This document shows positions 1 to 64,000 of a stretch of DNA of 64,000 bases, in pieces. Where the stretch lies: assembly GCA_964580435.1 (NCBI GenBank), contig CAZOKP010000003.1, positions 3,967-67,966 on the forward strand, read 5' to 3'. Each line of letters opens with the position of its first letter. Position 1 is the first letter of the stretch. The stretch comes from an uncultured Eubacteriales bacterium (GTDB lineage Bacteria > Acidobacteriota > Aminicenantia > Aminicenantales > UBA8522). A program made the position numbers and the translations under genes. The notes beneath the pieces were generated by a model that saw only the letters and a program-made list of their open reading frames with translations, did no database searches and was not told the DNA's origin.

Positions 1-51
1 CGAGAACTATCAAGATGGCTATAAGCAAAATGTAGAAGTGCGTCTTTTTCA

Positions 52-2826
52 TCAGCTCATCTTTCGGACCACATCTTCGCAGCGCGCGCAGAACTGGGGA
101 TAGTCGCTGCTTTTCCCTACGTAGGTCGAATAGTTCCAGCAGCGCTGACACTTCTCTCCAGGCGCCCTGGATACTTGAACGCCAAGCTCCGCTCCAGCGC
201 CGGGTTCAAGGACGACGCGGGAAACGATAAAAAGCGAGGCGAGGTCGCCTTTGTATTTCTGAGCCAGATTCCAGTCAGAAGAGGGGACCTTAAGGCCAAC
301 CTGAGCTTCAAGAGAGTTGCCGATGAGCTTCTCTTCCCTCGCCTTCTCCATCTCCTTGAGGACGGCCTCGCGCCAGACGAGAAGCCTTTCCATTTCCTGG
401 CTGAGGTCCGACTCCAGCCATTTTTCCTTGAAAGTTGGGAATGTCTCGAAGTGCACGGATTCCTCTTTGCCTTTAAAGGGAGGCATGCTTTCCCAGGCTT
501 CCTCTGTGGTGAACGAGAGGATCGGAGCCATCAGGATGAGCGTATTCCTGAGGACATGGAAAAGGGCCGTCTGAGCGGATTTCCGCAGGAGTGAACCCTT
601 GGCCGAGCAATACAGCCTATCTTTGAGCACATCCAGATAAAAAGAGCTGAGGTCCACCGTGAAAAAATTATAGATGGAGTGGAAGATAACATGATATTCA
701 TATTCGTCATAAGCCCGGAGAATTCTTTGGCCGACCTCAGCAGTTTTTTCCATAATCCAGCGGTCAAGAAGAAGCATCTCTTCCTTTTTGACGGTCTCCC
801 GATCCGGCAGGAAATCATGAATGTTCCCCAGGATAAACCGCCATGTGTTCCTGATCTTCCGGTAGGCCTCGACGAGCCTCTGGTGGATTTCGTTCCCGAA
901 CTTGGTATCCTCCTTGAAATTGAGCATAGCCACCCAGAGCCTTAAGACCTCTGCGCCGCTCTGGGAGATGACCTCTTCGGGCTCGATGAAGTTGCCCAGG
1001 GACTTCGACATGGCCCTCCCCTGCTCATCCAGCATGAATCCATGGGTGATGCACGTTTTATAGGGCGACCGGCCTTCGACGCCGACACCGATAAAAAGGG
1101 AGCTGTTGAACCAGCCGCGATGCTGGTCATGGCCTTCAATGTAGACATCCGCGGGCCAGGGTAGGTCGGGTCTTTTTCCAAGCACGGCATGGCTTGTTCC
1201 CGATTCGAACCAGACATCAAGGATATTGTTTTCTTTATCGAACTTCTGGGAACCGCACTGCGGGCACCGGGTTCCCGGCGGCAGGATTTCTGCAGCGTCT
1301 ATCTTGAACCAGGAATTGGAGCCTTCGCGGGAGAAGATTTCGGCAACTCGCAGAGTGATATCTTCCGAAGCCAGAATATGGCTGCAGGAATGGCAGTAGA
1401 AGGCCGGGATAGGAATGCCCCAGCTACGCTGACGGGAGATGCACCAGTCGGGACGGCCGCTTACCATGCCGGCGATCCTTTCCTCTCCCCAGGGCGGAAT
1501 CCAGCGCACTTTCTTAATCTCCTCCAGGGCCTTTTTCTTCAGGTCGCTCTTGTCCATCGAGATGAACCACTGAGCGGTGGCGCGGAAAATGACGGGGTTC
1601 TTGCAGCGCCAGCAATGAGGATAGGAATGGGTGATGACTCCTTCCTTGAGAAGCGTCCCGTCCTTCTTCATGTCCTCGGTGATCACGCGGTTGGCGTCAA
1701 AGACATTTTTGCCCCCATATCGTTCCACCTGGGGGATGAACTTCCCTTCGTTATCGACAGGGGTATAGATCTCCAATTTATAGGCCAGCCCGGTCAGGTA
1801 GTCTTCCTGTCCATGCCCAGGCGCCGTGTGAACGCATCCCGTCCCGTCCTCCAGGGTCACGTAACCAGCAAGAACAAGCAGCGATTCGCGGTCGATCCAG
1901 GGATGGCGCGCCTTCAGTCCCTCCATCTCCTTCCCCTGAAACGTGGCCAGAACATTGCGGTCTCGGAGCCCCAGCTCCTCGGCCACAACGGGGAGAAGCC
2001 TCTTGGCAACAATATAAACTTCATCCCCCGCTTCAAAGGCGACGTATTCATACTCCGGATGGAAGGCGATAGCCAGGTTCGCCGGAAGCGTCCAAGGAGT
2101 AGTCGTCCAGATGATGATGGAGACCTTCTTCCCGGCAAGAGCGGGATATTTGGCTGACAGGTCAGAAACGAGAGGGAACTTCACGTAGATCGAGGGCGAA
2201 GAGCGGTCTTTGTATTCGATTTCCGCTTCAGCCAGGGCGGTCTGGCAATGGGGACACCAGTGAACCGGCCGCAGGCCCTTATAAACATTCCCCGAACCGA
2301 AAAAGGCGGCCAAGTGCTTCAGGACGTCGGCCTCGTATTCCGGGTCCATGGTCAAATAGGGCTTGTGCCACTCGCCGAAGACGCCCAACCTGATGAACTC
2401 CTCTCTCTGGATATCGATGAACTTGAGGGCGTATTTCCTGCATTCTTCCCGGACCTCCATGATGGAAAGTTTCTTTTTTTTCGCCCCTAAGAGCTGGTCC
2501 ACCCTGATCTCGATCGGGAGGCCGTGACAATCCCAGCCGGGGAGATAAGGCGAAAGATAGCCCTGCATCGTCTTGGTCTTGACGATGAAATCCTTTAGGA
2601 TCTTGTTCAGAGCCGTGCCCAGGTGGATTCTTCCGTTGGCATAGGGAGGTCCGTCGTGGAGAATGAAAGTCGGTGCCTTCTCCCTTTTTTTCAGGATCTT
2701 TTTGTAAAGGCCCATCTTGTCCCATTTCTTGAGGATCTCGGGCTCCTTCTGGGCTAGCTTCGCCTTCATAGAAAACGAGGTCTGGGGAAGGTTCAGTGTG
2801 CTCTTAAGATCAAATTCTTCGGCCAT
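52..2826 (-). CDS. ileS: Isoleucine--tRNA ligase (class I aaRS, 924 aa)
   Basis: Full-length ORF. N-terminal MAEEFDLKSTLNLPQTSF...HDGPPYANG (HIGH-like) and a KMSKS region. Size and architecture are typical of bacterial IleRS with a C-terminal Zn-binding Cys cluster (CQRCWNYS...CARC). Confidence 0.95.
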   Translation of the reverse strand: MAEEFDLKSTLNLPQTSFSMKAKLAQKEPEILKKWDKMGLYKKILKKREKAPTFILHDGPPYANGRIHLGTALNKILKDFIVKTKTMQGYLSPYLPGWDCHGLPIEIRVDQLLGAKKKKLSIMEVREECRKYALKFIDIQREEFIRLGVFGEWHKPYLTMDPEYEADVLKHLAAFFGSGNVYKGLRPVHWCPHCQTALAEAEIEYKDRSSPSIYVKFPLVSDLSAKYPALAGKKVSIIIWTTTPWTLPANLAIAFHPEYEYVAFEAGDEVYIVAKRLLPVVAEELGLRDRNVLATFQGKEMEGLKARHPWIDRESLLVLAGYVTLEDGTGCVHTAPGHGQEDYLTGLAYKLEIYTPVDNEGKFIPQVERYGGKNVFDANRVITEDMKKDGTLLKEGVITHSYPHCWRCKNPVIFRATAQWFISMDKSDLKKKALEEIKKVRWIPPWGEERIAGMVSGRPDWCISRQRSWGIPIPAFYCHSCSHILASEDITLRVAEIFSREGSNSWFKIDAAEILPPGTRCPQCGSQKFDKENNILDVWFESGTSHAVLGKRPDLPWPADVYIEGHDQHRGWFNSSLFIGVGVEGRSPYKTCITHGFMLDEQGRAMSKSLGNFIEPEEVISQSGAEVLRLWVAMLNFKEDTKFGNEIHQRLVEAYRKIRNTWRFILGNIHDFLPDRETVKKEEMLLLDRWIMEKTAEVGQRILRAYDEYEYHVIFHSIYNFFTVDLSSFYLDVLKDRLYCSAKGSLLRKSAQTALFHVLRNTLILMAPILSFTTEEAWESMPPFKGKEESVHFETFPTFKEKWLESDLSQEMERLLVWREAVLKEMEKAREEKLIGNSLEAQVGLKVPSSDWNLAQKYKGDLASLFIVSRVVLEPGAGAELGVQVSRAPGEKCQRCWNYSTYVGKSSDYPQFCARCEDVVRKMS

Positions 2827-3038
2827 CGTGCTCTCCGCAGGCTCTCATTTATTCCGTGATTATAAAACAATCCGTTGAATTTCGCCACCCTTAAGTGTCA
2901 GGAAGACGAGCAGAAACCGTCCGAGTTTTGATAGGAAATCGAAGAGCCTTTATCGTTTCAGAGGGTGGAACAAAGTCCAAGAGACAACACGGGGGAATTC
3001 ACATGATTCCGAAATAACATATTGCTCCCGAAGATGTT

Positions 3039-3074
3039 CTTTAAAACGGAAAAAGGCCGCCATCGCGAGCGGCC
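3039..3074 (-). terminator. Rho-independent terminator downstream of nadB
   Basis: On the minus strand, GGCCGC-tcgcgatg-GCGGCC is followed by UUUUUCCGUUUU immediately after the nadB stop. It separates nadB from the ileS leader. Confidence 0.6.
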
Positions 3075-3079
3075 TTTTT

Positions 3080-4663
3080 TTAATCTTTCCGGAAATGCGC
3101 GCCTTTGCTTACGGGGTTGGCCAGGGCGGCGTGGGTGATCATCAAAGCCACCTGGATGCCGTGCTTCAGTCCCACCACCTTGGGGTCCATTTTTGCTTCT
3201 CTATAGAACTTTTCGATCCGGTGACAAAGATATTCCAGGTCGGCCTTAGCCCTTTCCAGCCTCTTCCTGGTGCGGATGATTCCGGCGTAGTTCCACATCG
3301 TCGACTTGATTGACAGCCAATCCTGGTTGACTAAAGCGGGGTCGATCGCCTCTTCTTTTTCCGGATAGTACCAGGGATGGATCTCCGAAGGCTTGTAGGG
3401 AAGCGTCGGATCGAAATGGTCGGCGATGTCCTGGGCCGATCGCGTCCCCCATACCAGCCCCTCAAGAAGGGATGTTGAAGCCAGACGATTGGCTCCATGA
3501 ACACCCGTGCAGGAGACTTCTCCGACCGCATAAAGGCCCCGAAGCGAGCTCTTTCCCCAGGTGTCAACTAGCACTCCGCCACAGCAATAGTGGGCGGCGG
3601 GCACAACAGGAATAGGCTCCTTGGTTATATCGATATCGTATTGAAGGCAGGTTCGATAGATGTTCGGGAATCTTTTCTTGATATCGAACTTAGCGTAAGA
3701 AGCCAGGTCGAGCAGGACATAACTCGAATTGCTGTTGGTCATCTCCTCATATATCGCCCGAGTCACTTCGTCGCGCGGGGCCAAGTCTTTCTTCTCGCTG
3801 TATTTCTCCATGAAAGTCCGGCCTTCCTTTGTCTTCAAGCGGGCCCCTTCACCCCGCACCGTCTCGGAAATCAGGAAGCTGTCAGCATCCCGGTGAAAAA
3901 GAGCGGTCGGATGGAACTGGATATACTCCATATTGACGATCCGGGCGCCGGACCTGTGGGCCATGGCGTACCCTGCTCCGATCGCCTCGGCCGGGTTAGA
4001 CGTATAAAGGAACACTGCCCCGCAGCCTCCCGTCGCCAAAATTGTATACGGAGCAAAAAAGGTCTTGACCAGACTGGTCTTTTTATCGAGGACATAAGCC
4101 CCGATGCATTGGGGTTCACGATAGTAGGCCATGAGATTTTTAGAGTGATGAGGAACAGTCAGCAAATCGACGGCAGTATGGCCAGCAAAGAGAGTCACGT
4201 TGGTGTATTTCCGGAGCGCCTCGACGAATTTTTCCTCTATAGTCCTCCCCGTCGTGTCTTTGACGTGAAGGATGCGCCTTCTCGAATGGCCGCCCTCCTG
4301 GGCATAATCCAGGGCATCCGGGCTGCTTTTCTCGAATGGAATCTGAAGCTCTCCGATGAGGATGTTTTCAACCAGCTCCCTGCCCTGCCGGGCCAACACC
4401 TCTACGGATTCGGGGTTGTTGATCCCATCACCCGTTTTAATGATGTCCTCTTTCAAGATTTCGGGGCGGTCGTCCAGGCCTAGCGAGACGATTCCGCCCT
4501 GGGCATAGTACGTATTCGACTCTTCCGGCTTCGACGACTGGGTGATGATGTTCACTCGGAAGCCCCGCTTAGCGGCCTCAAGAGCGGCGCTGGCCCCGGC
4601 GATACCGCAGCCGATGACCAGGACGTCCGACCGGAATACTTTTTCTTCGGCTATCGTTTTCAT
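3080..4663 (-). CDS. nadB: L-aspartate oxidase (FAD-dependent, SdhA/FrdA-like flavoprotein)
   Basis: N-terminal dinucleotide fold VLVIGCGIAGASAALEAAKRG. The ORF is 527 aa. It overlaps nadC by 4 nt (operon). Confidence 0.85.
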   Translation of the reverse strand: MKTIAEEKVFRSDVLVIGCGIAGASAALEAAKRGFRVNIITQSSKPEESNTYYAQGGIVSLGLDDRPEILKEDIIKTGDGINNPESVEVLARQGRELVENILIGELQIPFEKSSPDALDYAQEGGHSRRRILHVKDTTGRTIEEKFVEALRKYTNVTLFAGHTAVDLLTVPHHSKNLMAYYREPQCIGAYVLDKKTSLVKTFFAPYTILATGGCGAVFLYTSNPAEAIGAGYAMAHRSGARIVNMEYIQFHPTALFHRDADSFLISETVRGEGARLKTKEGRTFMEKYSEKKDLAPRDEVTRAIYEEMTNSNSSYVLLDLASYAKFDIKKRFPNIYRTCLQYDIDITKEPIPVVPAAHYCCGGVLVDTWGKSSLRGLYAVGEVSCTGVHGANRLASTSLLEGLVWGTRSAQDIADHFDPTLPYKPSEIHPWYYPEKEEAIDPALVNQDWLSIKSTMWNYAGIIRTRKRLERAKADLEYLCHRIEKFYREAKMDPKVVGLKHGIQVALMITHAALANPVSKGAHFRKD

Positions 4664-5493
4664 TCCATGAACTCCAGGCTGATATCCACAGATGCGAACG
4701 AGTGGGTCAAACTTCCTACGGAAATAAAATCGACGCCGAGAGAGGCGATCCGGCGCGCCCGGCTCAGGGTCACTTTTCCGGAAACTTCCACAGGGACTTT
4801 TCCCTTCACCCAGCCGAGAACCTCCCGCATTTTCTTTAGGGACATGTTATCGAGCATGATCATCGAGGCGCCGGCCTCGACAGCTTCCTTCGCCTCGGCA
4901 AAATTCGTTACTTCGACTTCGATTTTCGTCCCCGGCTTGATGTTTTTCTGGGCCATTCTCACGGCTTCGGTAATGTTTCCCACAAGCCTGAGGTGATTGT
5001 CCTTGAGGAGGACCATGTCGGAGAGGCTCGAGCGATGGTTCTCGCCTCCTCCCATCTTGACGGCATATTTCTCCAGGAAGCGAAGGGTCGGGGTTGTCTT
5101 CCGGGTATCCAGAATTCTGGTTCCTGTGCCGCTGACCGCCTGGACAAATCGTCTGGCCTTGGTGGCGACGCCCGACATCCGCTGGAGGAAATTGAGAGCG
5201 GTGCGCTCGCCCTTCAAAAGAGAAATGGAATTCCCCTTGACCCTGGCCAGAATATCCTGCGGCTTGAAAGCCTGGCCATCTTTAAAAAACCTTTCAAACC
5301 GGGTCTTAGGGTCGAGCTTTTCGAAAACCCTTACGGCCACATCAATCCCGGCGAGGACTCCGGCTTCTTTCGCCACAAGGACCGCCTCGGAGACCGAATC
5401 AGCCGGGATGACGCTTTCAGAGGTTATGTCGCCTTCCGGCATATCCTCCTTAAGGGCCGCCTCGATAATCTCGTCCAACGCACTGATTTTCAT
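4660..5493 (-). CDS. nadC: Nicotinate-nucleotide pyrophosphorylase (quinolinate phosphoribosyltransferase)
   Basis: 277 aa, typical NadC length and motifs (…GGGENHRSSLSDMVLLKDNH…). It is translationally coupled to nadB. Confidence 0.85.
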   Translation of the reverse strand: MKISALDEIIEAALKEDMPEGDITSESVIPADSVSEAVLVAKEAGVLAGIDVAVRVFEKLDPKTRFERFFKDGQAFKPQDILARVKGNSISLLKGERTALNFLQRMSGVATKARRFVQAVSGTGTRILDTRKTTPTLRFLEKYAVKMGGGENHRSSLSDMVLLKDNHLRLVGNITEAVRMAQKNIKPGTKIEVEVTNFAEAKEAVEAGASMIMLDNMSLKKMREVLGWVKGKVPVEVSGKVTLSRARRIASLGVDFISVGSLTHSFASVDISLEFME

Positions 5494-5552
5494 TGACTAT
5501 GATTATAAGGAGAGGAGGCAGGACAGTCAAACTCAACTCGGATATTGTAAGC

Positions 5553-5827
5553 ATCTCCGTTTCCGTGATCATTTTGGTTTGGAATAGGGGCCTGCCACGT
5601 CTTACCCCCCGACGAGGATCGGGAGATGTGGCTCGAAGTCACGCCGCGATTTCCCCAGCGAGGAAATCTTGCTCGATTCGCTCCTCGCTCTCCTCTTCGA
5701 GGAACCGTGCCCGCTCGTCGCTCATACGGACTTCTTACCACATCATCCCTCCCCTTATCCCCCGGGCGGGGACTACCGCCGTGTCACCTTCCCTGGATCA
5801 TCGCCTCAATATCACGGAAACGGAGAT
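5553..5827. repeat. 17-bp perfect inverted repeat (TCTCCGTTTCCGTGAT / ATCACGGAAACGGAGAT) bracketing a 241-nt noncoding segment
   Basis: Arms are at 5553-5569 and 5811-5827 in the nadC-cobO intergenic region. Only short spurious ORFs lie inside. Confidence 0.6.
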
Positions 5828-5918
5828 CCGTCCTCGGAAATGGAGATGGGTATCGGGAGGGACCTCACCCTCAATAATATGTTGACTGGATAGCCAGCTG
5901 CGATAAAATAGGGGCATC

Positions 5919-6452
5919 ATGGCCGAAAAATTTAGGGGTTACGTTCAGGTTTACACCGGAAACGGTAAGGGTAAGACCACGGCGGCTCTCGGGCTGGCGC
6001 TCCGCGCCGCGGGATACGGCTGGAGAGTTTATGTCGGACAATTCCTCAAAGGACAAAATTACGGTGAGCTCGTATCGGTCAGCAAGCTGGCTCCGCTCAT
6101 CAAGATCGAGCAATTCGGCCGGAAAGGGTTTATCCACGTGACCGACAACCCGGAAGACGAGGACATCGACAGGGCCAAAAAGGGGCTCCAGAAGTGCCTC
6201 AAAGCGATGCTGTCCCGGAAATACAGGATTATCGTCCTGGATGAGATCAATGTCGCTCTCCATTTTCGACTCCTCACCGAGAAGGAAGTCCATGATTTTC
6301 TTGCCCAAAGACCCGAGGACATTGAGGTCGTCCTGACCGGCCGGTATGCCCCTCCCTCGGTTATAAGATCGGCGGATTTGGTCACCGAGATGAAGGAGAA
6401 AAAACACTATTATTCCAAAGGCGTCAGGGCCAGGCTGGGAATCGAGAAATGA
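5919..6452 (+). CDS. cobO: Cob(I)yrinic acid a,c-diamide adenosyltransferase (corrinoid adenosyltransferase, CobA/CobO/BtuR family)
   Basis: P-loop-like YTGNGKGKTTAALGLALRAAG, 177 aa. A strong family signature runs through the C-terminus (…VVLTGRYAP…). Confidence 0.85.
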   Translation: MAEKFRGYVQVYTGNGKGKTTAALGLALRAAGYGWRVYVGQFLKGQNYGELVSVSKLAPLIKIEQFGRKGFIHVTDNPEDEDIDRAKKGLQKCLKAMLSRKYRIIVLDEINVALHFRLLTEKEVHDFLAQRPEDIEVVLTGRYAPPSVIRSADLVTEMKEKKHYYSKGVRARLGIEK

Positions 6453-6478
6453 ACCGGTGAGGTGGACTGCGGAACCCT

Positions 6479-6844
6479 ATGGAGAAAGAAAAATTCGAGA
6501 AATTGGCGGAAGAAGCGCTCACTGACCTCCCCAAAACATTTAAAAAATATCTTCAAAACGTCGCCATTATTGTCGAAGACTACCCCTCAAAAGAGACGCG
6601 GTCCCGGACGGGCACTCCTTCCTATGCCACGCTTTTGGGGCTCTATCACGGCGTTCCTTTCAAACACCGCGGACCTTTTTACGGCAATACTCCGCCCGAT
6701 GTGATTGTTCTCTACCAGAGACCGATCGAAAATCTGTGCTTCACGGAGGAGGAGATCAAAGAAAAAGTCAAAGAAGTCCTGTTGCATGAAGTCGGGCATT
6801 ACTTCGGCCTGAGCGAAAAGGAGCTGAGAAAAATTGAGAAATAA
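6479..6844 (+). CDS. Zincin-like minimal metallopeptidase family protein
   Basis: 121 aa with an HEVGH (HExxH) motif near the C-terminus, typical of the small zincin-like (PF06262-type) family. Confidence 0.6.
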   Translation: MEKEKFEKLAEEALTDLPKTFKKYLQNVAIIVEDYPSKETRSRTGTPSYATLLGLYHGVPFKHRGPFYGNTPPDVIVLYQRPIENLCFTEEEIKEKVKEVLLHEVGHYFGLSEKELRKIEK

Positions 6845-7790
6845 ACCAAAAAAGCCGCCGGAGAAGGACGTAGGAGAGAGCTTCCGAGGCATTTTTGCCG
6901 CCTTGACCACGCCGTTTGTCGGAGAGAAGATTTCTTGCGAAAAGCTCAGGGAAAACATCAAGAGGTACAACCAGACCGACCTTTCAGGATACGTTGTTCT
7001 CGGGTCGACCGGGGAGGCCGTTTTTCTGAGCGACAAAGAATCGGATCAGCTCGTGGCGGAAGCCAAGGCGTCGACCGCAACCGGGAAAAAAATAATCGTC
7101 GGCACGGCGCGGGAGTCGACGGCCCAGACCATCGAGTTCACCAACCGAGTCGCTGAATTTGGCGCGGATGCCGCCCTGATCAAGCCTCCGTATTATTACA
7201 AATCCACCATGAACCAGGATGCTCTCAAAGATCATTTCCTCCGCATCGCCGAAAGGTCCAAACTGCCCGTTCTCCTCTACAATATTCCCCAGAACACGGG
7301 GATTTCCATTAATCCGCCTCTCGTGATCGAGCTCTCGCTTCATCCCAACATCGCGGGCATCAAAGATAGCTCGGGCAACCTAGCCAATCTCGTCGAGGTG
7401 CTTCCTCACGCGAGACAAGGGTTTGCTTTTCTTCTGGGAGCAGGGAGCCTTCTTTGGCCGGGACTTCTGCTGGGCGCAAGCGGCGGCATTTTGGCCATGG
7501 CCGCTGCCGTTCCCGAGCTTTGCGCCAGGCTTTATGAGTTATTTCGCGCCGGACGCACAGAGGAGGCAAAGAAGTTGCAGCTTGATCTCGTCCCTCTCAA
7601 TAAAGCCCTCACCCAGACCATGGGAATCCCGGCGATCAAATACGCTCTTGACCTAATGGGGTACTATGGTGGGCCTGCCCGCCTGCCCCTCCAGCCCCTG
7701 AAGGAGAATGAGAAAAAACAGGTTGAGGCCCTCCTTGGGAAACTCATCCTGGCGGACAGCCGATCACCCGGGAAAAAGAGGCGTCCGTGA
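6834..7790 (+). CDS. Dihydrodipicolinate synthase/N-acetylneuraminate lyase family protein (DapA-like class I aldolase)
   Basis: GIFAALTTPF…GYVVLGSTGEAVFLSDKE… pattern, ~300 aa TIM-barrel lyase family. The exact substrate cannot be assigned. Confidence 0.7.
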   Translation: MRNKPKKPPEKDVGESFRGIFAALTTPFVGEKISCEKLRENIKRYNQTDLSGYVVLGSTGEAVFLSDKESDQLVAEAKASTATGKKIIVGTARESTAQTIEFTNRVAEFGADAALIKPPYYYKSTMNQDALKDHFLRIAERSKLPVLLYNIPQNTGISINPPLVIELSLHPNIAGIKDSSGNLANLVEVLPHARQGFAFLLGAGSLLWPGLLLGASGGILAMAAAVPELCARLYELFRAGRTEEAKKLQLDLVPLNKALTQTMGIPAIKYALDLMGYYGGPARLPLQPLKENEKKQVEALLGKLILADSRSPGKKRRP

Positions 7791-8995
7791 GACGAGAATT
7801 CCTAAAAGCCCTGGCCTGGGGAAGTCTTTCGGCCTTCTCCGCTCTGCCCAAATTTCTATCAGCCGGACAGACGGACCAAGGGCGGAAAATAAAGGGCGAA
7901 ATGGCCTACCGCCGCCTGGGAAGGACAAATCTATTTATTTCTGAGATCGCCCTTGGCGGAAGCCCCATGCCGGATTGGTCGCTCCTGAGGCAGATCATCG
8001 AGCGCGGCGTGAACTACATTGATTCTTCCTGCTCTTATGATAACGGGAACGCCGAGCGGCAGATCGGCCGCCTTGCAAAAGAGGTCGGCTGGGACAAGAT
8101 CGTCGTGGCTACCAAATTCCATCTCCGGGGGAACTGGAGCGAAGCGACGATCATCCGGTCCGTCGAAGGAAGCCTGGCCCGCCTTGACACGGACTCGATC
8201 GATGTCCTTTCCGTTCACGGCGCTGAGCGCGAAAACGAGCTGGTGGATGAACGAGTGCTCAACGCCTTCGAGAAATTAAAAAAGGAAGGCAAATTCAGGT
8301 TCAGCGGCCTCTCCTGTCACTCCAACCATCAGCACGTGGTCAAGAAGGCCGTCGACTGCGGACGTTATGACATGGTGCAATTAGCCTATAATGTCTTTGA
8401 CATCGTGGAATCGGAGAAAGACGTCAAGACCTACGCGGACTATCTCGGAGCAAGCGGGATCAGGGATCTCGTCGCCTCTGCCGCCTCACGGGATGTCGGC
8501 GTCATCGCCATGAAAGTCCTTAAGACCGGGGGAAGAAGGCAGAATCTGGACAAGTATCGGGCCGGAGCCACATCCCTATATCAGTCCATGTTGAGATGGG
8601 CTTTGGAGAACAAAAACATTTCTTCAGTAGTCACGGAAATGCTAAACCGGGAACAAATGGAAGAGGACCTTGGTGCACCGCAGACATCCCTTTCAGCGGA
8701 AGAACGGAAGAATCTTTTCCGTTATGTGGCTGAAAACAGCCGGGATTATTGCCACATGTGCGGCCTTTGTCAGGCTCGCTGCCCTTTCCGCATCGCGACA
8801 ACAGAGATCCTTCGCTATCTTGCCTATTGCGAAAGCTACGGAAAAAAGGAAGCCGCCAGAAGTGCCTATGCTGAACTTAAGCCGGAGCAGACGGCCCTTG
8901 GCTGCAGGAACTGCGGTTCATGCGAAGAGATCTGTCCTTATGCTGTCCGGGTTAGGCGAAGGATCGGCGAAGCCCACGCCGTTCTGGCGGGCTGA
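7787..8995 (+). CDS. Tat-secreted aldo/keto reductase fused to a C-terminal 4Fe-4S ferredoxin-type domain
   Basis: Twin-arginine signal MRREFLKALAWGSL. An AKR body follows. The C-terminus carries two Cys clusters (CHMCGLCQARCP … CRNCGSCEEICP). Confidence 0.7.
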   Translation: MRREFLKALAWGSLSAFSALPKFLSAGQTDQGRKIKGEMAYRRLGRTNLFISEIALGGSPMPDWSLLRQIIERGVNYIDSSCSYDNGNAERQIGRLAKEVGWDKIVVATKFHLRGNWSEATIIRSVEGSLARLDTDSIDVLSVHGAERENELVDERVLNAFEKLKKEGKFRFSGLSCHSNHQHVVKKAVDCGRYDMVQLAYNVFDIVESEKDVKTYADYLGASGIRDLVASAASRDVGVIAMKVLKTGGRRQNLDKYRAGATSLYQSMLRWALENKNISSVVTEMLNREQMEEDLGAPQTSLSAEERKNLFRYVAENSRDYCHMCGLCQARCPFRIATTEILRYLAYCESYGKKEAARSAYAELKPEQTALGCRNCGSCEEICPYAVRVRRRIGEAHAVLAG

Positions 8996-9029
8996 GCCGG
9001 GTTTCCCAAAAAATCCGGCTAAAAGAAAT

Positions 9030-9300
<271 letters not shown>

Positions 9301-9350
9301 GAACGTATTATATCCTGTCTGGAGAATGAAAATAAAGAGAAATCCTCTGG

Positions 9351-10598
9351 TCAGAACCTGTAGCCCACGCCGCCGCGAAAAATAAGGCCGTCCCAGAACC
9401 CGATCTCACCCAAGACAAAAAAGTTTTTATAAATTTCCCCCTTAACCCCAATGGCGGCCTGCAGAACGAGGAAGAGGTCGAGCTCAATGTCCTGTTCTTG
9501 CCGAAGCTGGTCAAAAGTCTTGCTGTCCTCACCCTGAACAGTGGACTGACTGGACCCGCGGCGATAGGTCCCCGTATAAACAAAGTTAAAGTCCCCGCCA
9601 AAAGGTCCAAACCCGAAGCCGAGGACAAAATAGGGAGTAACGCGCCAGTGGGGATTGAAGTCCCACTGAAAGCTTAGGTTCGCCGTGAACGGGTTCGTGG
9701 TCACCGTGCTTGTGCTTTCGACCGTGGCCACTGAGCCATCGGCATAATTCTGGGTCACCGGGCCTTCCATGGAGATCGTAATATTCGTTTTCTCCAAAGA
9801 AAACTCAACGCTAAACGAGCCCTCTTTTCCCAAGGGGTAATACCGGACGCCCAGGCCATAGTTGGAGCCGTTCGAACTTAGGGCAAGACTCTGCGTGCTG
9901 CTCGCAGGAACAAGACGGCCTGCGTAATGGGCGTTCAGCTGTTCCGTGACGTTCTCCAGGATTTCATCAGACACTCGGTTGGTCAAGTTCTCTTGAAGCA
10001 AAGTCTTCGCCGGACTAATACTCCAGCCGGAAAAATGGACCTCGACCTCCCAGCGGCCGGCCTTGCCTTCCTCTGGGACCATACCTGGCGCGGCCGCAGC
10101 CTGCTGCGCTGCTTTCTGGGCCTCCTCTTGTCCTCCCTCGGGCGCTTCGATTTCTGGCTCTATCTTGATGAGGCTAAGCTTGTCCGCGTTCTCTTTTTTG
10201 ACCTGGTCAAAAAGATCGACATACGTCTGGGGATGGAACAAACTGGAGACTTCCTTTTGCGGGTCCAACTCGAGGGCTTTTAAAATATATTTCTTGGAGT
10301 TCTCCGTGTCATTCAGATAAAAATAGCACAGAGAAAGGCCCATGTAGGCCCGGGACAGGTTTATTCTCTTCTCGGCGATCTGTGCGGCCTGAAGGTAATT
10401 ATCGATGGCCTTGGGATAGTTGCCGGCTGAGTACAGTTCGTCGGCCTGGCTGAGATACGCTTCCGCCCGGGCTTCTTTTTCCTGGGAAGTCTGGGCCAAG
10501 AGAGCCTGCGGAAGGCACCAAGAAAGCACTGCGATGAAGAGAAATAAAAAACAAAGACGCTGTTGGCGATTCGGCCGTCGTGTTATGCCGACCTGCAT
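9351..10598 (-). CDS. Secreted TPR-repeat protein with C-terminal outer-membrane beta-barrel-like domain
   Basis: Signal peptide, then TPR-like helices (AEAYLSQADELYSAGNYPKAIDNYLQAAQ). A Gln/Ala/Glu-rich linker follows. The C-terminal half is rich in alternating aromatic/polar strands and ends GVGYRF (terminal Phe typical of OM beta-barrels). Confidence 0.55.
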   Translation of the reverse strand: MQVGITRRPNRQQRLCFLFLFIAVLSWCLPQALLAQTSQEKEARAEAYLSQADELYSAGNYPKAIDNYLQAAQIAEKRINLSRAYMGLSLCYFYLNDTENSKKYILKALELDPQKEVSSLFHPQTYVDLFDQVKKENADKLSLIKIEPEIEAPEGGQEEAQKAAQQAAAAPGMVPEEGKAGRWEVEVHFSGWSISPAKTLLQENLTNRVSDEILENVTEQLNAHYAGRLVPASSTQSLALSSNGSNYGLGVRYYPLGKEGSFSVEFSLEKTNITISMEGPVTQNYADGSVATVESTSTVTTNPFTANLSFQWDFNPHWRVTPYFVLGFGFGPFGGDFNFVYTGTYRRGSSQSTVQGEDSKTFDQLRQEQDIELDLFLVLQAAIGVKGEIYKNFFVLGEIGFWDGLIFRGGVGYRF

Positions 10599-10775
10599 TC
10601 TCTACCTCCGTCCAATCAGTTCTCGGTCAAATTCAAGGCCATCTTAATGGTAAGTTCGTCCTTTGTCAAATGGTCTAAGTAATGATTAAGTCGCGAATGC
10701 CCAAGAATGAGGACGGCCCTCCCCGTCAACCGTCCCTTTCATCTCCCGAGCTGGCGCCCGAATACAGGGGTTCAA

Positions 10776-10805
10776 TTGACAGAACTTGCAGAGCTCATGT
10801 AAGAT
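10776..10805 (+). promoter_or_regulatory. Sigma70-like promoter (TTGACA-18-TAAGAT) upstream of the Zn metallopeptidase gene
   Basis: TTGACA at 10776-10781, TAAGAT at 10800-10805. A GGAGG RBS sits 9 nt before the ATG at 10825. Confidence 0.45.
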
Positions 10806-10824
10806 ATGCGAGGAGGATAGAGAC

Positions 10825-11514
10825 ATGTTTTTCTGGGATTATACATATATTTTCTTGATTCCGCCCCTTATCCTGGCTTTCTATGCTCAGGCGAAGGTCA
10901 GAAGTACATACGCCAAGTTCAGCCGCGTTTTCGCGTCTTCTGGGATCTCCGGGGCTCAGATGGCTGGGGAAATCTTGAACCTGGGCGGCGCCAATGACGT
11001 CAATATAGAAAAAACTCCCGGCCAGCTTAGTGATCATTACGACCCGCGAAAAAAAGCACTCCGGCTCTCGTCCGGAGTCTATGAGGGCAATTCCATTGCG
11101 GCGCTGGGTATCGCCGCTCATGAATCGGGCCATGCTCTCCAGCATCATACCGGATACATGCCGCTCCATATCAGGAACGGGATCTATCCGATCGCTAACT
11201 TCGGTTCAACGCTGGCTTTCCCCCTCTTCCTCATCGGATTTTTTATGAGTTCGAAAGGCCCGAATATCTTGATGGACATCGGCATTCTTCTCTTCGCCGG
11301 CGCCGTGCTTTTCAGCGTCTTGACCCTTCCCGTCGAGTTCAACGCTTCCCGCCGGGCCATGGCTCTTCTCGGGGAGCGGGGCTATCTCAAAGGCCAGGAA
11401 CTTGACGGAGCGAGAAAGGTCCTCCAGGCCGCTGCCCTGACATATGTCGCCGCCACCGCGATGGCCGCGATGCAGCTGCTGCGCATGTTCCTTATCCGGC
11501 AGTCCAGGGACTGA
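10825..11514 (+). CDS. Putative neutral zinc metallopeptidase (Zn_peptidase_2 family), membrane-associated
   Basis: HESGHALQHH (HExxH) motif, hydrophobic N- and C-terminal segments. The start was moved to the ATG at 10825, which has a GGAGG RBS. The track ORF begins 39 nt upstream. Confidence 0.7.
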   Translation: MFFWDYTYIFLIPPLILAFYAQAKVRSTYAKFSRVFASSGISGAQMAGEILNLGGANDVNIEKTPGQLSDHYDPRKKALRLSSGVYEGNSIAALGIAAHESGHALQHHTGYMPLHIRNGIYPIANFGSTLAFPLFLIGFFMSSKGPNILMDIGILLFAGAVLFSVLTLPVEFNASRRAMALLGERGYLKGQELDGARKVLQAAALTYVAATAMAAMQLLRMFLIRQSRD

Positions 11515-11635
11515 AGCCATCCGAGGAACCGGAGACAAAAACCCAATTCTCGTCGGAACCATCTCCTCGTCCGCGATGGACAAGCCTGTCCATCTTCGGA
11601 AGCATTTCCAATTCCGTGATAGTCCCATGATGATA

Positions 11636-11766
11636 GAAGGGGGGTGGCGTGGTTCCGGGGCCCCCCGCCGCCCCGAGCGTTTGATGCCCCGGTCTTTGGC
11701 TCTGGGAACAACATGATTGACCGCGAGGGCGCCGGGGGTGAACCGCGACAGGACCCGCCCCCATCA
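11636..11766. repeat. GC-rich ~130-nt intergenic repeat element, copy A
   Basis: Shares GGGTGGCG.GG…GGGGCCCCCCG.C.CCCG.AGCGTTT.ATGCC.CCGG … CCGCGAGG.GCG.GGGGG…CCGCGACAGGACCCG with 34061..34186, in the same orientation. Confidence 0.6.
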
Positions 11767-11861
11767 TGGAAATAGAGACGCAATCCCCATTTTCCATTTC
11801 CTTGACAGGACAAAGTGCGCGTGATAGATAAGGAAATCCTTATTCTTAAAAGAAGGAGGCT

Positions 11862-14486
11862 TTGATGCACAGAGGGTTCAAAACAATTGTTATCGTGTCG
11901 GGCGTCCTTTTTTCTTTCCTATCGTTCTTATTGGGCACTCTTGGCGCTCAGACATCTCCGGAGAAATTCCTGGGTTTCAAGCCCGGAGCAGACCGGCGGC
12001 TCGCCGATTACAGCCAGATCCAGGCCTATTTCCAGAAACTCGACCAGGAGTCAGCGAAGCTCCAGCTGCTGACCATCGGCCAATCCACGCTCAGGAAGCC
12101 GATGATCATGGCTGTCATCACCGCCGCAGAGAATATGGCTCAGCTTGATGCCTGCCGCGCCATCGTCAAGCGGCTGAGAGACGATCGCACGTTATCGCCG
12201 GAAGAGGCGGGGCAACTGGCAAAGAAAGGCAAGTCTATCCTCCTCATCACCTGCAGCCTCCATGCCAGCGAGATCGCCGCCTCCCAAATGTCCATGGAAC
12301 TGGCCTATAAGCTGGTCACGGGCGATACTCCTTTCGACGCTGCTAAAGTCCTCCAGGACGTCATTGTCCTTCTTGTGCCTACCAGTAACCCCGACGGGGA
12401 GCAGATGATCGTCGACTGGTATAGAAAAAATGTCGGCACCAAATATGAGGGCGGCCCGATGCCCTGGATCTATCATCATTATGCTGGCCACGACGATAAC
12501 CGCGATTGGTTCATGTTCAACCTTTCCGAAACCAGGGCCGTGAGCAAAGTCCTCTACCAAGACTGGCTGCCCCAGATCCATATCGATGAGCACCAGATGG
12601 GGTCCACGGAAGCTCGTCTTTTCATCCCTCCTTTCATGGACCCGCCGGTCCCCAACGTCCAGCCTCTCCTCTGGCGCAGCGTCAACCTCTGCGGGGCCAG
12701 CATGTCCTATGATCTTCAGAAAAACGGGTTCAAGGGCGTTGTGCACGGCCGCAGCTTTACCGGCTGGTATATCGGGGCCTGCGACGATACGTCTTGGCTG
12801 CACAATGTGGCTGGGATCCTCAGTGAGATGGCCTCGGTGAGAGTAGCTACGCCGATCTACATCGAGTCCAATGAAATTCCGCAATCCTATTATGAAAAGC
12901 GCATGGAGTTTATCGATCCGTGGCCGGGAGGTTGGTGGCGGCTGCGCGACCTCGTGGACTATGAACTGACGTTATCGTTGAGCCTGGTCAACACGGCCTC
13001 GCTTCACAAGGAAGATTTCCTTTTCAATTTCTACCAAATGTACAAGAATTCTGTGGAGAAGACGGACAAGAACCAGCCCTATGCCTTCGTTATCCCCGCG
13101 GCCCAGAACGACTATCCGACGACGCTCAAGATGCTCGACGTCCTGATGTTCGGAGGCGTCGAAATCCACCGGGCCAAAGCGGAATTTTTCGCTGCTGGCA
13201 AGCTCTATCCGGCCGGCTCTTTCGTGGTCAAACTCGGCCAGCCTTATAAGCCTTACGCCTGGGCCCTGCTCGAAAGGCAGAAATATCCCGACGTGCGGCA
13301 GTATCCCGGCGGCCCTCCCGTTCCTCCCTATGACAACGCCGGCTGGACTCTGCCGCTGCAGATGGGCGTCGGCTACGACCGGGTCGACGAACCGTTTGAG
13401 GCAATACTCGAAAAGTTGGATAAAGTCCCTGCCCCAGAGACCGCCAGGCCGGGAAGCGGAGCCGCTTATTACCTCCTCGACTGCCGAGTCAATGCCGCCT
13501 ACAGCGCGGTTTTTGCTCTGCTCAAGGAAAAGGCGGAAGTCTTCCGGTCCAAGGAGAAGGTCAAACTGCCGAATTTCGAGGCCGCCGCAGGGAGCTTCAT
13601 CATCAAGAACAGCCCGGCGGTCCAAAAAGTCCTGCCGTCCTTAATCGACAAATGGCACTTAGCCGTTTACGGGCTGTCCGACGCTTCCGCCCTTCCCAAA
13701 GCCCCGCTCCAGCTTCCCCGCATCGCCCTCTATCAATCCTGGCGCAGCAATATGGATGAAGGTTGGACCAGATATGTCTTCGATGACATGGGCGTCCCCT
13801 ACGCCACAATCCACAACGATGCTTTCAAGGGAGGAAAAGATAAACCCGCCGATCTAAAGGCCAAGTATGACGTCGTACTCTTCGCCGATGAGAGCGCCGA
13901 TATCATCAAGACTGGAAAGCCCAGCCCCACCTCCGAGCGGGCCCGCTTCTTCACGGCCAATTACCCTCCCGAATACGAAGGCGGCATCGAAAAAGAAGGC
14001 ATCGACGCCCTCAAGGCCTTTGTCGAATCCGGCGGCATCCTGGTGACGTTGAACGGCGCCTGCGAGCTGGCGATGAAAGACCTTCAGACTCCGGCCCGGG
14101 ATGTCCTGGAACGGGTCGACCGGGCGAAGTTCTTCTGCCCCACCTCCATTCTCCGGATCGAAGTGGATAACACTACGCCCATCGGCTACGGTCTGCCCGA
14201 AAAAGCGGCGGCTGTGTTCGCAGACAGCCCGGTCTTGGGCACCCGGATTCCCTCTCCCGAGTGGGACAGAAAAGTCGTCGCCGCTTATCCGGAAAGCGAC
14301 GTCCTGCTCAGCGGCTGGCTGCTGGGCGAGGACGAGATCGCGCGAAAAGCGGCGGTCGTGGACACAAAGTACAAGAACGGCCGCATCATCCTGATCGGTT
14401 TTCCCTGTCAGAGCAGAGCTCAGTCGCACGGAACATATAAATTCCTGCTGAACGCGCTCCTTTATCCGCAGCCCGACGAAAAATAA
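11862..14486 (+). CDS. Secreted M14-family zinc carboxypeptidase-like protein (874 aa, multi-domain)
   Basis: Signal peptide. The N-terminal domain resembles the M14 carboxypeptidase fold (…HASEIAASQM…DGEQMIVDWYRKN…). A long C-terminal extension follows. No overlapping genes. Confidence 0.6.
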   Translation: MMHRGFKTIVIVSGVLFSFLSFLLGTLGAQTSPEKFLGFKPGADRRLADYSQIQAYFQKLDQESAKLQLLTIGQSTLRKPMIMAVITAAENMAQLDACRAIVKRLRDDRTLSPEEAGQLAKKGKSILLITCSLHASEIAASQMSMELAYKLVTGDTPFDAAKVLQDVIVLLVPTSNPDGEQMIVDWYRKNVGTKYEGGPMPWIYHHYAGHDDNRDWFMFNLSETRAVSKVLYQDWLPQIHIDEHQMGSTEARLFIPPFMDPPVPNVQPLLWRSVNLCGASMSYDLQKNGFKGVVHGRSFTGWYIGACDDTSWLHNVAGILSEMASVRVATPIYIESNEIPQSYYEKRMEFIDPWPGGWWRLRDLVDYELTLSLSLVNTASLHKEDFLFNFYQMYKNSVEKTDKNQPYAFVIPAAQNDYPTTLKMLDVLMFGGVEIHRAKAEFFAAGKLYPAGSFVVKLGQPYKPYAWALLERQKYPDVRQYPGGPPVPPYDNAGWTLPLQMGVGYDRVDEPFEAILEKLDKVPAPETARPGSGAAYYLLDCRVNAAYSAVFALLKEKAEVFRSKEKVKLPNFEAAAGSFIIKNSPAVQKVLPSLIDKWHLAVYGLSDASALPKAPLQLPRIALYQSWRSNMDEGWTRYVFDDMGVPYATIHNDAFKGGKDKPADLKAKYDVVLFADESADIIKTGKPSPTSERARFFTANYPPEYEGGIEKEGIDALKAFVESGGILVTLNGACELAMKDLQTPARDVLERVDRAKFFCPTSILRIEVDNTTPIGYGLPEKAAAVFADSPVLGTRIPSPEWDRKVVAAYPESDVLLSGWLLGEDEIARKAAVVDTKYKNGRIILIGFPCQSRAQSHGTYKFLLNALLYPQPDEK

Positions 14487-14570
14487 GCGCGCCGATTTCC
14501 TATTTTTTCTATAGATTTGATATAATAATAATTGTATCGTTTTTGATTTCCACCCCAAGGAGCCTTGACT

Positions 14571-15065
14571 ATGGCGGAAGAAAAGCCGGAAGGCAAAAGG
14601 AAAAAGCTCTCCATGATCGTCCTGAGCGGGGACCTGGATAAGCTCTTCGCCGCGTTTATCATCGCCACCGGAGCGGCGGCCTCCAACATGGATGTCGTGA
14701 TGTTCTTCACGTTTTGGGGCCTGCGCGCCCTGAAGAAAAAGGTGTCCACGGGGCGGAGCCTGTTCGGCCGCCTTCTCGGGTGGATGTATGGCGGCGATAT
14801 CGAACGGGCAACCCCGAGCAAGATGAGTTTCGGCGGGATCGGCCGCTGGATGTTCAAGAAAATGATGAAGGCGAAACGCATCCCTTCTCTGGCCGAGCTG
14901 CGGCAGATGGCAATCGACCTGGGCGTCAAATTGTACGGCTGCCAGATGAGCATGGACGTCATGGAAATCCCCCGGGAAAAGATGATCGACGGCGTGGCTG
15001 CCTGCGTGGGAGTAGCCTATTTCATCGAACAGGCCCAGCAGTCGGACATCACCTTGTTCATTTGA
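14571..15065 (+). CDS. DsrE/DsrF-like family protein
   Basis: ~165 aa. A conserved Cys-containing C-terminal motif (YGCQMSMDV) is characteristic of DsrE-like sulfur-relay-like proteins. The ATG at 14571 has an AAGGAG RBS 8 nt upstream. Confidence 0.55.
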   Translation: MAEEKPEGKRKKLSMIVLSGDLDKLFAAFIIATGAAASNMDVVMFFTFWGLRALKKKVSTGRSLFGRLLGWMYGGDIERATPSKMSFGGIGRWMFKKMMKAKRIPSLAELRQMAIDLGVKLYGCQMSMDVMEIPREKMIDGVAACVGVAYFIEQAQQSDITLFI

Positions 15066-15169
15066 CCAGGGAGGCAAGAAAAGGACGCCCAAGCCCGCGG
15101 GGGCAGGTTCTTCTTCTTGCTTTGGCGGCTCATCTCTTATAAAATAAGGCTGCAAATAATGACCTTTGA

Positions 15170-16714
15170 TTGATCCAATCGATGTCAAACCTCCTCTCAG
15201 GAAAGCTCGCCCGGCTCAGGGCAAAAAAGGGCCAGCCATCTGAAGCGGAACTCGAAGCCCGCCTCGACCTGCTCTCAAAACAGCTGGTCGCGGCGGAGGC
15301 TCGTTTCTTCAACATCATCGGAAAAAATGCCGACTCCATCCTCATCGTGGACAAGAAGGGCATGGTGAATTTTGCCAACCCCGCCGCCGCCGAACTCTTC
15401 GGCCGCTCGGAGAAGGATTTCCTGGGCAAGCCTTTCGGGTTTCGCCTCTCCCACGGGAAGACCACCGAGATCGATATCCCCTCCGAGAACGGGCCATCAA
15501 AGACAGGAGAAATGCACGTCGTCGATATCGAGTGGCAGAACGCGCCGGCCTATCTCGTGACGGTGAGGGACATCACCGAGCGCAAACAGGCCGAACGGCT
15601 GAAAACGGAGATCGAAAGGCATATCCGCCTGGAAAAGCTCAAGGACGACCTCATCAACACGGTCTCCCACGAGCTCAGGACGCCTCTTTCTATTACTAAG
15701 GAGGCCATCAGTCTCATCCTGGAAAAAGTCCCGGGTGAGATCAACGACCAGCAGACAGAGATTTTGGGCATTGCCAAGAACAATATTGAACGTCTGGCCC
15801 GCATCATCAACGAGCTCCTCGACGTCTCCAAGATCGAAGCCGGCAAAGTGGAATTCAAGAAAGAGGAACTTGACCTTGGCAACCTCCTCAAGATGACCGC
15901 CCTAGCGTTCGAGGCCAAAGCCAAGGACAAGGGACTCGAATTGAGGATAGACCTCCCGGACAAACCCGTTGTGGTCTATGGTGACGAGGACAAACTCAAC
16001 CAGATTTTCACCAACCTCGTGGACAATGCTCTCAAGTTCACGCCCCAGGGGTTCATCGAGATCGCCGCCGAAGAAAATGAAACGGGCATCAGTTGCCGCG
16101 TCCGGGACTCGGGGATCGGGATCGCCAAAGACGACCTGCCGAAAATCTTTGATAAATTCACCCAGTTCGGCCGCAAGGACGGCCCCGGCGAAAAAGGGAC
16201 AGGCCTCGGCCTCTCTATCGTCAAAGGCCTTGTTGAACTGCATCATGGGGAGATCCACATTGAGAGCGAAGTCGGCCGAGGGACAACGGTCATCCTATCC
16301 TTTCCGACGTGGACGTTCGAGGAGCGACTCAATGAATACCTGTCCAGCATGATCCAGGAGGCCGCCGAAAAAAAAAGCTACTTTTCTTTGATCATCTTCA
16401 GCGTCCGCAACTTAGAAGAGATCAGCCAGGCCCTTCCGGAGAAGATGGACATCTCCTTGAAAGAGATGGAAGACGTTCTCAAAAAATCCTTGCGCCGGAG
16501 AGCGGATACGGTGATGTACAACAAAGGCAATTATTTCCTCATCCTCCCAGAGACGAAAAAAAAGGATGCGCCTTTTGTTCTGGACAGGATGAGGGAACAT
16601 CTCGACCAATATATTTCGAAAACCGATTTCCTGAGGGGCAGGATCGAGTTTGAAACACAGATTCTCTCCTACCCGGAGGAGGCTGTGGAGCTGGGCAAAT
16701 GGCTCAGCCAATAA
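15170..16714 (+). CDS. PAS-domain sensor histidine kinase with extra C-terminal GGDEF-like (degenerate) domain
   Basis: PAS region, H-box SHELRTPL, HATPase G-boxes ([16 protein letters not shown]). About 140 additional C-terminal residues resemble a degenerate diguanylate-cyclase fold (…[16 protein letters not shown]…). Confidence 0.75.
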
Positions 16715-16720
16715 GAGGGA

Positions 16721-17698
16721 ATGAAGATGTCTAAAATCTTGGTTATCGAAGACGAGCCAGATCAGAACAAATTGATCAAACTCCGCCTTGAGGCCAGGGG
16801 GTATCTCGTCATGTCCGTGGGCAAGGCCAAAGAAGGCATTGACGTCGCTAAAAAAGAAAGACCAGACCTGATCCTCATGGACATGATCTTGCCGGATATG
16901 CATGGACTCGATGCCACGATCAAGCTCAAAAGAAGTCCAGAGACGGGAAACATACCGATTATCGCCCTTTCAGCCGTGGGGTCGCCCGACTTCATGAAGG
17001 CCTGCCTGCAGGAGGGGATCCTCGCCTACATCAGGAAACCTTATGACCCCCGGGAGCTCTTTAAAACCATCGAAAAATATGTCCCGCTCGCTGCCACAGA
17101 GCCCAAAGCCAAGGCTAAGCCGGCCCCGCCGCCGACTCCGCCGAGCTATGAGGGCAAGCTGGAGGAAATCGAAAAGGAATTCAAAAAAAAGCCAGAAAAG
17201 GCGGTCAAAAGGAAAAAGAGTGTCGATGAGCTCCTCAAGGGGGCCCTTGCCGACTTCGAGATCCCCCTCGATAAGAAACAATCGCCGCTGGCAGCGCATG
17301 AGAAAAGGTCAGCCCGCCCCAAGGAACGGCTTAAAAGCGTCCTGCTCATTGATGATGATACGACTTTCGCCAAGATTATTGCCCCCTGTCTCACAGAACA
17401 CGGCTACGAAGTCATGATCGCCCTGGATGGGGTGAGCGGACTGAGACAGGCCTTCCAGCGGAAGCCCGATTTGATTCTTCTGAATTTGATCCTGCCCGGG
17501 AGCGGCGGGGACGCCGTTCTGTCAAACCTGCGAAAATCTCCCGATACTGAGCATCTTCCCGTCTTCATTATGTCGAGCCTTTTATCTCCCAGAAAGCTCG
17601 AGGAAAAGGCCCGCGAAATCGGGGCGCAGGGGTACATTTCCAAACCCGTCGAGCCTGAGGACCTCCTCTATATCATCGATTCAGTCATCGGATCTTGA
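16721..17698 (+). CDS. Response regulator with two receiver (REC) domains and no output domain
   Basis: Two CheY-like modules (ILVIEDEPD…DLILMDMILPDM ; VLLIDDDT…DLILLNLILPGSGG). They are separated by a Pro/Lys-rich linker. Confidence 0.8.
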   Translation: MKMSKILVIEDEPDQNKLIKLRLEARGYLVMSVGKAKEGIDVAKKERPDLILMDMILPDMHGLDATIKLKRSPETGNIPIIALSAVGSPDFMKACLQEGILAYIRKPYDPRELFKTIEKYVPLAATEPKAKAKPAPPPTPPSYEGKLEEIEKEFKKKPEKAVKRKKSVDELLKGALADFEIPLDKKQSPLAAHEKRSARPKERLKSVLLIDDDTTFAKIIAPCLTEHGYEVMIALDGVSGLRQAFQRKPDLILLNLILPGSGGDAVLSNLRKSPDTEHLPVFIMSSLLSPRKLEEKAREIGAQGYISKPVEPEDLLYIIDSVIGS

Positions 17699-17794
17699 AT
17701 CTGTCTCGGAGGCCCGAGAAACTACTAAAAGGAAAAGAGCTTGTCGAGCCGCTCCGTTTAAGCTAAAATTGATCTAAAGGGAAAATAGGAGCCC

Positions 17795-18556
17795 ATGGAA
17801 AAAAAGCGCATCTTGATCGTCGATGAGGAAGAGGACTTCGTTAAGATGCTCCGGGCCCGGCTTCAGATCGAGGGCTACGAGGTCCTCATCGCCGAAGACG
17901 GGACCAAGGGCCTTCAGATCGCCCGCAAAGAAAGACCTGACCTGATCATCCTGGATATCATGATGCCGGGAATGGATGGCCACGCGGTCTGTGATATGCT
18001 CAAGAAATCGAGCTTGACTTGGTCAATTCCAATCATCTATCTGACGGCGAAAAGCAGCCCGGCCGACGAGGTCCTGGCCCTGGAAAAAGGGGCCAAGTAT
18101 TTCCTGACCAAACCGTACAATCCGCCGATGCTCCTCGAAATGGTCAAGAGCGCCATCATGGATACTAACCAGGTCCCCAAAAAACAAGACCGAATTCTCG
18201 TCATCGATAAAGACCTCGGTTTTGCGGATGAGGCGGGAGCCAGGCTCAAGCAGGCAGGATTCGAAGTCGTATCCGCTCTAACGGCAGAGCAAGGACTCCG
18301 GGAGGCCAGAGAGCATTCGCCCGATATTATTCTGCTGGACTTCCTGACATCCCATGAGGATTCCCATGCCAGCGTCAAAATCATCAGCAGCGACGAAATC
18401 CTTCAGAATATTCCTCTGTTTGTCCTGGCTCCTGAAGCCATTATGGCCAAGGCGGACAAAAACCTGCCTAACCTCGAAAAATTTATCACCAAGCCCGTGA
18501 ACTATATCCTGCTCTTGGAGACGCTCCGCAGAACTCTGGAGACGAGGAAGGCTTAA
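17795..18556 (+). CDS. Response regulator, tandem receiver domains
   Basis: The N-terminal REC has ILIVDEEEDF…DLIILDIMMPGMDG. A second CheY-like module follows. No DNA-binding output domain. Confidence 0.75.
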   Translation: MEKKRILIVDEEEDFVKMLRARLQIEGYEVLIAEDGTKGLQIARKERPDLIILDIMMPGMDGHAVCDMLKKSSLTWSIPIIYLTAKSSPADEVLALEKGAKYFLTKPYNPPMLLEMVKSAIMDTNQVPKKQDRILVIDKDLGFADEAGARLKQAGFEVVSALTAEQGLREAREHSPDIILLDFLTSHEDSHASVKIISSDEILQNIPLFVLAPEAIMAKADKNLPNLEKFITKPVNYILLLETLRRTLETRKA

Positions 18557-18584
18557 GACAAGCGGGCTCAAAGACGCTGGCGGA

Positions 18585-18968
18585 TTATTCGCCTCTCAAA
18601 ATGCCCATGGCTTTATCGATATCCGAGACATCCAGGATGATCGAGGTGGCGCTTCCCTTCCGGCTTAGGGTCCCGTAACAATAATCAATATTGATTCCTT
18701 TGTTTCCCAGCACGGCAGTCACGTCAGCTAAGGCGCCCGGCCGATTTTCCAGGTCGATTTTGAGGACATCGCGCGTCTCCGTTGTGTAATTCAGCTTATT
18801 GAGGAGCTTCACTGCCTTGTTGAGGTTCTTGACATAGATCTTGGCCGTATCGTGGAAAACCCCGATCGCCTCAATGTTGATCTCATGTTCGGCCAGGTGG
18901 CTGCACAATTCGCCCAAGGTGGAAGGCCGATTTTCCAGGACGACAAAAATTTCGGTGATTCTTTCCAT
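18585..18968 (-). CDS. ACT domain-containing protein
   Basis: 127 aa with two small regulatory ACT-like repeats (FVVLENRPSTLGEL… / LENRPGALADVTAVLGNKGINI). Confidence 0.6.
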   Translation of the reverse strand: MERITEIFVVLENRPSTLGELCSHLAEHEINIEAIGVFHDTAKIYVKNLNKAVKLLNKLNYTTETRDVLKIDLENRPGALADVTAVLGNKGINIDYCYGTLSRKGSATSIILDVSDIDKAMGILRGE

Positions 18969-19043
18969 TATTCCCCCATCTTATTAGGTTTGGCCATGAT
19001 ATGCCTTAGGGCTGAGGCCCTTTGTGTGTTCCCGAGCGTGGTC

Positions 19044-20081
19044 TCATAGACCGGATTCGAATATTCGCGCAAATCTTTTCATCTCTTGCTGATACTGAAA
19101 AGCCAGGGCGACTTCCTTCGCCCGGCTCCGATAATTATCGGGAGGTCCGCCAGTGTATTCCTCCTTGGACCAGCGGATCGTCTTTCCCAGCCAGGTTTCA
19201 AAAGGAGTTGAGGAGAAATCGAGGTCCCGCCGCGCCTTTTCGGTGGAAAGAATAAACGGCCTCCTCGTGGAGAAGGGAGAGAACAATGTCCCCAGTCCTG
19301 ACCCATCCAGGACCCACGAAGGCACATCGACGAGGTCCGGGTTTCGGCCCAAGATCCGCGCCGCAGCCTGCACAAAACTCCTTAAGGTTAAGATCTCCTG
19401 CTGAGCCAAATTATAGGCCTGACCGTGCGCTTTGCTATTCAGAAGGTTGCCGGCAACGGTCCGGACGATATCATCCTGATAGATGTGCGTAAAAGCGTTA
19501 AGTCCGCCGTCGGGAAGGACAACCGGCTTCCCGTCTTCGAGGCGCAAGAAATAGGAGTAGGCCCTCAGGGTGTAATCCCTCTCCCCCATCACGACCGGGA
19601 GGCGCAATATGGTCGCGGGAAAGCGGTGTTTTTCGTAGGCCCCGCGAAGAACCTCCTCGCACTTGCGTTTATTAAAGCCGTAGAGCCACCAGTCCTCGTT
19701 CTTCGTCGGCCGGGGAAAGATCTCTCGGTCGAAGTCTTCTTCAAGGAGAGGACACGGAAAATCTTTGGTGACGACGTAAACAGAGCCAGTGCTGATGTGG
19801 AAAAAATGGCCGACCTTGCCGCTGAATGTCTCCACAGCAGACCGGCTGTCTTCGGCCACAAAAGCGATCATGTCCACGACGACATCAAACTTTTCCTTTT
19901 TGAACCTCTGGCGGAAATCCAGGCGGTCGTTCCTGTCGCCTTTGATGCGTCGGACCTGGTCTCCCAGGTCGTCGGGTGTCCGGCCGCGGTTGAAGAGCGA
20001 CACGTCATGGCCCTCAGCCAGGAGCCTTTTGACGATGTGATAGCCGAAAAAGCGTGTTCCGCCGATGACCAGTATTCTCAT
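19044..20081 (-). CDS. NAD-dependent epimerase/dehydratase family protein (SDR)
   Basis: N-terminal Rossmann motif MRILVIGGTRFFGYHIVKRL, ~345 aa. Confidence 0.75.
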   Translation of the reverse strand: MRILVIGGTRFFGYHIVKRLLAEGHDVSLFNRGRTPDDLGDQVRRIKGDRNDRLDFRQRFKKEKFDVVVDMIAFVAEDSRSAVETFSGKVGHFFHISTGSVYVVTKDFPCPLLEEDFDREIFPRPTKNEDWWLYGFNKRKCEEVLRGAYEKHRFPATILRLPVVMGERDYTLRAYSYFLRLEDGKPVVLPDGGLNAFTHIYQDDIVRTVAGNLLNSKAHGQAYNLAQQEILTLRSFVQAAARILGRNPDLVDVPSWVLDGSGLGTLFSPFSTRRPFILSTEKARRDLDFSSTPFETWLGKTIRWSKEEYTGGPPDNYRSRAKEVALAFQYQQEMKRFARIFESGL

Positions 20082-20172
20082 ACTGCCCTAAGAAAAGCTC
20101 AGCCCCTTTTTGTTGTCATGAACAGCAGTCTCATAATAGCGCAAAAGGCGGGCTTTGTCCAGCCGCGTCGTT

Positions 20173-21591
20173 TCAATCAAAAATCTTGCCCGGGTTCAGA
20201 ATATGATGCGGGTCGAAGAGCCGTTTGATGCCCTTCATCAGCTCCACCTGAACCTCGTCCAGGGTCAAAGAAAGGAAAGGCTTCTTGACGATTCCGATGC
20301 CGTGCTCTCCCGAGACCACCCCTCCCCGTTCCTTGCCGTCGGCATAAAGCTCTTCTCGGACTTTATCGACCTTGGCCCGCCACTCCTCTTCTGGGAGAGG
20401 AATCATTTTTCGTCCGGAATAACGGGCCCGCATGATGTGAGTATGGACATTTCCGTCGGCCGCGTGCCCGAACGTGGGCAACCAGATGGCGTATTTCTCG
20501 GAGACCTCGCGGACCCGCCGGACATGTCCGGGGATTTCCGCCCGAGGGATGGAGATGTCCAGGATCTCGATGGTGTGGGATTTTATGGCCTCATAAATTT
20601 TGCTCCGGATCTCCAGCACCGTCTCCTGCTTTTTGGGCGTGTCGGCGATAAAGACATCACTGGCTCCCTTTTCCAGACATACTTCGGCCACGGCCTGGGA
20701 GAGCCTGTCCATTTCTTCCCCGCTCGAAGCATCGAGAACAACAAGAAGATACGTCTTGCCCTCCGAGCACGGCCAGCGCTTGTCAAGATAATCCTCGGTG
20801 ATGCGGATCACTTCCTCCTCGATGAACTCCACGGCCATGGGCATGATTTTTCTGCTCATCAGAAGAGGGACCGATTCGATGGCGCTCTCCAGGTTTCCAA
20901 ACGGTATGACCAAGGAACGGGTCAGCTGAGCTGCGGGAAGAAGCTGGATAATGGCCTCTGTGATCACGCCCAGGGTTCCCTCCGAACCGATCATGAGATG
21001 AAGAAGGTTGTAGCCCGTGCTGCTCTTCATGAGCTTTCCACCCAGCCGGATGACCTTTCCCTGGGGAAGGACGACCTCAAGCCCTCTCACGTAATTCCTG
21101 ACCACGCCGTACTTGACGGCGCAGCTACCGCCCGCGTTCGTGGCAATGAGCCCTCCGATCATGGCGCTCTCCTCTCCCGGATGAGGAGGAAAAGAAAGGC
21201 CGGCCTCCTCCACAGCTTTAGCGAACTCCATCAAGCTCAGCCCAGGTTCTACAACCGCCATCTGATTCTCACGGTCGATCTCGACCATCCTATTCATCTT
21301 TTCCAAAGATAAGACGATGCCTCCAAAAAGAGGTACGCACCCGCCGCAGAGGCCCGTCGCTCCCCCCCGGGGTGTGACAGGGATTCTTTCCTCATCGGCA
21401 AGCTTAAGCACAGCGGCTACCTCTTCTGTCCTTTGAGGCTTGACGACGACCTCCGGGGTTTTCCTGATATCATGGAGAGAAAATTCATCGTGGCTGTAGT
21501 CGGCCATCTTCTCGGGGTCGGAAACCAAGTTCTCCGGCCCGACGAGATTTTCAAGTTGCTGACGAATTCTTGGGTCGACTTTTTTATACAT
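20173..21591 (-). CDS. FAD-linked oxidase (GlcD/D-lactate dehydrogenase-like FAD-binding oxidoreductase)
   Basis: 472 aa with an FAD_binding_4-type N-terminus and an FAD-oxidase C-terminal domain. Resembles glycolate oxidase subunit GlcD. Confidence 0.75.
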   Translation of the reverse strand: MYKKVDPRIRQQLENLVGPENLVSDPEKMADYSHDEFSLHDIRKTPEVVVKPQRTEEVAAVLKLADEERIPVTPRGGATGLCGGCVPLFGGIVLSLEKMNRMVEIDRENQMAVVEPGLSLMEFAKAVEEAGLSFPPHPGEESAMIGGLIATNAGGSCAVKYGVVRNYVRGLEVVLPQGKVIRLGGKLMKSSTGYNLLHLMIGSEGTLGVITEAIIQLLPAAQLTRSLVIPFGNLESAIESVPLLMSRKIMPMAVEFIEEEVIRITEDYLDKRWPCSEGKTYLLVVLDASSGEEMDRLSQAVAEVCLEKGASDVFIADTPKKQETVLEIRSKIYEAIKSHTIEILDISIPRAEIPGHVRRVREVSEKYAIWLPTFGHAADGNVHTHIMRARYSGRKMIPLPEEEWRAKVDKVREELYADGKERGGVVSGEHGIGIVKKPFLSLTLDEVQVELMKGIKRLFDPHHILNPGKIFD

Positions 21592-21636
21592 ATTCCCTCA
21601 CGAAAGCTATAATCCAACGCAATCTTTGTGTCAAAT

Positions 21637-22425
21637 TCATTCCTGGCCAGCTCCTGGACGGAGCTGGCGGGGGAAAAAAACCACGATTTGAGGCTTGCCT
21701 TTATATTCCTCAAGGAAACCGGATGCGATGAGAACGCGGCCCATATAATTCTTCACCGCAGGGAAAGCGCCTGCTCGATTCCGCGGAATCAAGGCTTCGA
21801 ATTCCCCCGCTCCGGAGATAAGATAGATAAACGACCGTCCTTCTTCTACAGAAGAGCAGTTAAACCGGACCGAGATGTATTCTCCAAGGCGCGACCGCGC
21901 CACCGCTGCAGAGATTGTCTCCGGCTCTTCTTCCCGCCAGAGTCCCCTCTTTTCCCTGCGGGCTTCTTGCTGGGCTTCCCGAAAAAGGTCTTGGATATCG
22001 CTCCGGTAGGGAAAAGCCAGGAAAGCATAGGCAAAACCTTCTCTGATGATGAATTCATTGAAAAGCTTGTCTTTATCCGTCCAAACATAAGCCAGGATTC
22101 TTCCGTATTTGTCCACCCGGGTCTGGTCATAGGTCAAACGGACCTTATTGCGATTAAGATAAAAAAAAGAAAACCTCCTGGCCAGCAGCGCCCAAAAAGC
22201 CACGTCCTCTCTCGGGTCATCTATCTCCGGGGTGTCTACACCAATAAGCCTAATCCGCTCGGAAGAGCCGTCAGAAAATTGAACCTGGATGGTATCTCCG
22301 TCATAGACCACGACTACGGTGCCCGCGTCATAATGGCGGGGCGTTTCGGATAGAGGAGCGGCCGAAGCGCTGCTGATCCGGAAAGAGCAGAAAAATAAGG
22401 GCAACAGAAAAAAGCGGTATCTCAA
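21637..22425 (-). CDS. Secreted thermonuclease (staphylococcal nuclease-like) with C-terminal extension of unknown function
   Basis: Signal peptide. The SNase core has VVYDGDTIQV…IRLIGVDTPE…GRILAYV. About 90 additional C-terminal residues follow. Confidence 0.75.
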   Translation of the reverse strand: MRYRFFLLPLFFCSFRISSASAAPLSETPRHYDAGTVVVVYDGDTIQVQFSDGSSERIRLIGVDTPEIDDPREDVAFWALLARRFSFFYLNRNKVRLTYDQTRVDKYGRILAYVWTDKDKLFNEFIIREGFAYAFLAFPYRSDIQDLFREAQQEARREKRGLWREEEPETISAAVARSRLGEYISVRFNCSSVEEGRSFIYLISGAGEFEALIPRNRAGAFPAVKNYMGRVLIASGFLEEYKGKPQIVVFFPRQLRPGAGQE

Positions 22426-22437
22426 AGAAGATTTCCC

Positions 22438-24267
22438 TTAGGCCTGAATAAGCTCTTTGACCGCTTTGAGGATATAAGACGCGCTTATCCCGCACATTTC
22501 CATAAGCTCGGCGGGTTTTCCCGACCGAGGGAGGCGGGTGATACAAAGATGCACGATCGTGGTGTTCCCGTCCAAGGCCAGAGCGACCGCTTCCCCCAGC
22601 CCGCCGCTTGGGAAATGGTCTTCGACAACAATCACCTTGCCACCGGTCTCAGCGACTTCTCTCCTGATCGTTTCACAGTCCAACGGCTGGACGGAATAGG
22701 CGTCGATAAGGCGGATCCCGATGCCCTCTTTTTTCAATTCGTCATGAGCCTTGAGCGCCTCGAACACGGTGATACCCGCGGCAATGACGGTGGCGACGTC
22801 CTTTTCCCCCTTCCGCAGGACTTTGGACCCGCCGATGGGAAAGCTCTCCTCCCGAGAATAGAGAAGCGGTGTCGCCGGCCGTGTCGTCCGCAGATACGCC
22901 AGGCCTTCCTGGCGAAGCATGGACTCCAGACATCCTTCCGCCGAGAAAGCGTCACAAGGATAGAGGACAACGCAACCGGGAATGGGCTTGAAGATGGCCA
23001 TATCCTCGAGTCCCATCTGCGAAGGCCCGTCTTCCCCAATGCTCACGCCTACATGGGATCCGCAGAACTTGATGTTGGAAAAAGAATACGCCGACATCCG
23101 GATCTGGTCATGGGCCCGGCTGAGGAAAGCGGCAAATGTGGCGATAAATGGGATAAATCCCTTGGCCGACAGTCCAATGCCCATCCCCACCATATTTTGT
23201 TCGGCAATATAGGTCTGGAAAGACCTTTTGGGAAAGGCCTCAAAGAATTTCTCCGCATAGGTGGAGTTCTTGACGTCCCCATCAAGAGCCACGACCCATT
23301 CATTGACCTCGCCGATCCTTTGGAGCGCTATCCCGTACGCCAGGCGCGTCGCCGTTTTTTCGGTGTATTGGGATTTATCAAAATCGAGCGCCCTCTTCCA
23401 GCGCGGCCGCTGCGCCGCCCGGGGCTTGCGGACATATTTTCGAGAATCGATCTCCGGCATAGGGCCGATCTCTTCGAGGGCACGCAGCAGTTCATCCTCT
23501 TTCAACGGCTTGCCATGCCAGCCGTTCTTGTCCTCGACAAACGAAACCCCCTTGCCCTTGATCGTTTTGGCCAGGAGAACCGCAGGGCCCTTGGCCTTCC
23601 TGACCTTCTCAAAGACCTCGAGGATGGCGCCGACATTGTGGCCATCCACCTTATAAACCTCCCATCCAAACGCCTTGAATTTACGCTCATAAGCCTTGAG
23701 GTCATGGCCGTGCATTGTCGCTTCGGACTGACCGAGCCTATTGATGTCCGCAATAGCGATAAGATTGTTGAGCCGGAGAAGAACGGCCGAGTTCGCCGCT
23801 TCCCAGACGGATCCTTCGGCGCACTCGCCATCGCCCATCATGACGAATGTCCGGCCGGGCGATTTTCCGATCTTCTGGGCAAGGGCGATGCCGACGCCGA
23901 CAGACAAGCCCTGCCCCAGGGACCCCGTGGCCGCCTTGACCCAGGATATTCGCGGCGTGGGATGGCCTTCGAGAGCAGAGGTCACCCGGCGCAGGCTCAT
24001 CAGATCTTCGAGAGGGAGGATGCCGGCCTCAGCATAAGCTGCCCAAAGGATGGGCGCAGCATGGCCTTTGGAGAGGACGAACTCATCGTTGCCCCAATCG
24101 TGGGGATCACTGATGTTGTATCTCATTTCGCTGAAAAAAAGGCAGGCGGCCAGGTCGGCCATGGACAGGCACGTGGTCGGATGCCCGGAGCCGGCTGTGG
24201 TCGTCATTTGCAGAGAATGGATGCGCAATCTTGTGGCGATTTTTTCTAAGGCCTCTCTTTTGTTCAT
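22438..24267 (-). CDS. tkt: Transketolase
   Basis: 609 aa. The N-terminal TPP-binding region has SGHPTTCLSMADLAACLF…GHAAP. Pyrimidine-binding and C-terminal domains are present in the same ORF. Confidence 0.85.
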   Translation of the reverse strand: MNKREALEKIATRLRIHSLQMTTTAGSGHPTTCLSMADLAACLFFSEMRYNISDPHDWGNDEFVLSKGHAAPILWAAYAEAGILPLEDLMSLRRVTSALEGHPTPRISWVKAATGSLGQGLSVGVGIALAQKIGKSPGRTFVMMGDGECAEGSVWEAANSAVLLRLNNLIAIADINRLGQSEATMHGHDLKAYERKFKAFGWEVYKVDGHNVGAILEVFEKVRKAKGPAVLLAKTIKGKGVSFVEDKNGWHGKPLKEDELLRALEEIGPMPEIDSRKYVRKPRAAQRPRWKRALDFDKSQYTEKTATRLAYGIALQRIGEVNEWVVALDGDVKNSTYAEKFFEAFPKRSFQTYIAEQNMVGMGIGLSAKGFIPFIATFAAFLSRAHDQIRMSAYSFSNIKFCGSHVGVSIGEDGPSQMGLEDMAIFKPIPGCVVLYPCDAFSAEGCLESMLRQEGLAYLRTTRPATPLLYSREESFPIGGSKVLRKGEKDVATVIAAGITVFEALKAHDELKKEGIGIRLIDAYSVQPLDCETIRREVAETGGKVIVVEDHFPSGGLGEAVALALDGNTTIVHLCITRLPRSGKPAELMEMCGISASYILKAVKELIQA

Positions 24268-24488
24268 CGCGTCTCCCTCCCTTCTTTAGATCGAAGGCGT
24301 TTTCAAAAAGGAATCATTATAATATCTTCAGCACTTCTCAACAATAATCTTTTTACGGGCAGGGATGAGGAGGTAGCCCCGAACGGCGAGGACGGCATCT
24401 CAAATTCACCCCGGAAATCATCGCCGGCGGTTATTGACCGAGCGCCGCAAAAATTATATCTATAGTCCTGAAACCCCAAGGAAGAGAT

Positions 24489-24983
24489 ATGTCTGAAAAC
24501 AGAACAGACAGAATGAATGACTTGTTTTCTCAGGCAAGCCAGATCCTTGATGTCCTTCGCGAGATCGAGCTCGCGGTGGCAGAGCTTTATCGCCGCTTCT
24601 CCCTTTTTTTCCCGCACGACCGGGTCTTCTGGCAAGACTTGTCCAAGGACGAGGGGAATCACGCCGCCATGGTGACCGAACTCAAGACCACTCTTCTTAA
24701 AAATGGAGCGCATTTTGAGGTCGGGAAAATCAACCTGTTAGTCCTGACCACCTTCCGCAAGAGAATTGAAGGCAATATCAGCCGCCTCCAGAGAGGGGAA
24801 ATCGGCAGGAGGACCGCCCTTTTCATCGCTCGAGACCATGAAAAGACCCTGATCGAGCACAGCTTTTACAGCGCCATCAGGAGCGAAAACAAAGACTACC
24901 AACAGATCCAGAAAAGGATCGAAAGCGAAACGGAAAACCATTTCCAGAAGCTTGAAAATTACATCCAGACGCTCTTTCCGTGA
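24489..24983 (+). CDS. Hypothetical protein, possible ferritin-like/diiron four-helix-bundle fold
   Basis: 164 aa with several E…H pairs spaced as in ferritin-like domains (DEGNH, DHEKTLIEH, ETENH). Assignment is tentative. Confidence 0.35.
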   Translation: MSENRTDRMNDLFSQASQILDVLREIELAVAELYRRFSLFFPHDRVFWQDLSKDEGNHAAMVTELKTTLLKNGAHFEVGKINLLVLTTFRKRIEGNISRLQRGEIGRRTALFIARDHEKTLIEHSFYSAIRSENKDYQQIQKRIESETENHFQKLENYIQTLFP

Positions 24984-25016
24984 TGGTTTTCATTCTTTTC
25001 CCCAAGCAGAGAAACA

Positions 25017-26138
25017 TCAGGATGACCAGGTGCGCGGGAAAAAGAGTTTTTCGTAGAGAGCCAGGGCATAAAGGTCCGTCATCCCGGCGATAAAATCTGC
25101 GGCTCTCCTCTCCAGCGAATCCCCCCTGGGATAAGGCTTGACGTAGGGGTCGGGGTTGCGAAGGACATAGGCATAAAGGTCGGCGAGAATTTTTTTGGCT
25201 TTGTCGATCTCCTCCGCGGCAGGAGGACTGCAATAGACTTTCGTGTAGAGAAATTCCCTCAACTCGACGACGGCGGACAAGACCTTCTCGCTCATGGCTA
25301 TCCTCTCCAGGTCGGCGCTCAGACTGGCTGTGACGACATCCTCAACCATGCGGTCGATGCGCGTGGCCGGCCATCTCCCCAAAGCCTTAACCAAATGAGG
25401 AGGAATGTCGTCCTCTTCAATGACCCCAGCGCGGAGGGCGTCATCGCTATCATGATTGACATAGGCGATGATATCGGAAACCCTCACGACCTGTCCTTCC
25501 AAGGTCTCGGGCATGTCCTTGAAATTGTCTTCCAAGATCTGTCCCCTGCCCTTGGAATGCTTCTGGATGCCTTCTCTAACTTCGTAAGTGAGATTCAGGC
25601 CCTTGCCCTCGTACTCCAATTTTTCCACAACGCGCAGGCTCTGCTCATAATGGCTAAACCCGTCCGAGAGCAGCTTGTCCAGGGTTTCCTCCCCGGCATG
25701 TCCGAAGGGCGTGTGCCCGAGGTCGTGCCCGAGAGCGATGGCCTCGGTCAAGTCCTCGTTGAGGCGCAAGGCCTTGGCGATCGTCCGGGCGATCTGGGAG
25801 ACCTCCAGGGTGTGGGTCAACCGGGTCCGGAAGTGGTCCCCGAAAGGAGCCAGAAATACCTGCGTCTTGTGCTTTAATCTGCGGAAAGACTTGGAATGGA
25901 TGATCCTGTCGCGGTCCCTCTGAAAGGCTGTTCTTAGACTGTGAGGATTCTCGGGCCGGACTCTCCCCTGGGAGTCAGCGCTCAGGATGGCCTTCGGTGA
26001 AAGAGTCGCTTTTTCGATTTCTTCGAGCTTCTCGCGTATGTTCATGGATGGGAGGGAAACTATTATAACACACGACTCTTTCTTCTTATATTCTTGTTTT
26101 GTTGCCTCAGGCCAGATTTGACACTCCCATCTGTCCAC
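25017..26138 (-). CDS. dgt: dGTPase-like HD-domain phosphohydrolase (deoxyguanosinetriphosphate triphosphohydrolase family)
   Basis: HD motif region [16 protein letters not shown]…[14 protein letters not shown], 373 aa. Confidence 0.8.
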
Positions 26139-26177
26139 TAGTATTATTCAAATAAAACAAAGACAACTGAGCTGAAG

Positions 26178-26390
26178 ATGCTTAAAGAATCTCCTCTGGG
26201 CTCGGTCAAGGCCGCTTTTGGATGCGGTATCCTTATTATCTTCTTTACTGCGTTTCTGGGCATTGTGGTTTCATTCTTTGCCAAGAACCCCGCGTTAGCT
26301 TCAGCGATCCGAAAAAGATGTGCCATAGGAATTATAATAGGTCTATTAATGACAGTTGCTTGGAAGATATATAAGAATCATTCCGAGTGA
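26178..26390 (+). CDS. Small predicted membrane protein (70 aa, two hydrophobic helices)
   Basis: The ORF lies in a noticeably lower-GC stretch (~45%) between dgt and yggS and has two TM-like segments. No homology claim is possible. Confidence 0.25.
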   Translation: MLKESPLGSVKAAFGCGILIIFFTAFLGIVVSFFAKNPALASAIRKRCAIGIIIGLLMTVAWKIYKNHSE

Positions 26391-26477
26391 ACAAGATCGA
26401 GGCAAATGGAGAGCTGCGCTAAGAGATTCCTGATCGAAAGTCTTGAATTATCGCTGTTTTTTGAGTAATTTTAACCC

Positions 26478-27140
26478 GTGATTCAAGAGAACGTTCGGGT
26501 TTTGCTCGAAGAGCTTCCCGAACATGTCGCGCTTGTGGCCGCGGCCAAATCCCGCACTCCCGAGGAAATCCTGGAGGCCATCACAGCCGGCGTAAGGATC
26601 ATCGGCGAAAACTACATCCAAGAAGCCCAGGCGGCCTACGCCGTCATCGGCCGGCAGGTGAAATGGCATTTTATCGGCCACCTCCAGAAAAACAAGGTCA
26701 AGAAAGCCGTGGAGATCTTCGACATGATCGAGACTGTGGACTCGCTCGAGATGGCCAGAGAAATTGACAAACGCTGCGGCGAGCGGGGAAAATCCTTGCC
26801 CGTCCTGATCGAGGTCAATAGCGGCCGGGAGCCGCAAAAATTCGGCCTTCTGCCTGAGGATGCGGAAAGCCTGATCAGGGAACTGGGCCGGTTTCAGCAC
26901 CTCAGAGTAGAAGGATTGATGACCATGGGCCCGGAGTCCGGCGACCCGGAGGATGCCCGTCCATATTTTCGCGAGACCAAGAAGATTTTTGGTCAAATCA
27001 AGGCTCTCGACCTCGAGGGAGTCTCGATGAACTGGCTCTCGATGGGCATGTCCCACTCTTACCGGGTGGCCATAGAAGAAGGGGCGAATATGGTTCGTAT
27101 CGGGACCAGGATTTTCGGGCCAAGGACAGGAAAAAAATGA
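26478..27140 (+). CDS. yggS: YggS-family pyridoxal phosphate homeostasis protein
   Basis: 220 aa with a characteristic N-terminus (…LVAAAKSRTPEEI…AGVRIIGENYIQEA). Confidence 0.85.
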   Translation: MIQENVRVLLEELPEHVALVAAAKSRTPEEILEAITAGVRIIGENYIQEAQAAYAVIGRQVKWHFIGHLQKNKVKKAVEIFDMIETVDSLEMAREIDKRCGERGKSLPVLIEVNSGREPQKFGLLPEDAESLIRELGRFQHLRVEGLMTMGPESGDPEDARPYFRETKKIFGQIKALDLEGVSMNWLSMGMSHSYRVAIEEGANMVRIGTRIFGPRTGKK

Positions 27141-28228
27141 AAATACAAAAGATCGACATTTTCTATTTTGACATCCCCCTTCGGGAGCCGTTCAGAATCT
27201 CGATCGGGACAATGCGTGGAGCAAACAATGTGCTTGTTAGGGTCCTCACCGATTCAGGGCTTTTCGGTCTCGGCGAAGCCTGTCCTTTTCCACCCATCAC
27301 GGGAGAAACCCAGGAGACGAATATTTCTGCCGCCAGAAGCCTGAGGGACCTGCTCATCGGAAAAGACCCGCTGGCGGTAGAACAATTTATCCGCGAAGCC
27401 GGGAGCTTTCTCAGGTCTAATCCGAGCATCGTCGCGGCATTTGATATGGCCCTATATGACATCCTCGGAAAAGCCTCCTCTCTGCCCCTCTTCCGGCTTC
27501 TCGGCGGCTCCGACAAACCCCTCGAGACGGATATCACAGCCGACCTTGACTCTTCCAAAAAAATGGCGGCAAAGGCGAAGCGGTTCGTCGCCGCAGGATA
27601 CAAAAAGATCAAGATAAAGGTGGGCCAAGATCCTGCCATGGATGTGGCCCGGCTCGAGGCGATCAGGGACGCCATCGGCTACGGCAACGAAATCAGCATT
27701 GATGCCAACCAAGGCTGGACTGTTCCTCAAGCCATTTCCGCCCTGAAGAGGATGGAAAGGTTCAGGATTCAGTATGTAGAACAGCCAGTCGCCGCCTGGG
27801 ATTTGGCTGGGCTGCGGACTGTCCGCCAACTGAGCCCGATTCCCGTCATGGCCGATGAGGCCCTCTTCTCACCCCACGATGCCGTCCGGCTCGTCAGAGA
27901 AGACGCCTGCGATTATTTCAACATCAAGCTGATGAAATCCGGTGGAATATTGAATGCGCTCAAAATCGCTCACATCGGAGAAAGCGCCAATGTCCAGGCC
28001 ATGGTCGGGTGCATGCTTGAAACGCGGCTCGCCCTGACCGCAGCGGCGCATCTCATGGCCGCGCAAAGCAACATCATCTTTGCCGACCTCGACGGGAATG
28101 CGTCCCACACGCTGGACCCGGTCAGGGGCGGGATGATTGTCAAGGGCGGGATAATCACCCTTCCGCAAGAGCCGGGGCTTGGCCTGGATATCGACCCGGC
28201 CTTCCTGAAAAAGCTGCCCAAAGTGTGA
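27137..28228 (+). CDS. Dipeptide epimerase (enolase superfamily, L-Ala-D/L-Glu epimerase-like)
   Basis: Mandelate racemase/muconate lactonizing enzyme family features (KIKVG…, metal-ligand region …DANQGW…). It overlaps yggS by 4 nt. Confidence 0.7.
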   Translation: MKIQKIDIFYFDIPLREPFRISIGTMRGANNVLVRVLTDSGLFGLGEACPFPPITGETQETNISAARSLRDLLIGKDPLAVEQFIREAGSFLRSNPSIVAAFDMALYDILGKASSLPLFRLLGGSDKPLETDITADLDSSKKMAAKAKRFVAAGYKKIKIKVGQDPAMDVARLEAIRDAIGYGNEISIDANQGWTVPQAISALKRMERFRIQYVEQPVAAWDLAGLRTVRQLSPIPVMADEALFSPHDAVRLVREDACDYFNIKLMKSGGILNALKIAHIGESANVQAMVGCMLETRLALTAAAHLMAAQSNIIFADLDGNASHTLDPVRGGMIVKGGIITLPQEPGLGLDIDPAFLKKLPKV

Positions 28229-28231
28229 AAC

Positions 28232-29347
28232 TTGTCTAAAAAAACAAAAAATCGTCTGAACGGAATGGAGAGCGCTCCGGGAGCAGAGACGATAATCGGG
28301 GGTAAGCGGCGCCTTTATTTCGCCGGAACGAGCTATTTCGGGCTGCACGGCCATCCTGAATTGATCCGGGCCGGGGTGGAGGCCTTTCAAAAATATGGAA
28401 CGCACAGCGCCACGTCGCGCGCCGGGTTCGGGAACAACCCCGTTTTGCTCGAAGTGGAGGAGCGGCTCAAGGAATTTTTTAGAGGACCCGATGCGGTGTA
28501 TTTCGGCTCAGGATACCTGAGCAGCCTGGTCCTGGCCCGAGGCCTGGCAGAAAAGTATGATGCCGTTTTTATTGACGAGGCCGCCCATTTCTGTATCATC
28601 GACTCTGTTCATTCCCTTGGAAAGCCCGTTTACAGGTTCCGCCACCGCGACCCTGAGGATCTGAGAAAGAAACTCAAGGCAAGACTTAAGGCCCGTCAAA
28701 CACCTTTCCTCCTGACCGACGGTATCTTCCCGACCTATGGGCATATCGCGCCCGTGCCTGATTACCTGGCCGTCCTCACGCCCTATAAGGGCCTCATCGG
28801 CCTGGATGATGCCCACGGTGTGGGAGTCTTGGGACCTAACGGTCGAGGAACGTACGAACATTTCGGGCTGACGTCAGAAAGCCTGCATCTGGCCGGGACA
28901 TTAAGCAAGGCCTTCGGCGGGCACGGCGGGTTCGTCGTCGGAGGGAAAAAATTGATCGCCCGCGTCAGAAACACGGTCGGGGCCTACATCGGGTCGACTC
29001 CGACCCCCACCCCCATCGCGGCGGCGACAGCCAGAGGCATCGAAATCCTGAGAAATCATCCGGAAATGAGAGAACGGCTGAGGAAGAATGTCACCCTGGT
29101 GAAAGCCGGGATGAAAAAATTGGGAGTGCCCATTGACGAAACTCCTGTGCCGATTGTGGCCTGGTCGATGGGATCGGCCGAAAAAATGAAGAAGGTTCAG
29201 AGATCGCTGCTGAGCCGCGGCATCGCCATCGCTTATCTCAAGTATATCGGCGCGCCCGCAGAAGGTGTGCTCAGGGTGACGATTTTTTCCACTCATACTG
29301 CCGAGCATATCCGCAGGCTCCTGGAAGAGCTCGAAAAAGCAATCTGA
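28232..29347 (+). CDS. Class I/II aminotransferase of the alpha-oxoamine synthase family (BioF/serine palmitoyltransferase-like)
   Basis: …YFAGTSYFGL…GTHSATSRAGFGN… with a PLP-lysine region (TLSKAFGGHGG), 371 aa. Confidence 0.65.
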   Translation: MSKKTKNRLNGMESAPGAETIIGGKRRLYFAGTSYFGLHGHPELIRAGVEAFQKYGTHSATSRAGFGNNPVLLEVEERLKEFFRGPDAVYFGSGYLSSLVLARGLAEKYDAVFIDEAAHFCIIDSVHSLGKPVYRFRHRDPEDLRKKLKARLKARQTPFLLTDGIFPTYGHIAPVPDYLAVLTPYKGLIGLDDAHGVGVLGPNGRGTYEHFGLTSESLHLAGTLSKAFGGHGGFVVGGKKLIARVRNTVGAYIGSTPTPTPIAAATARGIEILRNHPEMRERLRKNVTLVKAGMKKLGVPIDETPVPIVAWSMGSAEKMKKVQRSLLSRGIAIAYLKYIGAPAEGVLRVTIFSTHTAEHIRRLLEELEKAI

Positions 29348-29447
29348 ACGCCGGAACAAATAGGACGGGTTTACGTATATATCTAAGGAACGAAAATTAT
29401 GTTCCCCGGGCGCAACCCCGGGTTGAAGGCCATTTAAGGAGAAATCA

Positions 29448-30122
29448 TTGAACCCGAGAAGAGCCCCTTTCCTCATCCTCATCGGAATTCTGCTCGTCGG
29501 CATTTTATCAGGCGGCGCGCCGGCCCAGGAACAGAAGAGAGAGCACAAGCCGATTTCCAAGGATCGTATCTTCGAGTTTAATAGACTCGATGTCGTCGTG
29601 GACGACTTCAAAGCCCAGGGGTTCATCCTGGACATCGGCGGCGGAGGAGAGGGCGTGATCGGACAACTGAAGGGGGCGCAGGTGATCGCGATCGACCTCA
29701 GCAAAAGAGAACTAGAAGACGCGCCTCCTGGTCCAGCCTTGAAGATCGTCATGGACGCGCGGGACCTCAAGTTCCTCGACAAAACCTTTAATACGGCCAC
29801 AGTCTTCTTCACGTTTATGTACATCCAGAGCACCGACCATGAAAAAGTCTTTCGCGAACTCTATCGGGTGGTCGCGCCCGGCGGCCGCCTTCTGATCTGG
29901 GACGTCATGTTCCCGCCAAGAAAAAACGAGAAAAAAGACGTGGCCATGTTCCCGCTCAAAATCCAGCTGCCAGGAAAGACCATCGAGACGGGCTATGGTG
30001 TTTCCTGGCCGCCGCAGGAGCAAGGCCTGCCACATTATGCGGAACTGGGCAAACGGACAGGGTTTAAAGTAATCACCGGGGCGGAGAAAAAGGGCTGGTT
30101 CTTTCTCGAGCTCCAAAAATAA
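29448..30122 (+). CDS. Class I SAM-dependent methyltransferase with N-terminal signal/anchor sequence
   Basis: Glycine-rich SAM motif ILDIGGGGEGVIGQL and motif post-I/II (LLIWDV). An N-terminal hydrophobic segment after a TTG start is unusual for a methyltransferase. Confidence 0.55.
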   Translation: MNPRRAPFLILIGILLVGILSGGAPAQEQKREHKPISKDRIFEFNRLDVVVDDFKAQGFILDIGGGGEGVIGQLKGAQVIAIDLSKRELEDAPPGPALKIVMDARDLKFLDKTFNTATVFFTFMYIQSTDHEKVFRELYRVVAPGGRLLIWDVMFPPRKNEKKDVAMFPLKIQLPGKTIETGYGVSWPPQEQGLPHYAELGKRTGFKVITGAEKKGWFFLELQK

Positions 30123-30498
30123 GACAGGTTACGGCGCTTACAAGGTCGAGCTAACGGTTCTGGAAAAGCACGTCCTCGGGGCCACCGGAAAACGGACCGC
30201 CGCAACTAAGAATAGGGACGGCACTAAGACCCCTGTTCATGTCCAGAAGGACGTTCACGATTTTGCCTGGACAGCCACCACTCTCGAATCTTTGACTGCT
30301 CCTATGCCGTCGGGGCTGATCATTGAAATCTTCGCGACGCCGCAGAAGAATCTATAATAATCAAAACAGCAAGGCCAAGAAATCAAATGGAGAGCAACGC
30401 GCTATCGTTTGGTTTTTTATTGATTTCTCCTCTTCGTTATATAATTATGGTCGCTGTCCCCGGAATTCAAACGATACGAGTGGGAGAGAGAATACCAA

Positions 30499-31701
30499 AT
30501 GAAACGTCTTCATTGGAAAACATGGCTTCTTGTTCTCATCGTCGAGGTCACGATCAATGGACGTGCCTCGGCACAATTCCTGGATGATTTTAGCGGACTC
30601 CTGAAGAAAGACCCGACCGGCGCCACCGGCTGGGCGTTTTTTACGGGAGAAGGAAAGGCGACCATGGATTTCCGTCAAGGGGACGGTTACGCATCCATTC
30701 TGGTCGATGCGACCAAGGACCAGCGGAACGTCTGGTGGGCCCTGATCAAACGGAGAGTCTCCAGCGCTCTCGACCTCGGCCGCTTGAAGGAACCGGGCTA
30801 CGAGCTCCGCATCGAAGCGCGCATCCGGGTGAGCGACGCGCCGCGCCGGGTGAACCTTCATCTTAACACCCAAAAAACCGTCGATTTCCACACCCATATC
30901 ATGGAGTTCGATATCCCTGATACGGAGCGCTGGCATACCATCAGTATGACCACCCGCGATTTCGAGGCCGAGCCGGGAGACACCGTGAACGGCCAGCTCG
31001 CCCTCATGGATTGGGGGCTGGGAAAATATCGTGTGCATGTGGATGATTTTAAAGTGGATGTCGTGAATGTGGCGCTCGCTGGACCCGACCAGGGAGATCA
31101 AGTGCCCTACCATCCGCCCCTCCCGGACCCGAAGACGTTCGCGCATGTCGCCGCAGTGGCCGCAGACGGGATGGTCGACCTCCAATATCCGGACGTGAAC
31201 TTGAAGAACTGGTACGTTCAGGACGCGGGGAAAAAGACGCACGCGCTGACGGTGGGAGGTACCCAATTCGTCATCCTGCGCTGGGACCTTGGTTTTTTTG
31301 CCGGGAAAAAAGCGGCAGGCCACGGCCTGCTGGAACTTACGACCCGGTCGGTCGAGCGGACCTCGGACGACCGGCCCGATTTCGGGTTGATCAGAGTCGT
31401 CGAAATCCTGCGCGGTGACCCGAGCTGGGACAAAAAGACAGTCACCTTCAATAGTCTATGCCGGGGACAGCCTCTCGATCACGTCCTGAACCCTCAGATG
31501 ATCATCGATTGGCCTGTCACCGAAGGAGAGGGCGGCAAGACCTTCCTTACTATCTCAAGGCCGGTCCTGCAACGTTTGATCGATGGAAGAACCCTGGGAA
31601 TAGCCATCAGACCGCTGGGCGCCATAAGCGCGTCTTTTTATTCGCTGGAAAACGAAGGCGAAAAACTCAGCGCTAGGCTGCTTTTCAACGTGCTGGAATG
31701 A
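30499..31701 (+). CDS. Secreted hypothetical protein (400 aa)
   Basis: Clear signal peptide (MKRLHWKTWLLVLIVEVTINGRASA). No recognizable catalytic motifs. Confidence 0.5.
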   Translation: MKRLHWKTWLLVLIVEVTINGRASAQFLDDFSGLLKKDPTGATGWAFFTGEGKATMDFRQGDGYASILVDATKDQRNVWWALIKRRVSSALDLGRLKEPGYELRIEARIRVSDAPRRVNLHLNTQKTVDFHTHIMEFDIPDTERWHTISMTTRDFEAEPGDTVNGQLALMDWGLGKYRVHVDDFKVDVVNVALAGPDQGDQVPYHPPLPDPKTFAHVAAVAADGMVDLQYPDVNLKNWYVQDAGKKTHALTVGGTQFVILRWDLGFFAGKKAAGHGLLELTTRSVERTSDDRPDFGLIRVVEILRGDPSWDKKTVTFNSLCRGQPLDHVLNPQMIIDWPVTEGEGGKTFLTISRPVLQRLIDGRTLGIAIRPLGAISASFYSLENEGEKLSARLLFNVLE

Positions 31702-31732
31702 GGATCCGGGGAAAGGGGGAAAAGCAACCCTA

Positions 31733-32107
31733 TTAGAATTCCTCTTTCTCGCCGCCGTTTCCGCCGTCCTCCTCTCTTCCCTCTGCGCCATCTGCCTCTT
31801 CCATGGCCTCCTCTACGGACTGGTCAAAGTCCTCACCCATATCCTCGCCCATTTCTTTGCCCATATTCTTCATCCAGCGGGCGATGCTCTTGGGGTCCTT
31901 TTCATCCAGCCCGGCCAGCTTGGATGGATCGGCCAGGCTTTCCATGCGGCTTTCTTCGGAGCGAGAGACGGCCACGCGCGAGACGAGCTTCTCGAGGTTC
32001 GTGCTGCCGCATTTCCTGCATTTCGGGTCAAGTGCGGATTTAACCGAAAGGGTCACAAAAGTTGATTTTTTCCCGCAATCCCGGCAACGGTACTCGTATA
32101 TGGGCAA
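31733..32107 (-). CDS. FmdB-family zinc-ribbon protein with acidic C-terminal tail
   Basis: PIYEYRCRDCGKKST…CRKCGS CxxC…CxxC ribbon. The proposed TTG start at 32107 (preceded by AGGAG 7 nt upstream) gives the family-typical M-PIYEY N-terminus. It also removes the overlap with the upstream gene. Confidence 0.6.
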   Translation of the reverse strand: MPIYEYRCRDCGKKSTFVTLSVKSALDPKCRKCGSTNLEKLVSRVAVSRSEESRMESLADPSKLAGLDEKDPKSIARWMKNMGKEMGEDMGEDFDQSVEEAMEEADGAEGREEDGGNGGEKEEF

Positions 32108-32117
32108 GGCCGAACTC

Positions 32118-33011
32118 CTAAATGAGAATGTCCTCTTGCCAGCCGATCTTGACAAGCTCTATGCGGTCGGGGCCGCTGACTCCGAGCCGGTGCCTTGTGT
32201 CCGCATAGACGATGTGGTGCGCCGGCGGCTGCAGCGGACGCTCTTCTCCAAAGAACTTAAGACGCTTGGCCTGCAAAACTCTGACTCCGGTGGCATCAAC
32301 AGCGACAGGATCATGGCCAACGAGAATCCCTTTATACGGCCAGACATATTCGGCGCTGTAGTGATGAGGGCCAATCCCATGGAAGAGAGGAGTCAGCAGG
32401 AGAAGAATATTCAGCCTGGTTTTGCCCTTGATAGAAGGAAGATTCCAGATCGTGCCTAAATCCGCGCAAGCATCGGCGTGATAATCCCAAGGCCTGGGGA
32501 CGAACATGATCATGTTCTTGATGCAACCGCCCATGCCGGCCCAATGGTGGGTCCGCGCCGGCCGGGCATTGATGAGGACCGTGGCATTCTGGAAAATCCG
32601 GTCTCTCAGCACTCCCCTGTCATTGACCGCGATGCGCTCTTCGGGAATGCCGACATCCATGACCCGCCGTTTGAGCGACTGCTCGACAGCCGGCCCTGTC
32701 GGGAGATAATTCCAAACGTTGGTTTTAATGCCCACGGTGTCCGAAGGCTTGACGATCTTCCGCCAGGCATCGGCAGGAGTTTTCTCGCCGAAAAGCGTCA
32801 TGATCGCATCATCGAGCATCTTCTGGATGACCTCAGGGTTTTGCTTCCCCGAAGAATCAAGCGCCTCCTGGTCGCGGACCAGGACAACCCTGGCTTTGTC
32901 CGCAGGCGCTTTCTCGAAAACCCCTTTGAGGCCGGGCGCAACGGCGCCAGCCAACGGGGCGATTGCGGCCATTCTTAAAAAATCGCGACGCGTCAGGATT
33001 TTTATCGCCAT
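32118..33011 (-). CDS. Tat-signal DUF362-like domain protein
   Basis: Twin-arginine motif (TRRDFLRMAAIAPLAGA). The conserved HHWAGMGGCIKN region is reminiscent of DUF362. Confidence 0.45.
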   Translation of the reverse strand: MAIKILTRRDFLRMAAIAPLAGAVAPGLKGVFEKAPADKARVVLVRDQEALDSSGKQNPEVIQKMLDDAIMTLFGEKTPADAWRKIVKPSDTVGIKTNVWNYLPTGPAVEQSLKRRVMDVGIPEERIAVNDRGVLRDRIFQNATVLINARPARTHHWAGMGGCIKNMIMFVPRPWDYHADACADLGTIWNLPSIKGKTRLNILLLLTPLFHGIGPHHYSAEYVWPYKGILVGHDPVAVDATGVRVLQAKRLKFFGEERPLQPPAHHIVYADTRHRLGVSGPDRIELVKIGWQEDILI

Positions 33012-33061
33012 GCCTTCTCCTCCATGGTTACAAAAATATTCTATCCTGTTTCTTTATAATG

Positions 33062-33985
33062 TCATTCAACAATTTTATCCACGACTGAAGCGACAATATT
33101 TCTCGCCTGAGCAGGCGAAAGAACATCGAAAATAATAGCGAGATAGTTGTCCTTATTTTTGACCGCGGTCCATTTTTTGTCCTCGGTCTGGACTAACCCC
33201 GTTTCCGCGGCATCGGGCATATAGGCCTTGGCAAAGCTTTGAAGAGCAAGGACGGCTGCATGGGCGTCAGGATAGCGGACGATCAGCACTAAAACATTGT
33301 CCGGCTTGTCCCCGGAAGAAGCGAGCACCGCTTCTGTTTTCTGGTCGAGAAGGAGGATGTTCTCGGCCGAGACAAAGAAATGATAGTTCAGGATCAAATG
33401 GTTGTGGAAATAGCGGACCCTCTTGAGGTCAAAACCGTCCGGCACATAAGAAAGAAGGGCTGGCTTCTTTCCCTGCGCAGGGATGGCTGAAGCAATCGCT
33501 TCACCCAAATCTAAAAGGGCGAGCTTCGATGCGGGCGTCTCCGCCTCGGCATAGAGAGAAACAAAATAACGGTCTTTCCACAGAGAAAGCAGTCCTCCTT
33601 TGTACACAGCGTCCTGCCCAATCTCCAGGGCTTCTCCTTCGAGGTCGTGAGTAAAGACGCCGAAGGCGTCACTGGCGGTGCCCAGGTCAAAGAAATCGGC
33701 GATAAGGTTGGGTTCTCCCTCTTTGAAATAGCGCCTGGCGACGAGCCTCTCGAAATTGTAGGCCCGGTAGACTTCCCCTGCTCCATCGATATACTCAAAA
33801 ATTGTCTCTGGATTATAGGACTCGTCTTTACCCTCGGCACGCCAGCCGTTTATTTCCAGGGGCAAGAAACGGCTCAGAGTGTTCGCTTCCTCCGCGTTCT
33901 TTCCCATAAGATTATGGCCGCCTCCTCCAAATAGGATTAAAACCAAGCCAACAAGAATAATGAATGGGCGTGCTTCCCGGCGCAT
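33062..33985 (-). CDS. Secreted hypothetical protein (307 aa)
   Basis: N-terminal signal/anchor (MRREARPFIILVGLVLILFGG). No recognizable motifs. Confidence 0.45.
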   Translation of the reverse strand: MRREARPFIILVGLVLILFGGGGHNLMGKNAEEANTLSRFLPLEINGWRAEGKDESYNPETIFEYIDGAGEVYRAYNFERLVARRYFKEGEPNLIADFFDLGTASDAFGVFTHDLEGEALEIGQDAVYKGGLLSLWKDRYFVSLYAEAETPASKLALLDLGEAIASAIPAQGKKPALLSYVPDGFDLKRVRYFHNHLILNYHFFVSAENILLLDQKTEAVLASSGDKPDNVLVLIVRYPDAHAAVLALQSFAKAYMPDAAETGLVQTEDKKWTAVKNKDNYLAIIFDVLSPAQARNIVASVVDKIVE

Positions 33986-34060
33986 GGGAAGCCATTTTAC
34001 CAGATTCGTTCTCTTTCGTCGAACCTAGGTTAATGCCGAAAATTGCTGCAAGGGCTCGGC

Positions 34061-34186
34061 AATGGGTGGCGCGGCTGGGGGGCCCCCCGACCCCGGAGCG
34101 TTTCATGCCTCCGGAATTTGTGTTTGCATAATCAACAAAATGGGCCGCGAGGATGGCGGGGGGATGCCGCGACAGGACCCGTTGGC
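34061..34186. repeat. GC-rich ~130-nt intergenic repeat element, copy B
   Basis: See copy A. It lies between two minus-strand genes (GH2 and a secreted protein). It contains the palindrome GGGGGGCCCCCC and a CCGGAG-N10-CTCCGG hairpin. Confidence 0.6.
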
Positions 34187-34208
34187 CAGCCCTTGCGGCA
34201 GCCGCTGC

Positions 34209-36023
34209 CTATTCGATGGCGGCTTTTTGCTGGTTGACGCGCCTGAACGAGTCGGGGTTGAATTTGGGCTTGCGGTCAAACGAGTAGAGTCCGTTCACCT
34301 CTTGTTCGATATCATAAAGCTGGGTATAGCAGAAGCCGGCTACCTTAGGGTTAAAAAGGAGCGCTTCGGTGAGCTGTTTGTATCGTTCAAGAAATTCCTC
34401 CGCGGTTCTCGGCCTTTCGCCGTAGCCCCAGGCTTTGTCGTCCTTCTGGCCGGGGTTCCACCAGATACCGCCGTATTCACTGACGTAGTAGGGCTGACCC
34501 TGATAAGGTCTATTTGGTTCCCTCTCGCCGTTGACAAAAACAACGGGGGGCGTCTGGAGCAGGCCATCATATGCTGCTTTGAATTTTGCCCCATCCTGGT
34601 CATAGTTATGAGAATCGTAAACATCGGGAGAAGCGAAGTGATATCCGCCTGACGAATCGATGACAAGACGGGCTGGGTCGAGGAGCTTGGTGAAATGGAA
34701 GACGTTCTCGATGATTCCCGGGAAGGAAAGCTCCCATCGTTCGTTCAGCGGACACCAGCCGATGAGGGCGGGATGATTGAAATCCCGTTCCATCGCTTCG
34801 CCCCATTGACGCGCTAAGGTGAGGTAACATTCAGGCCGGGAGAGGTCGAGACCCCAGTCGGGGAATTCTCCCCAGACGAGGTAGCCCAGCCTGTCGGCCC
34901 AGTAGAGGAACCGGCGCTCAAAAACACGCTGATGGAGCCGGGCACCGTCAAACCCCACGCCCAGGGAGATCTCAATATCATTCCTGAGCGCCTGGTCCGA
35001 GGGAGCCGTATAGATCCCATCGGGATAAAATCCCTGGTCGAGGATGGTACGGAGGAACAGGGGCCTATTGTTGAGATAAATCTTGTTCCCGCGGGCCTCG
35101 ATTTTTCTCAACCCAAGATAGCCGCTGACTCTATCCTCTTCGCGATTCTCGAGGAGATAGACGATTTCAAGGTCATAAAGGTACGGTTGGCGGACACTCC
35201 AAAGTTTGGCGTTTTTCAATTTGACCGAAAAAAAGACGCGCCGGGCCGCCTTTTTTTGGGCGGCGTATTCTTCTTTGCCCTTAGCGCTGACGCGGAGGCG
35301 CAGAATCCCTTCTTCCGGGGATTGAGGAAGCTCAACAAAAACCAGCGCTTCTCCGTTGTCCGCATCGGGATAGACCCTATACTTGTCGATAAAGTTGGGA
35401 GCTACGGGCTCCAGCCAGACCGTCTGCCAGATGCCTGTCGTCCTCCGGTAGAGACAACTGTAGGAATGCAGGCGCTGGCACTGCTTTCCGGCGGGCTGGA
35501 GTCCGCTCCTGACATCATCATAGGCTTTGACCACGAGGAGGTTTTCGCCCGAACTCAAAAGGTGGGTCACATCAAAAGTGAAGGGCGTGTAGCCGCCCTC
35601 GTGTTCTCCGGCTTTTTTCCCGTTCACCCAGACGGTCGTCTTGTAGTCGCAGGCTTCAAAATGAAGCAGGACTCTTTTCTCTTTCCAGCTCTTGGGCAGG
35701 GCAAAGGTCCGTTTGTACCAGACCGCTTTCATGAAATCCAAGTTGCCTATTCCGGACAGCGGGCTTTCGGGCGCAAAGGGCACGAGAATTTTCTTGTCGA
35801 ACCCTTCCCCCCGGACGAAATCTCTTTCTTCGCCGCTGTCGGAAAGGTCGAGGGCGAAATCCCACCAGCCGTTCAAGCAGAGCCAGTCCGCCCTCACCAT
35901 TTCCGGCCTGGGGTATTCGGGCCTGGGAATATCAGCGGAAAAAAGACCACTCTTTATTCCAAAAAATACGGATAAAACAAGGGCAAAAAAAAGTGCCCTT
36001 TTTGAAATTATCGATCTCATCAC
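34209..36023 (-). CDS. Secreted glycoside hydrolase family 2 protein (beta-galactosidase/beta-glucuronidase-like)
   Basis: Signal peptide, then the GH2 sugar-binding N-domain signature (…WWDFALD…FEACDYKTTVWVNGKKAGEHEGGYTPFTFDVT…). A TIM-barrel region contains NEP/catalytic Glu context. Confidence 0.75.
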   Translation of the reverse strand: MMRSIISKRALFFALVLSVFFGIKSGLFSADIPRPEYPRPEMVRADWLCLNGWWDFALDLSDSGEERDFVRGEGFDKKILVPFAPESPLSGIGNLDFMKAVWYKRTFALPKSWKEKRVLLHFEACDYKTTVWVNGKKAGEHEGGYTPFTFDVTHLLSSGENLLVVKAYDDVRSGLQPAGKQCQRLHSYSCLYRRTTGIWQTVWLEPVAPNFIDKYRVYPDADNGEALVFVELPQSPEEGILRLRVSAKGKEEYAAQKKAARRVFFSVKLKNAKLWSVRQPYLYDLEIVYLLENREEDRVSGYLGLRKIEARGNKIYLNNRPLFLRTILDQGFYPDGIYTAPSDQALRNDIEISLGVGFDGARLHQRVFERRFLYWADRLGYLVWGEFPDWGLDLSRPECYLTLARQWGEAMERDFNHPALIGWCPLNERWELSFPGIIENVFHFTKLLDPARLVIDSSGGYHFASPDVYDSHNYDQDGAKFKAAYDGLLQTPPVVFVNGEREPNRPYQGQPYYVSEYGGIWWNPGQKDDKAWGYGERPRTAEEFLERYKQLTEALLFNPKVAGFCYTQLYDIEQEVNGLYSFDRKPKFNPDSFRRVNQQKAAIE

Positions 36024-36121
36024 TGCTCCCCTTTAAATGCATCGTCTCTTTGTTCAAGATACATCTTAAAGTCTGACATCTATCTTAAGAGGATGGGCGG
36101 CACGGCACCCATCTATTATTA

Positions 36122-38470
36122 CTACTTATCGCGGCGAAGTTCGCCGGCTTTGATGGCAGTGTGAACGAATTTGCCCAAGAATCGGAGCGCTTCGTCCGCA
36201 CGCCTGAAGACGGGGACTCCGGCTTCCTCCAAAAGGTCCACCAACGGCTGGTAGAGTGCTCCGGCATCGATATTGACAACAAAAGGCTTGCCGGATTTTT
36301 GGAAGATATCGGCCAGGCGGCTTCCGATGCTTTGGGGACTATACATATTTTCGCCGTGAGACTCTCCGGGAGCCAATGTCTGCAACGCGGCCGCCATCGG
36401 CACGGGTGAAACAACAGCGCAGTCGACGCCCTCATCGGCCAGCATCGCTTCGACACAGCCCGCAAAGGCCGCATCATCCGCCACAGGAGTAATATCCAGC
36501 GGGTTGCGAATATCCTGGAGCCGGTCGATGCCCAGCGGCTGGAGATATTTTGCCAGAGCTGACCGTGTTCGTTCCGAAAAAGAAGCCACCTCCAGCGCCG
36601 ACCCATTCTTGAGGCTGTCCGCTAGGATCACGCATTCATACCCGGCGTTGCTGATCAGTCCGACGCGCTTTCCGGCTGGGCTCTTGGCTGCCAGAGGCAA
36701 CAGGTTTTTCAAGGCGTTTTCAAACTCTGCGAGCGTCTCGGCCACGAAGACTCCTGCGCTCTTCAAGACCGCACGGCAGACCGCATAGTCACCCGCAACA
36801 GAGGCGGTATGACTCGAGGTCGCCTGCTTGCCCTCAGGAGTCCTGCCGCTTTTATAGACCACGACCATCTTCCCTTCAAGGACGGCCTCTTTGGCAGCCC
36901 TGGCCAGGGAAAGGCCGTCTCCCGGTTTAAATCCTTCGATATAAAGGGCGCAGAGAGAAATATCCGGTCTGCTTTTGAAATAGTCCAGGTAATCGGAAGC
37001 CGTCAGGTCGAGCTGGTTGCCGAGCGAAACGGCGTAGAGAGGTTCCGCCTGAGGTATCTTGCTCATCCGCGAGGCCATGAACGCTCCGCTCTGGCTGATA
37101 TAGGCCAGGCGGGGGTTTCTTTTCTTCGGCGGCGCCAGTTTGTACCAGGGGATGAAAGTCGTGTCATATCGTCCCGGCCCTGAATAGATTCCCATGCAGT
37201 TCCCGCCGTTAACCACGGGTGTGAGCTTTCCTTCCTTGCGGCTCTCCAACAAGAGGCCTTGGATCTTTGCCTCCAGGGCTTCCGTCCCCTTTTTCTCTCC
37301 GATTCCTGAGGCGATGAGGATGACGGAGCGGGCTTTTTCTGCCGTTATCAATTGTTCCATCAAGCCAACGCTCTGGTCGGCCGATAGCGTCAAAACAAAG
37401 AGGTCGACTGCCTCGGGCAGGTCGGCGACCGTCGGGACACAGAGGCAGCCCTCGATCTCCTCAATCCCCAGTTTGACGACATAGACGCGTTCCTTGGGAA
37501 ATCCTTCTCTCAGGATGTTGTTCAAGATGAAGTGCCCGAGGTTCATTCTTTCAGAAACTCCGATGATGCCGATCGACTCGGGATGAAGGAGATGGTCGAT
37601 GCGTTCATACAGGCGCGTTTTGGCCTTCTCCCGGAGTCTCGAAAAGCGGCACATCCCGTCAAGGGGGATTAGTTTTCCGGCTCGAACGACAAGAGGATTG
37701 ACCTCTGCTTCTTCGATAACATAGGGAGAGCTCTTGACGTAAGGAGAAAAGGACTTGGCCAGCCTTCGAAAACGGTCATAGGCCTCAACCAGCGCTTTCT
37801 CTTGGAGCAACGCTTTCCCACCCCTGAAGCCTTTGGTCAGCTTATCATAGAAAGCCAGGGGCTCGAGCAAATGGAGGATTTGTTTTTTGCCCAGGAGATG
37901 GGCCGACCCGATCCCGACAGCATGCTCTTCCTTTATCCTTTCATTGACGTATTCAACGTCGAGTCCTCCCAGGCCCATGGTGACGACCGGCCCGAACTCT
38001 CTGGAGCGGCGAATGCCCAGCAACAGCTCTGAGCCGAAGCCAACGTTCAGATAGGGCACTCTTTCCAAGACCAGGGTACCCCGGATATCCGGTTCGGTCT
38101 TCTGGAGGGAAGGCCTCCTTGCAGTGCCGAATGCCTTGGTCCATTCCGCGTATCTTATTGGAACCTCGGCCAGCATCCGTTTGATGGCCCGGTTGACCTC
38201 GCCCGCCTTGTTTTTGACAAAAGCAACGCCCCTTACATCTGTTTTATGGATGATGGAGGGAGAGACGATCTTGAGGACCACCTGGTCGGACCGAAGGGCC
38301 GCGAGTTTCTCGGGAATAGCCTTTTCTCCCTTTTTGACAAAGAAAAAACGCGGCACTTCGATTCCCAAGGCCCTGAGGAGGGCATAAACTTCGTGCTCCA
38401 GGAGGAAACTTCTCTGGTCGGTTTCGGCCACCTCTAAAATTCTTATGATCTTTTGCCTATCCGCGTTCAT
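36122..38470 (-). CDS. acd: ADP-forming acetyl-/acyl-CoA synthetase (NDP-forming acyl-CoA ligase; fused subunits)
   Basis: 782 aa with ATP-grasp and CoA-binding/ligase-CoA regions. It lies directly downstream of, and co-oriented with, iorAB. Confidence 0.7.
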   Translation of the reverse strand: MNADRQKIIRILEVAETDQRSFLLEHEVYALLRALGIEVPRFFFVKKGEKAIPEKLAALRSDQVVLKIVSPSIIHKTDVRGVAFVKNKAGEVNRAIKRMLAEVPIRYAEWTKAFGTARRPSLQKTEPDIRGTLVLERVPYLNVGFGSELLLGIRRSREFGPVVTMGLGGLDVEYVNERIKEEHAVGIGSAHLLGKKQILHLLEPLAFYDKLTKGFRGGKALLQEKALVEAYDRFRRLAKSFSPYVKSSPYVIEEAEVNPLVVRAGKLIPLDGMCRFSRLREKAKTRLYERIDHLLHPESIGIIGVSERMNLGHFILNNILREGFPKERVYVVKLGIEEIEGCLCVPTVADLPEAVDLFVLTLSADQSVGLMEQLITAEKARSVILIASGIGEKKGTEALEAKIQGLLLESRKEGKLTPVVNGGNCMGIYSGPGRYDTTFIPWYKLAPPKKRNPRLAYISQSGAFMASRMSKIPQAEPLYAVSLGNQLDLTASDYLDYFKSRPDISLCALYIEGFKPGDGLSLARAAKEAVLEGKMVVVYKSGRTPEGKQATSSHTASVAGDYAVCRAVLKSAGVFVAETLAEFENALKNLLPLAAKSPAGKRVGLISNAGYECVILADSLKNGSALEVASFSERTRSALAKYLQPLGIDRLQDIRNPLDITPVADDAAFAGCVEAMLADEGVDCAVVSPVPMAAALQTLAPGESHGENMYSPQSIGSRLADIFQKSGKPFVVNIDAGALYQPLVDLLEEAGVPVFRRADEALRFLGKFVHTAIKAGELRRDK

Positions 38471-39057
38471 CTTTTTCTCGCTGGAGAGCCGGAAGCTTCG
38501 CGGCCGAGCTCGAAGGCCCTGAGATTGGCCGCGACAATATTCTCTCCCCTGGCCTTGAAGAGCATTCCAATGAACTCAATAAGATTGTCCTTTTTTACCA
38601 TGAGCAACCCAGACGCTGCTCCCAGCATGACCATGTTCTGCGTGCGCGAGGAGCCCGCCTCCCTGGCCAGTTCTTCCGAATCGATGAGGAGGTGACGTCC
38701 CGCTTGGCAGATGGCGGACAGGATCTTCTCTAGGTCAGGATAATCCGGTATGTTCACAAAGGGAGATCGGCTCGAAATCACCGTGCCCTCGGGCCGGAGA
38801 TAATCCAAATAGCGGAGGGCTTCCAGAGGCTCGACGCTCAAAATAAGGTCGGCTTCGCCCTTGGGAATCAGGTCGCTGAAAATATGCTCCTGGGAGAGCC
38901 GGAGATGCGATTGGACGGCTCCGCCGCGCTGCGACATCCCGTGAACCTCGGCCTGTTTGACCGTGAGGCCTTCTTTGAGAGCGGCGTTGTCAATGACAAA
39001 AGCGATCGAGAGGATCCCCTGCCCTCCGACACCGGCCAAGATGATATCCTGCTTCAT
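38467..39057 (-). CDS. iorB: Indolepyruvate:ferredoxin oxidoreductase beta subunit (2-oxoacid:Fd oxidoreductase gamma-type)
   Basis: MKQDIILAGVGGQGILSIAFVI… motif, 196 aa. Overlaps neighbours by 4 nt and 0 nt. Confidence 0.8.
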   Translation of the reverse strand: MKQDIILAGVGGQGILSIAFVIDNAALKEGLTVKQAEVHGMSQRGGAVQSHLRLSQEHIFSDLIPKGEADLILSVEPLEALRYLDYLRPEGTVISSRSPFVNIPDYPDLEKILSAICQAGRHLLIDSEELAREAGSSRTQNMVMLGAASGLLMVKKDNLIEFIGMLFKARGENIVAANLRAFELGREASGSPARKR

Positions 39058-40656
39058 CTATTCGCTCCTCCTCTTTTTCCTTGCTTCCACAAGGCATTCG
39101 CGAACGGCCACGATGACAGAAATCCCGTTATGATCGATCTCTTCTTTAATAACCTTGGCGTTCTTCTCCAGGTTCTTGGGCAACGGCTCGATAACCCGGA
39201 TGTGTTCTTTGGGGACGCCGACCCCTTTGATCATCCTGAGCAGGTTTTCTCCGGAAGCGTAGCTCGGCTGGCCCCCGGTCATGGCCACTGTGCTGTTGTC
39301 CAGGACGATCACGGTCATGTTTGTGTTGGAGGCCGCCGCCTCAAGCAGGGGCGTCAGCCCGGAATGTCCGAACGTCGAATCCCCGATCACCGCTACAGAA
39401 GGAAAAATCCCTGCCTCGGCGCCGCCCTTGGCCATGCTGACGCTTGCACCCATGCAAACGCAGGTCTGGACAGCCCTGTAGGGCGGAAAAGCGCCGAGCG
39501 TATAGCAGCCAATGTCGCTGAAAACATTGGCGCCGGGATAGTCTTTGAGAACTCTGTTCAGGGCTTGAAAAGTATCAGCATGCGGACAGCCCTGGCAGAG
39601 CTGAGGGGGACGGGCCGCGGGCTCGAATTCGGCGAGCTTAAGCCGCTCGAGAGGTTTGAGCCCCAAGGCGGCTCGGACGATCTCCGGCGACAGTTCTCCT
39701 CGAAGCGGGAGATGGCCGCTCAGCTTTCCCTTGAGGATTTTTCCGGGCACCCCAAATGTCCCGCGCAAGGCTTTTTCGATGAAGGGATAGCCCTCCTCGA
39801 CGACGAGGACAGAGTCCACATGCCCGACGAGCTTTTCCAGCAGCTTCTGCGGGAGTGGATAGGTGCCGATTTTGAGAAGGGATGGGCCTCTCCGGATGTC
39901 TCTGAGGTTCTCCCTGACATAATTGTAGGCAATTCCTGAAGCGATAACGCCGGTCGAACGGTCGTCCTCGTTCAGCGCGAGAGAGTTGAATTCCGATTCT
40001 TCTGACAGCCTGACAAGCTCGGGCTGCTTCTCCAGCAGGATCTTGAAGCGTCGCCTGGCATTGACCGGAAGAAGCGTCCAGTCCTGCCCAGCGCCGTGAT
40101 GAAGCTCATTCTCTTCCCTGGCGGCGCGGGGCTCAACGCTCGAGCGGCTATGGGAGAGGCGGGTGACCAGCCTCATCATCACCGGAATTCCGAGCTCTTC
40201 GGAAAGGTCGAAGGCCCGGCGGGTCATATCATAGGCTTCCTGGTGATCGGAGGGCTCAAAGCAAAAGATCAGGGCGAACTGGGCGTAGTAGCGGCTGTCC
40301 TGCTCGTTCTGGGAGCTGTGCATGCTGGGGTCATCGGCAACGACAACGGCAAGGCCGCCGTTCGCCCCCGTGAGGGCGGAGTTCATGAACGGGTCCGCGG
40401 CAACGTTTAATCCCACGTGTTTCATCGAGACCAGAGCCCGTTTGCCGGCAAACGAGACACCCAGTGCTTCCTCGTAGGCGACTTTTTCGTTCACCGACCA
40501 GGAGGCCTTGAGCCTTGTGTTCTTGGCCGCAGCCTTGATCAAGTACTCCATGATCTCCGTAGCCGGGGTTCCCGGATATGAATAGGCCGCCGTTAGGCCG
40601 GCGTGGATGGCGCCCAGGGCAACGGCCTCATCGCCGAGCAGAATTTCTGTTGTCAT
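39058..40656 (-). CDS. iorA: Indolepyruvate:ferredoxin oxidoreductase alpha subunit (TPP-dependent)
   Basis: Pyruvate-flavodoxin/ferredoxin oxidoreductase N-terminal and TPP-binding regions (GDSTFGHSG…). Confidence 0.75.
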   Translation of the reverse strand: MTTEILLGDEAVALGAIHAGLTAAYSYPGTPATEIMEYLIKAAAKNTRLKASWSVNEKVAYEEALGVSFAGKRALVSMKHVGLNVAADPFMNSALTGANGGLAVVVADDPSMHSSQNEQDSRYYAQFALIFCFEPSDHQEAYDMTRRAFDLSEELGIPVMMRLVTRLSHSRSSVEPRAAREENELHHGAGQDWTLLPVNARRRFKILLEKQPELVRLSEESEFNSLALNEDDRSTGVIASGIAYNYVRENLRDIRRGPSLLKIGTYPLPQKLLEKLVGHVDSVLVVEEGYPFIEKALRGTFGVPGKILKGKLSGHLPLRGELSPEIVRAALGLKPLERLKLAEFEPAARPPQLCQGCPHADTFQALNRVLKDYPGANVFSDIGCYTLGAFPPYRAVQTCVCMGASVSMAKGGAEAGIFPSVAVIGDSTFGHSGLTPLLEAAASNTNMTVIVLDNSTVAMTGGQPSYASGENLLRMIKGVGVPKEHIRVIEPLPKNLEKNAKVIKEEIDHNGISVIVAVRECLVEARKKRRSE

Positions 40657-40889
40657 GATTTGTCCTTATGACCCGTTCACCCAGAATGTCTTCTGTCAGG
40701 GAATTGGGATGAGACTAAAGGATACAAATCCGAGCCTGGGGTGTCAAGCCGAGAGGATCAACGGTCGGGATTTCCAGGTGCGGGGAGAACCAGCCCCCCC
40801 TTATTTACGGCGACGGAAAGGCACAACTCCCGGCAGCTCAAGGAATACGTCCTATACCTTATAATTCTTATAAAACCTATAAAATTATG

Positions 40890-40918
40890 TTGAAATAGCC
40901 CGGAAACTGATATAGAAT
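40890..40918 (+). promoter_or_regulatory. Sigma70-like promoter (TTGAAA-17-TAGAAT) for the Rrf2 regulator gene
   Basis: AT-rich region. The -35 is at 40890-40895 and the -10 at 40913-40918. It sits just upstream of the palindromic operator. Confidence 0.5.
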
Positions 40919-40929
40919 ATTTTTTGCGA

Positions 40930-40958
40930 GGAGCTTTCATCATTATCATGAAAGCTCC
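40930..40958 (+). promoter_or_regulatory. Perfect 11-bp inverted repeat (GGAGCTTTCAT-N7-ATGAAAGCTCC), candidate Rrf2 operator
   Basis: Seen directly in the sequence, between the -10 element and the RBS (AGGAGG) of the Rrf2 gene. The 29-bp size matches IscR/NsrR-type sites. Confidence 0.55.
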
Positions 40959-40973
40959 ATCAAGGAGGTCATC

Positions 40974-41432
40974 GTGATCAAAGTTTCTACCAAAGGAAGA
41001 TATGGTCTCCGCTTAATGTTAAACCTGGCCCGCCATTATAACAGCGGTACAAAGGCAGTCATCCTGAGAAACGTGGCCGAAGAGGAGGAAATCTCCCTCC
41101 GCTATCTAGAGCAGATCATCATTCCTCTGAAGATCTACAAGCTTGTGAAAAGTATTCGCGGAGCCGGCGGCGGCTACACTCTGGCCCGGAAACCTTCAGA
41201 GATCAACCTCTGCGAAATTCTGGAAGCCCTGGAAGGGACGTGCGCCCTCGTCGACTGCATCGAGGACAAGGATTTTTGCGACCGTCTCCCCGGCTGCGCC
41301 GCCTACGAGGTCTGGAAAGAAGCCAGCCGGATCCTGAAAAACTATTTCGAAAAGGTCACCCTCCAGTACGTCCTGGATATCTCCGAAAAAAAGAAGCCCA
41401 AAGGCAGGGATAAAGGCCGAGTTCGGCGCTGA
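40974..41432 (+). CDS. Rrf2-family transcriptional regulator with Cys cluster (probable Fe-S/redox sensing)
   Basis: N-terminal wHTH (STKGRYGLRLMLNLA). It has the GTCALVDC-x6-C-x5-C cysteine pattern. GTG start with a good RBS. Confidence 0.8.
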   Translation: MIKVSTKGRYGLRLMLNLARHYNSGTKAVILRNVAEEEEISLRYLEQIIIPLKIYKLVKSIRGAGGGYTLARKPSEINLCEILEALEGTCALVDCIEDKDFCDRLPGCAAYEVWKEASRILKNYFEKVTLQYVLDISEKKKPKGRDKGRVRR

Positions 41433-41518
41433 TTCCCTGCTCATTTTTTTCCTGCAAAAGGGTCTTTTCCCCGTTTTGATTGCGGCGGCCCGCCGGGATA
41501 AAAAAGGTCACTTTTCTC

Positions 41519-41547
41519 TTGACATTCCCTGCCCTCTTCTGTATAAA
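41519..41547 (+). promoter_or_regulatory. Sigma70-like promoter (TTGACA-17-TATAAA) upstream of the multiheme cytochrome cluster
   Basis: Near-consensus -35 and -10 boxes, ~80 nt upstream of the proposed TTG start of the decaheme gene. Confidence 0.5.
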
Positions 41548-41626
41548 ATCTATCGAATTTATAGAACATATAAATTCTCTCAATAAAGAGACAAGATGGA
41601 CGAAGAATTCCTCAAGGAGGTTGGAG

Positions 41627-42487
41627 TTGCCAGCGACAATAAAAAGAAGGCGAAATAGAGTCTCCCTCACGACGTGCGCCCTCCTGGTTGTGGTTATTGC
41701 CGCCGTCGGGTTGGGGATAGCAGCCAGGCCGGCTCCTCAGGCAAAAGACGCCGAGACCTGCGGCACCTGCCACGAAGACCTGGTCAAGGCCTTTGCCTCC
41801 CGGCCTCATGCTGCTTTAGCCGGCAAGACCTGCACGGCCTGCCACGGCAGCGGAGAAAAACACATTGAAGAAGGGGGCAAAACCGGGATCTTTGCCTTTG
41901 CGGCCTCGGACCTGGTCAGCGAAAAAACCAACACGTGCCTGACCTGTCACGCCAAGGACAATCCCCGCTTCCTGACGAGCCCGCATGGAAAAGCTTCTCT
42001 CGACTGCACCACCTGCCACAGCGTTCACGGCGAGGAAGCCGCTTCTCCCCTGCTCAAGACCAAAGAGAACAAAGTCTGCGCCCGCTGCCATGAAGACATT
42101 TTTGCCCAGTTCCAGCTCAACGAACGGCACCGGCTTCAGGAAGGAATCCTGTCCTGCGCCACCTGCCACAACCCCCACGAACCTTCTGCAAGAACGATGC
42201 TGGGCGGGTTCAAACAGGAACAGTGCCTCAAATGCCACACCGACAAGGGCGGACCTTTCCTGTATGAGCATCAAGCCTCCCGCGTCGAGGGCTGCACTGC
42301 CTGCCATGAAGTCCATGGATCACCTAATCGGCATATGCTGACCCACCAGAGCGTCGCCGACCTCTGCTTCAGCTGCCACGCCGAAGCGCCGGCCTGGCAC
42401 GCCGACTTCAGTCCCGAAGGGACCAACTGCGTGAACTGTCATTCCGCCATCCATGGCTCGAACCTGGACAAGAGATTCCTGAAATAG
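41627..42487 (+). CDS. Periplasmic decaheme c-type cytochrome, MtrA/PioA/MtoA-like
   Basis: Ten CXXCH motifs in ~290 mature residues. The N-terminal signal/anchor follows the proposed TTG start, which has GGAGG 6 nt upstream. The track ORF starts at 41480. Size and haem count match MtrA-family electron conduits. A porin-like gene follows. Confidence 0.7.
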   Translation: MPATIKRRRNRVSLTTCALLVVVIAAVGLGIAARPAPQAKDAETCGTCHEDLVKAFASRPHAALAGKTCTACHGSGEKHIEEGGKTGIFAFAASDLVSEKTNTCLTCHAKDNPRFLTSPHGKASLDCTTCHSVHGEEAASPLLKTKENKVCARCHEDIFAQFQLNERHRLQEGILSCATCHNPHEPSARTMLGGFKQEQCLKCHTDKGGPFLYEHQASRVEGCTACHEVHGSPNRHMLTHQSVADLCFSCHAEAPAWHADFSPEGTNCVNCHSAIHGSNLDKRFLK

Positions 42488-42497
42488 GAGAAATAGG

Positions 42498-44363
42498 ATG
42501 AGTCGGGAAAAAACCATCGGAATGTTCTTGGGCGTGGCGTTTGTGTTCTCCCTCGCCCCTACCCTCGAGGCCCAGAGCAGCAACTTTTACGGCGATTTCC
42601 TGCTGGGATATCGATATGTGAACAAGAGCGGCCCCGGAGCCAACTACAAGTATAGAGAGGACTACAACCTCCGCAGCGGGGCTCGCCTGACGAACTTCAC
42701 TCTCAGCTTCTCGCCGGATAACGGGCTCAAAAAGTTCTTCGACCGGCTGGACATCCGGATGTACAACCTTGGCGGAGACCCCTATGAGAACATCACCGTG
42801 GCCATGCAGAAGTACGGCAAGTATCTGATCCAGTATGACCGGAACAAATCGACCTATTTCTATCACGACCTGAACCTGGGCGACGGCGGCATCCCTTACG
42901 ACCTGTACAGGTTTGATTTCGACCGGGTCAGGGATACGGGCCTGGCTAAAGTCTGGCTGACCGGTCAAGCCGACCTCTATCTGAGCTTTGACCGTTACAC
43001 CAAAAAGGGGGACAGCCGGTACCCCCGCGACATCGAAAGACTGGAATTCCAGATGACCGGGCCCATCCAGGAAGAATCCAAGGAAGCCGCTGTCGGTCTC
43101 GACCTCCACTTCAACCGCTACTCCTTTATTTTCGAAGAAAAATTCCTGAACTCCAAGATCGAAAATAGGACCTTCCTTCCCGGCTACCTCGACGGAGGCC
43201 CTAACGCTGAATTTCCCACGGCGCTTTATTATTACTTCCTGAATGAGCCCTACGAGATCAAGTCCAACACCAGTTCCTTCAGATTCAACGCCCGACCGAT
43301 CAGCCGGCTCTTCCTGAGCGGGTCGGCCCAACTCACCCAGCTCGACCTGAACCTGGATTATTCAGAGCGAGCTAAGGGGGTCAATTATCTCGACAGGTAT
43401 TTTCAATACGACATCACCGGCACTGGCAAATTCGAGCGCAACTTTCAGCTCTATGGCCTGGATGTCTCTTACAATCTCTTCGATAACCTCAGCATCGTCG
43501 GGGCCTTTCGCTATCACAACTTCGACCAGACCGGCTCTCTCGAGATAAGCGGCGAGACAGAATCCCAGGATTTCGGGTACAAAACCCTTGGAGTCGACGC
43601 CGGCGTCCAATACCAGTTCTCCCCGAAGTTGGCCATGACCCTCGGCTATCGCTATGAAGACCGGAATCTGGACAACCTGGAGACGGTCACTTTTGAATTC
43701 GACACGGTCAAGAACGGCGGTTTCGGGAACCTTAAATGGGACGTTTCCCGGGCCTTAAAGCTGACCGTTGATTACGAGCGCAGCCAGTACACAGACCCCT
43801 TTACGCTGATCTCCCCGACAGCTTTTGACAGGCTGAGGATAACGGCAAGATACCAGGCCAATAACCTGAGCATCTCGGGGTCCTATCTCTGGAACAACTC
43901 CAAGAGCGAGGTCTTCGAGGATATCTGGAGAGCATCCAAGAACCAGTTCAATCTGCGCTTGGGCTATCATGTCGACCGTTTCAACGCCTCCGGAGGATTC
44001 GCTTACATCCAGGCCAAACGTCAAGGCAACCGGACCGTGAGCTTTCCTCCCTGGTGGACGGGGCCGGGCGGGACTTTCCTTTGGGAGATTCTTTACGAGG
44101 GGAAATCCAGCCTGCTGGACGGCTTGCTCTCTTATGACCTAGACAAGAATTGGAAACTCGGCGGCTATGCCAACTATTATTCCAATACAGGTTCCTGGGA
44201 AACCAGACGGACTGTTCTCAAGGCCTTCGTTGAATATGCTTTTACGGCCGGATATGTGGCCCAGGTCGGCTACAGGTTCGTTGATTATAAAGAGATAAAA
44301 TTCGGCTACAGTGATTACAAAGCCAATATTGTCGAGTTCGCCTTTGGCTATCGCTGGAAATAA
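42498..44363 (+). CDS. Outer-membrane beta-barrel porin, MtrB/PioB/MtoB-like partner of the decaheme cytochrome
   Basis: Signal peptide (…APTLEA/QSS), 621 aa, pervasive alternating aromatic/hydrophilic beta-strand pattern. It ends in the aromatic C-terminus FAFGYRWK. Immediately 3-prime of the MtrA-like gene, as in known porin-cytochrome gene pairs. Confidence 0.6.
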   Translation: MSREKTIGMFLGVAFVFSLAPTLEAQSSNFYGDFLLGYRYVNKSGPGANYKYREDYNLRSGARLTNFTLSFSPDNGLKKFFDRLDIRMYNLGGDPYENITVAMQKYGKYLIQYDRNKSTYFYHDLNLGDGGIPYDLYRFDFDRVRDTGLAKVWLTGQADLYLSFDRYTKKGDSRYPRDIERLEFQMTGPIQEESKEAAVGLDLHFNRYSFIFEEKFLNSKIENRTFLPGYLDGGPNAEFPTALYYYFLNEPYEIKSNTSSFRFNARPISRLFLSGSAQLTQLDLNLDYSERAKGVNYLDRYFQYDITGTGKFERNFQLYGLDVSYNLFDNLSIVGAFRYHNFDQTGSLEISGETESQDFGYKTLGVDAGVQYQFSPKLAMTLGYRYEDRNLDNLETVTFEFDTVKNGGFGNLKWDVSRALKLTVDYERSQYTDPFTLISPTAFDRLRITARYQANNLSISGSYLWNNSKSEVFEDIWRASKNQFNLRLGYHVDRFNASGGFAYIQAKRQGNRTVSFPPWWTGPGGTFLWEILYEGKSSLLDGLLSYDLDKNWKLGGYANYYSNTGSWETRRTVLKAFVEYAFTAGYVAQVGYRFVDYKEIKFGYSDYKANIVEFAFGYRWK

Positions 44364-44381
44364 CACCTCGAGGAGGAGATC

Positions 44382-46703
44382 ATGTTCAAAAGACCATACC
44401 TCTTAGGTCTTCTGGCTGTCCTTTTGATTTCTTCATTCCTGCTGGCGAATTCAGGCAGCCACAAATTCAAAGCTCAATCCAAGGAAGACAAAAATCGAAG
44501 GCTCTGGGCCACCTCGGCCCACGCCGCCAAGGATGACGAGCCTTTCGTCCATTGGAATGACACAGGCTCGATCCCCAAAGAGTGCGCCAAATGCCACAGC
44601 ACGCCCGGCTTCCGTGATTATCTCGGCGTCGACGGCACGGCCGTGGATGTGGTAGAAAATAGCGTTCCTGTGGGCACAACGGTCGAGTGCGCCGCCTGCC
44701 ATTCCGACCCTGACAACGGGGTCGTCCATGACCGCACCTATGCCATCTTTCCTTCGGGCGTGAAGGTCGAAGGACTCGGCCCGGAAGCGATGTGCATGGA
44801 ATGTCACCAGGGAAGGGCTTCGACGAAATCCATCAACAGTTCAATCGCCGGCTCCGGCGTGACTTCAGATGACGACCCCAGCTCCAAGCTGAAGTTTATC
44901 AACGTCCACTACTTTGCCGCTGCCGCCACTCAGCTCGGGACAGTCGTCCAGGGAGGATATCAGTACGCTGGAAAATCGTACGACGCCCGGTTCGCCCATA
45001 TCCCCGGATACAACGCCTGCCAGGTCTGTCATAATCCTCACTCTCTCGAAGTCGACCTAGAAGCCTGCAATACCTGCCATACCGGCGTCAAGGACCCGAA
45101 AGACATCCGCTTTTACGGATCTTTGGTCGACTACGACGGCGACGGGAATATCACCGAAGGCATCTACTACGAGATCGAGACAATCAGGGAGAACCTGTAC
45201 AACAGCATGCGGGCTTACGCCAGGGATGTCGTTGGGAAACCGATCGCCTATGATGGAAATAGCTATCCCTATTTCTTCAATGATAAGAACGACAACGGAG
45301 TTGTTGATTCCGACGAAGCGGACCCCAGCAACGGATACAGCTCCTTTACCGCCCGACTTCTCAAGGCCGCCTACAATCTCCAAGTGTCCGTAAAAGATCC
45401 TTGCCAATATGTCCACAACGGAAAATACATCATCGAGCTCTTGTATGATTCGATCGAGGACCTCAATTCTTCCCGTGGCGCCGGAACAGCCAAGACCGCG
45501 GTTTCGAAACCCCGTCTTACAAGGCCTTTGCAGGCCGACCGCAGGATCAAAGCCGGCGGCCAAGATCGAATCTCTCTCTTGAGGAATGATGATATCCTCA
45601 CCGGGAACCAGGTGGAGTCGTTCGGGGATGACTATTTGCAATATGCGCCTGCCCCCGGCCACGGCCTTGTCCGGACTGACGAAGGCCATTTCGACGGTTC
45701 TGCCGAAGCCTGGAGACACTGGGATGAAGAGGGAGAGGTTCCGTCAAGCTGCGCCAAATGCCATAGCGCCGAAGGTCTCCCCTACTTGCTCGAGAACGGC
45801 AAGATCGACAAGGCCATGGATATTTCTAACGGCCTGCTCTGCATGACCTGCCACATCGTGCCACCCCAGACAAGGCCAGTCGGTCCGGTGAAATTTCCCT
45901 CCGGAGTGAGCGTGGACCTGGGCGACAGCTCCAACCTGTGTCTCAACTGCCATCAGGGAAGAGCTTCAAAATTCTCGGTTGACAAGAGCATCGCCGGCGG
46001 CCCGGGGCCATACGGCTTTACCAACATCCATTATTATGCAGCGGCGGCTTCCTTCTTCGGCTCCGAAGTCCATGGCGGATACGAATTCAGCGGCAAAACT
46101 TATGCCGGGCGCAATATCTACACCAACCACAGCGGACTTTTCACCGATTGTATCGAGTGTCATATGGGGACCAAGAGCTTCAACAGGAAGCACGACGACT
46201 CTGACGCCTTGTTCCACAACGTCCAGACGCCCAACCCCGCCGATTGTGCGCCCTGTCATGGACAGGACATCGCCCAGCCCCATCCCGGTGCTGACCCCGG
46301 CCAGTTCGAGTTCGAGGGGATTCGGCCGGCCCAGACTCCTGACTACGATGCCGACGGAAACAAGAACGAATCCCTGCAGGCTGAGATCAAAGGGCTCGAA
46401 AATGCGCTCTACGCCCAGATTCAGACGTATGGCTCGAATATCGGCGCACCGATTGTCTACAACGAAACAAGCTATCCTTATTTCTTCAAAGATACGAACG
46501 GGAACGGCATTGTGGACCCTGATGAGCTGGATCCCGGCAACGGGTACGAATTCAATGCGCCCATGCTTAAGGCCGCGTATAATTTTCAGATGAGCAAGAA
46601 AGAGCCGTGCGGCTATATCCACAATCCCCGTTATATCGCTGAATTGCTCGCCGATTCTATCGGAAGTCTTGGCGGAAATATGAAAAAGTACACTTGGCGG
46701 TAA
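44382..46703 (+). CDS. Secreted decaheme c-type cytochrome built from two duplicated pentaheme modules
   Basis: Signal peptide and ten CXXCH motifs. Two internally homologous halves each end in …SYPYFF(N/K)D.N.NG.VD.DE.DP.NGY…LKAAYN(L/F)Q.S.K.PC.Y.HN..YI.ELL.DS. No lipobox. Confidence 0.7.
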   Translation: MFKRPYLLGLLAVLLISSFLLANSGSHKFKAQSKEDKNRRLWATSAHAAKDDEPFVHWNDTGSIPKECAKCHSTPGFRDYLGVDGTAVDVVENSVPVGTTVECAACHSDPDNGVVHDRTYAIFPSGVKVEGLGPEAMCMECHQGRASTKSINSSIAGSGVTSDDDPSSKLKFINVHYFAAAATQLGTVVQGGYQYAGKSYDARFAHIPGYNACQVCHNPHSLEVDLEACNTCHTGVKDPKDIRFYGSLVDYDGDGNITEGIYYEIETIRENLYNSMRAYARDVVGKPIAYDGNSYPYFFNDKNDNGVVDSDEADPSNGYSSFTARLLKAAYNLQVSVKDPCQYVHNGKYIIELLYDSIEDLNSSRGAGTAKTAVSKPRLTRPLQADRRIKAGGQDRISLLRNDDILTGNQVESFGDDYLQYAPAPGHGLVRTDEGHFDGSAEAWRHWDEEGEVPSSCAKCHSAEGLPYLLENGKIDKAMDISNGLLCMTCHIVPPQTRPVGPVKFPSGVSVDLGDSSNLCLNCHQGRASKFSVDKSIAGGPGPYGFTNIHYYAAAASFFGSEVHGGYEFSGKTYAGRNIYTNHSGLFTDCIECHMGTKSFNRKHDDSDALFHNVQTPNPADCAPCHGQDIAQPHPGADPGQFEFEGIRPAQTPDYDADGNKNESLQAEIKGLENALYAQIQTYGSNIGAPIVYNETSYPYFFKDTNGNGIVDPDELDPGNGYEFNAPMLKAAYNFQMSKKEPCGYIHNPRYIAELLADSIGSLGGNMKKYTWR

Positions 46704-46719
46704 GAGAGAAGACCTTCAA

Positions 46720-46749
46720 GGCGGCATCAAAAAATGCCGCCGTTTTTTT
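46720..46749 (+). terminator. Rho-independent terminator after the decaheme cytochrome gene
   Basis: GGCGGCAT-caaaaa-ATGCCGCC followed by GTTTTTTTA. Confidence 0.75.
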
Positions 46750-46758
46750 ACCATTTTT

Positions 46759-46789
46759 TTGACTTTTTGAAGGGGCAATGTTATAGAAT
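46759..46789 (+). promoter_or_regulatory. Sigma70-like promoter (TTGACT-17-TATAGAAT) for the octaheme cytochrome / ccs genes
   Basis: Located between the terminator and the RBS (AGGAAGG) of the 46841 gene. Confidence 0.45.
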
Positions 46790-46840
46790 AATCCGCCAAA
46801 TCTCTGGGAGAGGGCTTCAACATAAGCAGGAAGGTTTATC

Positions 46841-48076
46841 ATGAAGAAAGGATTTTTCCTGATCGCCTTGCTCAGCTTGCTTTTGCCTCCGGCTCTCCGC
46901 GGCCAGGAGTGCCTGGAATGTCATAAAAAGACTACGCCCAACATCGTCGGCGACTGGCTGGAAAGCAAGCACAGCAAAAATGACGTAACCTGTTCTATTT
47001 GCCACGGGGAAGAACACAAGACTGCTGCGGATTTTGCCAAAGCCAGGATCCCCACACCTGAAACGTGCGCTGCCTGTCACGAAGAACAGGTAAGCCAGTT
47101 CAAACGGGGCAAACACGCCTTGGCGTGGGCCGCCATGAAAGCCATGCCTACAGCCCATGCTCAGCCCGTCGCGATGATGGAGGGGATGAAGGGATGCGGC
47201 GGATGCCATAAGATCGGACTGAAAACCGAAGCGGAAATAGAAGAGCTCGATAAAGCCGGCGCTGGATTCGGTCGAGCCTCATGCGATGCCTGCCACACGC
47301 GGCATATTTTCTCCACCGCCGAAGCCCGGCAACCTCAAGCCTGCCAGACCTGTCACATGGGCTTCGATCATCCTCAATGGGAGATGTACTCCGCTTCCAA
47401 GCACGGCGTCCGCTTTCTCCTGAAACAAAACAAGACCCTCCCCGAGTCGGTTGCCGCGCCGACCTGCCAGACCTGCCATATGCAGGAGAAAAACCACGAA
47501 GTCCGGACCGCTTGGGGTTTTCTGGCCGTCCGGCTGCCCATGCCTGAGGACAAGCAATGGGCTGCAGATAGAGCAACCATCCTCCAGGCTCTCGGCGTTC
47601 TGGACCCTGCCGGTAACCCCACAGCAAGGCTCGATGTCGTCAAGGCAGCGGACGTCGCCCGTCTTAGTCAGGAAGCCTGGCAGAAAGAACGGGACAAAAT
47701 GATCGGCATCTGCAACCGTTGCCACAGCGTGAATTTTGCCAAAGCAGAGCTCGAAAAAGGCGACCAGATGATCAAAGAAGTGGACCATCTGATGGCGGAG
47801 GCCATCCTGACGGTCGCGTCTCTCTACAAAGACGGCGTTTTGCCGAAACCGGCGAACTACGCTTATCCGTTTCCCGATCTTCTGACCTTCCATGACGCGC
47901 CGACCGAAGTGGAGCAGAAGCTCTTCGTGATGTTTCTCGAACACCGGATGCGCGCCTTCCAGGGGACCTTCCACGCCAACCCGGACTATGCACTCTGGTA
48001 CGGTTGGAGCGAAATGAGGCGGTCGCTCACAGAGATCCAGACTCTCGCTGCGGCTAAGCGCAAAAACCAAACGTGA
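46841..48076 (+). CDS. Periplasmic octaheme c-type cytochrome
   Basis: Signal peptide and eight CXXCH motifs (CLECH, CSICH, CAACH, CGGCH, CDACH, CQTCH, CQTCH, CNRCH) in 411 aa. Confidence 0.7.
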   Translation: MKKGFFLIALLSLLLPPALRGQECLECHKKTTPNIVGDWLESKHSKNDVTCSICHGEEHKTAADFAKARIPTPETCAACHEEQVSQFKRGKHALAWAAMKAMPTAHAQPVAMMEGMKGCGGCHKIGLKTEAEIEELDKAGAGFGRASCDACHTRHIFSTAEARQPQACQTCHMGFDHPQWEMYSASKHGVRFLLKQNKTLPESVAAPTCQTCHMQEKNHEVRTAWGFLAVRLPMPEDKQWAADRATILQALGVLDPAGNPTARLDVVKAADVARLSQEAWQKERDKMIGICNRCHSVNFAKAELEKGDQMIKEVDHLMAEAILTVASLYKDGVLPKPANYAYPFPDLLTFHDAPTEVEQKLFVMFLEHRMRAFQGTFHANPDYALWYGWSEMRRSLTEIQTLAAAKRKNQT

Positions 48077-48145
48077 CCAAGACGGGACGGTGTTTAACCA
48101 CCGCTAAAATTAGTGGCCATTGAAAGGACGATGTAAGGATCAGGA

Positions 48146-49501
48146 ATGAAGGCCCTGCTCAATTTTTTCACCTCGGTCCGGGTGGCCATCACCCTGCTGA
48201 TCATCCTCATCTGCGCCTCGATCATAGGAACGCTCATACCTCAAGGGAGAAGCGCGCAGGAATACCTCGTCCGCTACGGCCAGCTCGGCACCCTGCTGGA
48301 GCGGCTCCAGCTCACCAGGCTTTATCATTCCTTCTGGTTTATTGCACTGCTCGCGCTATTTTCCCTGAACATCATCGTCTGCACGCTCGAAAGGCTCTTT
48401 CCCAAATTCCGGCGGACCTTCCGGCCGAAGTTGGAGACCGAACCCAAGAACATTCTCGCTTTGAAAATCAGGGATAAATTCAAAGTCGGCCTGACAGTTG
48501 CCGAAACCAGGGAGATGGTCAAGAAGGAACTCACCCGCCGCCGCTACCGGCTTAGGGAAGCTGAGACCGAAACCAAGCACTGCTTTACCGCCCGGAAGAG
48601 GGACCTGGGCTGGTTCGGGTCCGATATCGTCCACTTGGGCATCCTCGTGATCCTAGCCGGAGGAATCGCCAGCGGACTCGGTGGTTACCGCAAAGACCTC
48701 ACCTTTAGTGAAGGCCAGACTCTTTCCGTTCCCGGGGCGAATTTCTCTGTCCGACTGGACAAGTTCGTCACGGAATACTATCCTAACGGAAGTGTCAAGG
48801 ACTGGAAAAGCCTCCTCACCGTGACTGAGGACGGAAAGCCCCTCTTCCAAAAAGCAGTCGAAGTCAATTATCCCCTAAATCATCAAGGCTACGTTTTTTA
48901 TCAAAGCGGCTACGGTTGGGATTGGGAGCATCCCTCGCTCGAAGTCTGGGTGAAGAAAAAGCAGAACCCGACCTATCTCAAAAAGGTCTGGCTGAAGGTC
49001 GGCGAGAAAACGGCCCTGGAAGGTGAATCCCTTGTGCTCAACGCGCTCCAGTTCATCCCTGATTTCGTCCTCGACGAAAAAAACCAGCCGGCCGCCCGCT
49101 CGTTGGAGCCAAACAATCCGGCGGCTTTCATCGAAGGCTGGGAGGGGCCCGAAAAGGTGTTCTCCGGCTGGATTTTCGCCAAGTTCCCCGATTTTTCACG
49201 CCTCCACTCGGGGGCCAAGGAACCGGATATTTCCCTCGAACTCAAGGACGTCCGGGCGCCCAATTACTCGGTCATCCACGTGGCCAAGGACCCGGGCGTA
49301 TCGCTCATCTGGAGCGGCTGCGTCCTGCTGATGGCGGGGCTCGTCCTGGCCTTTTACTGGCCGACGAGAGAATTGAAGATTATTCTGGAGGACAGCCAGG
49401 GGAAGACAGGCGTCACAGCCGGCGGAATTTCTATTAAGAGCCGGGAGGTCTTTCAAACGGAATTTGAAAGCATCATCAACTCTCTAAGGAAACGCAAATG
49501 A
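48146..49501 (+). CDS. resB: Cytochrome c biogenesis protein ResB/CcsB (System II)
   Basis: N-terminal TM segments (…VRVAITLLIILICASIIGTL…). A large periplasmic domain and a C-terminal TM helix follow. 451 aa. Overlaps ccsA by 4 nt. Confidence 0.8.
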   Translation: MKALLNFFTSVRVAITLLIILICASIIGTLIPQGRSAQEYLVRYGQLGTLLERLQLTRLYHSFWFIALLALFSLNIIVCTLERLFPKFRRTFRPKLETEPKNILALKIRDKFKVGLTVAETREMVKKELTRRRYRLREAETETKHCFTARKRDLGWFGSDIVHLGILVILAGGIASGLGGYRKDLTFSEGQTLSVPGANFSVRLDKFVTEYYPNGSVKDWKSLLTVTEDGKPLFQKAVEVNYPLNHQGYVFYQSGYGWDWEHPSLEVWVKKKQNPTYLKKVWLKVGEKTALEGESLVLNALQFIPDFVLDEKNQPAARSLEPNNPAAFIEGWEGPEKVFSGWIFAKFPDFSRLHSGAKEPDISLELKDVRAPNYSVIHVAKDPGVSLIWSGCVLLMAGLVLAFYWPTRELKIILEDSQGKTGVTAGGISIKSREVFQTEFESIINSLRKRK

Positions 49502-50316
49502 CTGAATCCACTTTTTTCCTGCTTGCTTTCATCCTTTATGCTTTGGCCGCTGCCTTCTACTTTTCCTATCTTTTCTCCAAAAAGGAAAACCGGGCCACGA
49601 TCGGTTTCGCCGTTGCCCTGGCGGGTCTGCTCATCCATACGCTGGCCTTAGTTTTTAGGACGGTCGAAAGCGGCCATGCGCCCTTCACCAACATGTACGA
49701 GTCCCTCTCCTTTCTGGCCTGGGCTTCTATCCTGGCCTTCATCATCATCGAGGCAAAATACAAGGTCAGGAGGCCGGGGGCTTACCTGCTGCTTATTGTG
49801 ATCGCCCTCATGGCCCTGGCGTCTTCGCCGCTCATGCCGAAAGAAGCCACTCCTCTTGTTCCGGCGCTGCAGAGTTACTGGCTCTGGCTGCATGTTTCCG
49901 TTACGCTTATCGGCGAGGCCTTTTTTGCCATCGCCTTCATCACCAGCATCATGTACCTTGCGGCCGACGCCAAAGAACGAAAAGGGAAAGCAGCGAAATC
50001 GGGGCTCACCGCGGAGAGACTTGACTCCATCAGCTACCGCACCATCGCGATCGGTTTTCCGCTCTTCACCTTGGGAGGGCTCGTCTTCGGCATGGTCTGG
50101 GCTTATAAGGCCTGGGGAACCTACTGGAGCTGGGACCCCAAGGAGGTTTGGAGCCTGATCACCTGGTTCGTCTTTGCCCTGTATCTCCACACCCGGATCG
50201 TCATGGGCTGGAAGGGCCGGCGTTCGGCCGCCATCGCCATCATCGGATTTCTCGCTGCCCTCTTCACTTACTTTGGCGTGAATTACCTGCTGGCGGGGCT
50301 GCACAGTTATGCCTGA
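49498..50316 (+). CDS. ccsA: Cytochrome c biogenesis protein CcsA/ResC (System II haem exporter-lyase)
   Basis: Polytopic membrane protein with a Trp-rich WGxxWxWD-type region (WAYKAWGTYWSWDPKEVW), 272 aa. Confidence 0.8.
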   Translation: MTESTFFLLAFILYALAAAFYFSYLFSKKENRATIGFAVALAGLLIHTLALVFRTVESGHAPFTNMYESLSFLAWASILAFIIIEAKYKVRRPGAYLLLIVIALMALASSPLMPKEATPLVPALQSYWLWLHVSVTLIGEAFFAIAFITSIMYLAADAKERKGKAAKSGLTAERLDSISYRTIAIGFPLFTLGGLVFGMVWAYKAWGTYWSWDPKEVWSLITWFVFALYLHTRIVMGWKGRRSAAIAIIGFLAALFTYFGVNYLLAGLHSYA

Positions 50317-50409
50317 GCGCAGCCGCGGCGGCAAATAGAAAGAAGACTGCAAATATTTCCGCAGAACAGACAGGCCGAACAGTCGGACCTTCGAGGAAAG
50401 CGATATAAG

Positions 50410-52422
50410 ATGAAGATGCGGATAACCAAGAAAAGGACCCTTATCTCCCTTGCCGTTCTTGGCTTTCTCCTGCTTCTTTTCATCGCCGCAGCCGAAATCA
50501 CGTCCCAGTCCAGGTTCTGCTCCACCTGCCACTACATGAAACCCTTTTACCAGAGCTGGAAAACCTCCTCCCATGGCAACGTCCAGTGTAGTGTCTGTCA
50601 TTATCCTCCCGGATTGAGGTCCTTCTTCAGGGCGAAGGTGGAAGGATTGATGCAGCTGGGCCGGTATTGGACCAAGCTCTACCTCAAGTCCAGACCCTGG
50701 GCGGAGATTCCGGATGAAAGCTGTCTGCGTCAGGGATGCCACGACACCAGGCTTCTCGAGGGCCGAGTGAAATTCAAGGAGGTCATCTTCGACCACAAGA
50801 TCCACCTCGAGGACTTGAAAAGAGGAAAGAAACTTCGCTGCACGAGCTGCCACTCCCAGATCGTCCAGGGAGAGCATATTACTGTCACCGAGACTACGTG
50901 TTTTATCTGCCATTTTAAAAAGAGCGAACATTACCCCCAGATCGGCCAGTGCTCCCACTGTCACATCCAGCAAGATCTGGTCTCGAAACAAACCTCCCGG
51001 TTCAACCATACGGTCGTTTTCGAAAAAAAATTCAGCTGCGACAAATGTCACAGCCAGGTCGTCGTGGGCGACGGTGCCGTCCCCCGCGAGAACTGTTATA
51101 AATGTCATTTTGAGAAAGAGAGGCTGGATCAATATTCCGACACGGATTTAATCCATTCCACCCATATCACAGCCCATAAGATCGAGTGTAACCAATGCCA
51201 TTTGCAGATTCAGCACAAAATTGTCAAAGACATCGAGACCATCGCCGATTGCCGGACCTGCCACACGGGCTTCCATCAGGCCCAGAAGATTCTGTACACC
51301 GGCGAAGGCGGAAAAGGCATTGCCCATGCTCTGCCCAATGTCATGCTGGAAAAAGGGCTGAGCTGCAAGGGCTGCCACATGTTCCACGAGGAGGCGGGCG
51401 GAAAGTTGGTCAAGAGCGAGACCTCGATCTCGAAGGAGCAGGCCTGCGAATCCTGTCACGGAGCAGGATTCGCTCGAGTTCTCCGGTACTGGCAGGTCTC
51501 GACCGAGAAAAGGCTGAGCCAGATCAGGAGGATCTATCAAAGATCTTCCCAGGAAGTCGGGCTGAGCAAGAGCCCTAATCGGGAAAGGGCCAAGCCATTG
51601 CTTGACGATGCGGCCTTTAACATCGACGTCGTCGAGAGAGGCAAAAGCGTCCATAATATGGCCTACTCACAAGAGCTTCTTCAGGCCGCCATTGCCTATA
51701 TGGAGGAAGCCCTGCAGCTCGTCGGTTCTTCTTATAAGCCAGAAAAATTCCTGCCGGAAACAAAGGACATCCCCTCGCAATGCTCCCAGTGCCACGCCGG
51801 GATCGAAGAGATCAATGGCCGGGTCTTCGGGCTGTCCTTTCCCCACAAAACGCATGTCGTCGGCCAGAAAATGCAGTGTTCGACCTGCCATTCCAATGCG
51901 AAAAAACACGGTGAATTCATCGGCTCCAAAAAACAGTGCGCCACTTGTCATCATCAGGATATCAAGAAAGACTGCGGAAGCTGCCATATCCTCCAAAAGA
52001 CCCTCTATGTGGGAGGGACGTTAGATGGCTGGGAAGTCCCCAAGGATATGATGGCCGAGGCGAACGTCGGCTGTGCCGATTGCCACGCCCTGGACAAAGG
52101 TCAGATCCGCCCGGCCGACAGCTCCACGTGCATGAATTGCCATGAAGAGAGCTACACAAAGACGTTTGCGGAATGGCAGGATGCATATAAAAAGCAGCGG
52201 GATTCTCTCCTCACCAGCCTTGAAGTAAAGAGAAGGCTTAAGCTGCCCGAGGGAGACCGAGCCAAACTTGCCGAGGTCGAGCAGATGCTCAGAAAACTCG
52301 AGGACGACGGAAGCTCCTCCGTTCACAACTCCCAGTTCATCGAAGACCTGTTGACAAAACTTGAACTCCGGATAAAATCTATCCAGGAACAGCCGGCGCA
52401 TGAAGAGACGGACATTCGTTAA
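50410..52422 (+). CDS. Membrane-anchored multiheme cytochrome with NapC/NirT/NrfH-like N-terminus (17 CXXCH + 1 CX4CH)
   Basis: N-terminal TM helix followed by CSTCHYMKPFYQSWKTSSHGNVQCSVCH, as in NrfH/NapC quinol dehydrogenases. Fifteen further CXXCH motifs and one CLRQGCH follow. C-terminal coiled-coil-like tail. 670 aa. Confidence 0.7.
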   Translation: MKMRITKKRTLISLAVLGFLLLLFIAAAEITSQSRFCSTCHYMKPFYQSWKTSSHGNVQCSVCHYPPGLRSFFRAKVEGLMQLGRYWTKLYLKSRPWAEIPDESCLRQGCHDTRLLEGRVKFKEVIFDHKIHLEDLKRGKKLRCTSCHSQIVQGEHITVTETTCFICHFKKSEHYPQIGQCSHCHIQQDLVSKQTSRFNHTVVFEKKFSCDKCHSQVVVGDGAVPRENCYKCHFEKERLDQYSDTDLIHSTHITAHKIECNQCHLQIQHKIVKDIETIADCRTCHTGFHQAQKILYTGEGGKGIAHALPNVMLEKGLSCKGCHMFHEEAGGKLVKSETSISKEQACESCHGAGFARVLRYWQVSTEKRLSQIRRIYQRSSQEVGLSKSPNRERAKPLLDDAAFNIDVVERGKSVHNMAYSQELLQAAIAYMEEALQLVGSSYKPEKFLPETKDIPSQCSQCHAGIEEINGRVFGLSFPHKTHVVGQKMQCSTCHSNAKKHGEFIGSKKQCATCHHQDIKKDCGSCHILQKTLYVGGTLDGWEVPKDMMAEANVGCADCHALDKGQIRPADSSTCMNCHEESYTKTFAEWQDAYKKQRDSLLTSLEVKRRLKLPEGDRAKLAEVEQMLRKLEDDGSSSVHNSQFIEDLLTKLELRIKSIQEQPAHEETDIR

Positions 52423-52825
52423 CTTCTTCTTGGGAGGCTCTCTCGTCGGGACTCTAAGCTCGCTTCTTTATCCCATCATCCGCTATCTCATCCCCCCGCG
52501 TCAGGCTGAGGCGGTGGCAAAGAAAATTGCCGCCGCCAAAGTAGGAGAGTTAGCTCCCAACTCCGCGAAGCTGTTCAAATTCGGGTCCTCTCCCGCCCTC
52601 TTGATTAATACCGCCGAGGGCCAGCTCCGGGCTTTTTCCGCCGTGTGCACTCACCTAACCTGCACGGTCAGCTATGAGAGCGACACCAGCACGCTTTATT
52701 GTCCCTGTCATAACGGCCGGTTCGACCTCGCCGGGAATGTCATATCCGGGCCGCCGCCCCGCCCATTAGAGACTTATGAAATCGAGGTGGTCAGCGGCGA
52801 TATCCTTGTCTCTAAGAAAGCTTAG
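52400..52825 (+). CDS. Rieske [2Fe-2S] iron-sulfur protein (bc-complex type)
   Basis: N-terminal TM/Tat-like segment and Rieske boxes CTHLTC…CPCHNG. The start overlaps the preceding cytochrome gene by 23 nt. Confidence 0.8.
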   Translation: MKRRTFVNFFLGGSLVGTLSSLLYPIIRYLIPPRQAEAVAKKIAAAKVGELAPNSAKLFKFGSSPALLINTAEGQLRAFSAVCTHLTCTVSYESDTSTLYCPCHNGRFDLAGNVISGPPPRPLETYEIEVVSGDILVSKKA

Positions 52826-52826
52826 A

Positions 52827-53900
52827 ATGAGCCAGCTCATTAGGAACGCGGTCGCCTATCTCGAATCCAGATTCCAGTTTTCCGCCCTGGCCGAATTCGG
52901 CAAGAAAAAGAAAGTCCCGGAGCATAAATATTCTTTCTGGTATTACTTTGGCGGGCTGTGTCTTTTTCTTTTCTTTGTGCAGGTCGTTACGGGCATCCTC
53001 CTCCTTTTGTACTACACTCCCTCAGTCGATGCGGCTCATGAAAGCATTCAGTTCATCATGAGCCAGGTCAAATTCGGCTGGCTCATTCGTTCTGTCCACA
53101 GCTGGACGGCCAACATCCTGGTCGGAGCCATTTTCATCCACATGTTCAGCGCGTTCTTTCTCAAGGCCTACCGGCCGCCGCGGGATCTCACCTGGATCAG
53201 TGGATTCTTTCTCCTCATCTTCTTCCTGGCCTTCGGTTTCAGCGGCTATCTTCTTCCCTGGAATGAACTCTCGTTTTTCGCCACCCGGGTGGGAACGGAT
53301 ATCGCCGGCGTTATCCCTTACATTGGCAAAGCCCTCAAAACGTTCATTCTCGGAGGCCCGGAGGTTTCCGGCGCCACCCTGAGCCGGTTCTTCTGGCTTC
53401 ACGTGGCTGTTCTCCCGGCGATTGCGTTCGTCGTCCTGGGGATCCATATCTTCCTGGTCCAGGTCCTGGGGATGAGCAAGCCGATCGGGATCTCCGAGAG
53501 GAAGGAGATCTCTTTCTTCCCGACGTTCATCCTCAAGGACGCCCTGGTCTGGCTCCTCGTCTTGACTGCCATCGGCGTCCTCTGCGTCTTTTTCCCTTGG
53601 GAAGTGGGCCAAAAGGCCGACCCTTTCGCAGCGACGCCGATCGGCATCAAGCCCGAATGGTATTTCACCTTCATGTTCACGACACTCAAGCTCATCCCCC
53701 CTCACATTTTCTCCCTGGAAGGTGAGGTTCTGGCCATCCTGGGATTCATGCTGGGCGGATTGCTCTGGATGCTCGTTCCCTATCTTGACCGGAGGGCCGG
53801 CCGGGAGACGAAGAGTCCTGTTTTTTCAGGGGCAGGTTTTCTTATTCTGCTCTATATCATTGTCATGACGGCTCTGACCTACCTTGCACCCCGCATATAA
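52827..53900 (+). CDS. Cytochrome b of a bc-type complex (b6/subunit IV-like, fused)
   Basis: Polytopic with conserved haem-ligand His context (…SVHSWTANILVGAIFIHM…FGFSGYLLPWN…). The ATG at 52827 is 2 nt after the Rieske stop. The track ORF starts further upstream at 52776. Confidence 0.8.
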   Translation: MSQLIRNAVAYLESRFQFSALAEFGKKKKVPEHKYSFWYYFGGLCLFLFFVQVVTGILLLLYYTPSVDAAHESIQFIMSQVKFGWLIRSVHSWTANILVGAIFIHMFSAFFLKAYRPPRDLTWISGFFLLIFFLAFGFSGYLLPWNELSFFATRVGTDIAGVIPYIGKALKTFILGGPEVSGATLSRFFWLHVAVLPAIAFVVLGIHIFLVQVLGMSKPIGISERKEISFFPTFILKDALVWLLVLTAIGVLCVFFPWEVGQKADPFAATPIGIKPEWYFTFMFTTLKLIPPHIFSLEGEVLAILGFMLGGLLWMLVPYLDRRAGRETKSPVFSGAGFLILLYIIVMTALTYLAPRI

Positions 53901-53919
53901 CTGAGGTCAAAATATTACA

Positions 53920-55206
53920 TTGAAAGTGAAAGAGAACAAAGAACGGGACAAAAACCGGATGAGATCGAAGCTCGTCTCTGTTGTCTCATTTTTGTTCCTC
54001 CTGGCCCTTCCTCTCTCGCTCTTCGGCCAAAAAAATTCCTGCCTGGAATGCCACAAGGAGATGGATGATCAGAACCTGCGCGCTCCTGTGGATGGATTCG
54101 CGACGGATGTTCATCGGCAATTCGGTCTGGGCTGCCAGGACTGCCATGGAGGCAACCCCCTGCAGGATGACGTGGGACTGGCCAAGGACAAGTCCTTCAA
54201 GGGGGCGCCCGGGAAAGCCAAGGTGCCGGAATTCTGCGGCTCCTGCCATTCCAATTCCGAGTACATGAGGCGCTTCAATCCAAATGTACGCGTGGACCAG
54301 CTTCAGACCTACTGGACGAGCAAGCACGGCGAGCTCCTGAGAAAAGGCGACACGAATGTCGCCGTCTGCACGGACTGCCATGGAATTCATGGGATTCAAG
54401 CCTCCAATTTCCCCAAATCCTCGACCTTCGCCTGGAACATCCCCCAGACCTGCGGCCGTTGCCATTCCAGCCAGGATGTGATGAAGGCCTACGGCATTCC
54501 CGTCAACCAAGTCGACGATTATAAACACAGCGTCCATGCGACCGCCCTTTTCGATAAAAAGGACCTCTCGGCGCCGGTCTGCAATGACTGCCATGGAAAT
54601 CACGGCGCTGCACCCCCTCAAGTTACGTCAATCGCTTTTGTCTGCCGGCAGTGCCATCCGAGCGCCGGAGACCTCTTTACTCAAAGCCCTCACAAGGCTG
54701 CTTTCGACGGACTGGGGATTTCGGAATGCGAAGCCTGCCACGGCAATCACAAGATTCTCGCCCCCACCGACGAGATGCTCGCCGGAGGACGCAACGACGT
54801 CTGCAGCCAGTGCCATGACACCGGGACCAAGCCTTATGAGACCGGGCTCGAGATGAAGCGGAAGCTCTCGGGCTATGTGGCCACATTTCAAACCGCCGAA
54901 GACCTTCTCGAAAGAGCCGAAAAACAGGGCGTCGAGGTCAGCGATCCTCGGTTCAAGCTCCAGGAGGCCTCCACGGCCTTGATCCTCGTCCGGAACCTGA
55001 CCCACGGCCTTTCCCTCACGGACATGGAAGCGAAGCTCGCTGAAGGGGACAACGTCATCGCCGAGGTCAAAGCGCTCGGCGGCGCCGCTTTGAAGGAAGC
55101 GAAATTCCGCAAGACAGGCCTTGTCATCACCACCGTCTTCATCTTCCTTCTCGCCCTGGCCCTTTATTTCAAGATCCGCGAGCTCCAGTCGCGACCCAAG
55201 GCCTAG
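53920..55206 (+). CDS. Nonaheme c-type cytochrome with C-terminal transmembrane anchor
   Basis: Nine CXXCH motifs and a C-terminal hydrophobic helix (GLVITTVFIFLLALALYF). The real start may be the internal Met near 53950, which is followed by a signal peptide. It follows the Rieske/cyt b genes directly. Confidence 0.7.
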   Translation: MKVKENKERDKNRMRSKLVSVVSFLFLLALPLSLFGQKNSCLECHKEMDDQNLRAPVDGFATDVHRQFGLGCQDCHGGNPLQDDVGLAKDKSFKGAPGKAKVPEFCGSCHSNSEYMRRFNPNVRVDQLQTYWTSKHGELLRKGDTNVAVCTDCHGIHGIQASNFPKSSTFAWNIPQTCGRCHSSQDVMKAYGIPVNQVDDYKHSVHATALFDKKDLSAPVCNDCHGNHGAAPPQVTSIAFVCRQCHPSAGDLFTQSPHKAAFDGLGISECEACHGNHKILAPTDEMLAGGRNDVCSQCHDTGTKPYETGLEMKRKLSGYVATFQTAEDLLERAEKQGVEVSDPRFKLQEASTALILVRNLTHGLSLTDMEAKLAEGDNVIAEVKALGGAALKEAKFRKTGLVITTVFIFLLALALYFKIRELQSRPKA

Positions 55207-55447
55207 AAACCCTGTCCTTCTCCCCAAAAAACGGGATCTGCGAATTGACAGCGAACTATTCCTCTTCAGAAAAAATATAAGAAGGGGTGGCGCGGTGCGT
55301 TCCCGAAGCGGCCGAGCGAATGGGGCGGGTGGGGGGGTCTTTAGCGAGGACGTGCGGGAACGCACCGGGACAGGCCCCCTTCGAGACACCTTTTATTATT
55401 ATTTCTATCGGTTACCTAAAAACTATCGCTTTTGTAGGAAATGGATA

Positions 55448-55476
55448 TTGACAATTTTCCGGGACTTCTCTAAAAT
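55448..55476 (+). promoter_or_regulatory. Sigma70 consensus-like promoter (TTGACA-17-TAAAAT)
   Basis: Seen in the 313-nt gap before the tetraheme cytochrome gene. It probably heads the 55520-59349 operon. Confidence 0.5.
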
Positions 55477-55519
55477 GGGGTTTCTTTTTGGAACAATTCA
55501 TGATCCCCAGGGAGGAACG

Positions 55520-56041
55520 ATGAAAAAGATCATTGTGCTTATCGTCATCATAGTTGCGATTTTGCTCATCAATCTTTTGGGCCAGAACTTCACCTATGTG
55601 GGATCGGCCAAGTGTGCGATCTGCCACAAGACGGAAACACAGGGCCAGCAGTATCCGATCTGGCAGAAGTCCAAGCATTCCATGTCCTTCGCCGCGCTCA
55701 GCTCTCCTGAGGCTGCTCCAAAAGCCCAGGCCGCCGGAGTGCAGAACCCGGCGGAAAGCCCCCAGTGTCTCAAATGCCATGCACCCCTCTTCGAGAAGGC
55801 CGCCGAACTCAAGGCCGAGGGCGTCACCTGCGAGGTCTGCCACGGCCCGGGAAGCGAATACAAAAAACTCACCATCATGAAAGACAAAGCCCTGGCCCAG
55901 AAGAACGGCCTGGTCCTCTATGAATCTTCGGATGCCGCTAAAAAACACTGCCTGACCTGCCATGAGAATGCTCACGGCACGAGCTTCGATTACGCGGCAG
56001 CCTGGGAAAAGATCAAACACGACAAACCGGCCGCAAAATAG
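55520..56041 (+). CDS. Small tetraheme c-type cytochrome (periplasmic, 174 aa)
   Basis: ATG with GGAGG 4 nt upstream, signal/anchor MKKIIVLIVIIVAILLINLLG, four CXXCH motifs. The track ORF 55121..56041 is over-extended at the 5-prime end. Confidence 0.7.
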   Translation: MKKIIVLIVIIVAILLINLLGQNFTYVGSAKCAICHKTETQGQQYPIWQKSKHSMSFAALSSPEAAPKAQAAGVQNPAESPQCLKCHAPLFEKAAELKAEGVTCEVCHGPGSEYKKLTIMKDKALAQKNGLVLYESSDAAKKHCLTCHENAHGTSFDYAAAWEKIKHDKPAAK

Positions 56042-56050
56042 ACCGCATTT

Positions 56051-57331
56051 TTGGCGATCATTTCCTGGATGCGAAAACCTGAGGTTGGCGTTTTATTCCT
56101 TCTGATTCTCGGGGCCTTCCTGTGGGCCGGTCCAGAAAAGACCCCTTCTTCGAACGCCCAGTGCTTGGCCTGTCACGGTTCCCAAGCCGCGGTCAGCGAA
56201 AAACTCAGGATCAATGAAAAGAACTTCCTCGGGTCGGCGCACGCATCCCTCGCCTGCACCGATTGCCACATGATCCAGCCGGGAGAGAGGGAAGGCGAGA
56301 TCCCGCATAGAAAGACTCTTCCGGATGTCAATTGCACAGCCGCCTGTCATCGTGAAAGCGGCCGGATCGGCACCGGACTGACTCCTCTTTCCTACCCCGA
56401 CAGCGTCCACGGCCGAGCCTATCTCGAAAGAGGAGTCAGGGAAGTGGCCAAGTGCTGGGACTGTCACGGAAAGCACAATATCAGGCCCGTTTCTGATCCC
56501 GAGTCCTCAGTCAGCAGGAAGAACATCCCCCTGACATGCTCGGCCTGTCATGAGGATATGCACGTCGTCATCAAGTACAACATCCACAGCGAAATGCCCT
56601 ATCACGAATACATGAAGAGCGTCCACGGCAAGGCCCTTTTTGAGAAAGGGCTTGTCCAATTCGCCGCCGTCTGCACCGACTGCCACGGCGTCCATGACAT
56701 CAAAGGCGTCGGCGAGCCCCATCTGATGGCCAAGCAGCCCCAGACCTGCGGCCGCTGCCACGAGCTCATCTTTGACGAGTACAAGCAGAGCCTCCACGGC
56801 CAGCAGGCCCTCGGCGGGAATGTTGATGCTCCGTTCTGTGTCGACTGCCACGGAGAACACGGCATCGCCTCGCCTAAGGAAGAAGGCTCCCCTACTTCTG
56901 TCAACAAGGTCCTCGATACCTGCTCGGCCTGCCACGCCCGGCCGGAGATCATGCAGAAATACGGCGTTCCCGAAGACCGGATTGCCACGTTTATCGACAG
57001 CCTGCACGGGATCGCCGTCGGGTTTGGCTACAAAGCCGCGGCCAATTGCACGAGCTGCCACGGCGTTCACGATATCAGGCCGGCCTCTGATCCCCTGTCC
57101 AAAATCAGCCCGGCCAACCTGCGGAAGACCTGCGGACAGCCCAGCTGCCATCCGAATATGCCAGAAAAAATTGCCACGGCCAAGATTCATATCGGCGCTG
57201 CTCAAAAAAACCCCGCCGCTCTCTTTTATGTTCAAAGGGTGCTCCTCATCCTGGTCATCGCCGTTCTCGTCATCACCGTGCTCTGGTTCATTCCCGGTTT
57301 CATCAAAAAAATGAGGCTCTTGAAAAAGTAG
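56051..57331 (+). CDS. Multiheme c-type cytochrome (9 CXXCH + CX3CH + CX4CH) with C-terminal TM anchor
   Basis: Signal peptide and repeated HG…C..CHG.H.I….DP.S…N…TC..CH units. It is a paralog of the next gene and of 53920. C-terminal helix VLLILVIAVLVITVLWFIPGFI. Confidence 0.7.
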   Translation: MAIISWMRKPEVGVLFLLILGAFLWAGPEKTPSSNAQCLACHGSQAAVSEKLRINEKNFLGSAHASLACTDCHMIQPGEREGEIPHRKTLPDVNCTAACHRESGRIGTGLTPLSYPDSVHGRAYLERGVREVAKCWDCHGKHNIRPVSDPESSVSRKNIPLTCSACHEDMHVVIKYNIHSEMPYHEYMKSVHGKALFEKGLVQFAAVCTDCHGVHDIKGVGEPHLMAKQPQTCGRCHELIFDEYKQSLHGQQALGGNVDAPFCVDCHGEHGIASPKEEGSPTSVNKVLDTCSACHARPEIMQKYGVPEDRIATFIDSLHGIAVGFGYKAAANCTSCHGVHDIRPASDPLSKISPANLRKTCGQPSCHPNMPEKIATAKIHIGAAQKNPAALFYVQRVLLILVIAVLVITVLWFIPGFIKKMRLLKK

Positions 57332-57335
57332 CGCC

Positions 57336-58580
57336 ATGGGTCAAGGCAAAGCTGTCTTTCTCGGGGTCGTCTTTCTTTTCTTCGGCGTGGCCTCGCCCTT
57401 TCTCCTCTCCCAGTCGAACGAGGACTGCCTCACCTGCCACGGAGACGCCGAGCTTAAGTCCGAAGCAGGGAAATCCCTTTTCTTGGATAGCGAGAAATTC
57501 CTGGCCTCAAGCCACGGCAAGGCGGAAATCTCCTGCGTCGATTGCCACGCCGACCTCGCCAAAATTAAGGATTTTCCGCACTCTTCTCCGTTGAAACCCG
57601 TTGATTGCAGCCGGTGTCATGAAGCGGCCGCCCGAGAATTCCAGAAAAGCGCCCATTATGCGGCCACGGGGACCGGGGAAAACGCTCTGGCTGTCAGCTG
57701 CAAGGACTGTCATGGAACGCATGACATCAAGGGCAAGTCAGATTATGACTCAGCCATCTTCCCCATCAACCTTCCCTCCACCTGCGAGAAATGTCATCTC
57801 GAGAGGGTGGCGGCCAAGAAAGGACCTGGTTTCGTCGGTCAATACAGGGAGAGCGTTCACTTCAAAGCCCTCGAAAAATCCGGGCTGACGATGTCGGCCA
57901 ACTGCAGCAACTGCCACGGAGCCCATGACATCAAAAAAGTTTCCGACCCGCTCGCCCCGGTCGCCCGCAAGAACATCATCAAGACCTGCGGAATGTGCCA
58001 CGTCGGTATAGAACGAGACTATCTCGAGGGAGTGCACGGCAAGGACTATGTCAAAGGCATCAAGGATGTTCCCGTCTGCACCGACTGCCACAGCGAGCAC
58101 GATATCCTCTCGCCGCAGGACCTGAACTCCACGGTATATGCAACCAAGGTTGCGGAGGTCTGTTCCCGCTGCCATGACAACATGGCTTTGAGCCGGGAGT
58201 ACGGCTTCCTGACTTCGCGCCTGAAAACTTACAACCAAACCTTCCACGGGACCGCCTCGAGATACGGGGAAACGCGCGTGGCCAATTGCGCCTCCTGCCA
58301 CGGTTTCCACGGCATCCGGCCATCTTCGGACCCGAAATCCTCCATTAACCCGGAAAACCTGCCCAAAACCTGCGGGAAATGCCATCCCGGCGCCAGCCGC
58401 CACTTCGCTGAGGGCCAGGTTCACGTCATCCCCGAAGAAATTGTCACGGCCAAATATAGGTCTGCCCATCTTGTCAAGAACATCTATATTATCGTGATTT
58501 CGATTATTATCACGGTCTTCCTCATTTTTATCGCCGCGGACCTGTTCAGACGGATTATTAGAAAGGAAAAACATGGCTAG
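57336..58580 (+). CDS. Undecaheme c-type cytochrome with C-terminal TM anchor
   Basis: Eleven canonical CXXCH motifs and the same repeat unit. C-terminal helix IYIIVISIIITVFLIFIAADLF. It overlaps the next gene by 8 nt. Confidence 0.7.
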   Translation: MGQGKAVFLGVVFLFFGVASPFLLSQSNEDCLTCHGDAELKSEAGKSLFLDSEKFLASSHGKAEISCVDCHADLAKIKDFPHSSPLKPVDCSRCHEAAAREFQKSAHYAATGTGENALAVSCKDCHGTHDIKGKSDYDSAIFPINLPSTCEKCHLERVAAKKGPGFVGQYRESVHFKALEKSGLTMSANCSNCHGAHDIKKVSDPLAPVARKNIIKTCGMCHVGIERDYLEGVHGKDYVKGIKDVPVCTDCHSEHDILSPQDLNSTVYATKVAEVCSRCHDNMALSREYGFLTSRLKTYNQTFHGTASRYGETRVANCASCHGFHGIRPSSDPKSSINPENLPKTCGKCHPGASRHFAEGQVHVIPEEIVTAKYRSAHLVKNIYIIVISIIITVFLIFIAADLFRRIIRKEKHG

Positions 58581-59349
58581 TTCTCCCCTTGTCCGCGACG
58601 ACGAGATCTTCCTGCGGATGAATCTCGCCGAACGGATCCAGCACTATCTCCTCATCGCCACGTTCTTTCTGCTCATGGTCACGGGGATTCCCCTTTTCTT
58701 CTACGAATTCAAGGCCTTCAAGTGGTTCTTCCCGACAGAGCAGGTTTTCTATATCCGGGGGATCATCCACAGGATTGCCGCGGTCGTTTTGATCATAAAT
58801 CTCATTTGGCACCTCTTTTACGCGACTCTGACGGCCCGGGGCCGGAATAACCTCAAGGTCATGATCCCCAAATTCCGCGACGGCAAAGACGCCTTTGAAC
58901 TTTTCTGGTACAACGTCGGGTTAACCCGCTTCCTCTACAGGCTGGGGTTCTTTCAGAAATTCTTCGAAACCCACCCCTACTGGCTTTTCCAGAACCCGCC
59001 CCTTTTCGGGCGCTATAATTTTATCGAGAAGTTCGAATACTGGGCCGTGGGCTGGGGCTCGGTCGTGATGATCATCAGCGGCTTCTTCATGTGGAATGTG
59101 GAGCTTTCGCTCCGCTTCTTCCCCCTCTGGGTCCATGACATCCTGGTCATGGTCCACGGCTACGAAGCCCTGCTGGCCTTTCTGGCGGTCATCATTTGGC
59201 ACATGTACAATGTCCATCTCAACCCCGAGGTCTTCCCCATGAGCAAAATCTGGCTGAACGGCAAAATCACGGGGAAAGAGCTCCGGCTGCTCCATCCTCT
59301 CGAATACCAGAAGATTGTCGAGGAACGGAAGAAAAGCCTCCGCCCGTAA
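58573..59349 (+). CDS. Dihaem b-type cytochrome, membrane subunit (FdnI/HydC/cytochrome b561-like, PF01292-type)
   Basis: Four to five TM helices with His pairs in characteristic positions (RIQHYLL…, IIHRIAAV…, HDILVMVHGYEA…, WHMYNVH). It is the last gene of the cytochrome operon. Confidence 0.6.
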   Translation: MASSPLVRDDEIFLRMNLAERIQHYLLIATFFLLMVTGIPLFFYEFKAFKWFFPTEQVFYIRGIIHRIAAVVLIINLIWHLFYATLTARGRNNLKVMIPKFRDGKDAFELFWYNVGLTRFLYRLGFFQKFFETHPYWLFQNPPLFGRYNFIEKFEYWAVGWGSVVMIISGFFMWNVELSLRFFPLWVHDILVMVHGYEALLAFLAVIIWHMYNVHLNPEVFPMSKIWLNGKITGKELRLLHPLEYQKIVEERKKSLRP

Positions 59350-59495
59350 GCCGGCACTTCTCGACTTCCTGTTAGGAACAGCCTTTTTGTTTTCGTGACA
59401 GGACCCTGTTTCCATTCCCAATGCTCACGGAAACGGGATGCGAGATCTCTCTATTAAATCTATAGTTTTTATATAAATAGTAGTATAATTTTTCC

Positions 59496-60860
59496 ATGGC
59501 TGGGGCATTCCCTCTCCGGTCCGGCTCTCAGATCGCCGTCATCGGCGGCGGCCCGGCCGGTTCCTTCTTCGCCCATTTCGCCCAAAAACAGGCCAGGAAA
59601 AAAGGGCTGGCGGTTTCAATCGTCATCTTTGACGGCAAAGACTTTCTCCAGCGCGGGCCCAGCGGCTGCAATCTCTGCGCGGGCGTGATTTCCGGAAGCC
59701 TGGAAACGAAATTGCGCGAAGAAGGCCTCTTTCTGCCGGAGGGCAGGATCATCAACCGCATCGAGGGGTACTGCCTCCATCTGGAAAAGGAAACGCTTCG
59801 CCTGTCCTGTGCCGAAAACGGAAATCGCTCTATCGCCACTGTCTTTCGGGGAAACGGCCCGCGTTATTCCCATTTCCCTCAGATCATCAGTTTTGATGAT
59901 TATCTCCTTAGGTGCGCCCAGGACAGCGGGGCCAAGGTCATCTCTCAGCCCGTTTGGAAAATCCTGCTCCCCCAAAACCCGGCTGATCGCATCGCTCTTT
60001 TCTTCGGCGGGCGGAGCTCGCTCGAGCGCTATGAGGCGGACCTGGTTGTCGGAGCCTTCGGAGTGAACACGCATCTTTTTAAGATCGTCCAAAGCCTGGG
60101 CATCGATTATCGCCCGCCTTCCACTTTGAAGACGTTCCAGGCAGAATTCAAGCTGGGTCGGTCGGAGATAGAAAAACACTTTCGAAACGACATCCATGTC
60201 TATCTGCTGCGCTCCAAGGCCATCCGCTATGCCACCGTCATCCCTAAAGGCGATTATGTCACCGTAAGCATTATTGGAAAGAAGGATGCTACGCCTGAGC
60301 TCGCGAGAGAATTCTTCGCCCTTCCGGAAATCTGGCGGGTTTTTCCTCCCTCCAAGCCTCAATGCCTCTGCTTCCCCAAGATCGCCGTTTCGGCAGCAAG
60401 AAACCCGTTCTCCAACCGGCTGGTCCTAATCGGAGACGCGAGCTTCTCCCGACACTACAAAAACGGCATTGAATCCGCGTTCCTGACGGCCATGCTGGCT
60501 GCGAGTGCGGCTTTTGGTCAAGGCGTCAATGCCGCCTCCTTCCGCCGCGCGTTCTATGGACCTGCGAAAAAGCTGATCGTCCGGGATAATATCTACGGCC
60601 GTGTGCTCATCCGTCTCCATGACGTCCTGACGTCGGTCTCCCTTCTGTCCCATTCGCATTTCTCCCTGGCCGGCAAAGAGGGTCATGCGGCCGCCCCAAG
60701 AAAGCTCAGGCGAATCCTCTGGAGCATGTTCACAGGGGATATTCCCTTCCGCAGGATCTTCGCCCTCACCCTCGACATGCGATTGCAAATTGCCCTTTTC
60801 CTGAATACAATAAGGCATCTTATCCGCATGATGAAACATTTTCTCACCGGCTCCGCCTAA
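59496..60860 (+). CDS. FAD-dependent oxidoreductase (geranylgeranyl reductase/FixC-like family)
   Basis: N-terminal IAVIGGGPAGSFFA dinucleotide motif, 454 aa. Paralogous to the next gene. Confidence 0.6.
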   Translation: MAGAFPLRSGSQIAVIGGGPAGSFFAHFAQKQARKKGLAVSIVIFDGKDFLQRGPSGCNLCAGVISGSLETKLREEGLFLPEGRIINRIEGYCLHLEKETLRLSCAENGNRSIATVFRGNGPRYSHFPQIISFDDYLLRCAQDSGAKVISQPVWKILLPQNPADRIALFFGGRSSLERYEADLVVGAFGVNTHLFKIVQSLGIDYRPPSTLKTFQAEFKLGRSEIEKHFRNDIHVYLLRSKAIRYATVIPKGDYVTVSIIGKKDATPELAREFFALPEIWRVFPPSKPQCLCFPKIAVSAARNPFSNRLVLIGDASFSRHYKNGIESAFLTAMLAASAAFGQGVNAASFRRAFYGPAKKLIVRDNIYGRVLIRLHDVLTSVSLLSHSHFSLAGKEGHAAAPRKLRRILWSMFTGDIPFRRIFALTLDMRLQIALFLNTIRHLIRMMKHFLTGSA

Positions 60861-60870
60861 AGGGAAGCCT

Positions 60871-62130
60871 ATGACATCGCCTCCTCAGATGCTGACTGAA
60901 AAGAGCACGATTGTCATCATCGGCTGCGGCCCGGCAGGCGCAAGCTGCGCCATCAAGTTGAAAAAAATGACTGATGACGCGGGGATAAGACCCCGTATCG
61001 TCGTCTATGAAGGGAAGCCTCTCGAGAAGAAAAGCCACTACAACCAGTGCCTGGGGGTCCTTTCTCCCCCTTTAGAAAAAATCCTCGAGAGCGACCTGGG
61101 GCTTCCCTTCCCTTGGACGATCGTTCAAAGGAAGATCGATGGGTATCTCATCCATGCCGGACATAGCGTCATCAAACTGGGCGGGGAGCACGCTCCCTCC
61201 TATGCTTGCCGCAGAGTCGAGTTCGACAATTACCTCTTCCAAAAGGCCAAGGAAGCCGGCGTCGAGATTGTCCCGGCGCGTGTCATTGATATGGACTTTT
61301 CAACCGACGGCGTCATGGTCTACAGCGAAAGCAATAATCTCAAAGCGGACGTCATTATCGGAGCGTTCGGGCTGGACGACGGCATGGCCAAGATCTTCGA
61401 AAGAGTCACGGATTACCGGCAGCCCCGATTTCTTTCTTCGGTCGTCACGAAGATCCATCCCGGAGAAGAAGCCATGGCCACTTTCGGTAACTCTATCCAT
61501 GCCTTTCTCCCCTCCTCGCTGCCCTCCGTCGAATTCGGGGCTATAACACCCAAAGCCAACCATTTGAGCATCAATATCGCCGGACAAAAAGTCGATGCAG
61601 TGATGATGGACAGGTTTCTCCGGCTTGATGAAGTCAGGGAGTCCATGCCGGGGCCGCTCCAGGACAATCTCCCTGAACTCGCCTATTTCAAGGGCAAGTT
61701 CCCCACGCTTCCCGCCAGAGCGCCGGTCGGTCATCGATATGTGATGATCGGCGATGCCGCCGGACTCAACCGCCCTTTCAAGGGCAAAGGAATCAATTCA
61801 GCCGTCATCACGGGGATAAAAGCAGCTCAGGCCATCGCTTCAAAAGGCCTTACCCGCTCCGCCCTCGAGGGATACCTGGAAGACTGCTGCGAGCTCACAG
61901 ATGATATCCCCTATGGAAGGGCACTCAGAGCTCTAACCATCCAGTTCTCCAAATACGGATTGATGGAGGGAGTGCTGGAAGCAGCCAGGAATGAGCCCGC
62001 CCTAAGAAAGGCCATGTTCAATGTTGTCTCCGGCCAGGAGACCTACAAGAAAACGTGGCGAGAGACAAGGAATGTCGGGCTTCTTTTCCGGGTATTTTTT
62101 GCGTCTCTTCGCCACGCCCTGAAAAAATGA
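60871..62130 (+). CDS. FAD-dependent oxidoreductase (geranylgeranyl reductase/FixC-like family), paralog
   Basis: IVIIGCGPAGASCA motif, 419 aa, co-linear similarity to 59496..60860. Confidence 0.6.
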   Translation: MTSPPQMLTEKSTIVIIGCGPAGASCAIKLKKMTDDAGIRPRIVVYEGKPLEKKSHYNQCLGVLSPPLEKILESDLGLPFPWTIVQRKIDGYLIHAGHSVIKLGGEHAPSYACRRVEFDNYLFQKAKEAGVEIVPARVIDMDFSTDGVMVYSESNNLKADVIIGAFGLDDGMAKIFERVTDYRQPRFLSSVVTKIHPGEEAMATFGNSIHAFLPSSLPSVEFGAITPKANHLSINIAGQKVDAVMMDRFLRLDEVRESMPGPLQDNLPELAYFKGKFPTLPARAPVGHRYVMIGDAAGLNRPFKGKGINSAVITGIKAAQAIASKGLTRSALEGYLEDCCELTDDIPYGRALRALTIQFSKYGLMEGVLEAARNEPALRKAMFNVVSGQETYKKTWRETRNVGLLFRVFFASLRHALKK

Positions 62131-62286
62131 GACGTCTTTCCTAGGGCTTTATTTTTGCAGGCTCAGCACCACTTTTTTCAGCTTTTCCTGGACCGTCATA
62201 GCAACATCGAGGAGGTTCGGGTTCTCCACGGCCTTCATCGAGACGAGCTGAAATAATAATCCACTTTTCCTTCTTTCCCCTTCTCT

Positions 62287-63483
62287 TTGTTTCATAGAAC
62301 CTGTAAAATAGCACAAATGCACTCCGCTGCTCAACCCCGAAATTATAGCAGGACCACTTCCAAAAGGGCATATCTTGTCCTCGAGAACGGGGTCATCTTC
62401 GAGGGACGGAGCGCAGGTTTTGAGGGGGACGCAGAAGGCGAAATCGTCTTCAACACCTCGATGACAGGGTATCAAGAGATCCTGACCGACCCGTCCTACA
62501 AAGGCCAGATTGTGACCATGACCTATCCGCTTATCGGCAACTATGGCGTCAATGCCGAGGACGTCGAATCCGGCAAGCCCTGGGTGGAAGGTTTTGTCAT
62601 CAAAGAAATGGCCGCTGCGCCGTCCAACTGGAGATCGCAGGAAAGCCTGACCGGCTACCTGAAGCGGCACAGGATCCCGGCCATCGAGGGAATTGACACA
62701 CGAAAACTGACCAAAATGATCCGCCAGAGCGGCGCCCAGAGGGCCCTCATCTCGACCTCGGAAAAGGATGTCAGGACGCTCTTGGAGCGGGTGAAAAAAA
62801 TCCCTTCCATCGTCGGCCTGGATCTGGTCAAAGACGTAACGACGTCCGAGCCGTACAAGTGGCGGAGAGGTGCTTATGACTGGCCCAAAGGATATCCAGA
62901 GAGACGGCGGTTTAAGTACCTCGTGGCCGCCTATGATTTCGGAATCAAGAGAAACATCCTCCGCAGTCTCGTGAACGAGAAAATGGAGGTGGTCGTTGTC
63001 CCCGCCCAGACTCCGGCAGAGGAAATCCTGAAGCTCAAACCCGACGGAGTGCTACTCTCCAATGGTCCCGGAGACCCGGCTCCGCTCGCATACGCCATCG
63101 AAAATATCAGAGCTATGGTCGGCAGAGTGCCCCTCTTCGGGATCTGCCTGGGCCACCAGCTATTGGCCCTGGCCCTGGGAGGCAAGACCTACAAGCTCAA
63201 GTTCGGCCATCATGGCGCCAATCATCCGGTAAAGAACCTGGAAACAGGCGCGATCGAGATCACATCGCAAAACCATGGGTTCGCTGTCGATATAGAATCC
63301 CTCAAGGGACTGGCCAACCTGACCCACGTCAACCTCAACGACCTGACTTCTGAGGGATTCTCCCTGAAAGAAAAATTTCTTTTTACCGTCCAGTACCATC
63401 CGGAGAGCTCCCCGGGCCCCAGGGATTCCCGGTATCTCTTCCATGATTTCAGCCGCATGATCGAAAACTTTAAGGGGAAATAA
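62287..63483 (+). CDS. carA: Carbamoyl-phosphate synthase small (glutamine amidotransferase) subunit
   Basis: [18 protein letters not shown]…[12 protein letters not shown]…, and the GATase triad region ([13 protein letters not shown]…H…E). The true start may be the internal Met at ~62320. Confidence 0.9.
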
Positions 63484-63484
63484 C

Positions 63485-64000
63485 GTGCCCAGGCGTCAGG
63501 ACATCCACTCCATATTAGTCATCGGGTCAGGCCCGATCATCATCGGCCAGGCCTCCGAGTTTGATTACTCGGGAACTCAGGCCCTCAAAGCTCTGAAGGA
63601 GGAAAATTTCAAGCTGATCCTGGTCAATTCAAACCCGGCGACGATCATGACCGACCCCGAATTCGCCGACCGGACCTACCTTGAACCTTTGACTTCAGCC
63701 TACCTCGAAAGAATCATCGAGAGAGAAAGGCCGGACGCCCTGCTCGCCACTCTCGGCGGGCAGAAAGCTCTCAACCTGGCTCTGGAGCTCGACAGTAAAG
63801 GCATCCTCGACAAGCACCATATCCAGCTCATCGGAATCACCGTCGCTTCGATCCGCAAGGCCGAGGACAGGTTGCTATTCCGCCAGGCCATGGAAAAAAT
63901 TCACCTCGAAATCCCGGACTCAGGCTATGCCTCCAGCCTTAAGGAAGCCGTAGACATCGTCAAGCGGATCCATTTCCCCGTCGTCCTCCGCCCCTCCTTC
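63485..64000 (+). CDS. carB: Carbamoyl-phosphate synthase large subunit, 5-prime partial (runs off window)
   Basis: GTG start 1 nt after the carA stop. [33 protein letters not shown] matches the conserved CarB N-terminus. It is not in the ORF track because of the GTG start and truncation. Confidence 0.85.

Follow-up and report, generated by a model that had tools for sequence, protein, structure and literature searches.

An 18-haem cytochrome with a NapC/NrfH-type head, encoded beside cytochrome b complexes, that probably moves respiratory electrons across the periplasm

We propose that the protein encoded at 50410..52422 (+) of the 64,000-nucleotide stretch of DNA analysed here (the window) is an NrfH-headed, quinol-linked wire that spans the periplasm and serves extracellular electron transfer, a reading to which we assign a probability of roughly 0.55. 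According to this model, a single N-terminal helix would anchor the protein in the cytoplasmic membrane, with its 18 c-type haems facing the periplasm. Haem 1 (CXXCHxM) and a conserved lysine of the tetrahaem head would form a menaquinol/menaquinone site at the membrane surface, from which electrons would pass through a c7-like trihaem connector into two OcwA/NrfA-like modules arranged in tandem. A three-helix bundle is envisaged to brace each haem module, so that a fixed haem wire would reach across a large part of the periplasm or all of it. The wire would most likely connect the quinone pool with an outer-membrane conduit of MtrA/porin/MtrC-like make-up, whose genes lie in this Aminicenantes operon too. 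It would act beside, and perhaps docked to, two co-encoded quinol oxidoreductases: one made of Rieske/cytochrome b and a C-anchored 9-haem cytochrome, the other CbcL-like but split into two proteins, an 11-haem cytochrome and an FdnI-like cytochrome b. The motif content, the homology of the head to NapC/NrfH and of the later modules to OcwA and OmhA, the internal duplication, the breadth of the family and the synteny are shown below; quinol oxidation, the direction of flow, the periplasm-spanning length and the partners of the protein are features that we infer.

The NapC/NrfH-type head and its four haems

The gene is a complete open reading frame of 670 aa with an ATG start and, some 12 nt ahead of it, an AGGA-like ribosome-binding site. 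A motif scan found 17 CXXCH sites (Cys at positions 37, 60, 144, 164, 181, 210, 229, 260, 281, 319, 346, 458, 490, 510, 522, 555 and 574) and one CX4CH, 18 haem c sites in all; reading frame and scan agree with what an earlier note on this DNA had described at 50410-52422. Each of the 36 cysteines is taken up by one of the 18 motifs, and the 17 CXXCH compare with about 0.1 expected by chance for a protein of this composition (36 C and 39 H in 670 aa). Homologues at 90-30% identity align across the full length, and 18 of the 18 motifs are invariant among 95 homologues of 34-90% identity. The note was right in counting 17 CXXCH plus CLRQGCH, but not in placing '13 more' haem motifs after the tetrad: because the tetrad consists of three CXXCH and the CX4CH, 14 CXXCH follow it, which gives 18 sites in total. 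Long reading frames on the opposite strand, such as the 494-aa one at 49648-51132, lack any Pfam match and were dismissed as spurious.

Residues 10-28 (50437..50493, +) form an N-terminal transmembrane anchor with the N-terminus inside. This is the sole hydrophobic segment in a Kyte-Doolittle scan, so that the topology check gives one N-terminal helix. Five Lys/Arg precede it in the N-terminal sequence MKMRITKKRT, the segment aligns with the transmembrane helix of NrfH, and the AF2 model places a helix over residues 2-31.

Residues 12-152 (50443..50865, +) constitute a NapC/NirT/NrfH-like tetrahaem module of the quinol-interacting type. Profile searches, which had been named beforehand as the way in which the proposed N-terminal NapC/NrfH similarity might fall, back it. 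PF03264 matches residues 12-152 at 36.0 bits (cut-off 24.1; profile positions 13-168 of 174) and is matched by all 38 of 38 diverse family members. The NrfH model TIGR03153 matches with an E-value of 5.6e-11 and the NrfH chain 2j7a_C from the PDB with 1.5e-7 (53.7 bits when the family profile is used), while E. coli NapC aligns in BLASTP (E 6e-7) colinearly across all four haem sites. The NrfH and NapC part of the suggested alignment is thus both significant and colinear. In Foldseek, the AF2 model of the protein matches NrfH with a probability of 0.99 and a TM-score of 0.5 normalised by the target. The match to TIGR03153 stays below its equivalog cut-off (42.6 bits vs 134.2), the NapC/NirT model TIGR02161 gives no match to the protein, the operon holds no CXXCK cytochrome of the nrfA-type pentahaem kind, and no NrfA, NapAB or TorA partner gene adjoins the target. 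Given the equivalog score and the operon's lack of a CXXCK cytochrome, we rejected an identification as NrfH proper.

The residues around the putative quinol site agree with those of the known proteins. The haem 1 motif, C37STCHYM43 (CSTCHYM; 50518..50538, +), has the CXXCHxM form of NrfH and NapC; haem 1 aligns with NrfH C43..M49 and with NapC CISCHEM, and M43 is invariant in the 95 homologues. The role of the haem 1 methionine of NrfH has been discussed (10.1101/2023.05.03.539133), as has a conserved lysine near the quinol site, NrfH K82/K83 and CymA K91 (10.1101/2023.05.03.539133). K76 of the target (50635..50637, +) aligns with NrfH Lys82 and with the NapC lysine near the quinol site; it is invariant in 95 sequences and its offset from haem 2 equals that of NrfH K82. 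Since the NrfH cut-off is not reached and no residue clearly corresponds to NrfH Asp89, M43 and K76 are the only two residues from which we infer that the quinol site may be functional.

The CX4CH site, C105-LRQG-C110-H111 (50722..50742, +), falls on haem 3 of the NrfH-like tetrad. Its Cys, Cys and His are invariant in the 95 homologues, which answers the question raised earlier about their conservation. At the aligned position some homologues, P0207, P0208, P0212, P0246 and P0265 among them, have an ordinary CXXCH and NapC has its haem 3 (CRNCH); the protein is therefore an 18-haem cytochrome. The consensus C[LM][RQK]xGCH occurs at haem 3 in 107 of 150 family representatives. By alignment, CLRQGCH is haem 3 of the tetrad and no extra site, so the earlier view of it as an addition does not hold.

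Compared with NrfH, NapC, CymA and TorC, the head has the same single N-terminal transmembrane helix, a CXXCHxM haem 1 immediately behind it, and four haem sites that keep their order and spacing, with a conserved lysine after haem 2. Those proteins, however, carry four haems (five in TorC) in 150-390 aa, whereas the target carries 18 in 670 aa, with a CX4CH at haem 3. ImcH of Geobacter sulfurreducens offers another parallel, as a NapC/NirT/NrfH-related inner-membrane cytochrome extended past four haems through which electrons from quinol enter the route of extracellular electron transfer (10.1101/2023.05.03.539133). Its published features are seven haems, the first of them His/Gln, and three transmembrane helices (10.1101/2023.05.03.539133), with homologues of 5-10 haems (PMC6295460, 10.1101/2023.05.03.539133). 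That description sets apart the target, with its one helix, 18 haems, CXXCHxM and two OcwA-like modules, which in architecture does not fit the ImcH-like label that it had been given.

A connector and two tandem modules

Downstream of the head, haems 5-7 lie in a c7/c3-like trihaem connector (50875..51051, +), with Pfam matches to Cytochrome_C7 at residues 125-185 and to Cytochrom_c3_2 from residue 206. Module 1 (51079..51744, +) is an OcwA/NrfA-like pentahaem cluster (haems 8-12) with a three-helix bundle, assigned by comparing the family profile with OcwA: profile positions 207-445 match 6i5b_A with a domain i-E of 1e-19 and a whole-sequence E of 4.9e-23. The bundle occupies residues 354-438 (pLDDT 87-97 in the AF2 model), and H415-N416 and M312 are invariant. 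Module 2 (51769..52377, +) is a duplicate with six haems (13-18), H639-N640, M548 and a second three-helix bundle at residues 582-656, modelled as confident AF2 helices. In an internal BLASTP, residues 224-424 match residues 454-648 (E 3e-11), which marks the two modules as copies duplicated within the protein. The family profile also matches OmhA 6qvm_A (positions 453-665) and GSU1996 3ov0.

The model used here was built from 95 diverse sequences (pLDDT 79); a first run on 45 close homologues (pLDDT 61, pTM 0.37) was discarded. In the Foldseek comparison with the PDB, NrfH, NrfA, OmhA and MccA were best by probability and ONR was also listed; every E-value exceeded 1e-3, and ranking and probabilities alone were used. 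Haems 8-12 and their bundle resemble OcwA of Thermincola potens (6I5B), the C-terminal module resembles OmhA of Carboxydothermus ferrireducens (6QVM), with P-x-x-M and G-x-H-N motifs in common. OcwA and OmhA are NrfA-related surface terminal reductases of Gram-positive bacteria, in contrast without an NrfH-like head or transmembrane anchor.

Could the protein be an enzyme rather than a wire? Haem 8, which corresponds in position to the open-site haem 5 of OcwA, might be five-coordinate and reduce nitrite, hydroxylamine or sulfite in a fused NrfHA-like protein whose head is the electron donor. The OcwA module aligned with haems 8-12 and the bundle does bear a five-coordinate haem, H200 and H289 correspond to H282 and H380, which in OcwA lie over the open haems, and the Foldseek list includes NrfA, ONR and MccA. 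Yet no CXXCK motif is present in the target. The His-His motifs at the two open-site haems of OcwA are not kept either: H200 and H289 each align singly with one His of a pair, and Gln follows H289. Moreover, 16 His together with M312 and M548 are invariant or near-invariant ligand candidates in the 95 homologues, enough for six-coordination to be possible at every haem except haem 1; that His and Met would suffice for haems 2-18 favours a wire over an enzyme. The number of modules, one to three across the family, is likewise typical of wires rather than of active sites. We regard catalysis as very improbable. For the proposed periplasmic wire, by comparison, family members with 12, 18 or 24 haems (one, two or three modules, 18 being commonest) fit a structure of adjustable length.

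Operon context, partners and direction of flow

The target belongs to one tight plus-strand unit encoding nine c-type cytochromes with about 81 haem motifs. At its head stands an Rrf2-family regulator (40974..41432, +; PF02082 E 1.9e-33; TIGR00738), followed by a porin-cytochrome trio that as a whole spans 41480..46703 (+). Its first member, an MtrA/DmsE-like decahaem cytochrome (41480-42487, +), matches TIGR03508 at 184.5 bits (cut-off 192.2) over profile positions 2-257 of 258. The others are a beta-barrel of 621 aa (42498-44363, +) and a 773-aa decahaem with an MtrC/MtrF-like domain (44382-46703, +), for which PF13505 and PF22113 are the basis of the assignment to the trio. These three proteins suit the suggestion, made in the earlier note, of an entry point for extracellular electron transfer. 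An HAO-family octahaem cytochrome of 411 aa (46841..48076, +; PF13447 E 2.6e-28; best PDB match 6h5l_A, E 4.8e-34) comes next. ResB and CcsB of System II cytochrome c maturation (48146..50316, +; PF05140 E 7e-81; TIGR03144 270 bits, above cut-off) lie directly upstream of the target, a position kept in Aminicenantes loci.

On the other side, a Rieske 2Fe-2S subunit (52400..52825, +; PF00355, PetC transmembrane anchor) starts 23 nt before the end of the target and overlaps by 50 nt a cytochrome b of the fused b6/subunit IV type with a PEWY motif (52776..53900, +; PF00033, PF13631, PF00032; ExtP/b6 models, with the best score against ExtP). MHC428, a 9-haem cytochrome with a C-terminal transmembrane anchor (53920..55206, +), and a small c554-like tetrahaem cytochrome (55520..56041, +; PF13435 E 7e-13; Cyt554 model 43.7 bits) follow; homologues of the latter often adjoin target homologues directly. 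Further on are MHC426 and MHC414, multihaem cytochromes with C-terminal transmembrane anchors (56051..58580, +), and an FdnI/HydC-like dihaem cytochrome b (58573..59349, +; PF01292; formate dehydrogenase gamma models). MHC414 (11 haems) and this cytochrome b form a split CbcL-like pair, separate from the target, and it is these neighbours, not the target, that match the make-up of CbcL/CbcBA of Geobacter. The earlier grouping of CbcL with NapC-derived cytochromes fails: CbcL is not NapC-derived, and the CbcL-like pair is an operon neighbour. CbcL has its multihaem c domain fused to an HydC/FdnI-like dihaem cytochrome b domain; the target has no b-type domain, the FdnI-like cytochrome b is a separate gene at 58573-59349, and we rejected the target as CbcL. 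A c1/f-type subunit of a bc complex, which would be a mono- or dihaem c with a C-terminal anchor encoded after cytochrome b, was also rejected, in view of the N-terminal anchor and the 18 haems; MHC428, C-anchored, with nine haems and placed after cytochrome b, fits a c1-like role better.

Rieske/cytochrome b with multihaem cytochromes is an arrangement known from the R/b complexes of anammox bacteria. Rieske/cytochrome b genes also stand among multihaem cytochromes and a porin-type protein in Geobacter ExtMNOPQ (PMC5877670) and in the Mtr-PetAB cluster of Zixibacteria RBG-1, proposed to act in metal redox (PMC3903129). An NrfH-headed 18-haem subunit is absent from the descriptions of all three clusters. 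The target has no match to the ExtM model, and orthology to Geobacter ExtM (12-haem, beside ExtNOPQ) was rejected on this ground; MHC428 and MHC426 match ExtN weakly.

The same neighbourhood suggests that the target might be an obligate subunit, collector and output wire in one, of a supercomplex with Rieske/cytochrome b or FdnI-like cytochrome b. The b-type module would oxidise quinol and pass electrons through the C-anchored multihaem cytochrome to the target, whose head would be mainly an anchor with docking haems or an additional quinone site for regulation or bypass. The gene overlaps on both sides of the Rieske gene are consistent with such an assembly, and so is the contiguous order Rieske-CytB-MHC428-like-target, conserved in nine groups (Zixibacteria, Calditrichota, Ignavibacteria, Acidobacteriota, Binatia, Gemmatimonadota, Eisenbacteria, Armatimonadota and Hydrothermae); in most phyla an MHC428 homologue sits between cytochrome b and the target homologue. 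A b-type partner lies on the same strand in 62 of 80 loci, and multihaem cytochromes had been suggested before as acceptors for Rieske proteins (PMC5317091). However, the invariance of M43 and K76 is unexpected if the quinol site is vestigial, and the partner varies by lineage, being Rieske/cytochrome b in 39/80 loci and the FdnI-like cytochrome b of a split CbcL-like pair in 31/80. Eighteen loci have none within reach, many of them on contigs that end early, and synteny is no proof of physical association. We therefore treat an obligate supercomplex as possible rather than probable. Even so, near-constant neighbouring quinol-oxidising modules count against self-sufficiency, as a stand-alone quinol dehydrogenase would need none, and from its linkage to Rieske/cytochrome b the target may not be one.

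Electrons might also run the other way, from Fe(II), minerals or partner cells through the wire to the head, which would then reduce quinone, a role suggested for cM552 in ammonia oxidisers and for CymA/ImoA in iron oxidisers. The quinol formed in this way would be re-oxidised by Rieske/cytochrome b, with a reductase in the periplasm, for instance the HAO-like octahaem, as the destination of the electrons. The operon does combine a NapC/NrfH-like protein with an octahaem of the HAO family and a c554-like tetrahaem, which is reminiscent of the HAO-c554-cM552 set. In addition, the similar Zixibacteria cluster has been interpreted as one for iron oxidation (PMC3903129), and NapC/NirT proteins are thought to be bidirectional (PMC6295460). 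On the other hand, sequence does not reveal direction, the operon contains no terminal oxidase or nitrate reductase, and the HAO-like gene is missing from most family loci. Aminicenantes, moreover, are usually described as anaerobic heterotrophs. Reverse flow is thus improbable in our judgement, and outward transfer from the quinone pool stays the preferred direction for the proposed wire.

Breadth of the family and implications

At least 430 species representatives from more than 15 phyla carry a member of the family, the host here being Aminicenantes, and relatives reach 24-31 haem motifs. That a 17-haem version is unusually large is accordingly true against characterised NapC, NrfH and ImcH proteins, but 18 is the modal number within the family. 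In a partial coverage of the literature on 18-haem (octadecahaem) NapC/NrfH proteins and Aminicenantes multihaem systems, the family was not described and no experimental work on it was found; a multi-omics study of Melioribacter contained nothing that bears on it. The Mtr-like trio stands near target homologues mainly in Aminicenantes loci, so extracellular electron transfer may not be the family-wide role. In many bacterial phyla the family stands beside cytochrome b complexes, and it probably moves respiratory electrons across the periplasm.

What are the implications of such a protein? Knowledge of how respiratory electrons get from the cytoplasmic membrane across the periplasm comes largely from Shewanella and Geobacter. 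The family offers a candidate answer for uncultured Aminicenantes, Zixibacteria, Ignavibacteria, Gemmatimonadota, Calditrichota and others: a single polypeptide, encoded together with cytochrome b complexes, that would join a quinol site to a fixed haem wire whose length is set by its modules. More tentatively, we envisage the target as the output subunit of a new supercomplex of Rieske protein, cytochrome b and C-anchored multihaem cytochrome, which would combine two types of quinol/quinone site (Qo/Qi and NrfH-type), have its reach set by module number (12, 18 or 24 haems) and occur in more than 15 phyla. If this were true, the supercomplex would couple the Q-cycle directly to long-range periplasmic electron transfer and, depending on the potential of the acceptor, could redirect or divide the flow of electrons. 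Conserved at the place of one particular NrfH haem, the CX4CH provides a handle on system II maturation of non-standard motifs. If confirmed, the NrfH-headed wire would represent a new architecture among NapC/NrfH proteins, a marker gene from which extracellular electron transfer could be predicted in metagenomes and a test case for Rieske/cytochrome b complexes that feed low-potential multihaem chains.

A NapC/NrfH-type head and an unusual haem site

The multihaem open reading frame reported in the earlier note is real and correctly located, occupying exactly 50410-52422 (+) and encoding 670 residues. All 36 of its cysteines lie inside 18 haem motifs, 17 CXXCH and one CX4CH (C105-LRQG-C110-H111); by our own arithmetic (36 Cys and 39 His per 670 residues), about 0.1 CXXCH would be expected by chance. 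The sole hydrophobic stretch, residues 10-28, is preceded by a Lys/Arg-rich N-terminus, which predicts an anchor whose N-terminus is inside while the haem domain lies outside. Attachment of c-type haem needs the haem domain on the outer side of the membrane. Long antisense frames opposite the gene gave no Pfam match; these frames of up to 494 aa, one of them at 49648-51132 (-), lie opposite CcsB and the cytochrome gene, match no family and are likely to be non-coding.

PF03264 matches residues 12-152 with 36 bits against a curated cut-off of 24.1 (profile positions 13-168 of 174), and the NrfH model TIGR03153 matches with E 5.6e-11 (positions 7-136 of 138) at a score far under its equivalog cut-off. 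Among PDB sequences, NrfH of D. vulgaris (2j7a_C) matches best (E 1.5e-7 for the single sequence, 53.7 bits for a family profile), and NapC of E. coli MG1655 is colinear across all four haem sites (E 6e-7). The core idea of the earlier note, a NapC/NrfH-type N-terminus, had been staked in advance on profile searches, which support it, and the alignments to NrfH and NapC are both significant. In these alignments C37STCHYM43 is the counterpart of the CXXCHxM haem 1 of both proteins, and K76 that of the conserved Lys in the quinol-site region; across 95 homologues of 34-90% identity neither M43 nor K76 varies, and PF03264 is matched by all 38 diverse family members tested. For the roles of the NrfH Met, Asp and Lys we follow the description of the NrfH structure in the ImcH preprint (10.1101/2023.05.03.539133). 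Judged by sequence, the head retains the signature features of a quinol site of the NapC/NrfH kind, placed at the membrane surface. It is no NrfH orthologue, given the sub-equivalog score and the missing nrfA partner, and its build is neither that of ImcH nor CbcL-like.

CLRQGCH aligns on haem 3, where NapC has CRNCH. The CX4CH form (consensus C[LM][RQK]xGCH) is kept in 107 of 150 distant family representatives, while a subset carries plain CXXCH at the same column (e.g. P0207, P0208, P0212, P0246, P0265). It follows that CX4CH is a true haem site into which two residues have been inserted; its identification as haem 3 in the NrfH tetrad is a new point. Three CXXCH and the CX4CH make up the tetrad, and the protein has 18 haem sites; the original total of 17 CXXCH and one CX4CH stands, and the placement of CX4CH outside the tetrad is corrected.

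A proposed modular wire in a broad family

Downstream of the head, haems 5-7 (numbered from the N-terminus) match c7/c3-type models. The family profile matches the last five haems and C-terminal three-helix bundle of Thermincola potens OcwA (6I5B; domain i-E 1e-19, profile positions 207-445) and, at positions 453-665, OmhA (6QVM) and GSU1996; PDB entry identities and OcwA features were checked. An internal duplication relates residues 224-424 to 454-648 (E 3e-11). The end of both copies is a helical bundle that carries an invariant G-x-H-N (H415-N416; H639-N640), and both contain a near-invariant P-x-x-M (M312, M548), a motif also found in OcwA. An AF2 model from a 95-sequence alignment has pLDDT 79 (both bundles >87) and pTM 0.58. 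Foldseek of this model against the PDB gave no match with E <= 1e-3; ranked by probability, MccA, OmhA, NrfA and NrfH came on top, NrfH with a TM-score normalised by the target of ~0.5 over ~155 columns. From N- to C-terminus the architecture is thus a TM anchor, an NrfH-like tetrahaem, a c7-like trihaem and two OcwA/NrfA-like modules, of five and six haems respectively, each with a bundle. That the proposed wire is built of duplicated OcwA-like modules is a new point.

Conserved ligand candidates number 16 invariant or near-invariant His and two Met, which would suffice for six-coordination of the 14 haems beyond the head. This sufficiency and the variable number of modules among relatives speak for a wire more than for an enzyme; it is very improbable that the OcwA-like module has passed on a catalytic haem with an open site. 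The 18-haem form has two such modules, the 12-haem form one and the 24-haem form (e.g. P0132) three, a modular build in keeping with the idea that multihaem cytochromes evolve by 'grafting and pruning' (PMC9250108). The distribution of motif counts in the family has its peaks at 18 (62 representatives) and 12 (30), with minor classes of 15, 21, 24, 27 and 31. Eighteen haems is therefore the usual size and no outlier, and the description "unusually large" does not apply inside the family, where this class is the commonest.

About 2000 homologues were found at E <= 1e-5 in a 5.8-billion-sequence set, the nearest (60-90% identity) labelled Candidatus Aminicenantes; when 1.84 billion representatives at 50% identity were searched exhaustively, 1992 matched at E <= 1e-3 and 383 at E <= 1e-30. 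Scanning one genome per GTDB species revealed a relative in at least 430 species. The best 80 of these, all MAGs (80/80), include Aminicenantes, Calditrichota, Zixibacteria, Ignavibacteria, Bacteroidota/Rhodothermales, Marinimicrobia, Gemmatimonadota, Latescibacterota, Nitrospinales, Binatia, Eisenbacteria, several Acidobacteriota classes, Armatimonadota, WOR-3, Acetothermia and Hydrothermae. Database labels are generic ('NapC/NirT family cytochrome c', 'cytochrome c3 family protein', 'nitrate/TMAO reductase-like tetraheme cytochrome c subunit'). The protein stands for a large, phylogenetically broad and uncharacterised family, a further new point. In some representatives a cytoplasmic N-terminal extension precedes the TM helix. 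In P0192 it is a response-regulator receiver domain, in P0162 a cyclic-nucleotide-binding domain, and in P0165, P0229 and P0243 a stretch of ~870 aa that matches nothing in Pfam; such extensions hint at regulated or sensory variants. Several genomes have two paralogous copies per locus. Locus L017 has a tandem pair (5114-8932) sharing upstream b561 genes and downstream Rieske/cytochrome b; in L061 (7001-8710 and 12122-14062) and L069 (202-1767 and 5223-7061) each copy adjoins a b-type/multihaem gene pair.

Operon context and conserved neighbourhoods

The gene sits in one tight array, 40974 to at least 59349 (+), with gaps of -50 to 316 nt, nine c-type cytochromes and ~81 haem motifs. The order is Rrf2 regulator, MtrA/DmsE-like decahaem, beta-barrel, MtrC/MtrF-domain decahaem, HAO-family octahaem, ResB, CcsB, our cytochrome, Rieske protein, cytochrome b, MHC428, c554-like tetrahaem, MHC426, MHC414 and FdnI-like dihaem cytochrome b. 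An Rrf2-family regulator heads an array with three putative quinol-interacting modules: the NrfH-like cytochrome, Rieske/cytochrome b, and the FdnI-like cytochrome b with an 11-haem partner. The Rieske start overlaps the stop codon of the cytochrome gene by 23 nt. MHC428 is a 9-haem cytochrome with a C-terminal anchor, and MHC426 and MHC414 are also C-anchored multihaem cytochromes; MHC426 (426 aa, 56051-57331 (+)) has nine CXXCH, one CX3CH and one CX4CH. The trio at 41480-46703 (+) looks like an MtrAB(C)-type porin-cytochrome conduit: a 335-aa MtrA/DmsE-like decahaem (full-length match, 184.5 bits, just below the cut-off of 192.2), a beta-barrel of 621 aa, and a decahaem of 773 aa that contains an MtrC/MtrF-like domain. 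The HAO-family octahaem (46841-48076 (+)) is compact (411 aa), with best PDB match 6h5l_A ('similar to hydroxylamine oxidoreductase', E 4.8e-34); tblastn located close copies of it, 66-77% identical, in several Aminicenantes loci and in loci L015 and L045. ResB and CcsB (System II cytochrome c maturation; 48146-50316 (+)), immediately upstream of the cytochrome, adjoin it in Aminicenantes loci but not in other phyla, and might be a dedicated haem lyase for the haem-rich operon or its CX3CH/CX4CH sites. After the operon, 59496-62130 (+) encodes two geranylgeranyl-reductase-family flavoproteins, the second (FAD419) also with a weak MenJ-like match; the two could act on the isoprenoid tail of the quinone with which the operon complexes work.

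Comparison of the window proteins by tblastn with 80 loci (the best 80 of at least 430 species) revealed two recurring arrangements. In arrangement A, Rieske, cytochrome b, an MHC428-like gene and the cytochrome are contiguous on one strand (Zixibacteria, Calditrichota, some Ignavibacteria, Acidobacteriota, Binatia, Gemmatimonadota, Eisenbacteria, Armatimonadota, Hydrothermae); the Aminicenantes order is ResB, CcsB, cytochrome, Rieske, cytochrome b, MHC428. Arrangement B, typical for Ignavibacteria, Rhodothermales, Bacteroidota and Marinimicrobia, comprises an MHC414-like gene, an FdnI-like cytochrome b and the cytochrome, which comes first in some. Cytochrome b lies within 3 kb on the same strand in 39/80 loci, an FdnI-like b within 2.5 kb in 31/80, both in 8/80 and neither in 18/80, many of the latter on truncated contigs. 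In 13/80 the immediate neighbour is a c554-like tetrahaem gene, and across the 80 flanks the HAO-like gene and Mtr-like trio are largely confined to Aminicenantes. Also new is how tightly the family is linked with modules of the Rieske/cytochrome b and the FdnI-like cytochrome b kind. Geobacter ExtMNOPQ (PMC5877670), the Zixibacteria RBG-1 Mtr-PetAB cluster (PMC3903129), MBNT15 multihaem/cytochrome b clusters (PMC9386147) and a Caldithrix locus with Rieske/cytochrome b and epsilon-Hao (PMC5317091) are cluster-level analogues; an NrfH-headed 12/18/24-haem protein is described in none of these four papers, and literature searches found no description of one.

A probable link from quinones to distant partners

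What might such a protein do? Most likely it connects the quinone pool to remote periplasmic or outer-membrane partners. Judging from known multihaem structures, a roughly linear chain of 18 haems could reach across most of a periplasm. The opposite direction, in which the protein would reduce quinone during electron uptake, is unlikely. Given the near-universal linkage to b-type quinol oxidoreductases, the protein would either work in parallel with them or be their output subunit. Parallel use would resemble that of Geobacter's ImcH, CbcL and CbcBA, which serve at different potentials (10.1101/2023.05.03.539133); the output-subunit role is possible but doubtful. If the protein does connect quinones to a distant partner, in this Aminicenantes organism the partner would be the Mtr-like conduit, so that the pathway would be one of extracellular electron transfer.

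What the first reader, a model, noticed from the sequence alone, without database searches (positions are those of the whole stretch)
52400..55206. Rieske / cytochrome b / nonaheme gene trio: a bc-type complex with a multiheme c subunit instead of c1
Rieske (CTHLTC…CPCHNG) and a fused b6/SUIV-like cytochrome b are immediately followed by a 9-haem cytochrome with a C-terminal membrane anchor. They are preceded by the 17-haem NapC-like gene, with gene overlaps indicating co-translation. This resembles alternative bc complexes of deltaproteobacteria/anammox, in which multiheme cytochromes replace cytochrome c1.
Basis: partly seen in the sequence, partly recalled or inferred. Interest (0 to 1): 0.6.

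Follow-up and report, generated by a model that had tools for sequence, protein, structure and literature searches.

The report
Rieske/cytochrome b complex with nine-haem subunit
An uncultured Aminicenantes bacterium has a conserved three-gene respiratory module, related to complex III, in which a membrane-anchored nine-haem cytochrome takes the place of cytochrome c1. It probably passes electrons from membrane quinol into a large cytochrome network that leads out of the cell; the general design is known, but this version has not been described.

Summary
Window 52400-55206 encodes three genes on the + strand:
- a Tat-type Rieske protein (141 aa);
- an unsplit 7-helix cytochrome b (true start 52827, 357 aa), with four haem-ligand histidines, b6-type 14-residue spacing in helix D and a PEWY Qo motif;
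- a 9-CxxCH cytochrome with a signal peptide and a C-terminal membrane anchor.

The trio is adjacent and co-oriented in all 72 related loci that span it. Spacers are mostly 1 nt and mostly under 30 nt. In two other lineages the cytochrome b is fused to a homologue of the 9-haem protein. The same Rieske–cyt b–multihaem order recurs in a Bacteroidota MAG and in one other MAG of unknown taxon.

It is not canonical bc1 or b6f. The kind is already known from genomes (Geobacter Cbc6/ExtMNOPQS, anammox R/b complexes, Methanoperedens), so this is a new variant, not a new category.

My best reading is a menaquinol:multihaem-cytochrome oxidoreductase. It would feed a periplasmic cytochrome network that includes an adjacent MtrA/porin/decahaem outer-membrane conduit, an HAO-like octahaem, a NapC/NrfH-like 17-haem protein and a CbcL-like module. 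Complex formation is well supported by inference. The physiological acceptor (extracellular metals or humics versus N-oxides) is not settled. Interest is moderate.

The parts
52400..52825 (+). Rieske [2Fe-2S] subunit, 141 aa. It has a Tat (KRRTF) signal-anchor. Cluster boxes are CTHLTC and CPCHNGRF. The disulfide cysteines are present, and the Ser/Tyr hydrogen-bond donors are replaced by Gly106/Phe108.
   Evidence: Pfam PF00355 58 bits and TM_PetC 35 bits. NCBIfam PetC-type 86-88 bits, below cut-offs. Best PDB match is the Chlorobaculum tepidum Rieske 8hn2, 70.9 bits. Motifs conserved in 73 sequences.
52827..53900 (+). Cytochrome b, 357 aa, unsplit, with 7 TM helices. Haem ligands are H91/H105 (13 residues between) and H192/H207 (14 between). 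The Qo motif PEWY is at 276-279. Tyr40 occupies the position of the b6f haem-cn cysteine.
   Evidence: Pfam Cytochrome_B 163 bits plus Cytochrom_B_C 35 bits. PDB b6 169 bits and bacterial cyt b about 163-166 bits. Hydropathy. Conservation. Start codon 1 nt after the Rieske stop.
53959..55206 (+). Nine-haem c-type cytochrome, 415 aa (alternative TTG start at 53920). It has a Sec signal peptide, 9 invariant CxxCH motifs, a C-terminal helical hairpin and a single TM anchor at residues 388-406. It is the proposed c1/f replacement.
   Evidence: Motif count. TM helix. 41- and 73-sequence alignments. AF2 model is confident only for residues ~271-410. More than 5000 homologues. Fused to cyt b in P0124/P0289 and P0137/P0295.
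50410..52422 (+). Membrane-anchored 17-haem cytochrome (plus one CX4CH), 670 aa, with a NapC/NrfH-like N-terminus. The first motif is CSTCHYM. It overlaps the Rieske start by 23 nt and is a frequent but not obligatory partner.
   Evidence: Pfam Cytochrom_NNT 36 bits and NCBIfam NrfH 42.6 bits, below cut-off. Detected upstream of Rieske in about three-quarters of the loci that span the region. N-terminus is 40-42% identical to the NapC/NirT-type gene upstream of Rieske in L081/L083.
52351..52378 (+). Sigma-70-like promoter match (TTGACA-16-TAAAAT, 11/12), 22 nt upstream of the Rieske ATG and inside the 17-haem gene. It could be an internal promoter for the trio.
   Evidence: The total number of promoter-like sites is not above the shuffle expectation (12 vs 9.1±3.0), so this is only suggestive.
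55520..56041 (+). Tetrahaem cytochrome c554-like protein (173 aa, N-terminal anchor or signal). It lies 313 nt after the 9-haem gene, has a strong RBS, and a promoter-like site sits at 55448-55476.
   Evidence: Pfam Cytochrome_C554 49.7 bits. Start and RBS. Promoter-like site. Found directly downstream of the 9-haem gene in about three-quarters of loci. The L083 orthologue is 36% identical.
56051..57331 (+). Paralogue of the 9-haem subunit: 9 CxxCH plus 2 variant motifs, with a C-terminal TM anchor.
   Evidence: 32% identical to the 9-haem protein, E 3e-28.
57336..59349 (+). CbcL-like split module. An 11-haem cytochrome with a C-terminal TM anchor (57336-58580) overlaps by 8 nt an FdnI/HydC-type dihaem cytochrome b (58573-59349).
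   Evidence: Pfam Ni_hydr_CYTB 44.6 bits. NCBIfam FdnI 53 bits, below cut-off. Both halves align (37% and 35%) to a single 709-aa fused protein in L083.
48146..50316 (+). System II cytochrome c biogenesis genes ResB/CcsB (48146-49501) and CcsA (49498-50316), embedded in the cluster.
   Evidence: Pfam ResB 273 bits and Cytochrom_C_asm 185 bits. Conserved upstream in most loci.
46841..48076 (+). HAO-family octahaem cytochrome (411 aa, 8 CxxCH, signal peptide). It is a candidate periplasmic terminal reductase.
   Evidence: Pfam PF13447 99.5 bits. Best PDB match is 6h5l, 'similar to hydroxylamine oxidoreductase', 121 bits.
40974..46741 (+). Putative outer-membrane electron conduit with its regulator:
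- Rrf2-family regulator (40974-41432);
- DmsE/MtrA-like decahaem (41480-42487);
- 621-aa beta-barrel (42498-44363);
- 10-haem protein with MtrC-type domains (44382-46703);
- terminator-like hairpin (46720-46741).
   Evidence: NCBIfam TIGR03508 184.5 bits (cut-off 192.2) and rrf2_super 112 bits. Pfam OMP_b-brl and Mtrc-MtrF_II-IV_dom. Terminator. The barrel and 10-haem genes lie upstream of the trio in about 20 loci, four of them with the pair inverted.

Best explanation
The three genes encode one membrane complex of the Rieske/cytochrome b type, a menaquinol:multihaem-cytochrome c oxidoreductase.

Proposed mechanism:
- Quinol is oxidised at a PEWY-type Qo site.
- One electron goes to a low-potential, Tat-exported Rieske cluster. 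From there it enters the haem chain of the 9-haem subunit, which is held next to cytochrome b by its C-terminal helix, as c1 and cytochrome f are.
- The other electron crosses the membrane through the two b haems, so the complex conserves energy by a Q cycle.

From the 9-haem subunit, electrons enter a periplasmic multihaem network encoded around it (c554-like tetrahaem, 17-haem NapC-like protein). The most likely exit is the neighbouring MtrA-like/porin/decahaem conduit, to extracellular acceptors such as Mn(IV), Fe(III) or humics. The HAO-like octahaem is an alternative sink.

Shown here: gene content, motifs, conservation, synteny and fusions.
Inferred: physical assembly (probability about 0.85), quinol oxidation with a Q cycle (about 0.65), and the extracellular acceptor (about 0.45).
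For: Cofactor sites:
- Four invariant b-haem histidines, PEWY, both Rieske boxes with the disulfide cysteines, and 9 invariant CxxCH motifs.
- Rieske positions H+2 and H+4 are Gly/Phe, not Ser/Tyr. By the rule cited in PMC12954380 and PMC4122944 this means a low-potential cluster suited to menaquinol.

Topology: Tat motif on the Rieske protein; signal peptide plus C-terminal anchor on the 9-haem protein.

Linkage:
- The trio is contiguous in 72/72 loci. Rieske→cyt b spacing is mostly 1 nt and cyt b→9-haem mostly 1-29 nt.
- No real terminator lies inside the trio.

Fusions: cyt b is fused to a 9-haem homologue (37-42% identity, E 1e-81 to 1e-85) in P0124/P0289 (Thermoanaerobaculia) and P0137/P0295. 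Each was seen in two sources and has a TM count that places the haem domain in the periplasm.

Other lineages: a Bacteroidota MAG (L081) and a MAG of unknown taxon (L083) have a NapC-like gene, Rieske, a 357-359-aa cyt b and an 11-haem homologue, with 4-nt overlaps. Identities are 55-57%, 46-49% and 37-38%.

Context: DmsE/MtrA-like decahaem, beta-barrel and MtrC-domain decahaem directly upstream; a CbcL-like module downstream; ResB/CcsA inside the cluster.

Precedent: Geobacter Cbc6/ExtMNOPQS lies next to an outer-membrane porin cluster (PMC2825233, PMC5877670). A menaquinol-dependent Rieske/cyt bc complex drives periplasmic reductases in Campylobacter (PMC6195509, abstract).
Against: - There is no biochemical or expression evidence.
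- The Qi site could not be assessed, so a Q cycle is assumed by homology.
- Bis-His multihaem cytochromes are usually low-potential (my knowledge). That sits awkwardly with a Rieske-driven high-potential branch.
- In Geobacter, a mutant lacking ImcH, CbcL and CbcBA cannot reduce Fe(III) even though the Rieske-type Cbc6 is present (10.1101/2021.04.15.440034). The nearest precedent is therefore not sufficient for metal reduction.
- The outer-membrane conduit appears to be a separate transcription unit (terminator at 46720-46741). It is absent near the trio in many loci.
- The AF2 model of the haem domain is unreliable (pLDDT 64.5). No haem can be placed near the Rieske cluster.
Confidence: 0.6

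Rival explanations
1. Same complex, different purpose. It feeds the periplasmic HAO-like octahaem encoded about 4 kb upstream, which reduces nitrite, NO or hydroxylamine. This would match what has been proposed for the Caldithrix nap/εHao-linked Rieske/cyt b and for the anammox Kuste4569-4574 complex.
For: - The HAO-family octahaem at 46841-48076 best matches a Kuenenia HAO-like protein.
- It appears to begin the transcription unit that follows the terminator at 46720.
- It is detected upstream of the trio in about 25 of the 80 loci, roughly half of those with enough upstream sequence.
- N-oxide couples are high-potential (for example nitrite/NO, E0' +380 mV, PMC12954380). That suits a Rieske-driven branch.
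- Precedents: PMC5317091, PMC12954380.
- The Rrf2 regulator has weak NsrR-like similarity.
Against: - The octahaem gene is absent from many loci that keep the trio, and from L081/L083.
- Its catalytic type (reductive or oxidative) was not determined.
- The surrounding genes (MtrA-like, barrel, MtrC-domain, CbcL-like) are typical of extracellular electron transfer (my knowledge).
Confidence: 0.2
2. The 9-haem protein is not a structural subunit. It is an independent membrane-tethered carrier, and Rieske/cyt b hands electrons to another partner (the c554-like tetrahaem or the 17-haem protein).
For: - A 58-nt spacer precedes the 9-haem gene in this window.
- Paralogues of the 9-haem protein pair with a different cytochrome b, of the FdnI type, in the same cluster. 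The family is therefore a portable module.
Against: - The gene is adjacent in 72/72 loci with very short spacers.
- There are 4-nt overlaps in L081/L083.
- Two independent natural fusions to cyt b exist.
- It has a C-terminal anchor like c1 and cytochrome f.
Confidence: 0.1
3. The module runs in reverse. Electrons taken up from outside (Fe(II), a syntrophic partner or a cathode) through the conduit are pushed uphill through the complex to reduce the quinone pool at the expense of proton motive force. Reverse operation of this kind is described for the pet-I bc1 of acidophilic iron oxidisers (my knowledge).
For: - Aminicenantes genomes have been flagged for possible iron oxidation through cyc2 homologues (PMC7005843, PMC7914226).
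- Mtr/Pio-type conduits can work in either direction (my knowledge).
Against: - An MtrC-domain extracellular decahaem is typical of outward transfer (my knowledge).
- No carbon-fixation or NAD-reducing partner lies in the cluster.
- Neighbouring genes indicate organotrophy: 2-oxoacid:ferredoxin oxidoreductase, ADP-forming acyl-CoA synthetase and a glycosidase.
- A low-potential Rieske gives little room for uphill flow from Fe(II).
Confidence: 0.07
4. It is an ordinary bc1 or b6f complex, and the multihaem gene is an unrelated neighbour.
For: Pfam and the PDB both recognise the Rieske and cytochrome b as bc/b6f-type.
Against: - 7 helices, not 8.
- 14-residue, not 13-residue, helix-D spacing.
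- Unsplit, so not b6f. Tyr at the haem-cn cysteine position.
- No c1 or cytochrome f gene.
- All curated equivalog scores are below cut-off.
Confidence: 0.02

Closest known systems
Geobacter Cbc6 / ExtMNOPQS cluster (GSU2930-2935), next to ExtHIJKL (PMC2825233, PMC5877670)
   Same: - A small Rieske protein (about 14 kDa) and a cytochrome b are clustered with 10- and 12-haem cytochromes instead of c1.
- The cluster sits beside an outer-membrane porin cluster.
- ExtP is the best-scoring curated family for this cyt b (205 bits).
- Its function is also still unproven.
   Different: - Geobacter has a split cyt b (ExtP 23 kDa plus ExtQ) and a different gene order, with the multihaem genes upstream of Rieske.
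- The ExtP score is below the equivalog cut-off of 290.
- The 9-haem protein does not match ExtN, and it matches ExtO only weakly (18 bits); no ExtM model appeared among the hits.
- The Geobacter cluster is linked to selenite/tellurite reduction and is not sufficient for Fe(III) reduction (10.1101/2021.04.15.440034).
Anammox Rieske/cyt b complexes Kustd1480-1485 and Kuste4569-4574 (PMC12954380)
   Same: - Cytochrome f/c1 is replaced by a membrane-anchored hexa- or octahaem c.
- An HAO-like octahaem is present in the cluster.
- The cytochrome b has b6-type traits.
   Different: - The anammox complexes have split b6/SUIV with haem cn and a NAD(P) oxidoreductase subunit, and at least one has a high-potential Ser/Tyr Rieske.
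- Here cyt b is unsplit, Tyr replaces the cn cysteine, no NAD(P) subunit is present, and the Rieske is the Gly/Phe low-potential type.
Green sulfur bacterial (Chlorobaculum) Rieske/cyt b complex with cytochrome c-556 (PMC10172866; clade description in PMC3509893 and PMC4122944)
   Same: - Unsplit 7-helix cytochrome b, PEWY, menaquinol-type low-potential Rieske.
- The Chlorobaculum Rieske is the best PDB match.
- A MAG labelled Chlorobiales lies in the neighbouring part of the tree.
   Different: - The Chlorobaculum partner is a monohaem c-556 that feeds a photosynthetic reaction centre.
- Here the partner is a 9-haem protein in a non-phototroph.
Geobacter inner-membrane quinol oxidases ImcH, CbcL and CbcBA (10.1101/2021.04.15.440034)
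   Same: - Several alternative quinol-to-periplasm entry points serve extracellular respiration.
- The window carries a CbcL-like architecture (multihaem c plus FdnI-type b) and a NapC/NirT-type multihaem protein beside the trio.
   Different: - None of the three Geobacter proteins contains a Rieske subunit.
- Orthology of the window's genes to GSU0274 and GSU3259 was not tested. The resemblance is in architecture only.
Other non-canonical Rieske/cyt b clusters: Methanoperedens (two pentahaems, PMC4683180), Caldithrix nap-linked (PMC5317091), Ignavibacterium cyt b–trihaem c7 fusion (PMC4122944)
   Same: Multihaem c-type partners or fusions replace c1. All are assigned by genomics only.
   Different: - Different cytochrome b clades (for example GPWY in Ignavibacterium).
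- Different haem proteins and different proposed acceptors (nitrate).

Membership tests
Rieske/cytochrome b complexes (broad superfamily) | Rieske [2Fe-2S] boxes CxH…CxxH, with the two extra disulfide cysteines typical of bc-type Rieske proteins | tested here: met
   C83-T-H85-L-T-C88 and C101-P-C103-H104. The four cluster ligands (C83, H85, C101, H104) and disulfide C88 are conserved at ≥97% and disulfide C103 at ≥80% of 73 sequences.
Rieske/cytochrome b complexes (broad superfamily) | Cytochrome b with four histidine ligands for haems bL/bH on helices B and D, and a P-E/D-W-Y Qo motif | tested here: met
   H91, H105, H192, H207 and PEWY 276-279 are invariant.
Rieske/cytochrome b complexes (broad superfamily) | Quinol:acceptor oxidoreductase activity with a Q cycle | not testable with these tools
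   Needs membranes or purified enzyme.
Canonical cytochrome bc1 | Eight-helix cytochrome b with 13 residues between the helix-D histidines | tested here: not met
   Seven hydrophobic helices. 14 residues between H192 and H207.
Canonical cytochrome bc1 | Monohaem cytochrome c1 gene following cytochrome b | tested here: not met
   The following gene has 9 CxxCH motifs and matches only multihaem cytochrome families in Pfam and NCBIfam.
Cytochrome b6f | Cytochrome b split into b6 (4 TM) and subunit IV (3 TM) | tested here: not met
   A single 357-aa ORF covers both parts.
Cytochrome b6f | Cysteine that binds haem cn (b6 Cys35), and a cytochrome f subunit | tested here: not met
   The aligned position is Tyr40. 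The nearby Cys45 is specific to Aminicenantes. No cytochrome f gene is present.
Cytochrome b6f | 14-residue spacing of the helix-D histidines | tested here: met
Chlorobi-type / 'green-clade' groups A1-A2 of Baymann et al. (PMC3509893) | Unsplit seven-helix cytochrome b with green-clade traits and PEWY | tested here: met
   Nearest 50%-identity cluster representatives come from Thermoanaerobaculia, Eisenbacteria, Myxococcaceae, a Chlorobiales-labelled MAG and Vampirovibrionales. The tree is NJ only, with no support values and no canonical outgroups.
Chlorobi-type / 'green-clade' groups A1-A2 of Baymann et al. (PMC3509893) | Low-potential Rieske cluster (about +150 mV) | tested here: inconclusive
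   Only a sequence proxy is available: Gly106/Phe108 at the Ser/Tyr positions (rule from PMC12954380 and PMC4122944). No potential was measured.
Geobacter ExtMNOPQS / Cbc6 | Cytochrome b reaches the ExtP equivalog cut-off (NF040969, 290 bits) | tested here: not met
   205.4 bits, covering only the N-terminal 4-helix part.
Geobacter ExtMNOPQS / Cbc6 | Multihaem partners orthologous to ExtN/ExtM | tested here: not met
   The 9-haem protein gives no ExtN hit. Only the paralogue at 56051-57331 gives about 31 bits, against a cut-off of 200.
Anammox R/b-2 and R/b-3 complexes | NAD(P) oxidoreductase subunit encoded within the Rieske/cyt b cluster | tested here: not met
   None lies between 46841 and 59349. 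The two flavoproteins at 59496-62130 are of the geranylgeranyl-reductase family.
CbcL-type quinol oxidase (applies to the neighbouring genes 57336-59349, not to the trio) | Multihaem c domain joined to an FdnI/HydC-type dihaem cytochrome b | tested here: met
   Architecture only. The 11-haem gene overlaps the Ni_hydr_CYTB gene by 8 nt, and both align to one 709-aa fused protein in L083. Orthology to GSU0274 was not tested.

The most novel reading that the evidence does not exclude
The trio is the energy-conserving member of a conserved, portable 'three-door' quinol-oxidase cassette. The three doors are a NapC/ImcH-like multihaem protein, the Rieske/cyt b/multihaem complex, and a CbcL-like b/c module. 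The cassette is shared by Aminicenantes and at least one Bacteroidota MAG, and parts of it by Thermoanaerobaculia and other lineages. It would let these supposedly fermentative sediment bacteria respire extracellular acceptors across a range of redox potentials. The Rieske complex would run a Q cycle directly into a multihaem wire, which has never been shown biochemically for any organism.
Probability: 0.25. Interest if true: 0.65.

Novelty: new variant of a known kind. Interest (0 to 1): 0.45.

Why it matters
Rieske/cytochrome b complexes that use multihaem cytochromes instead of c1 or f have been predicted from genomes since about 2010. None has been purified outside anammox work, and their energetics are an open question: how does a bifurcating Qo site feed a chain of usually low-potential haems?

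This family is a good test case for three reasons:
- It is compact (three genes).
- It is very widespread: more than 5000 homologues of the haem subunit, and 260 genome loci for the cytochrome b.
- It exists as natural cyt b–multihaem fusions, which would ease expression and structure determination.

It also matters ecologically. Aminicenantes are abundant in anoxic sediments, aquifers and peat, and the papers I found treat them mainly as fermenters or acetogens. A conserved respiratory cassette of about 90 haems would mean they take part in metal, humic or nitrogen cycling.

Tried and rejected
1. Structure of the 9-haem protein. AF2 on a 41-sequence alignment gave pLDDT 64.5. Only the C-terminal helices were confident. 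The Foldseek search of the PDB found nothing with E ≤ 0.001. The best match was Kuenenia HAO, with TM-score 0.23. I discarded this as uninformative.

2. Haem cn. The canonical cysteine position is Tyr. A conserved Cys45 looked interesting, but it is confined to Aminicenantes (A, T or S elsewhere), so it is not a family feature.

3. The fusion P0121 (790 aa). It was seen once and has only one extra TM helix, which would put the haem domain in the cytoplasm. It may be a missed stop codon, so I do not count it. The two other fusions pass the topology check.

4. Promoter and terminator scan. Totals are not above the shuffle expectation. Only the positions of the two 11/12 matches and of the hairpin at 46720 are suggestive.

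5. The 313-nt gap after the 9-haem gene. It has no Rfam family and no unusual folding (z = 0.25).

6. Literature. I found no paper describing this complex in Aminicenantes. Dibrova et al. 2013, often cited for multihaem bc complexes, was not available.

7. P0298 (631 aa). I suspected a SUIV–multihaem fusion, but it is a tandem multihaem protein.

8. A full phylogeny with canonical bc1, b6f and anammox references. I could not build it because those sequences were not retrievable. I used structural markers and an NJ tree of the 78 nearest cluster representatives instead.

Full report
**What is there**

The + strand between 46.8 and 59.4 kb is an unbroken run of respiratory genes. The finding's three genes are real.

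Rieske protein, 52400-52825, 141 aa:
- A KRRTF twin-arginine motif and a PetC-like membrane anchor.
- Cluster boxes C83-T-H-L-T-C88 and C101-P-C-H104-N-G-R-F.

Cytochrome b:
- The ORF opens at 52776. The ATG at 52827 lies 1 nt after the Rieske stop and gives a 357-aa protein that aligns from its first residues with b6 and bacterial cytochromes b.
- One polypeptide covers both the b6-like and the subunit-IV-like parts (Pfam 163 + 35 bits).

Multihaem gene:
- The likely start is ATG 53959 and the end is 55206, giving 415 aa.
- It has a signal peptide, exactly nine CxxCH motifs and one C-terminal transmembrane helix.

Upstream gene, 50410-52422: 17 CxxCH plus one CX4CH, with a NapC/NrfH-like N-terminus. 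Its stop overlaps the Rieske start by 23 nt.

Only the 17-haem/Rieske pair overlaps. Rieske and cyt b are 1 nt apart, and cyt b and the 9-haem gene are 58 nt apart (19 nt with the TTG start).

**Organism and conservation**

A scan of one genome per species found 260 relatives of the cytochrome b. The best 80 are almost all MAGs named Candidatus Aminicenantes, or mislabelled bins with the same genes. Identity reaches 89%.

tblastn of all the window's cluster proteins against these loci shows Rieske–cyt b–9-haem contiguous and co-oriented in every locus that spans the region. That is 72 loci; the rest are cut by contig ends.
- Rieske→cyt b spacing is 1 nt in most loci.
- Cyt b→9-haem spacing is mostly 1-29 nt.
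- The 17-haem gene precedes Rieske in 53 of the 72 loci that span the trio, usually with a 4- or 23-nt overlap.

Conservation across 73 sequences:
- At ≥97%: the four b-haem histidines (H91/H105, H192/H207), PEWY (276-279), five of the six Rieske-box cysteines and histidines (Cys103 at ≥80%), and all nine CxxCH motifs.
- At ≥80%: the C-terminal anchor of the 9-haem protein.

Eight further histidines of the 9-haem protein are invariant and Met175 is nearly so in a 41-sequence alignment.

The rest of the window is ordinary chromosome: IleRS, NadB/NadC, a transketolase-family enzyme and SRP RNA. GC content is even.

**Is it a canonical bc1 or b6f?**

No.
- The cytochrome b has seven hydrophobic helices, not eight.
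- The helix-D histidines are 14 residues apart, as in b6, not 13.
- The gene is unsplit, unlike b6f.
- The position of the b6 cysteine that binds haem cn is Tyr40.
- No c1 or cytochrome f gene follows.
- Curated NCBIfam models all score below their cut-offs. The best are Geobacter ExtP (205 of 290 bits) and cytochrome b6 (202 of 325).
- PDB scores for b6 (169 bits) and bacterial cytochromes b (163-166) are about equal.
- The Rieske protein is closest to the Chlorobaculum tepidum protein, then to b6f PetC.

An exhaustive search of 1.8 billion cluster representatives gave 150 hits that all score above any solved structure. All 78 of those long enough to enter the tree have the 14-residue spacing.

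In an NJ tree (no support values, no canonical outgroups) the Aminicenantes sequences group with L075-L083 and P0121. Just outside them sit representatives from Thermoanaerobaculia, Eisenbacteria, Myxococcaceae and a Chlorobiales-labelled MAG. This matches the seven-helix 'green-clade' groups A1/A2 of Baymann et al. (PMC3509893) and the Chlorobi/NC10/Acidobacteria PEWY clade of Kao and Hunte (PMC4122944).

**Is the 9-haem protein a subunit?**

Four lines of inference say yes.
1. It is an obligate neighbour of cytochrome b (above).
2. It has the topology of c1 and cytochrome f: a periplasmic haem domain held by a single C-terminal helix.
3. It occurs as a natural fusion. Among the closest cytochrome b representatives, P0124/P0289 (Thermoanaerobaculia, 794/903 aa) and P0137/P0295 (1012/1018 aa) carry a full-length homologue of the 9-haem protein at their C-terminus.
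   - Identity is 37-42%, with E 1e-81 to 1e-85.
   - Each fusion is seen in two independent sources.
   - Each has an even number of extra helices, so the haem domain ends up in the periplasm.
   - A third fusion, P0121, was seen once and fails the topology check, so I do not count it.
4. The module is conserved beyond Aminicenantes. A profile of the fused haem domains finds more than 5000 proteins. In both intact contexts I opened, the gene follows a 149-153-aa Rieske gene and a 357-359-aa cytochrome b gene with 4-nt overlaps, and a NapC/NirT-type multihaem gene lies upstream. These contexts are L081, a Bacteroidota MAG, and L083, of unknown taxon. A third context (L082) is disrupted by insertion sequences.

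No terminator-like hairpin of any strength lies between cyt b and the 9-haem gene. Transcription itself was not tested.

**Surroundings**

Upstream, in order:
- an Rrf2-family regulator;
- a DmsE/MtrA-like decahaem (184.5 bits, cut-off 192);
- a 621-aa outer-membrane beta-barrel;
- a 10-haem protein with MtrC-type domains;
- the only convincing terminator in the region, at 46720-46741.

Together the decahaem, barrel and 10-haem genes look like a porin-cytochrome conduit.

The next unit starts with an HAO-family octahaem, whose best PDB match is a Kuenenia HAO-like protein. It continues through ResB/CcsA to the 17-haem gene and the trio.

Downstream, after a 313-nt gap:
- a c554-like tetrahaem;
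- a paralogue of the 9-haem protein;
- an 11-haem paralogue whose stop overlaps an FdnI-type cytochrome b.

The last two are fused into one 709-aa protein in L083. That is the architecture of Geobacter CbcL, described in 10.1101/2021.04.15.440034.

The 17-haem protein's first motif, CSTCHYM, is the CxxCHxM form that I recall as typical of the quinol-facing haem of NrfH. That point rests on my knowledge and was not tested.

The cluster therefore holds three different kinds of quinol-facing membrane cytochrome and about 90 haem sites.

**How it most likely works**

Menaquinol would be oxidised at the PEWY Qo site. One electron goes to the Rieske cluster. Gly106 and Phe108 stand where high-potential Rieske proteins have Ser and Tyr, so the cluster is predicted to be low-potential (rule in PMC12954380 and PMC4122944). 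The other electron goes through bL and bH to a Qi site, which conserves energy.

The Rieske head then reduces a haem of the 9-haem subunit. From there electrons spread into the periplasmic multihaem network and out through the conduit, or to the HAO-like octahaem.

My probabilities are about 0.85 for assembly, 0.65 for a Q-cycle quinol oxidase, and 0.45 for an extracellular acceptor against 0.2 for N-oxides.

Points against this reading:
- Bis-His multihaem proteins are usually low-potential (my knowledge).
- The Geobacter analogue (Cbc6) cannot sustain Fe(III) reduction on its own (10.1101/2021.04.15.440034).
- The conduit is a separate transcription unit and is not always nearby.
- Nothing here is biochemical.

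**Comparison with what is known, and novelty**

The kind is established in the genomic literature:
- Geobacter GSU2930-2937 (PMC2825233, PMC5877670);
- anammox R/b complexes with hexa- and octahaem subunits (PMC12954380);
- Methanoperedens (PMC4683180);
- Caldithrix (PMC5317091);
- the Ignavibacterium cyt b–trihaem fusion (PMC4122944).

This family differs from each in at least one defining feature (see the membership table). It has an unsplit 7-helix PEWY cytochrome b, no haem-cn cysteine, no NAD(P) subunit, and a distinct 9-11-haem subunit family that matches no ExtN model. I found no description of it for Aminicenantes or for the Bacteroidota relatives.

I therefore file it as a new variant of a known kind. 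It is of moderate interest as a compact, widespread and naturally fused test case for how a Rieske/cyt b complex drives a multihaem wire. It is also evidence for respiration in a lineage that the literature I found treats mainly as fermentative.

Noticed in passing
window 40974-46741: A putative porin-cytochrome outer-membrane conduit with its own regulator and terminator. In order: an Rrf2-family regulator, a DmsE/MtrA-like decahaem (184.5 bits, cut-off 192.2), a 621-aa beta-barrel, a 10-haem protein with MtrC-type domains, and a strong terminator-like hairpin at 46720-46741.
   Followed up: partly
window 46841-48076: An HAO-family octahaem cytochrome of only 411 aa. Its best solved relative is a Kuenenia HAO-like protein (6h5l). 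I did not determine whether it has the cross-linking tyrosine, that is, whether it is the oxidative or the reductive type.
   Followed up: partly
window 50410-52422: A 17-haem protein (plus one CX4CH) whose first motif is CSTCHYM, the NrfH-style CxxCHxM form. Its N-terminus is 40-42% identical to shorter proteins (about 500 aa, 6 CxxCH plus one CX3CH, N-terminal hydrophobic segments) that sit upstream of Rieske in L081 and L083. Those resemble ImcH in architecture. With this many haems it could in principle span the periplasm.
   Followed up: partly
window 57336-59349; L083 19-2148: An 11-haem cytochrome with a C-terminal anchor overlaps an FdnI-type cytochrome b by 8 nt. The two are fused into one 709-aa protein in L083, which is a CbcL-like architecture. 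The 9-haem subunit, the protein at 56051-57331 and this 11-haem protein are paralogues (28-32% identity).
   Followed up: partly
window 59496-62130: Two tandem flavoproteins of the geranylgeranyl-reductase family, one with weak MenJ-like similarity. They are conserved downstream of the cluster in more than ten loci. They could modify the quinone or lipid side chain.
   Followed up: no
L013 and L016 (CP070825.1, Aminicenantes chromosome, ~0.10 Mb and ~2.10 Mb): One complete Aminicenantes genome carries two copies of the Rieske/cyt b/9-haem trio, in different surroundings.
   Followed up: no
window 52827-53900, residue 45: Cys45 of cytochrome b lies five residues after the position of the b6f haem-cn cysteine. 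It is conserved in Aminicenantes but is A, T or S in related clades. Its role is unknown.
   Followed up: partly
window 53959-55206, residue 349: An invariant histidine (H349) sits in the loop of the C-terminal helical hairpin of the 9-haem protein, far from the haem motifs in sequence. Only eight invariant non-motif histidines exist for nine haems, and Met175 is nearly invariant. One haem may therefore be His/Met-ligated.
   Followed up: no
window 36122-40656 (- strand): An ADP-forming acyl-CoA synthetase and a two-subunit 2-oxoacid (indolepyruvate-type):ferredoxin oxidoreductase lie directly upstream of the cytochrome cluster. This fits amino-acid or organic-acid oxidation as the electron source.
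   Followed up: no
window 9032-9298 (- strand): Bacterial large SRP RNA (Rfam RF01854, 157 bits). It is the only Rfam family found in the window.
   Followed up: yes
P0121 (790 aa, one contig of 5.4 kb): An apparent cyt b–9-haem fusion. It has only one extra TM helix and an intact-looking internal signal peptide, which suggests a missed stop codon or a sequencing error, not a true fusion.
   Followed up: partly

Follow-up and report, generated by a model that had tools for sequence, protein, structure and literature searches.

We report that a four-gene unit at positions 55520-59349 of a 64,000-nucleotide stretch of DNA of an uncultured Aminicenantes bacterium (referred to as the window; all features given here are on its plus strand) probably encodes an inner-membrane quinol:cytochrome c oxidoreductase of the CbcL/MtrH/MtoC type, in a split, duplicated version with a CbcBA-like layout, in which two variant haem sites in one of the c-type subunits would be genuine two-thioether sites. 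The unit comprises, in this order, the genes for a tetrahaem c-type cytochrome, two 11-haem cytochromes (MHC11a and MHC11b) and a cytochrome b, and it most likely connects the membrane quinone pool to c-type haems, 26 when summed over the operon, for extracellular electron transfer.

The four genes are tightly packed and have their own promoter, a sigma-70-like TTGACA-17-TAAAAT ahead of the tetrahaem gene (55448..55476), which matches the sigma-70 consensus at 11 of 12 positions. An equivalent element of the TTGACA-N17-TA(A/G)AAT type was found upstream of the orthologous gene at most Aminicenantes loci (e.g. L001, L002, L004, L010, L012, L014-16, L018, L019 and L021). The MHC11a stop codon is separated from the MHC11b ATG by 4 nt, and the end of MHC11b and the start of the cytochrome b gene share 8 nt; together with the conserved promoter-like element these distances support the operon suggested by the original prediction. 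Downstream, a weak hairpin, CTGTT-AGG-AACAG followed by CTTTTTGTTTT (59369..59393), was read from the sequence and is a possible end of the transcription unit, which is uncertain since it is below the criteria of the scanner. The gene order of the operon is kept in approximately 22 Aminicenantes genomes, inside an island that also carries genes for a porin-cytochrome set and for System II. The relatives all come from uncultured organisms.

In the window this island spans 18 kb and includes, upstream of the operon, genes for an MtrA-like decahaem cytochrome (335 aa; 41480-42487), an outer-membrane beta-barrel (621 aa; 42498-44363), a second decahaem cytochrome (773 aa; 44382-46703), an octahaem cytochrome (46841-48076), System II maturation with ResB (48146-49501) and CcsA (49498-50316), an 18-haem NapC/NirT-like cytochrome (50410-52422) and a Rieske/cytochrome b complex with the Rieske protein (52400-52825) and a cytochrome b6-like protein (52776-53900). 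The context genes at 41480..50316 and 50410..53900 are syntenic in Aminicenantes. Genes similar to those for pyruvate:ferredoxin oxidoreductase (POR) and ADP-forming acetyl-CoA synthetase adjoin.

The first gene of the operon (55520..56041) starts at an ATG at 55520 preceded by the ribosome binding site GGGAGGA and encodes a 173 aa protein whose hydrophobic N-terminus is a signal or an anchor; four CXXCH motifs were counted, in keeping with its earlier description as a tetrahaem cytochrome. The gene is syntenic in more than 20 genomes. Its product scores 49.8 bits against the cytochrome c554 family PF13435 (cut-off 20.8), to which Nitrosomonas c554 (CycA) also belongs, but it is far below the CycA equivalog NF043010 (45.6 bits, cut-off 400) and is for this reason only a distant member of the c554 family. 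It would serve as an electron shuttle.

MHC11a (g56051; 56051..57331) has nine CXXCH motifs plus the variants CTAACH and CGQPSCH, and MHC11b (g57336; 57336..58580) has eleven CXXCH motifs. Each protein has 22 Cys, and in MHC11a every one is located inside the eleven haem motifs. They align with 37% identity over approximately 380 aa (E=2e-72) and with 11 of 11 motifs in register, and each has a signal-like segment at the N-terminus and is anchored by one TM helix at the C-terminal end (aa 387-421, nt 57209-57313 in MHC11a; aa 376-409, nt 58461-58562 in MHC11b), which bears out the proposal of two paralogous, C-terminally anchored 11-haem cytochromes. The AF2 model of MHC11a (pLDDT 81.9) has a long C-terminal helix at residues 389-425. 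Conserved residues in the anchors are T..WF in MHC11a and YI..I...I.....FI..D...R in MHC11b; no conserved His was found within either of the two TM anchors. The true start of MHC11a may be ATG 56069 (M7) instead of 56051, given that the closest orthologue is 420 aa long.

A third paralogue, MHC9 (g53920; 53920..55206), has a helical stalk and is 28-32% identical to MHC11a/b. The repeat C..CH[GS].H.I...[DP]..S...C..CH, a version of which had been suggested to be common to the three proteins, is present three times in MHC11a, three times in MHC11b and once in MHC9; the island's five remaining multihaem proteins lack it, and it was recovered in none of 2000 residue shuffles. MHC9 also shares the single C-terminal TM helix, as had been claimed for all three. 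It is not, however, part of the 11-haem set: MHC9 is a 9-haem protein (nine CXXCH in 17 of 17 orthologues) and its gene is located upstream of 55520-59349, as the final gene of the Rieske/cytochrome b unit, i.e. of a separate transcription unit.

Of the two variant motifs in MHC11a, CTAACH (CX3CH; 56333..56350, aa 95-100) corresponds to haem 3 and CGQPSCH (CX4CH; 57131..57151, aa 361-367) to haem 11, the last one, approximately 20 residues ahead of the TM helix. In the paralogue alignment they fall exactly on the canonical sites CSRCH and CGKCH of MHC11b, respectively. Among 120 MHC11a homologues (55-86% identity) CX3CH is missing from one or two while CX4CH is present in all; the motif pattern 22322222224 was found in 21 of 21 genome-derived MHC11a orthologues, and 19 of 19 MHC11b orthologues have canonical CXXCH throughout. 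In the orthologues the two Cys and the His of the variant motifs are fixed and the intervening residues variable, with Thr following the first Cys of CX3CH, and G362, Q363 and P368 in the CX4CH region, being nearly invariant. Moreover, eleven further His outside the motifs are invariant or nearly so in MHC11a, a number that would suffice to give all 11 haems bis-His ligation. Alignment register and conservation thus favour the suggestion that these are genuine non-canonical haem sites, and we infer from the sequences that haem is covalently attached at both. Beyond the Aminicenantes, CX3CH was seen only in the a-type clade, and CGxxxCH at the last haem is also found in unrelated branches of the family, including cytochrome b-fused members. 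CX3CH and CX4CH are not a novel kind of haem site, since haem peptides with CXXXCH and CXXXXCH were detected by mass spectrometry in MmcA from Methanosarcina acetivorans, where CXXCH, one CXXXCH and one CXXXXCH, all haem-bearing, are likewise combined in one polypeptide (PMC10153276). MmcA, a heptahaem protein of the archaeal Rnf complex, is not related to MHC11a and has another maturation system; it bears on MHC11a only as a precedent for the motif chemistry, the one such precedent found.

The last gene (58573..59349) encodes an FdnI/HydC-type four-helix dihaem cytochrome b. The protein scores 44.6 bits against PF01292 (cut-off 30.1), and PF01292 was detected in all its orthologues. The proposed axial ligands H24, H66, H195 and H210 (codons at 58642, 58768, 59155 and 59200), one in TM1, one in TM2 and two in TM4, are invariant in two alignments with 23 and 45 sequences, and they pair with the four conserved His, the haem ligands, of Escherichia coli FdnI in the alignment with 1kqf_C (E=9e-6). 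The structural model has long helices at residues 18-42, 55-86, 150-174 and 185-215, and its sole significant Foldseek match is 1kqf_C (E=6.6e-5, probability 1.00, TM 0.59/0.69). Hence HMM, axial His alignment and fold all agree with a PF01292-like dihaem b cytochrome, as originally predicted. Asn149 aligns with an FdnI Asn that we take to be Asn110 of the quinone site; FdnI of E. coli Fdn-N acts as a quinone reductase. We rejected the assignment as a formate dehydrogenase gamma subunit on the basis of the TIGR01583 equivalog score (53.4 bits vs 115.85) and the neighbouring genes, which encode multihaem cytochromes; neither FdnG nor FdnH genes were found next to the cytochrome b gene. The likeness to Fdn-N (FdnI and the FdnH anchor, PDB 1kqf) includes the four-helix dihaem b fold, the four axial His together with the conserved Asn, and a partner subunit tethered via a single C-terminal TM helix. 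The differences are that the b partner in the operon has c haems instead of FeS clusters, and that the Aminicenantes cytochromes b have an extra approximately 22 aa between TM2 and TM3 compared with FdnI.

In CbcL/MtrH/MtoC proteins an N-terminal periplasmic c domain with 3-23 haems is followed by a TM helix and a dihaem b domain of the HydC/FdnI-like type; these proteins occur in many phyla, often near mtrAB-like genes (PMC6295460). When the haem spacing of MHC11a/b was set against the members catalogued in Table S2 of that study, the 11-haem members were near-identical: the MHC11b haems are at 31, 67, 91, 122, 150, 190, 218, 248, 276, 318 and 346, and those of Opitutus terrae Oter_2603, an 11-haem CbcL/MtrH/MtoC protein, at 56, 93, 114, 144, 172, 216, 244, 274, 299, 333 and 361 (PMC6295460). 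The last four haems of Geobacter sulfurreducens CbcL (GSU0274) are spaced 28, 43, 28 vs 28, 42, 28 in the operon (PMC6295460), and the mtrAB-type association is matched by the MtrA-like decahaem and beta-barrel genes at 41480-44363 in the same syntenic island. The operon differs in that the c and b parts, by definition one polypeptide in this family, are encoded by separate genes; in that two diverged paralogues, arisen by duplication, make up the c part, one of them (MHC11a) with fixed CX3CH and CX4CH sites; and in having four TM helices in the b subunit plus one anchor per c subunit instead of six in one chain. On the basis of its architecture, its haem spacing and the FdnI-type domain that it has in common with the family, the operon is most likely of the CbcL/MtrH/MtoC type.

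Its layout is also similar to that of CbcBA (GSU0594/GSU0593) in G. sulfurreducens, where the gene for a C-terminally TM-anchored multihaem cytochrome likewise precedes a separate one for a dihaem b with 4 TM helices (bioRxiv 10.1101/2021.04.15.440034). An inner-membrane role in extracellular electron transfer is proposed for both. CbcA, however, is a single c subunit with 7 haems compared to two c subunits with 11 haems each in the operon; in CbcB only three His are conserved and the fourth ligand is proposed to be supplied by the C-terminal domain of CbcA, whereas the b subunit of the operon has all four; and CbcBA is regulated by sigma-54/BccR, in contrast to the sigma-70-like promoter of the operon.

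Natural fusions between multihaem cytochromes and cytochrome b argue for a physical c-b unit. Specifically, Calditrichota have proteins of 701 and 675 aa in which one all-canonical 11-haem protein continues through its TM helix into this cytochrome b, and about half (approximately 70) of the best 150 cluster representatives have 7-22 haems fused to cytochrome b, most commonly 11 haems in 640-700 aa. Four TM helices in cytochrome b and one each in MHC11a and MHC11b give six in total; the sixth is missing in the fused Calditrichota proteins and present in the L017 cassette.

In the preferred reading, the b subunit would bind two b haems, on H24/H210 and H66/H195, and, as suggested by the FdnI match including Asn149, exchange electrons with menaquinol on the cytoplasmic side of the membrane. 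Electrons would then traverse the membrane via this pair of b haems and reach haem 11, the one next to the membrane, in both anchored 11-haem cytochromes, the C-terminal helices of which may pack on the b subunit as does the FdnH helix in Fdn-N. From there the bis-His haem chains would carry them into the periplasm to the tetrahaem protein, and the products of the upstream genes, namely the MtrA-like decahaem, the barrel and the outer decahaem, would come next. The direction is likely outward, with quinol oxidised for reduction of an extracellular acceptor; little energy, if any, would be conserved in this way, and the module would operate alongside the adjacent Rieske/cytochrome b complex. 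In MHC11a, haem 3 (CX3CH) and haem 11 (CX4CH) would be bound at genuine two-thioether sites with enlarged loops, which became fixed in the a-type paralogue following the a/b duplication.

The same complex could also run inward, taking electrons from a donor in the periplasm or outside the cell (for example Fe(II), a cathode-like mineral or a partner cell) and passing them to menaquinone at the cytoplasmic face, thereby generating a pmf as one arm of a redox loop. We consider this unlikely, albeit with several points in its favour: the b subunit matches FdnI, a quinone reductase; the aligned conserved Asn is compatible with a quinone site on the cytoplasmic side; and the tetrahaem protein is in the c554 family, the founding member of which carries electrons toward the quinone pool. 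Moreover, homologues of CbcL/MtoC are present in Fe(II) oxidisers and the family has been proposed to run both ways (PMC6295460). However, the characterised relatives CbcL and CbcBA work outward, the window showed no terminal reductase or oxidase capable of using the quinol formed, and the adjoining POR-like and ADP-forming acetyl-CoA synthetase-like genes suggest that the organism lives by fermentation or organotrophy and requires electron sinks, which argues against inward flow.

Another reading would make MHC11a/b and the tetrahaem protein mainly periplasmic acceptors, substituting for cytochrome c1/f, of the upstream Rieske/cytochrome b6 complex, and the FdnI-like b subunit just a membrane scaffold or a minor independent enzyme. 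In its favour are the gene order (Rieske, cytochrome b6, MHC9, tetrahaem, MHC11a, MHC11b, cytochrome b), strictly kept in approximately 20 genomes, and the last gene of the Rieske unit, which encodes a paralogue of MHC11a/b, MHC9. We nevertheless find it improbable: a conserved promoter separates the two units, the MHC11a-MHC11b-cytochrome b trio occurs without an adjacent Rieske gene in L028/L029, and the widespread covalent fusion of the multihaem domain to an FdnI-type b identifies the b subunit as its main partner. As to the variant sites, CX3CH and CX4CH might be degenerate, either haem-free or with a single thioether, and MHC11a accordingly a 9-haem protein with a gapped chain; a point in favour of this is that residues 103-112, just after CX3CH, are the sole region of the model with pLDDT <50. 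This is very improbable given that both Cys and the His are retained in essentially all of the 120 sequences while the loop residues vary, that no Cys of MHC11a is left outside the eleven motifs, that the eleven non-motif His are conserved and that both types of motif carry haem in MmcA.

The four genes of the unit are all located on the forward strand and encode a tetrahaem protein (173 aa, 55520-56041), the two paralogous c-type cytochromes MHC11a (426 aa, 56051-57331) and MHC11b (414 aa, 57336-58580), and a cytochrome b (258 aa, 58573-59349). MHC11a carries nine CXXCH motifs together with CTAACH (CX3CH, haem 3; nt 56333-56350, forward strand) and CGQPSCH (CX4CH, haem 11; nt 57131-57151, forward strand), and all its 22 Cys residues belong to these 11 motifs; MHC11b has 11 CXXCH motifs and 22 Cys. 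The two proteins share 37% identity over approximately 380 residues (E=2e-72) with all haem motifs in register, such that both variants fall on canonical sites of the paralogue, CTAACH over CSRCH and CGQPSCH over CGKCH, and both have a signal-like N-terminus and a single strongly hydrophobic C-terminal helix. The two-haem unit C..CH[GS].H.I...[DP]..S...C..CH, previously described as a shared repeat, is present three times in each 11-haem paralogue and once in the gene at 53920, and was found neither in the remaining five multihaem proteins encoded nearby nor in 2000 shuffles. The gene at 53920 (MHC9) is a more distant third paralogue (28-32% identity, nine haems); it shares the repeat, as originally noted, and lies outside the interval 55520-59349. 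Long antisense ORFs over the genes (e.g. 56507-57337 and 57750-58574, both on the reverse strand) were taken as non-coding shadows of the G+C-rich cytochrome genes.

A near-consensus TTGACA-17-TAAAAT element (55448-55476, forward strand) precedes GGGAGGA and the ATG at 55520, and most related genomes also have an element of the TTGACA-N17 type 5' of their tetrahaem orthologue, although the surrounding spacer has diverged. The MHC11a stop and the MHC11b start are separated by 4 nt, and the end of MHC11b and the start of cytochrome b share 8 nt. Given the promoter-like element kept in relatives and the tight gene junctions, the four genes are best read as a single transcription unit, apart from the upstream Rieske/cytochrome b unit and in keeping with the predicted operon. 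Just a weak hairpin and a T-run follow cytochrome b on the 3' side.

A search of 5.8 billion proteins listed at least 120 homologues of MHC11a (55-86% identity) from Candidatus Aminicenantes metagenome bins. In the alignment of these, CX3CH is kept in all but one or two and CX4CH in all 120 listed, the residues between the Cys being variable (CTAVCH, CTSSCH and CTEKCH; CGQADCH, CGQPKCH and CGQVNCH), and T96, G362, Q363 and P368 of MHC11a are nearly invariant. Among the genome loci, every full-length MHC11a orthologue (21/21) has the motif pattern 22322222224, where the digits are the residues between the two Cys at each haem site, and the MHC11b orthologues are all canonical (19/19). An assembly or frameshift artefact was rejected as the origin of the variants, since the same motifs are present in more than 100 independent assemblies. 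Both CXXXCH and CXXXXCH bind haem in MmcA of Methanosarcina acetivorans, as determined by peptide mass spectrometry (PMC10153276), and genome surveys routinely count CX3CH and CX4CH as haem sites (PMC5566968; bioRxiv 10.1101/2024.01.05.574438). Thus, as originally suggested, the two motifs of MHC11a, which sit on canonical positions and are kept across orthologues, are very probably genuine haem sites; their chemistry is not new, both motifs having the MmcA precedent. Beyond the 11 proximal His, ten more are invariant and H380 is nearly so, which would be enough for 11 bis-His haems. Each variant occupies a fixed place in the protein, that of CX4CH being the membrane-proximal haem, and genome surveys restricted to CXXCH would record MHC11a with nine haems and an interrupted chain. 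A CX4CH site is also present in the 18-haem NapC/NirT-like cytochrome encoded just 3' of ccsA (50410-52422), where the third haem site reads CLRQGCH (50722-50742); it is kept in 13/13 Aminicenantes orthologues, and the orthologue of an unrelated locus (L028) has CLRGGCH.

The product of 58573-59349 had been predicted to be a PF01292-like dihaem cytochrome b, and this proved right: it passes the Pfam PF01292 threshold (44.6 bits; threshold 30.1), and H24, H66, H195 and H210 are invariant among 23 genome-derived and 45 database sequences. In a HMMER alignment with Escherichia coli FdnI (1kqf_C; E=9e-6) these four pair with four conserved FdnI His, which we take to be the axial ligands H18, H57, H155 and H169 of the Fdn-N structure, and the conserved Asn149 pairs with an FdnI Asn, presumably the quinone-site Asn110. 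The AlphaFold model (pLDDT 75.9) has four long helices, and FdnI was its sole significant match in the PDB (E=6.6e-5, probability 1.00, TM 0.69). The JGI name of the orthologues implies a true formate dehydrogenase gamma subunit; we rejected this since the protein scores 53.4 bits against the equivalog, under the cut-off of 115.85, and FdnGH genes are absent. A segment of approximately 22 residues (TRFLYRLGFFQKFFETHPYWLF) between TM2 and TM3 (aa ~117-140) is present in the Aminicenantes cytochrome b proteins and missing from the relatives described below, namely the fused ones of Calditrichota, the Armatimonadota one and those of the extra cassette. For the multihaem subunits, MHC11b gave no match to PDB sequences at E<=1e-3, and a Foldseek search of the PDB with the MHC11a model (pLDDT 81.9, pTM 0.72) likewise returned nothing at E<=1e-3. 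The best chains, of the hydroxylamine oxidoreductase family, reached TM<=0.30, a likeness that we take as generic haem packing in the model rather than homology; no CbcL- or CbcBA-type complex was among the PDB search results.

Relatives in which the two kinds of subunit are fused provide insight into the family to which this locus belongs. Two Calditrichota genomes encode a lone, all-canonical 11-haem homologue joined via a TM helix to a cytochrome b of the same type (701 and 675 aa). Searching 1.84 billion cluster representatives exhaustively with HMMER gave 3496 relatives; approximately half of the best 150 of these are c-b fusions with 7-22 haems, the commonest form having 11 haems and 640-700 aa. 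The fused proteins derive from Terriglobia, Armatimonadota, Eisenbacteria and unclassified bins, and are named solely "cytochrome b/b6 domain-containing", "cytochrome c3 family" or "formate dehydrogenase gamma" in the MAGs. Their architecture is that of the CbcL/MtrH/MtoC family, which combines 3-23 N-terminal haem motifs with a HydC/FdnI-like dihaem b, is distributed over 15 phyla and often adjoins mtrAB or mtoAB (Zhong & Shi, PMC6295460). Using the haem positions of reference proteins in Table S2 of PMC6295460, the 11 haems of Opitutus terrae Oter_2603 are at 56, 93, 114, 144, 172, 216, 244, 274, 299, 333 and 361, to be compared with 31, 67, 91, 122, 150, 190, 218, 248, 276, 318 and 346 in MHC11b, and the last four haems of Geobacter sulfurreducens CbcL are spaced 28, 43, 28 vs 28, 42, 28 in MHC11a and MHC11b. 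In Geobacter CbcBA the two parts are likewise separate and laid out in the same way, with a multihaem cytochrome that ends in a TM helix and, after it, a 4-TM dihaem b (bioRxiv 10.1101/2021.04.15.440034). However, CbcA has 7 haems compared with 11 in MHC11a and MHC11b, and CbcB reportedly has only three of the four His (bioRxiv 10.1101/2021.04.15.440034) whereas the cytochrome b studied here has all four; with both the haem number and the 3+1 His pattern differing, we rejected orthology with CbcBA. An Armatimonadota locus (L025, 10028-11649) encodes a 7-haem relative with a C-terminal TM helix, directly followed by a 254-aa FdnI-like b, and this pair has the haem count and the layout of Geobacter CbcBA. 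Taken together, the locus appears to be a split, duplicated CbcL/CbcBA-like quinol-cytochrome c module, family membership being assigned from architecture and haem spacing rather than from direct alignment. Neither a new kind of system nor new haem chemistry emerges from it, and it is only moderately surprising; a CbcL-type unit that is naturally split and duplicated offers separable subunits for biochemistry, and the locus is of use for annotation and as a biochemical target. In some Aminicenantes an extra cassette separates MHC9 from the tetrahaem gene (L017, 5977-8758; L003, 1526-3474; L020, 59-1216). It encodes a ~19-haem protein joined to an FdnI-like b that has one more C-terminal TM helix, and its haem spacing is haem for haem identical to that of the 19-haem Caldithrix abyssi Cabys_319 of the CbcL family; a 313-nt spacer occupies this position in the window.

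The a-b-cytochrome b trio is also present outside Aminicenantes. In two loci, L026 and L027, a b-type gene comes after an a-type gene that carries CX3CH and CX4CH. In two others with a Por_Secre_tail neighbour (L028 and L029) the a-type gene is entirely canonical, and the genes after it encode a b-type protein, a cytochrome b, an 11-haem-b fusion and the 18-haem orthologue. In a neighbour-joining tree the a and b clades are separate. Together, the trio outside Aminicenantes and these clades argue that the a/b duplication predates Aminicenantes, and that the variant sites arose, or were lost once, inside the a clade. Only the a clade has CX3CH at haem 3; the CX4CH of the last haem (CG[QKSR]xxCH, often containing Pro) is also found in at least three other branches, including the fused proteins P0155, P0209, P0164, P0227 and P0264, the membrane-proximal haem having changed in this way repeatedly.

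Of the steps of extracellular electron transfer, electron exit from the quinone pool is, to our knowledge, the one least understood outside Geobacter and Shewanella, and Aminicenantes, an abundant sediment and subsurface lineage, is mostly described as fermentative. A common gene order is present in 22 Aminicenantes genomes: beta-barrel, 773-aa decahaem, octahaem, ResB, CcsA, 18-haem NapC/NirT-like cytochrome, Rieske protein, cytochrome b6-like protein, MHC9, tetrahaem protein, MHC11a, MHC11b and cytochrome b, often followed by two geranylgeranyl-reductase-family flavoproteins. The island has 81 c-haem sites in total, and its gene content is that of a predicted envelope-spanning extracellular electron transfer pathway, complete and conserved in this lineage; a literature search on Aminicenantes and multihaem proteins returned nothing on this cluster. 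An Rrf2 regulator gene (40974-41432) is followed by genes for a 335-aa decahaem protein, a 621-aa outer-membrane beta-barrel without Cys and the 773-aa decahaem protein (41480-46703). The first of these is MtrA-like in size and haem count, and the three together resemble a porin-cytochrome conduit.

From the components with their homologies, the fusions and the conserved gene order, all of which were shown, we infer a mechanism. The b subunit would trade electrons with menaquinol at a cytoplasmic-side site, as FdnI does, and its two haems would pass them over the membrane to haem 11 of the two membrane-bound multihaem cytochromes. The C-terminal anchors of the latter (conserved residues T..WF in MHC11a and YI..I...I.....FI..D...R in MHC11b) would pack on the b subunit, and their haem chains would hand the electrons to the tetrahaem protein and from there to the outer-membrane conduit. 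If quinol is oxidised on the cytoplasmic side, outward transfer would conserve little energy, as reported for CbcBA at low acceptor potentials (bioRxiv 10.1101/2021.04.15.440034), and energy conservation would fall to the branch through the adjoining Rieske/cytochrome b complex. The main rival is that the same complex runs inward, reducing quinone, and members of the CbcL/MtrH/MtoC family are present in Fe(III) reducers and Fe(II) oxidisers alike (PMC6295460). In a further reading, which we consider unlikely, MHC11a and MHC11b would be obligate partners in an asymmetric heterodimer that sits on a single FdnI-type b and makes a two-lane, 22-haem periplasmic wire, in which the enlarged haem-11 CGxxxCH loop of the a-subunit would be the specialised contact setting the distance or potential of the b-to-c hand-off, and the CX3CH haem 3 would mark a side exit to the tetrahaem partner. 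The two-residue insertion at haem 11 (often CGxPxCH) has been gained at least four times independently in the family, fused CbcL-type proteins included; if this reading is true, it would be an evolutionary "tuning knob", used repeatedly to set the potential at which these quinol oxidases operate.

Other genes of the island and its flanks were also annotated. The octahaem protein between the conduit genes and resB (46841-48076; PF13447, Multi-haem_cyto, 99.5 bits) may be an octahaem-family enzyme and not a wire. System II maturation genes (48146-50316; ResB, and CcsA as TIGR03144) lie inside the island, directly 5' of the variant-motif cytochromes. The Rieske and 374-aa cytochrome b genes (52400-53900) overlap by 50 nt, and the latter has b6-like and subunit-IV-like parts, scoring 205 bits with the ExtP model (Geobacter selenite/tellurite operon), below the cut-off of 290. 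The two paralogous flavoproteins 3' of the operon (59496-62130) are under the family cut-offs and keep their position in several related genomes; a role in saturation of quinone or isoprenoid side chains is only a guess. Finally, just 5' of the island, genes on the reverse strand (36122-40656) encode an ADP-forming acetyl-CoA synthetase-like protein and a two-subunit 2-oxoacid:ferredoxin oxidoreductase, which fits a fermentative organism helped by an external electron sink.
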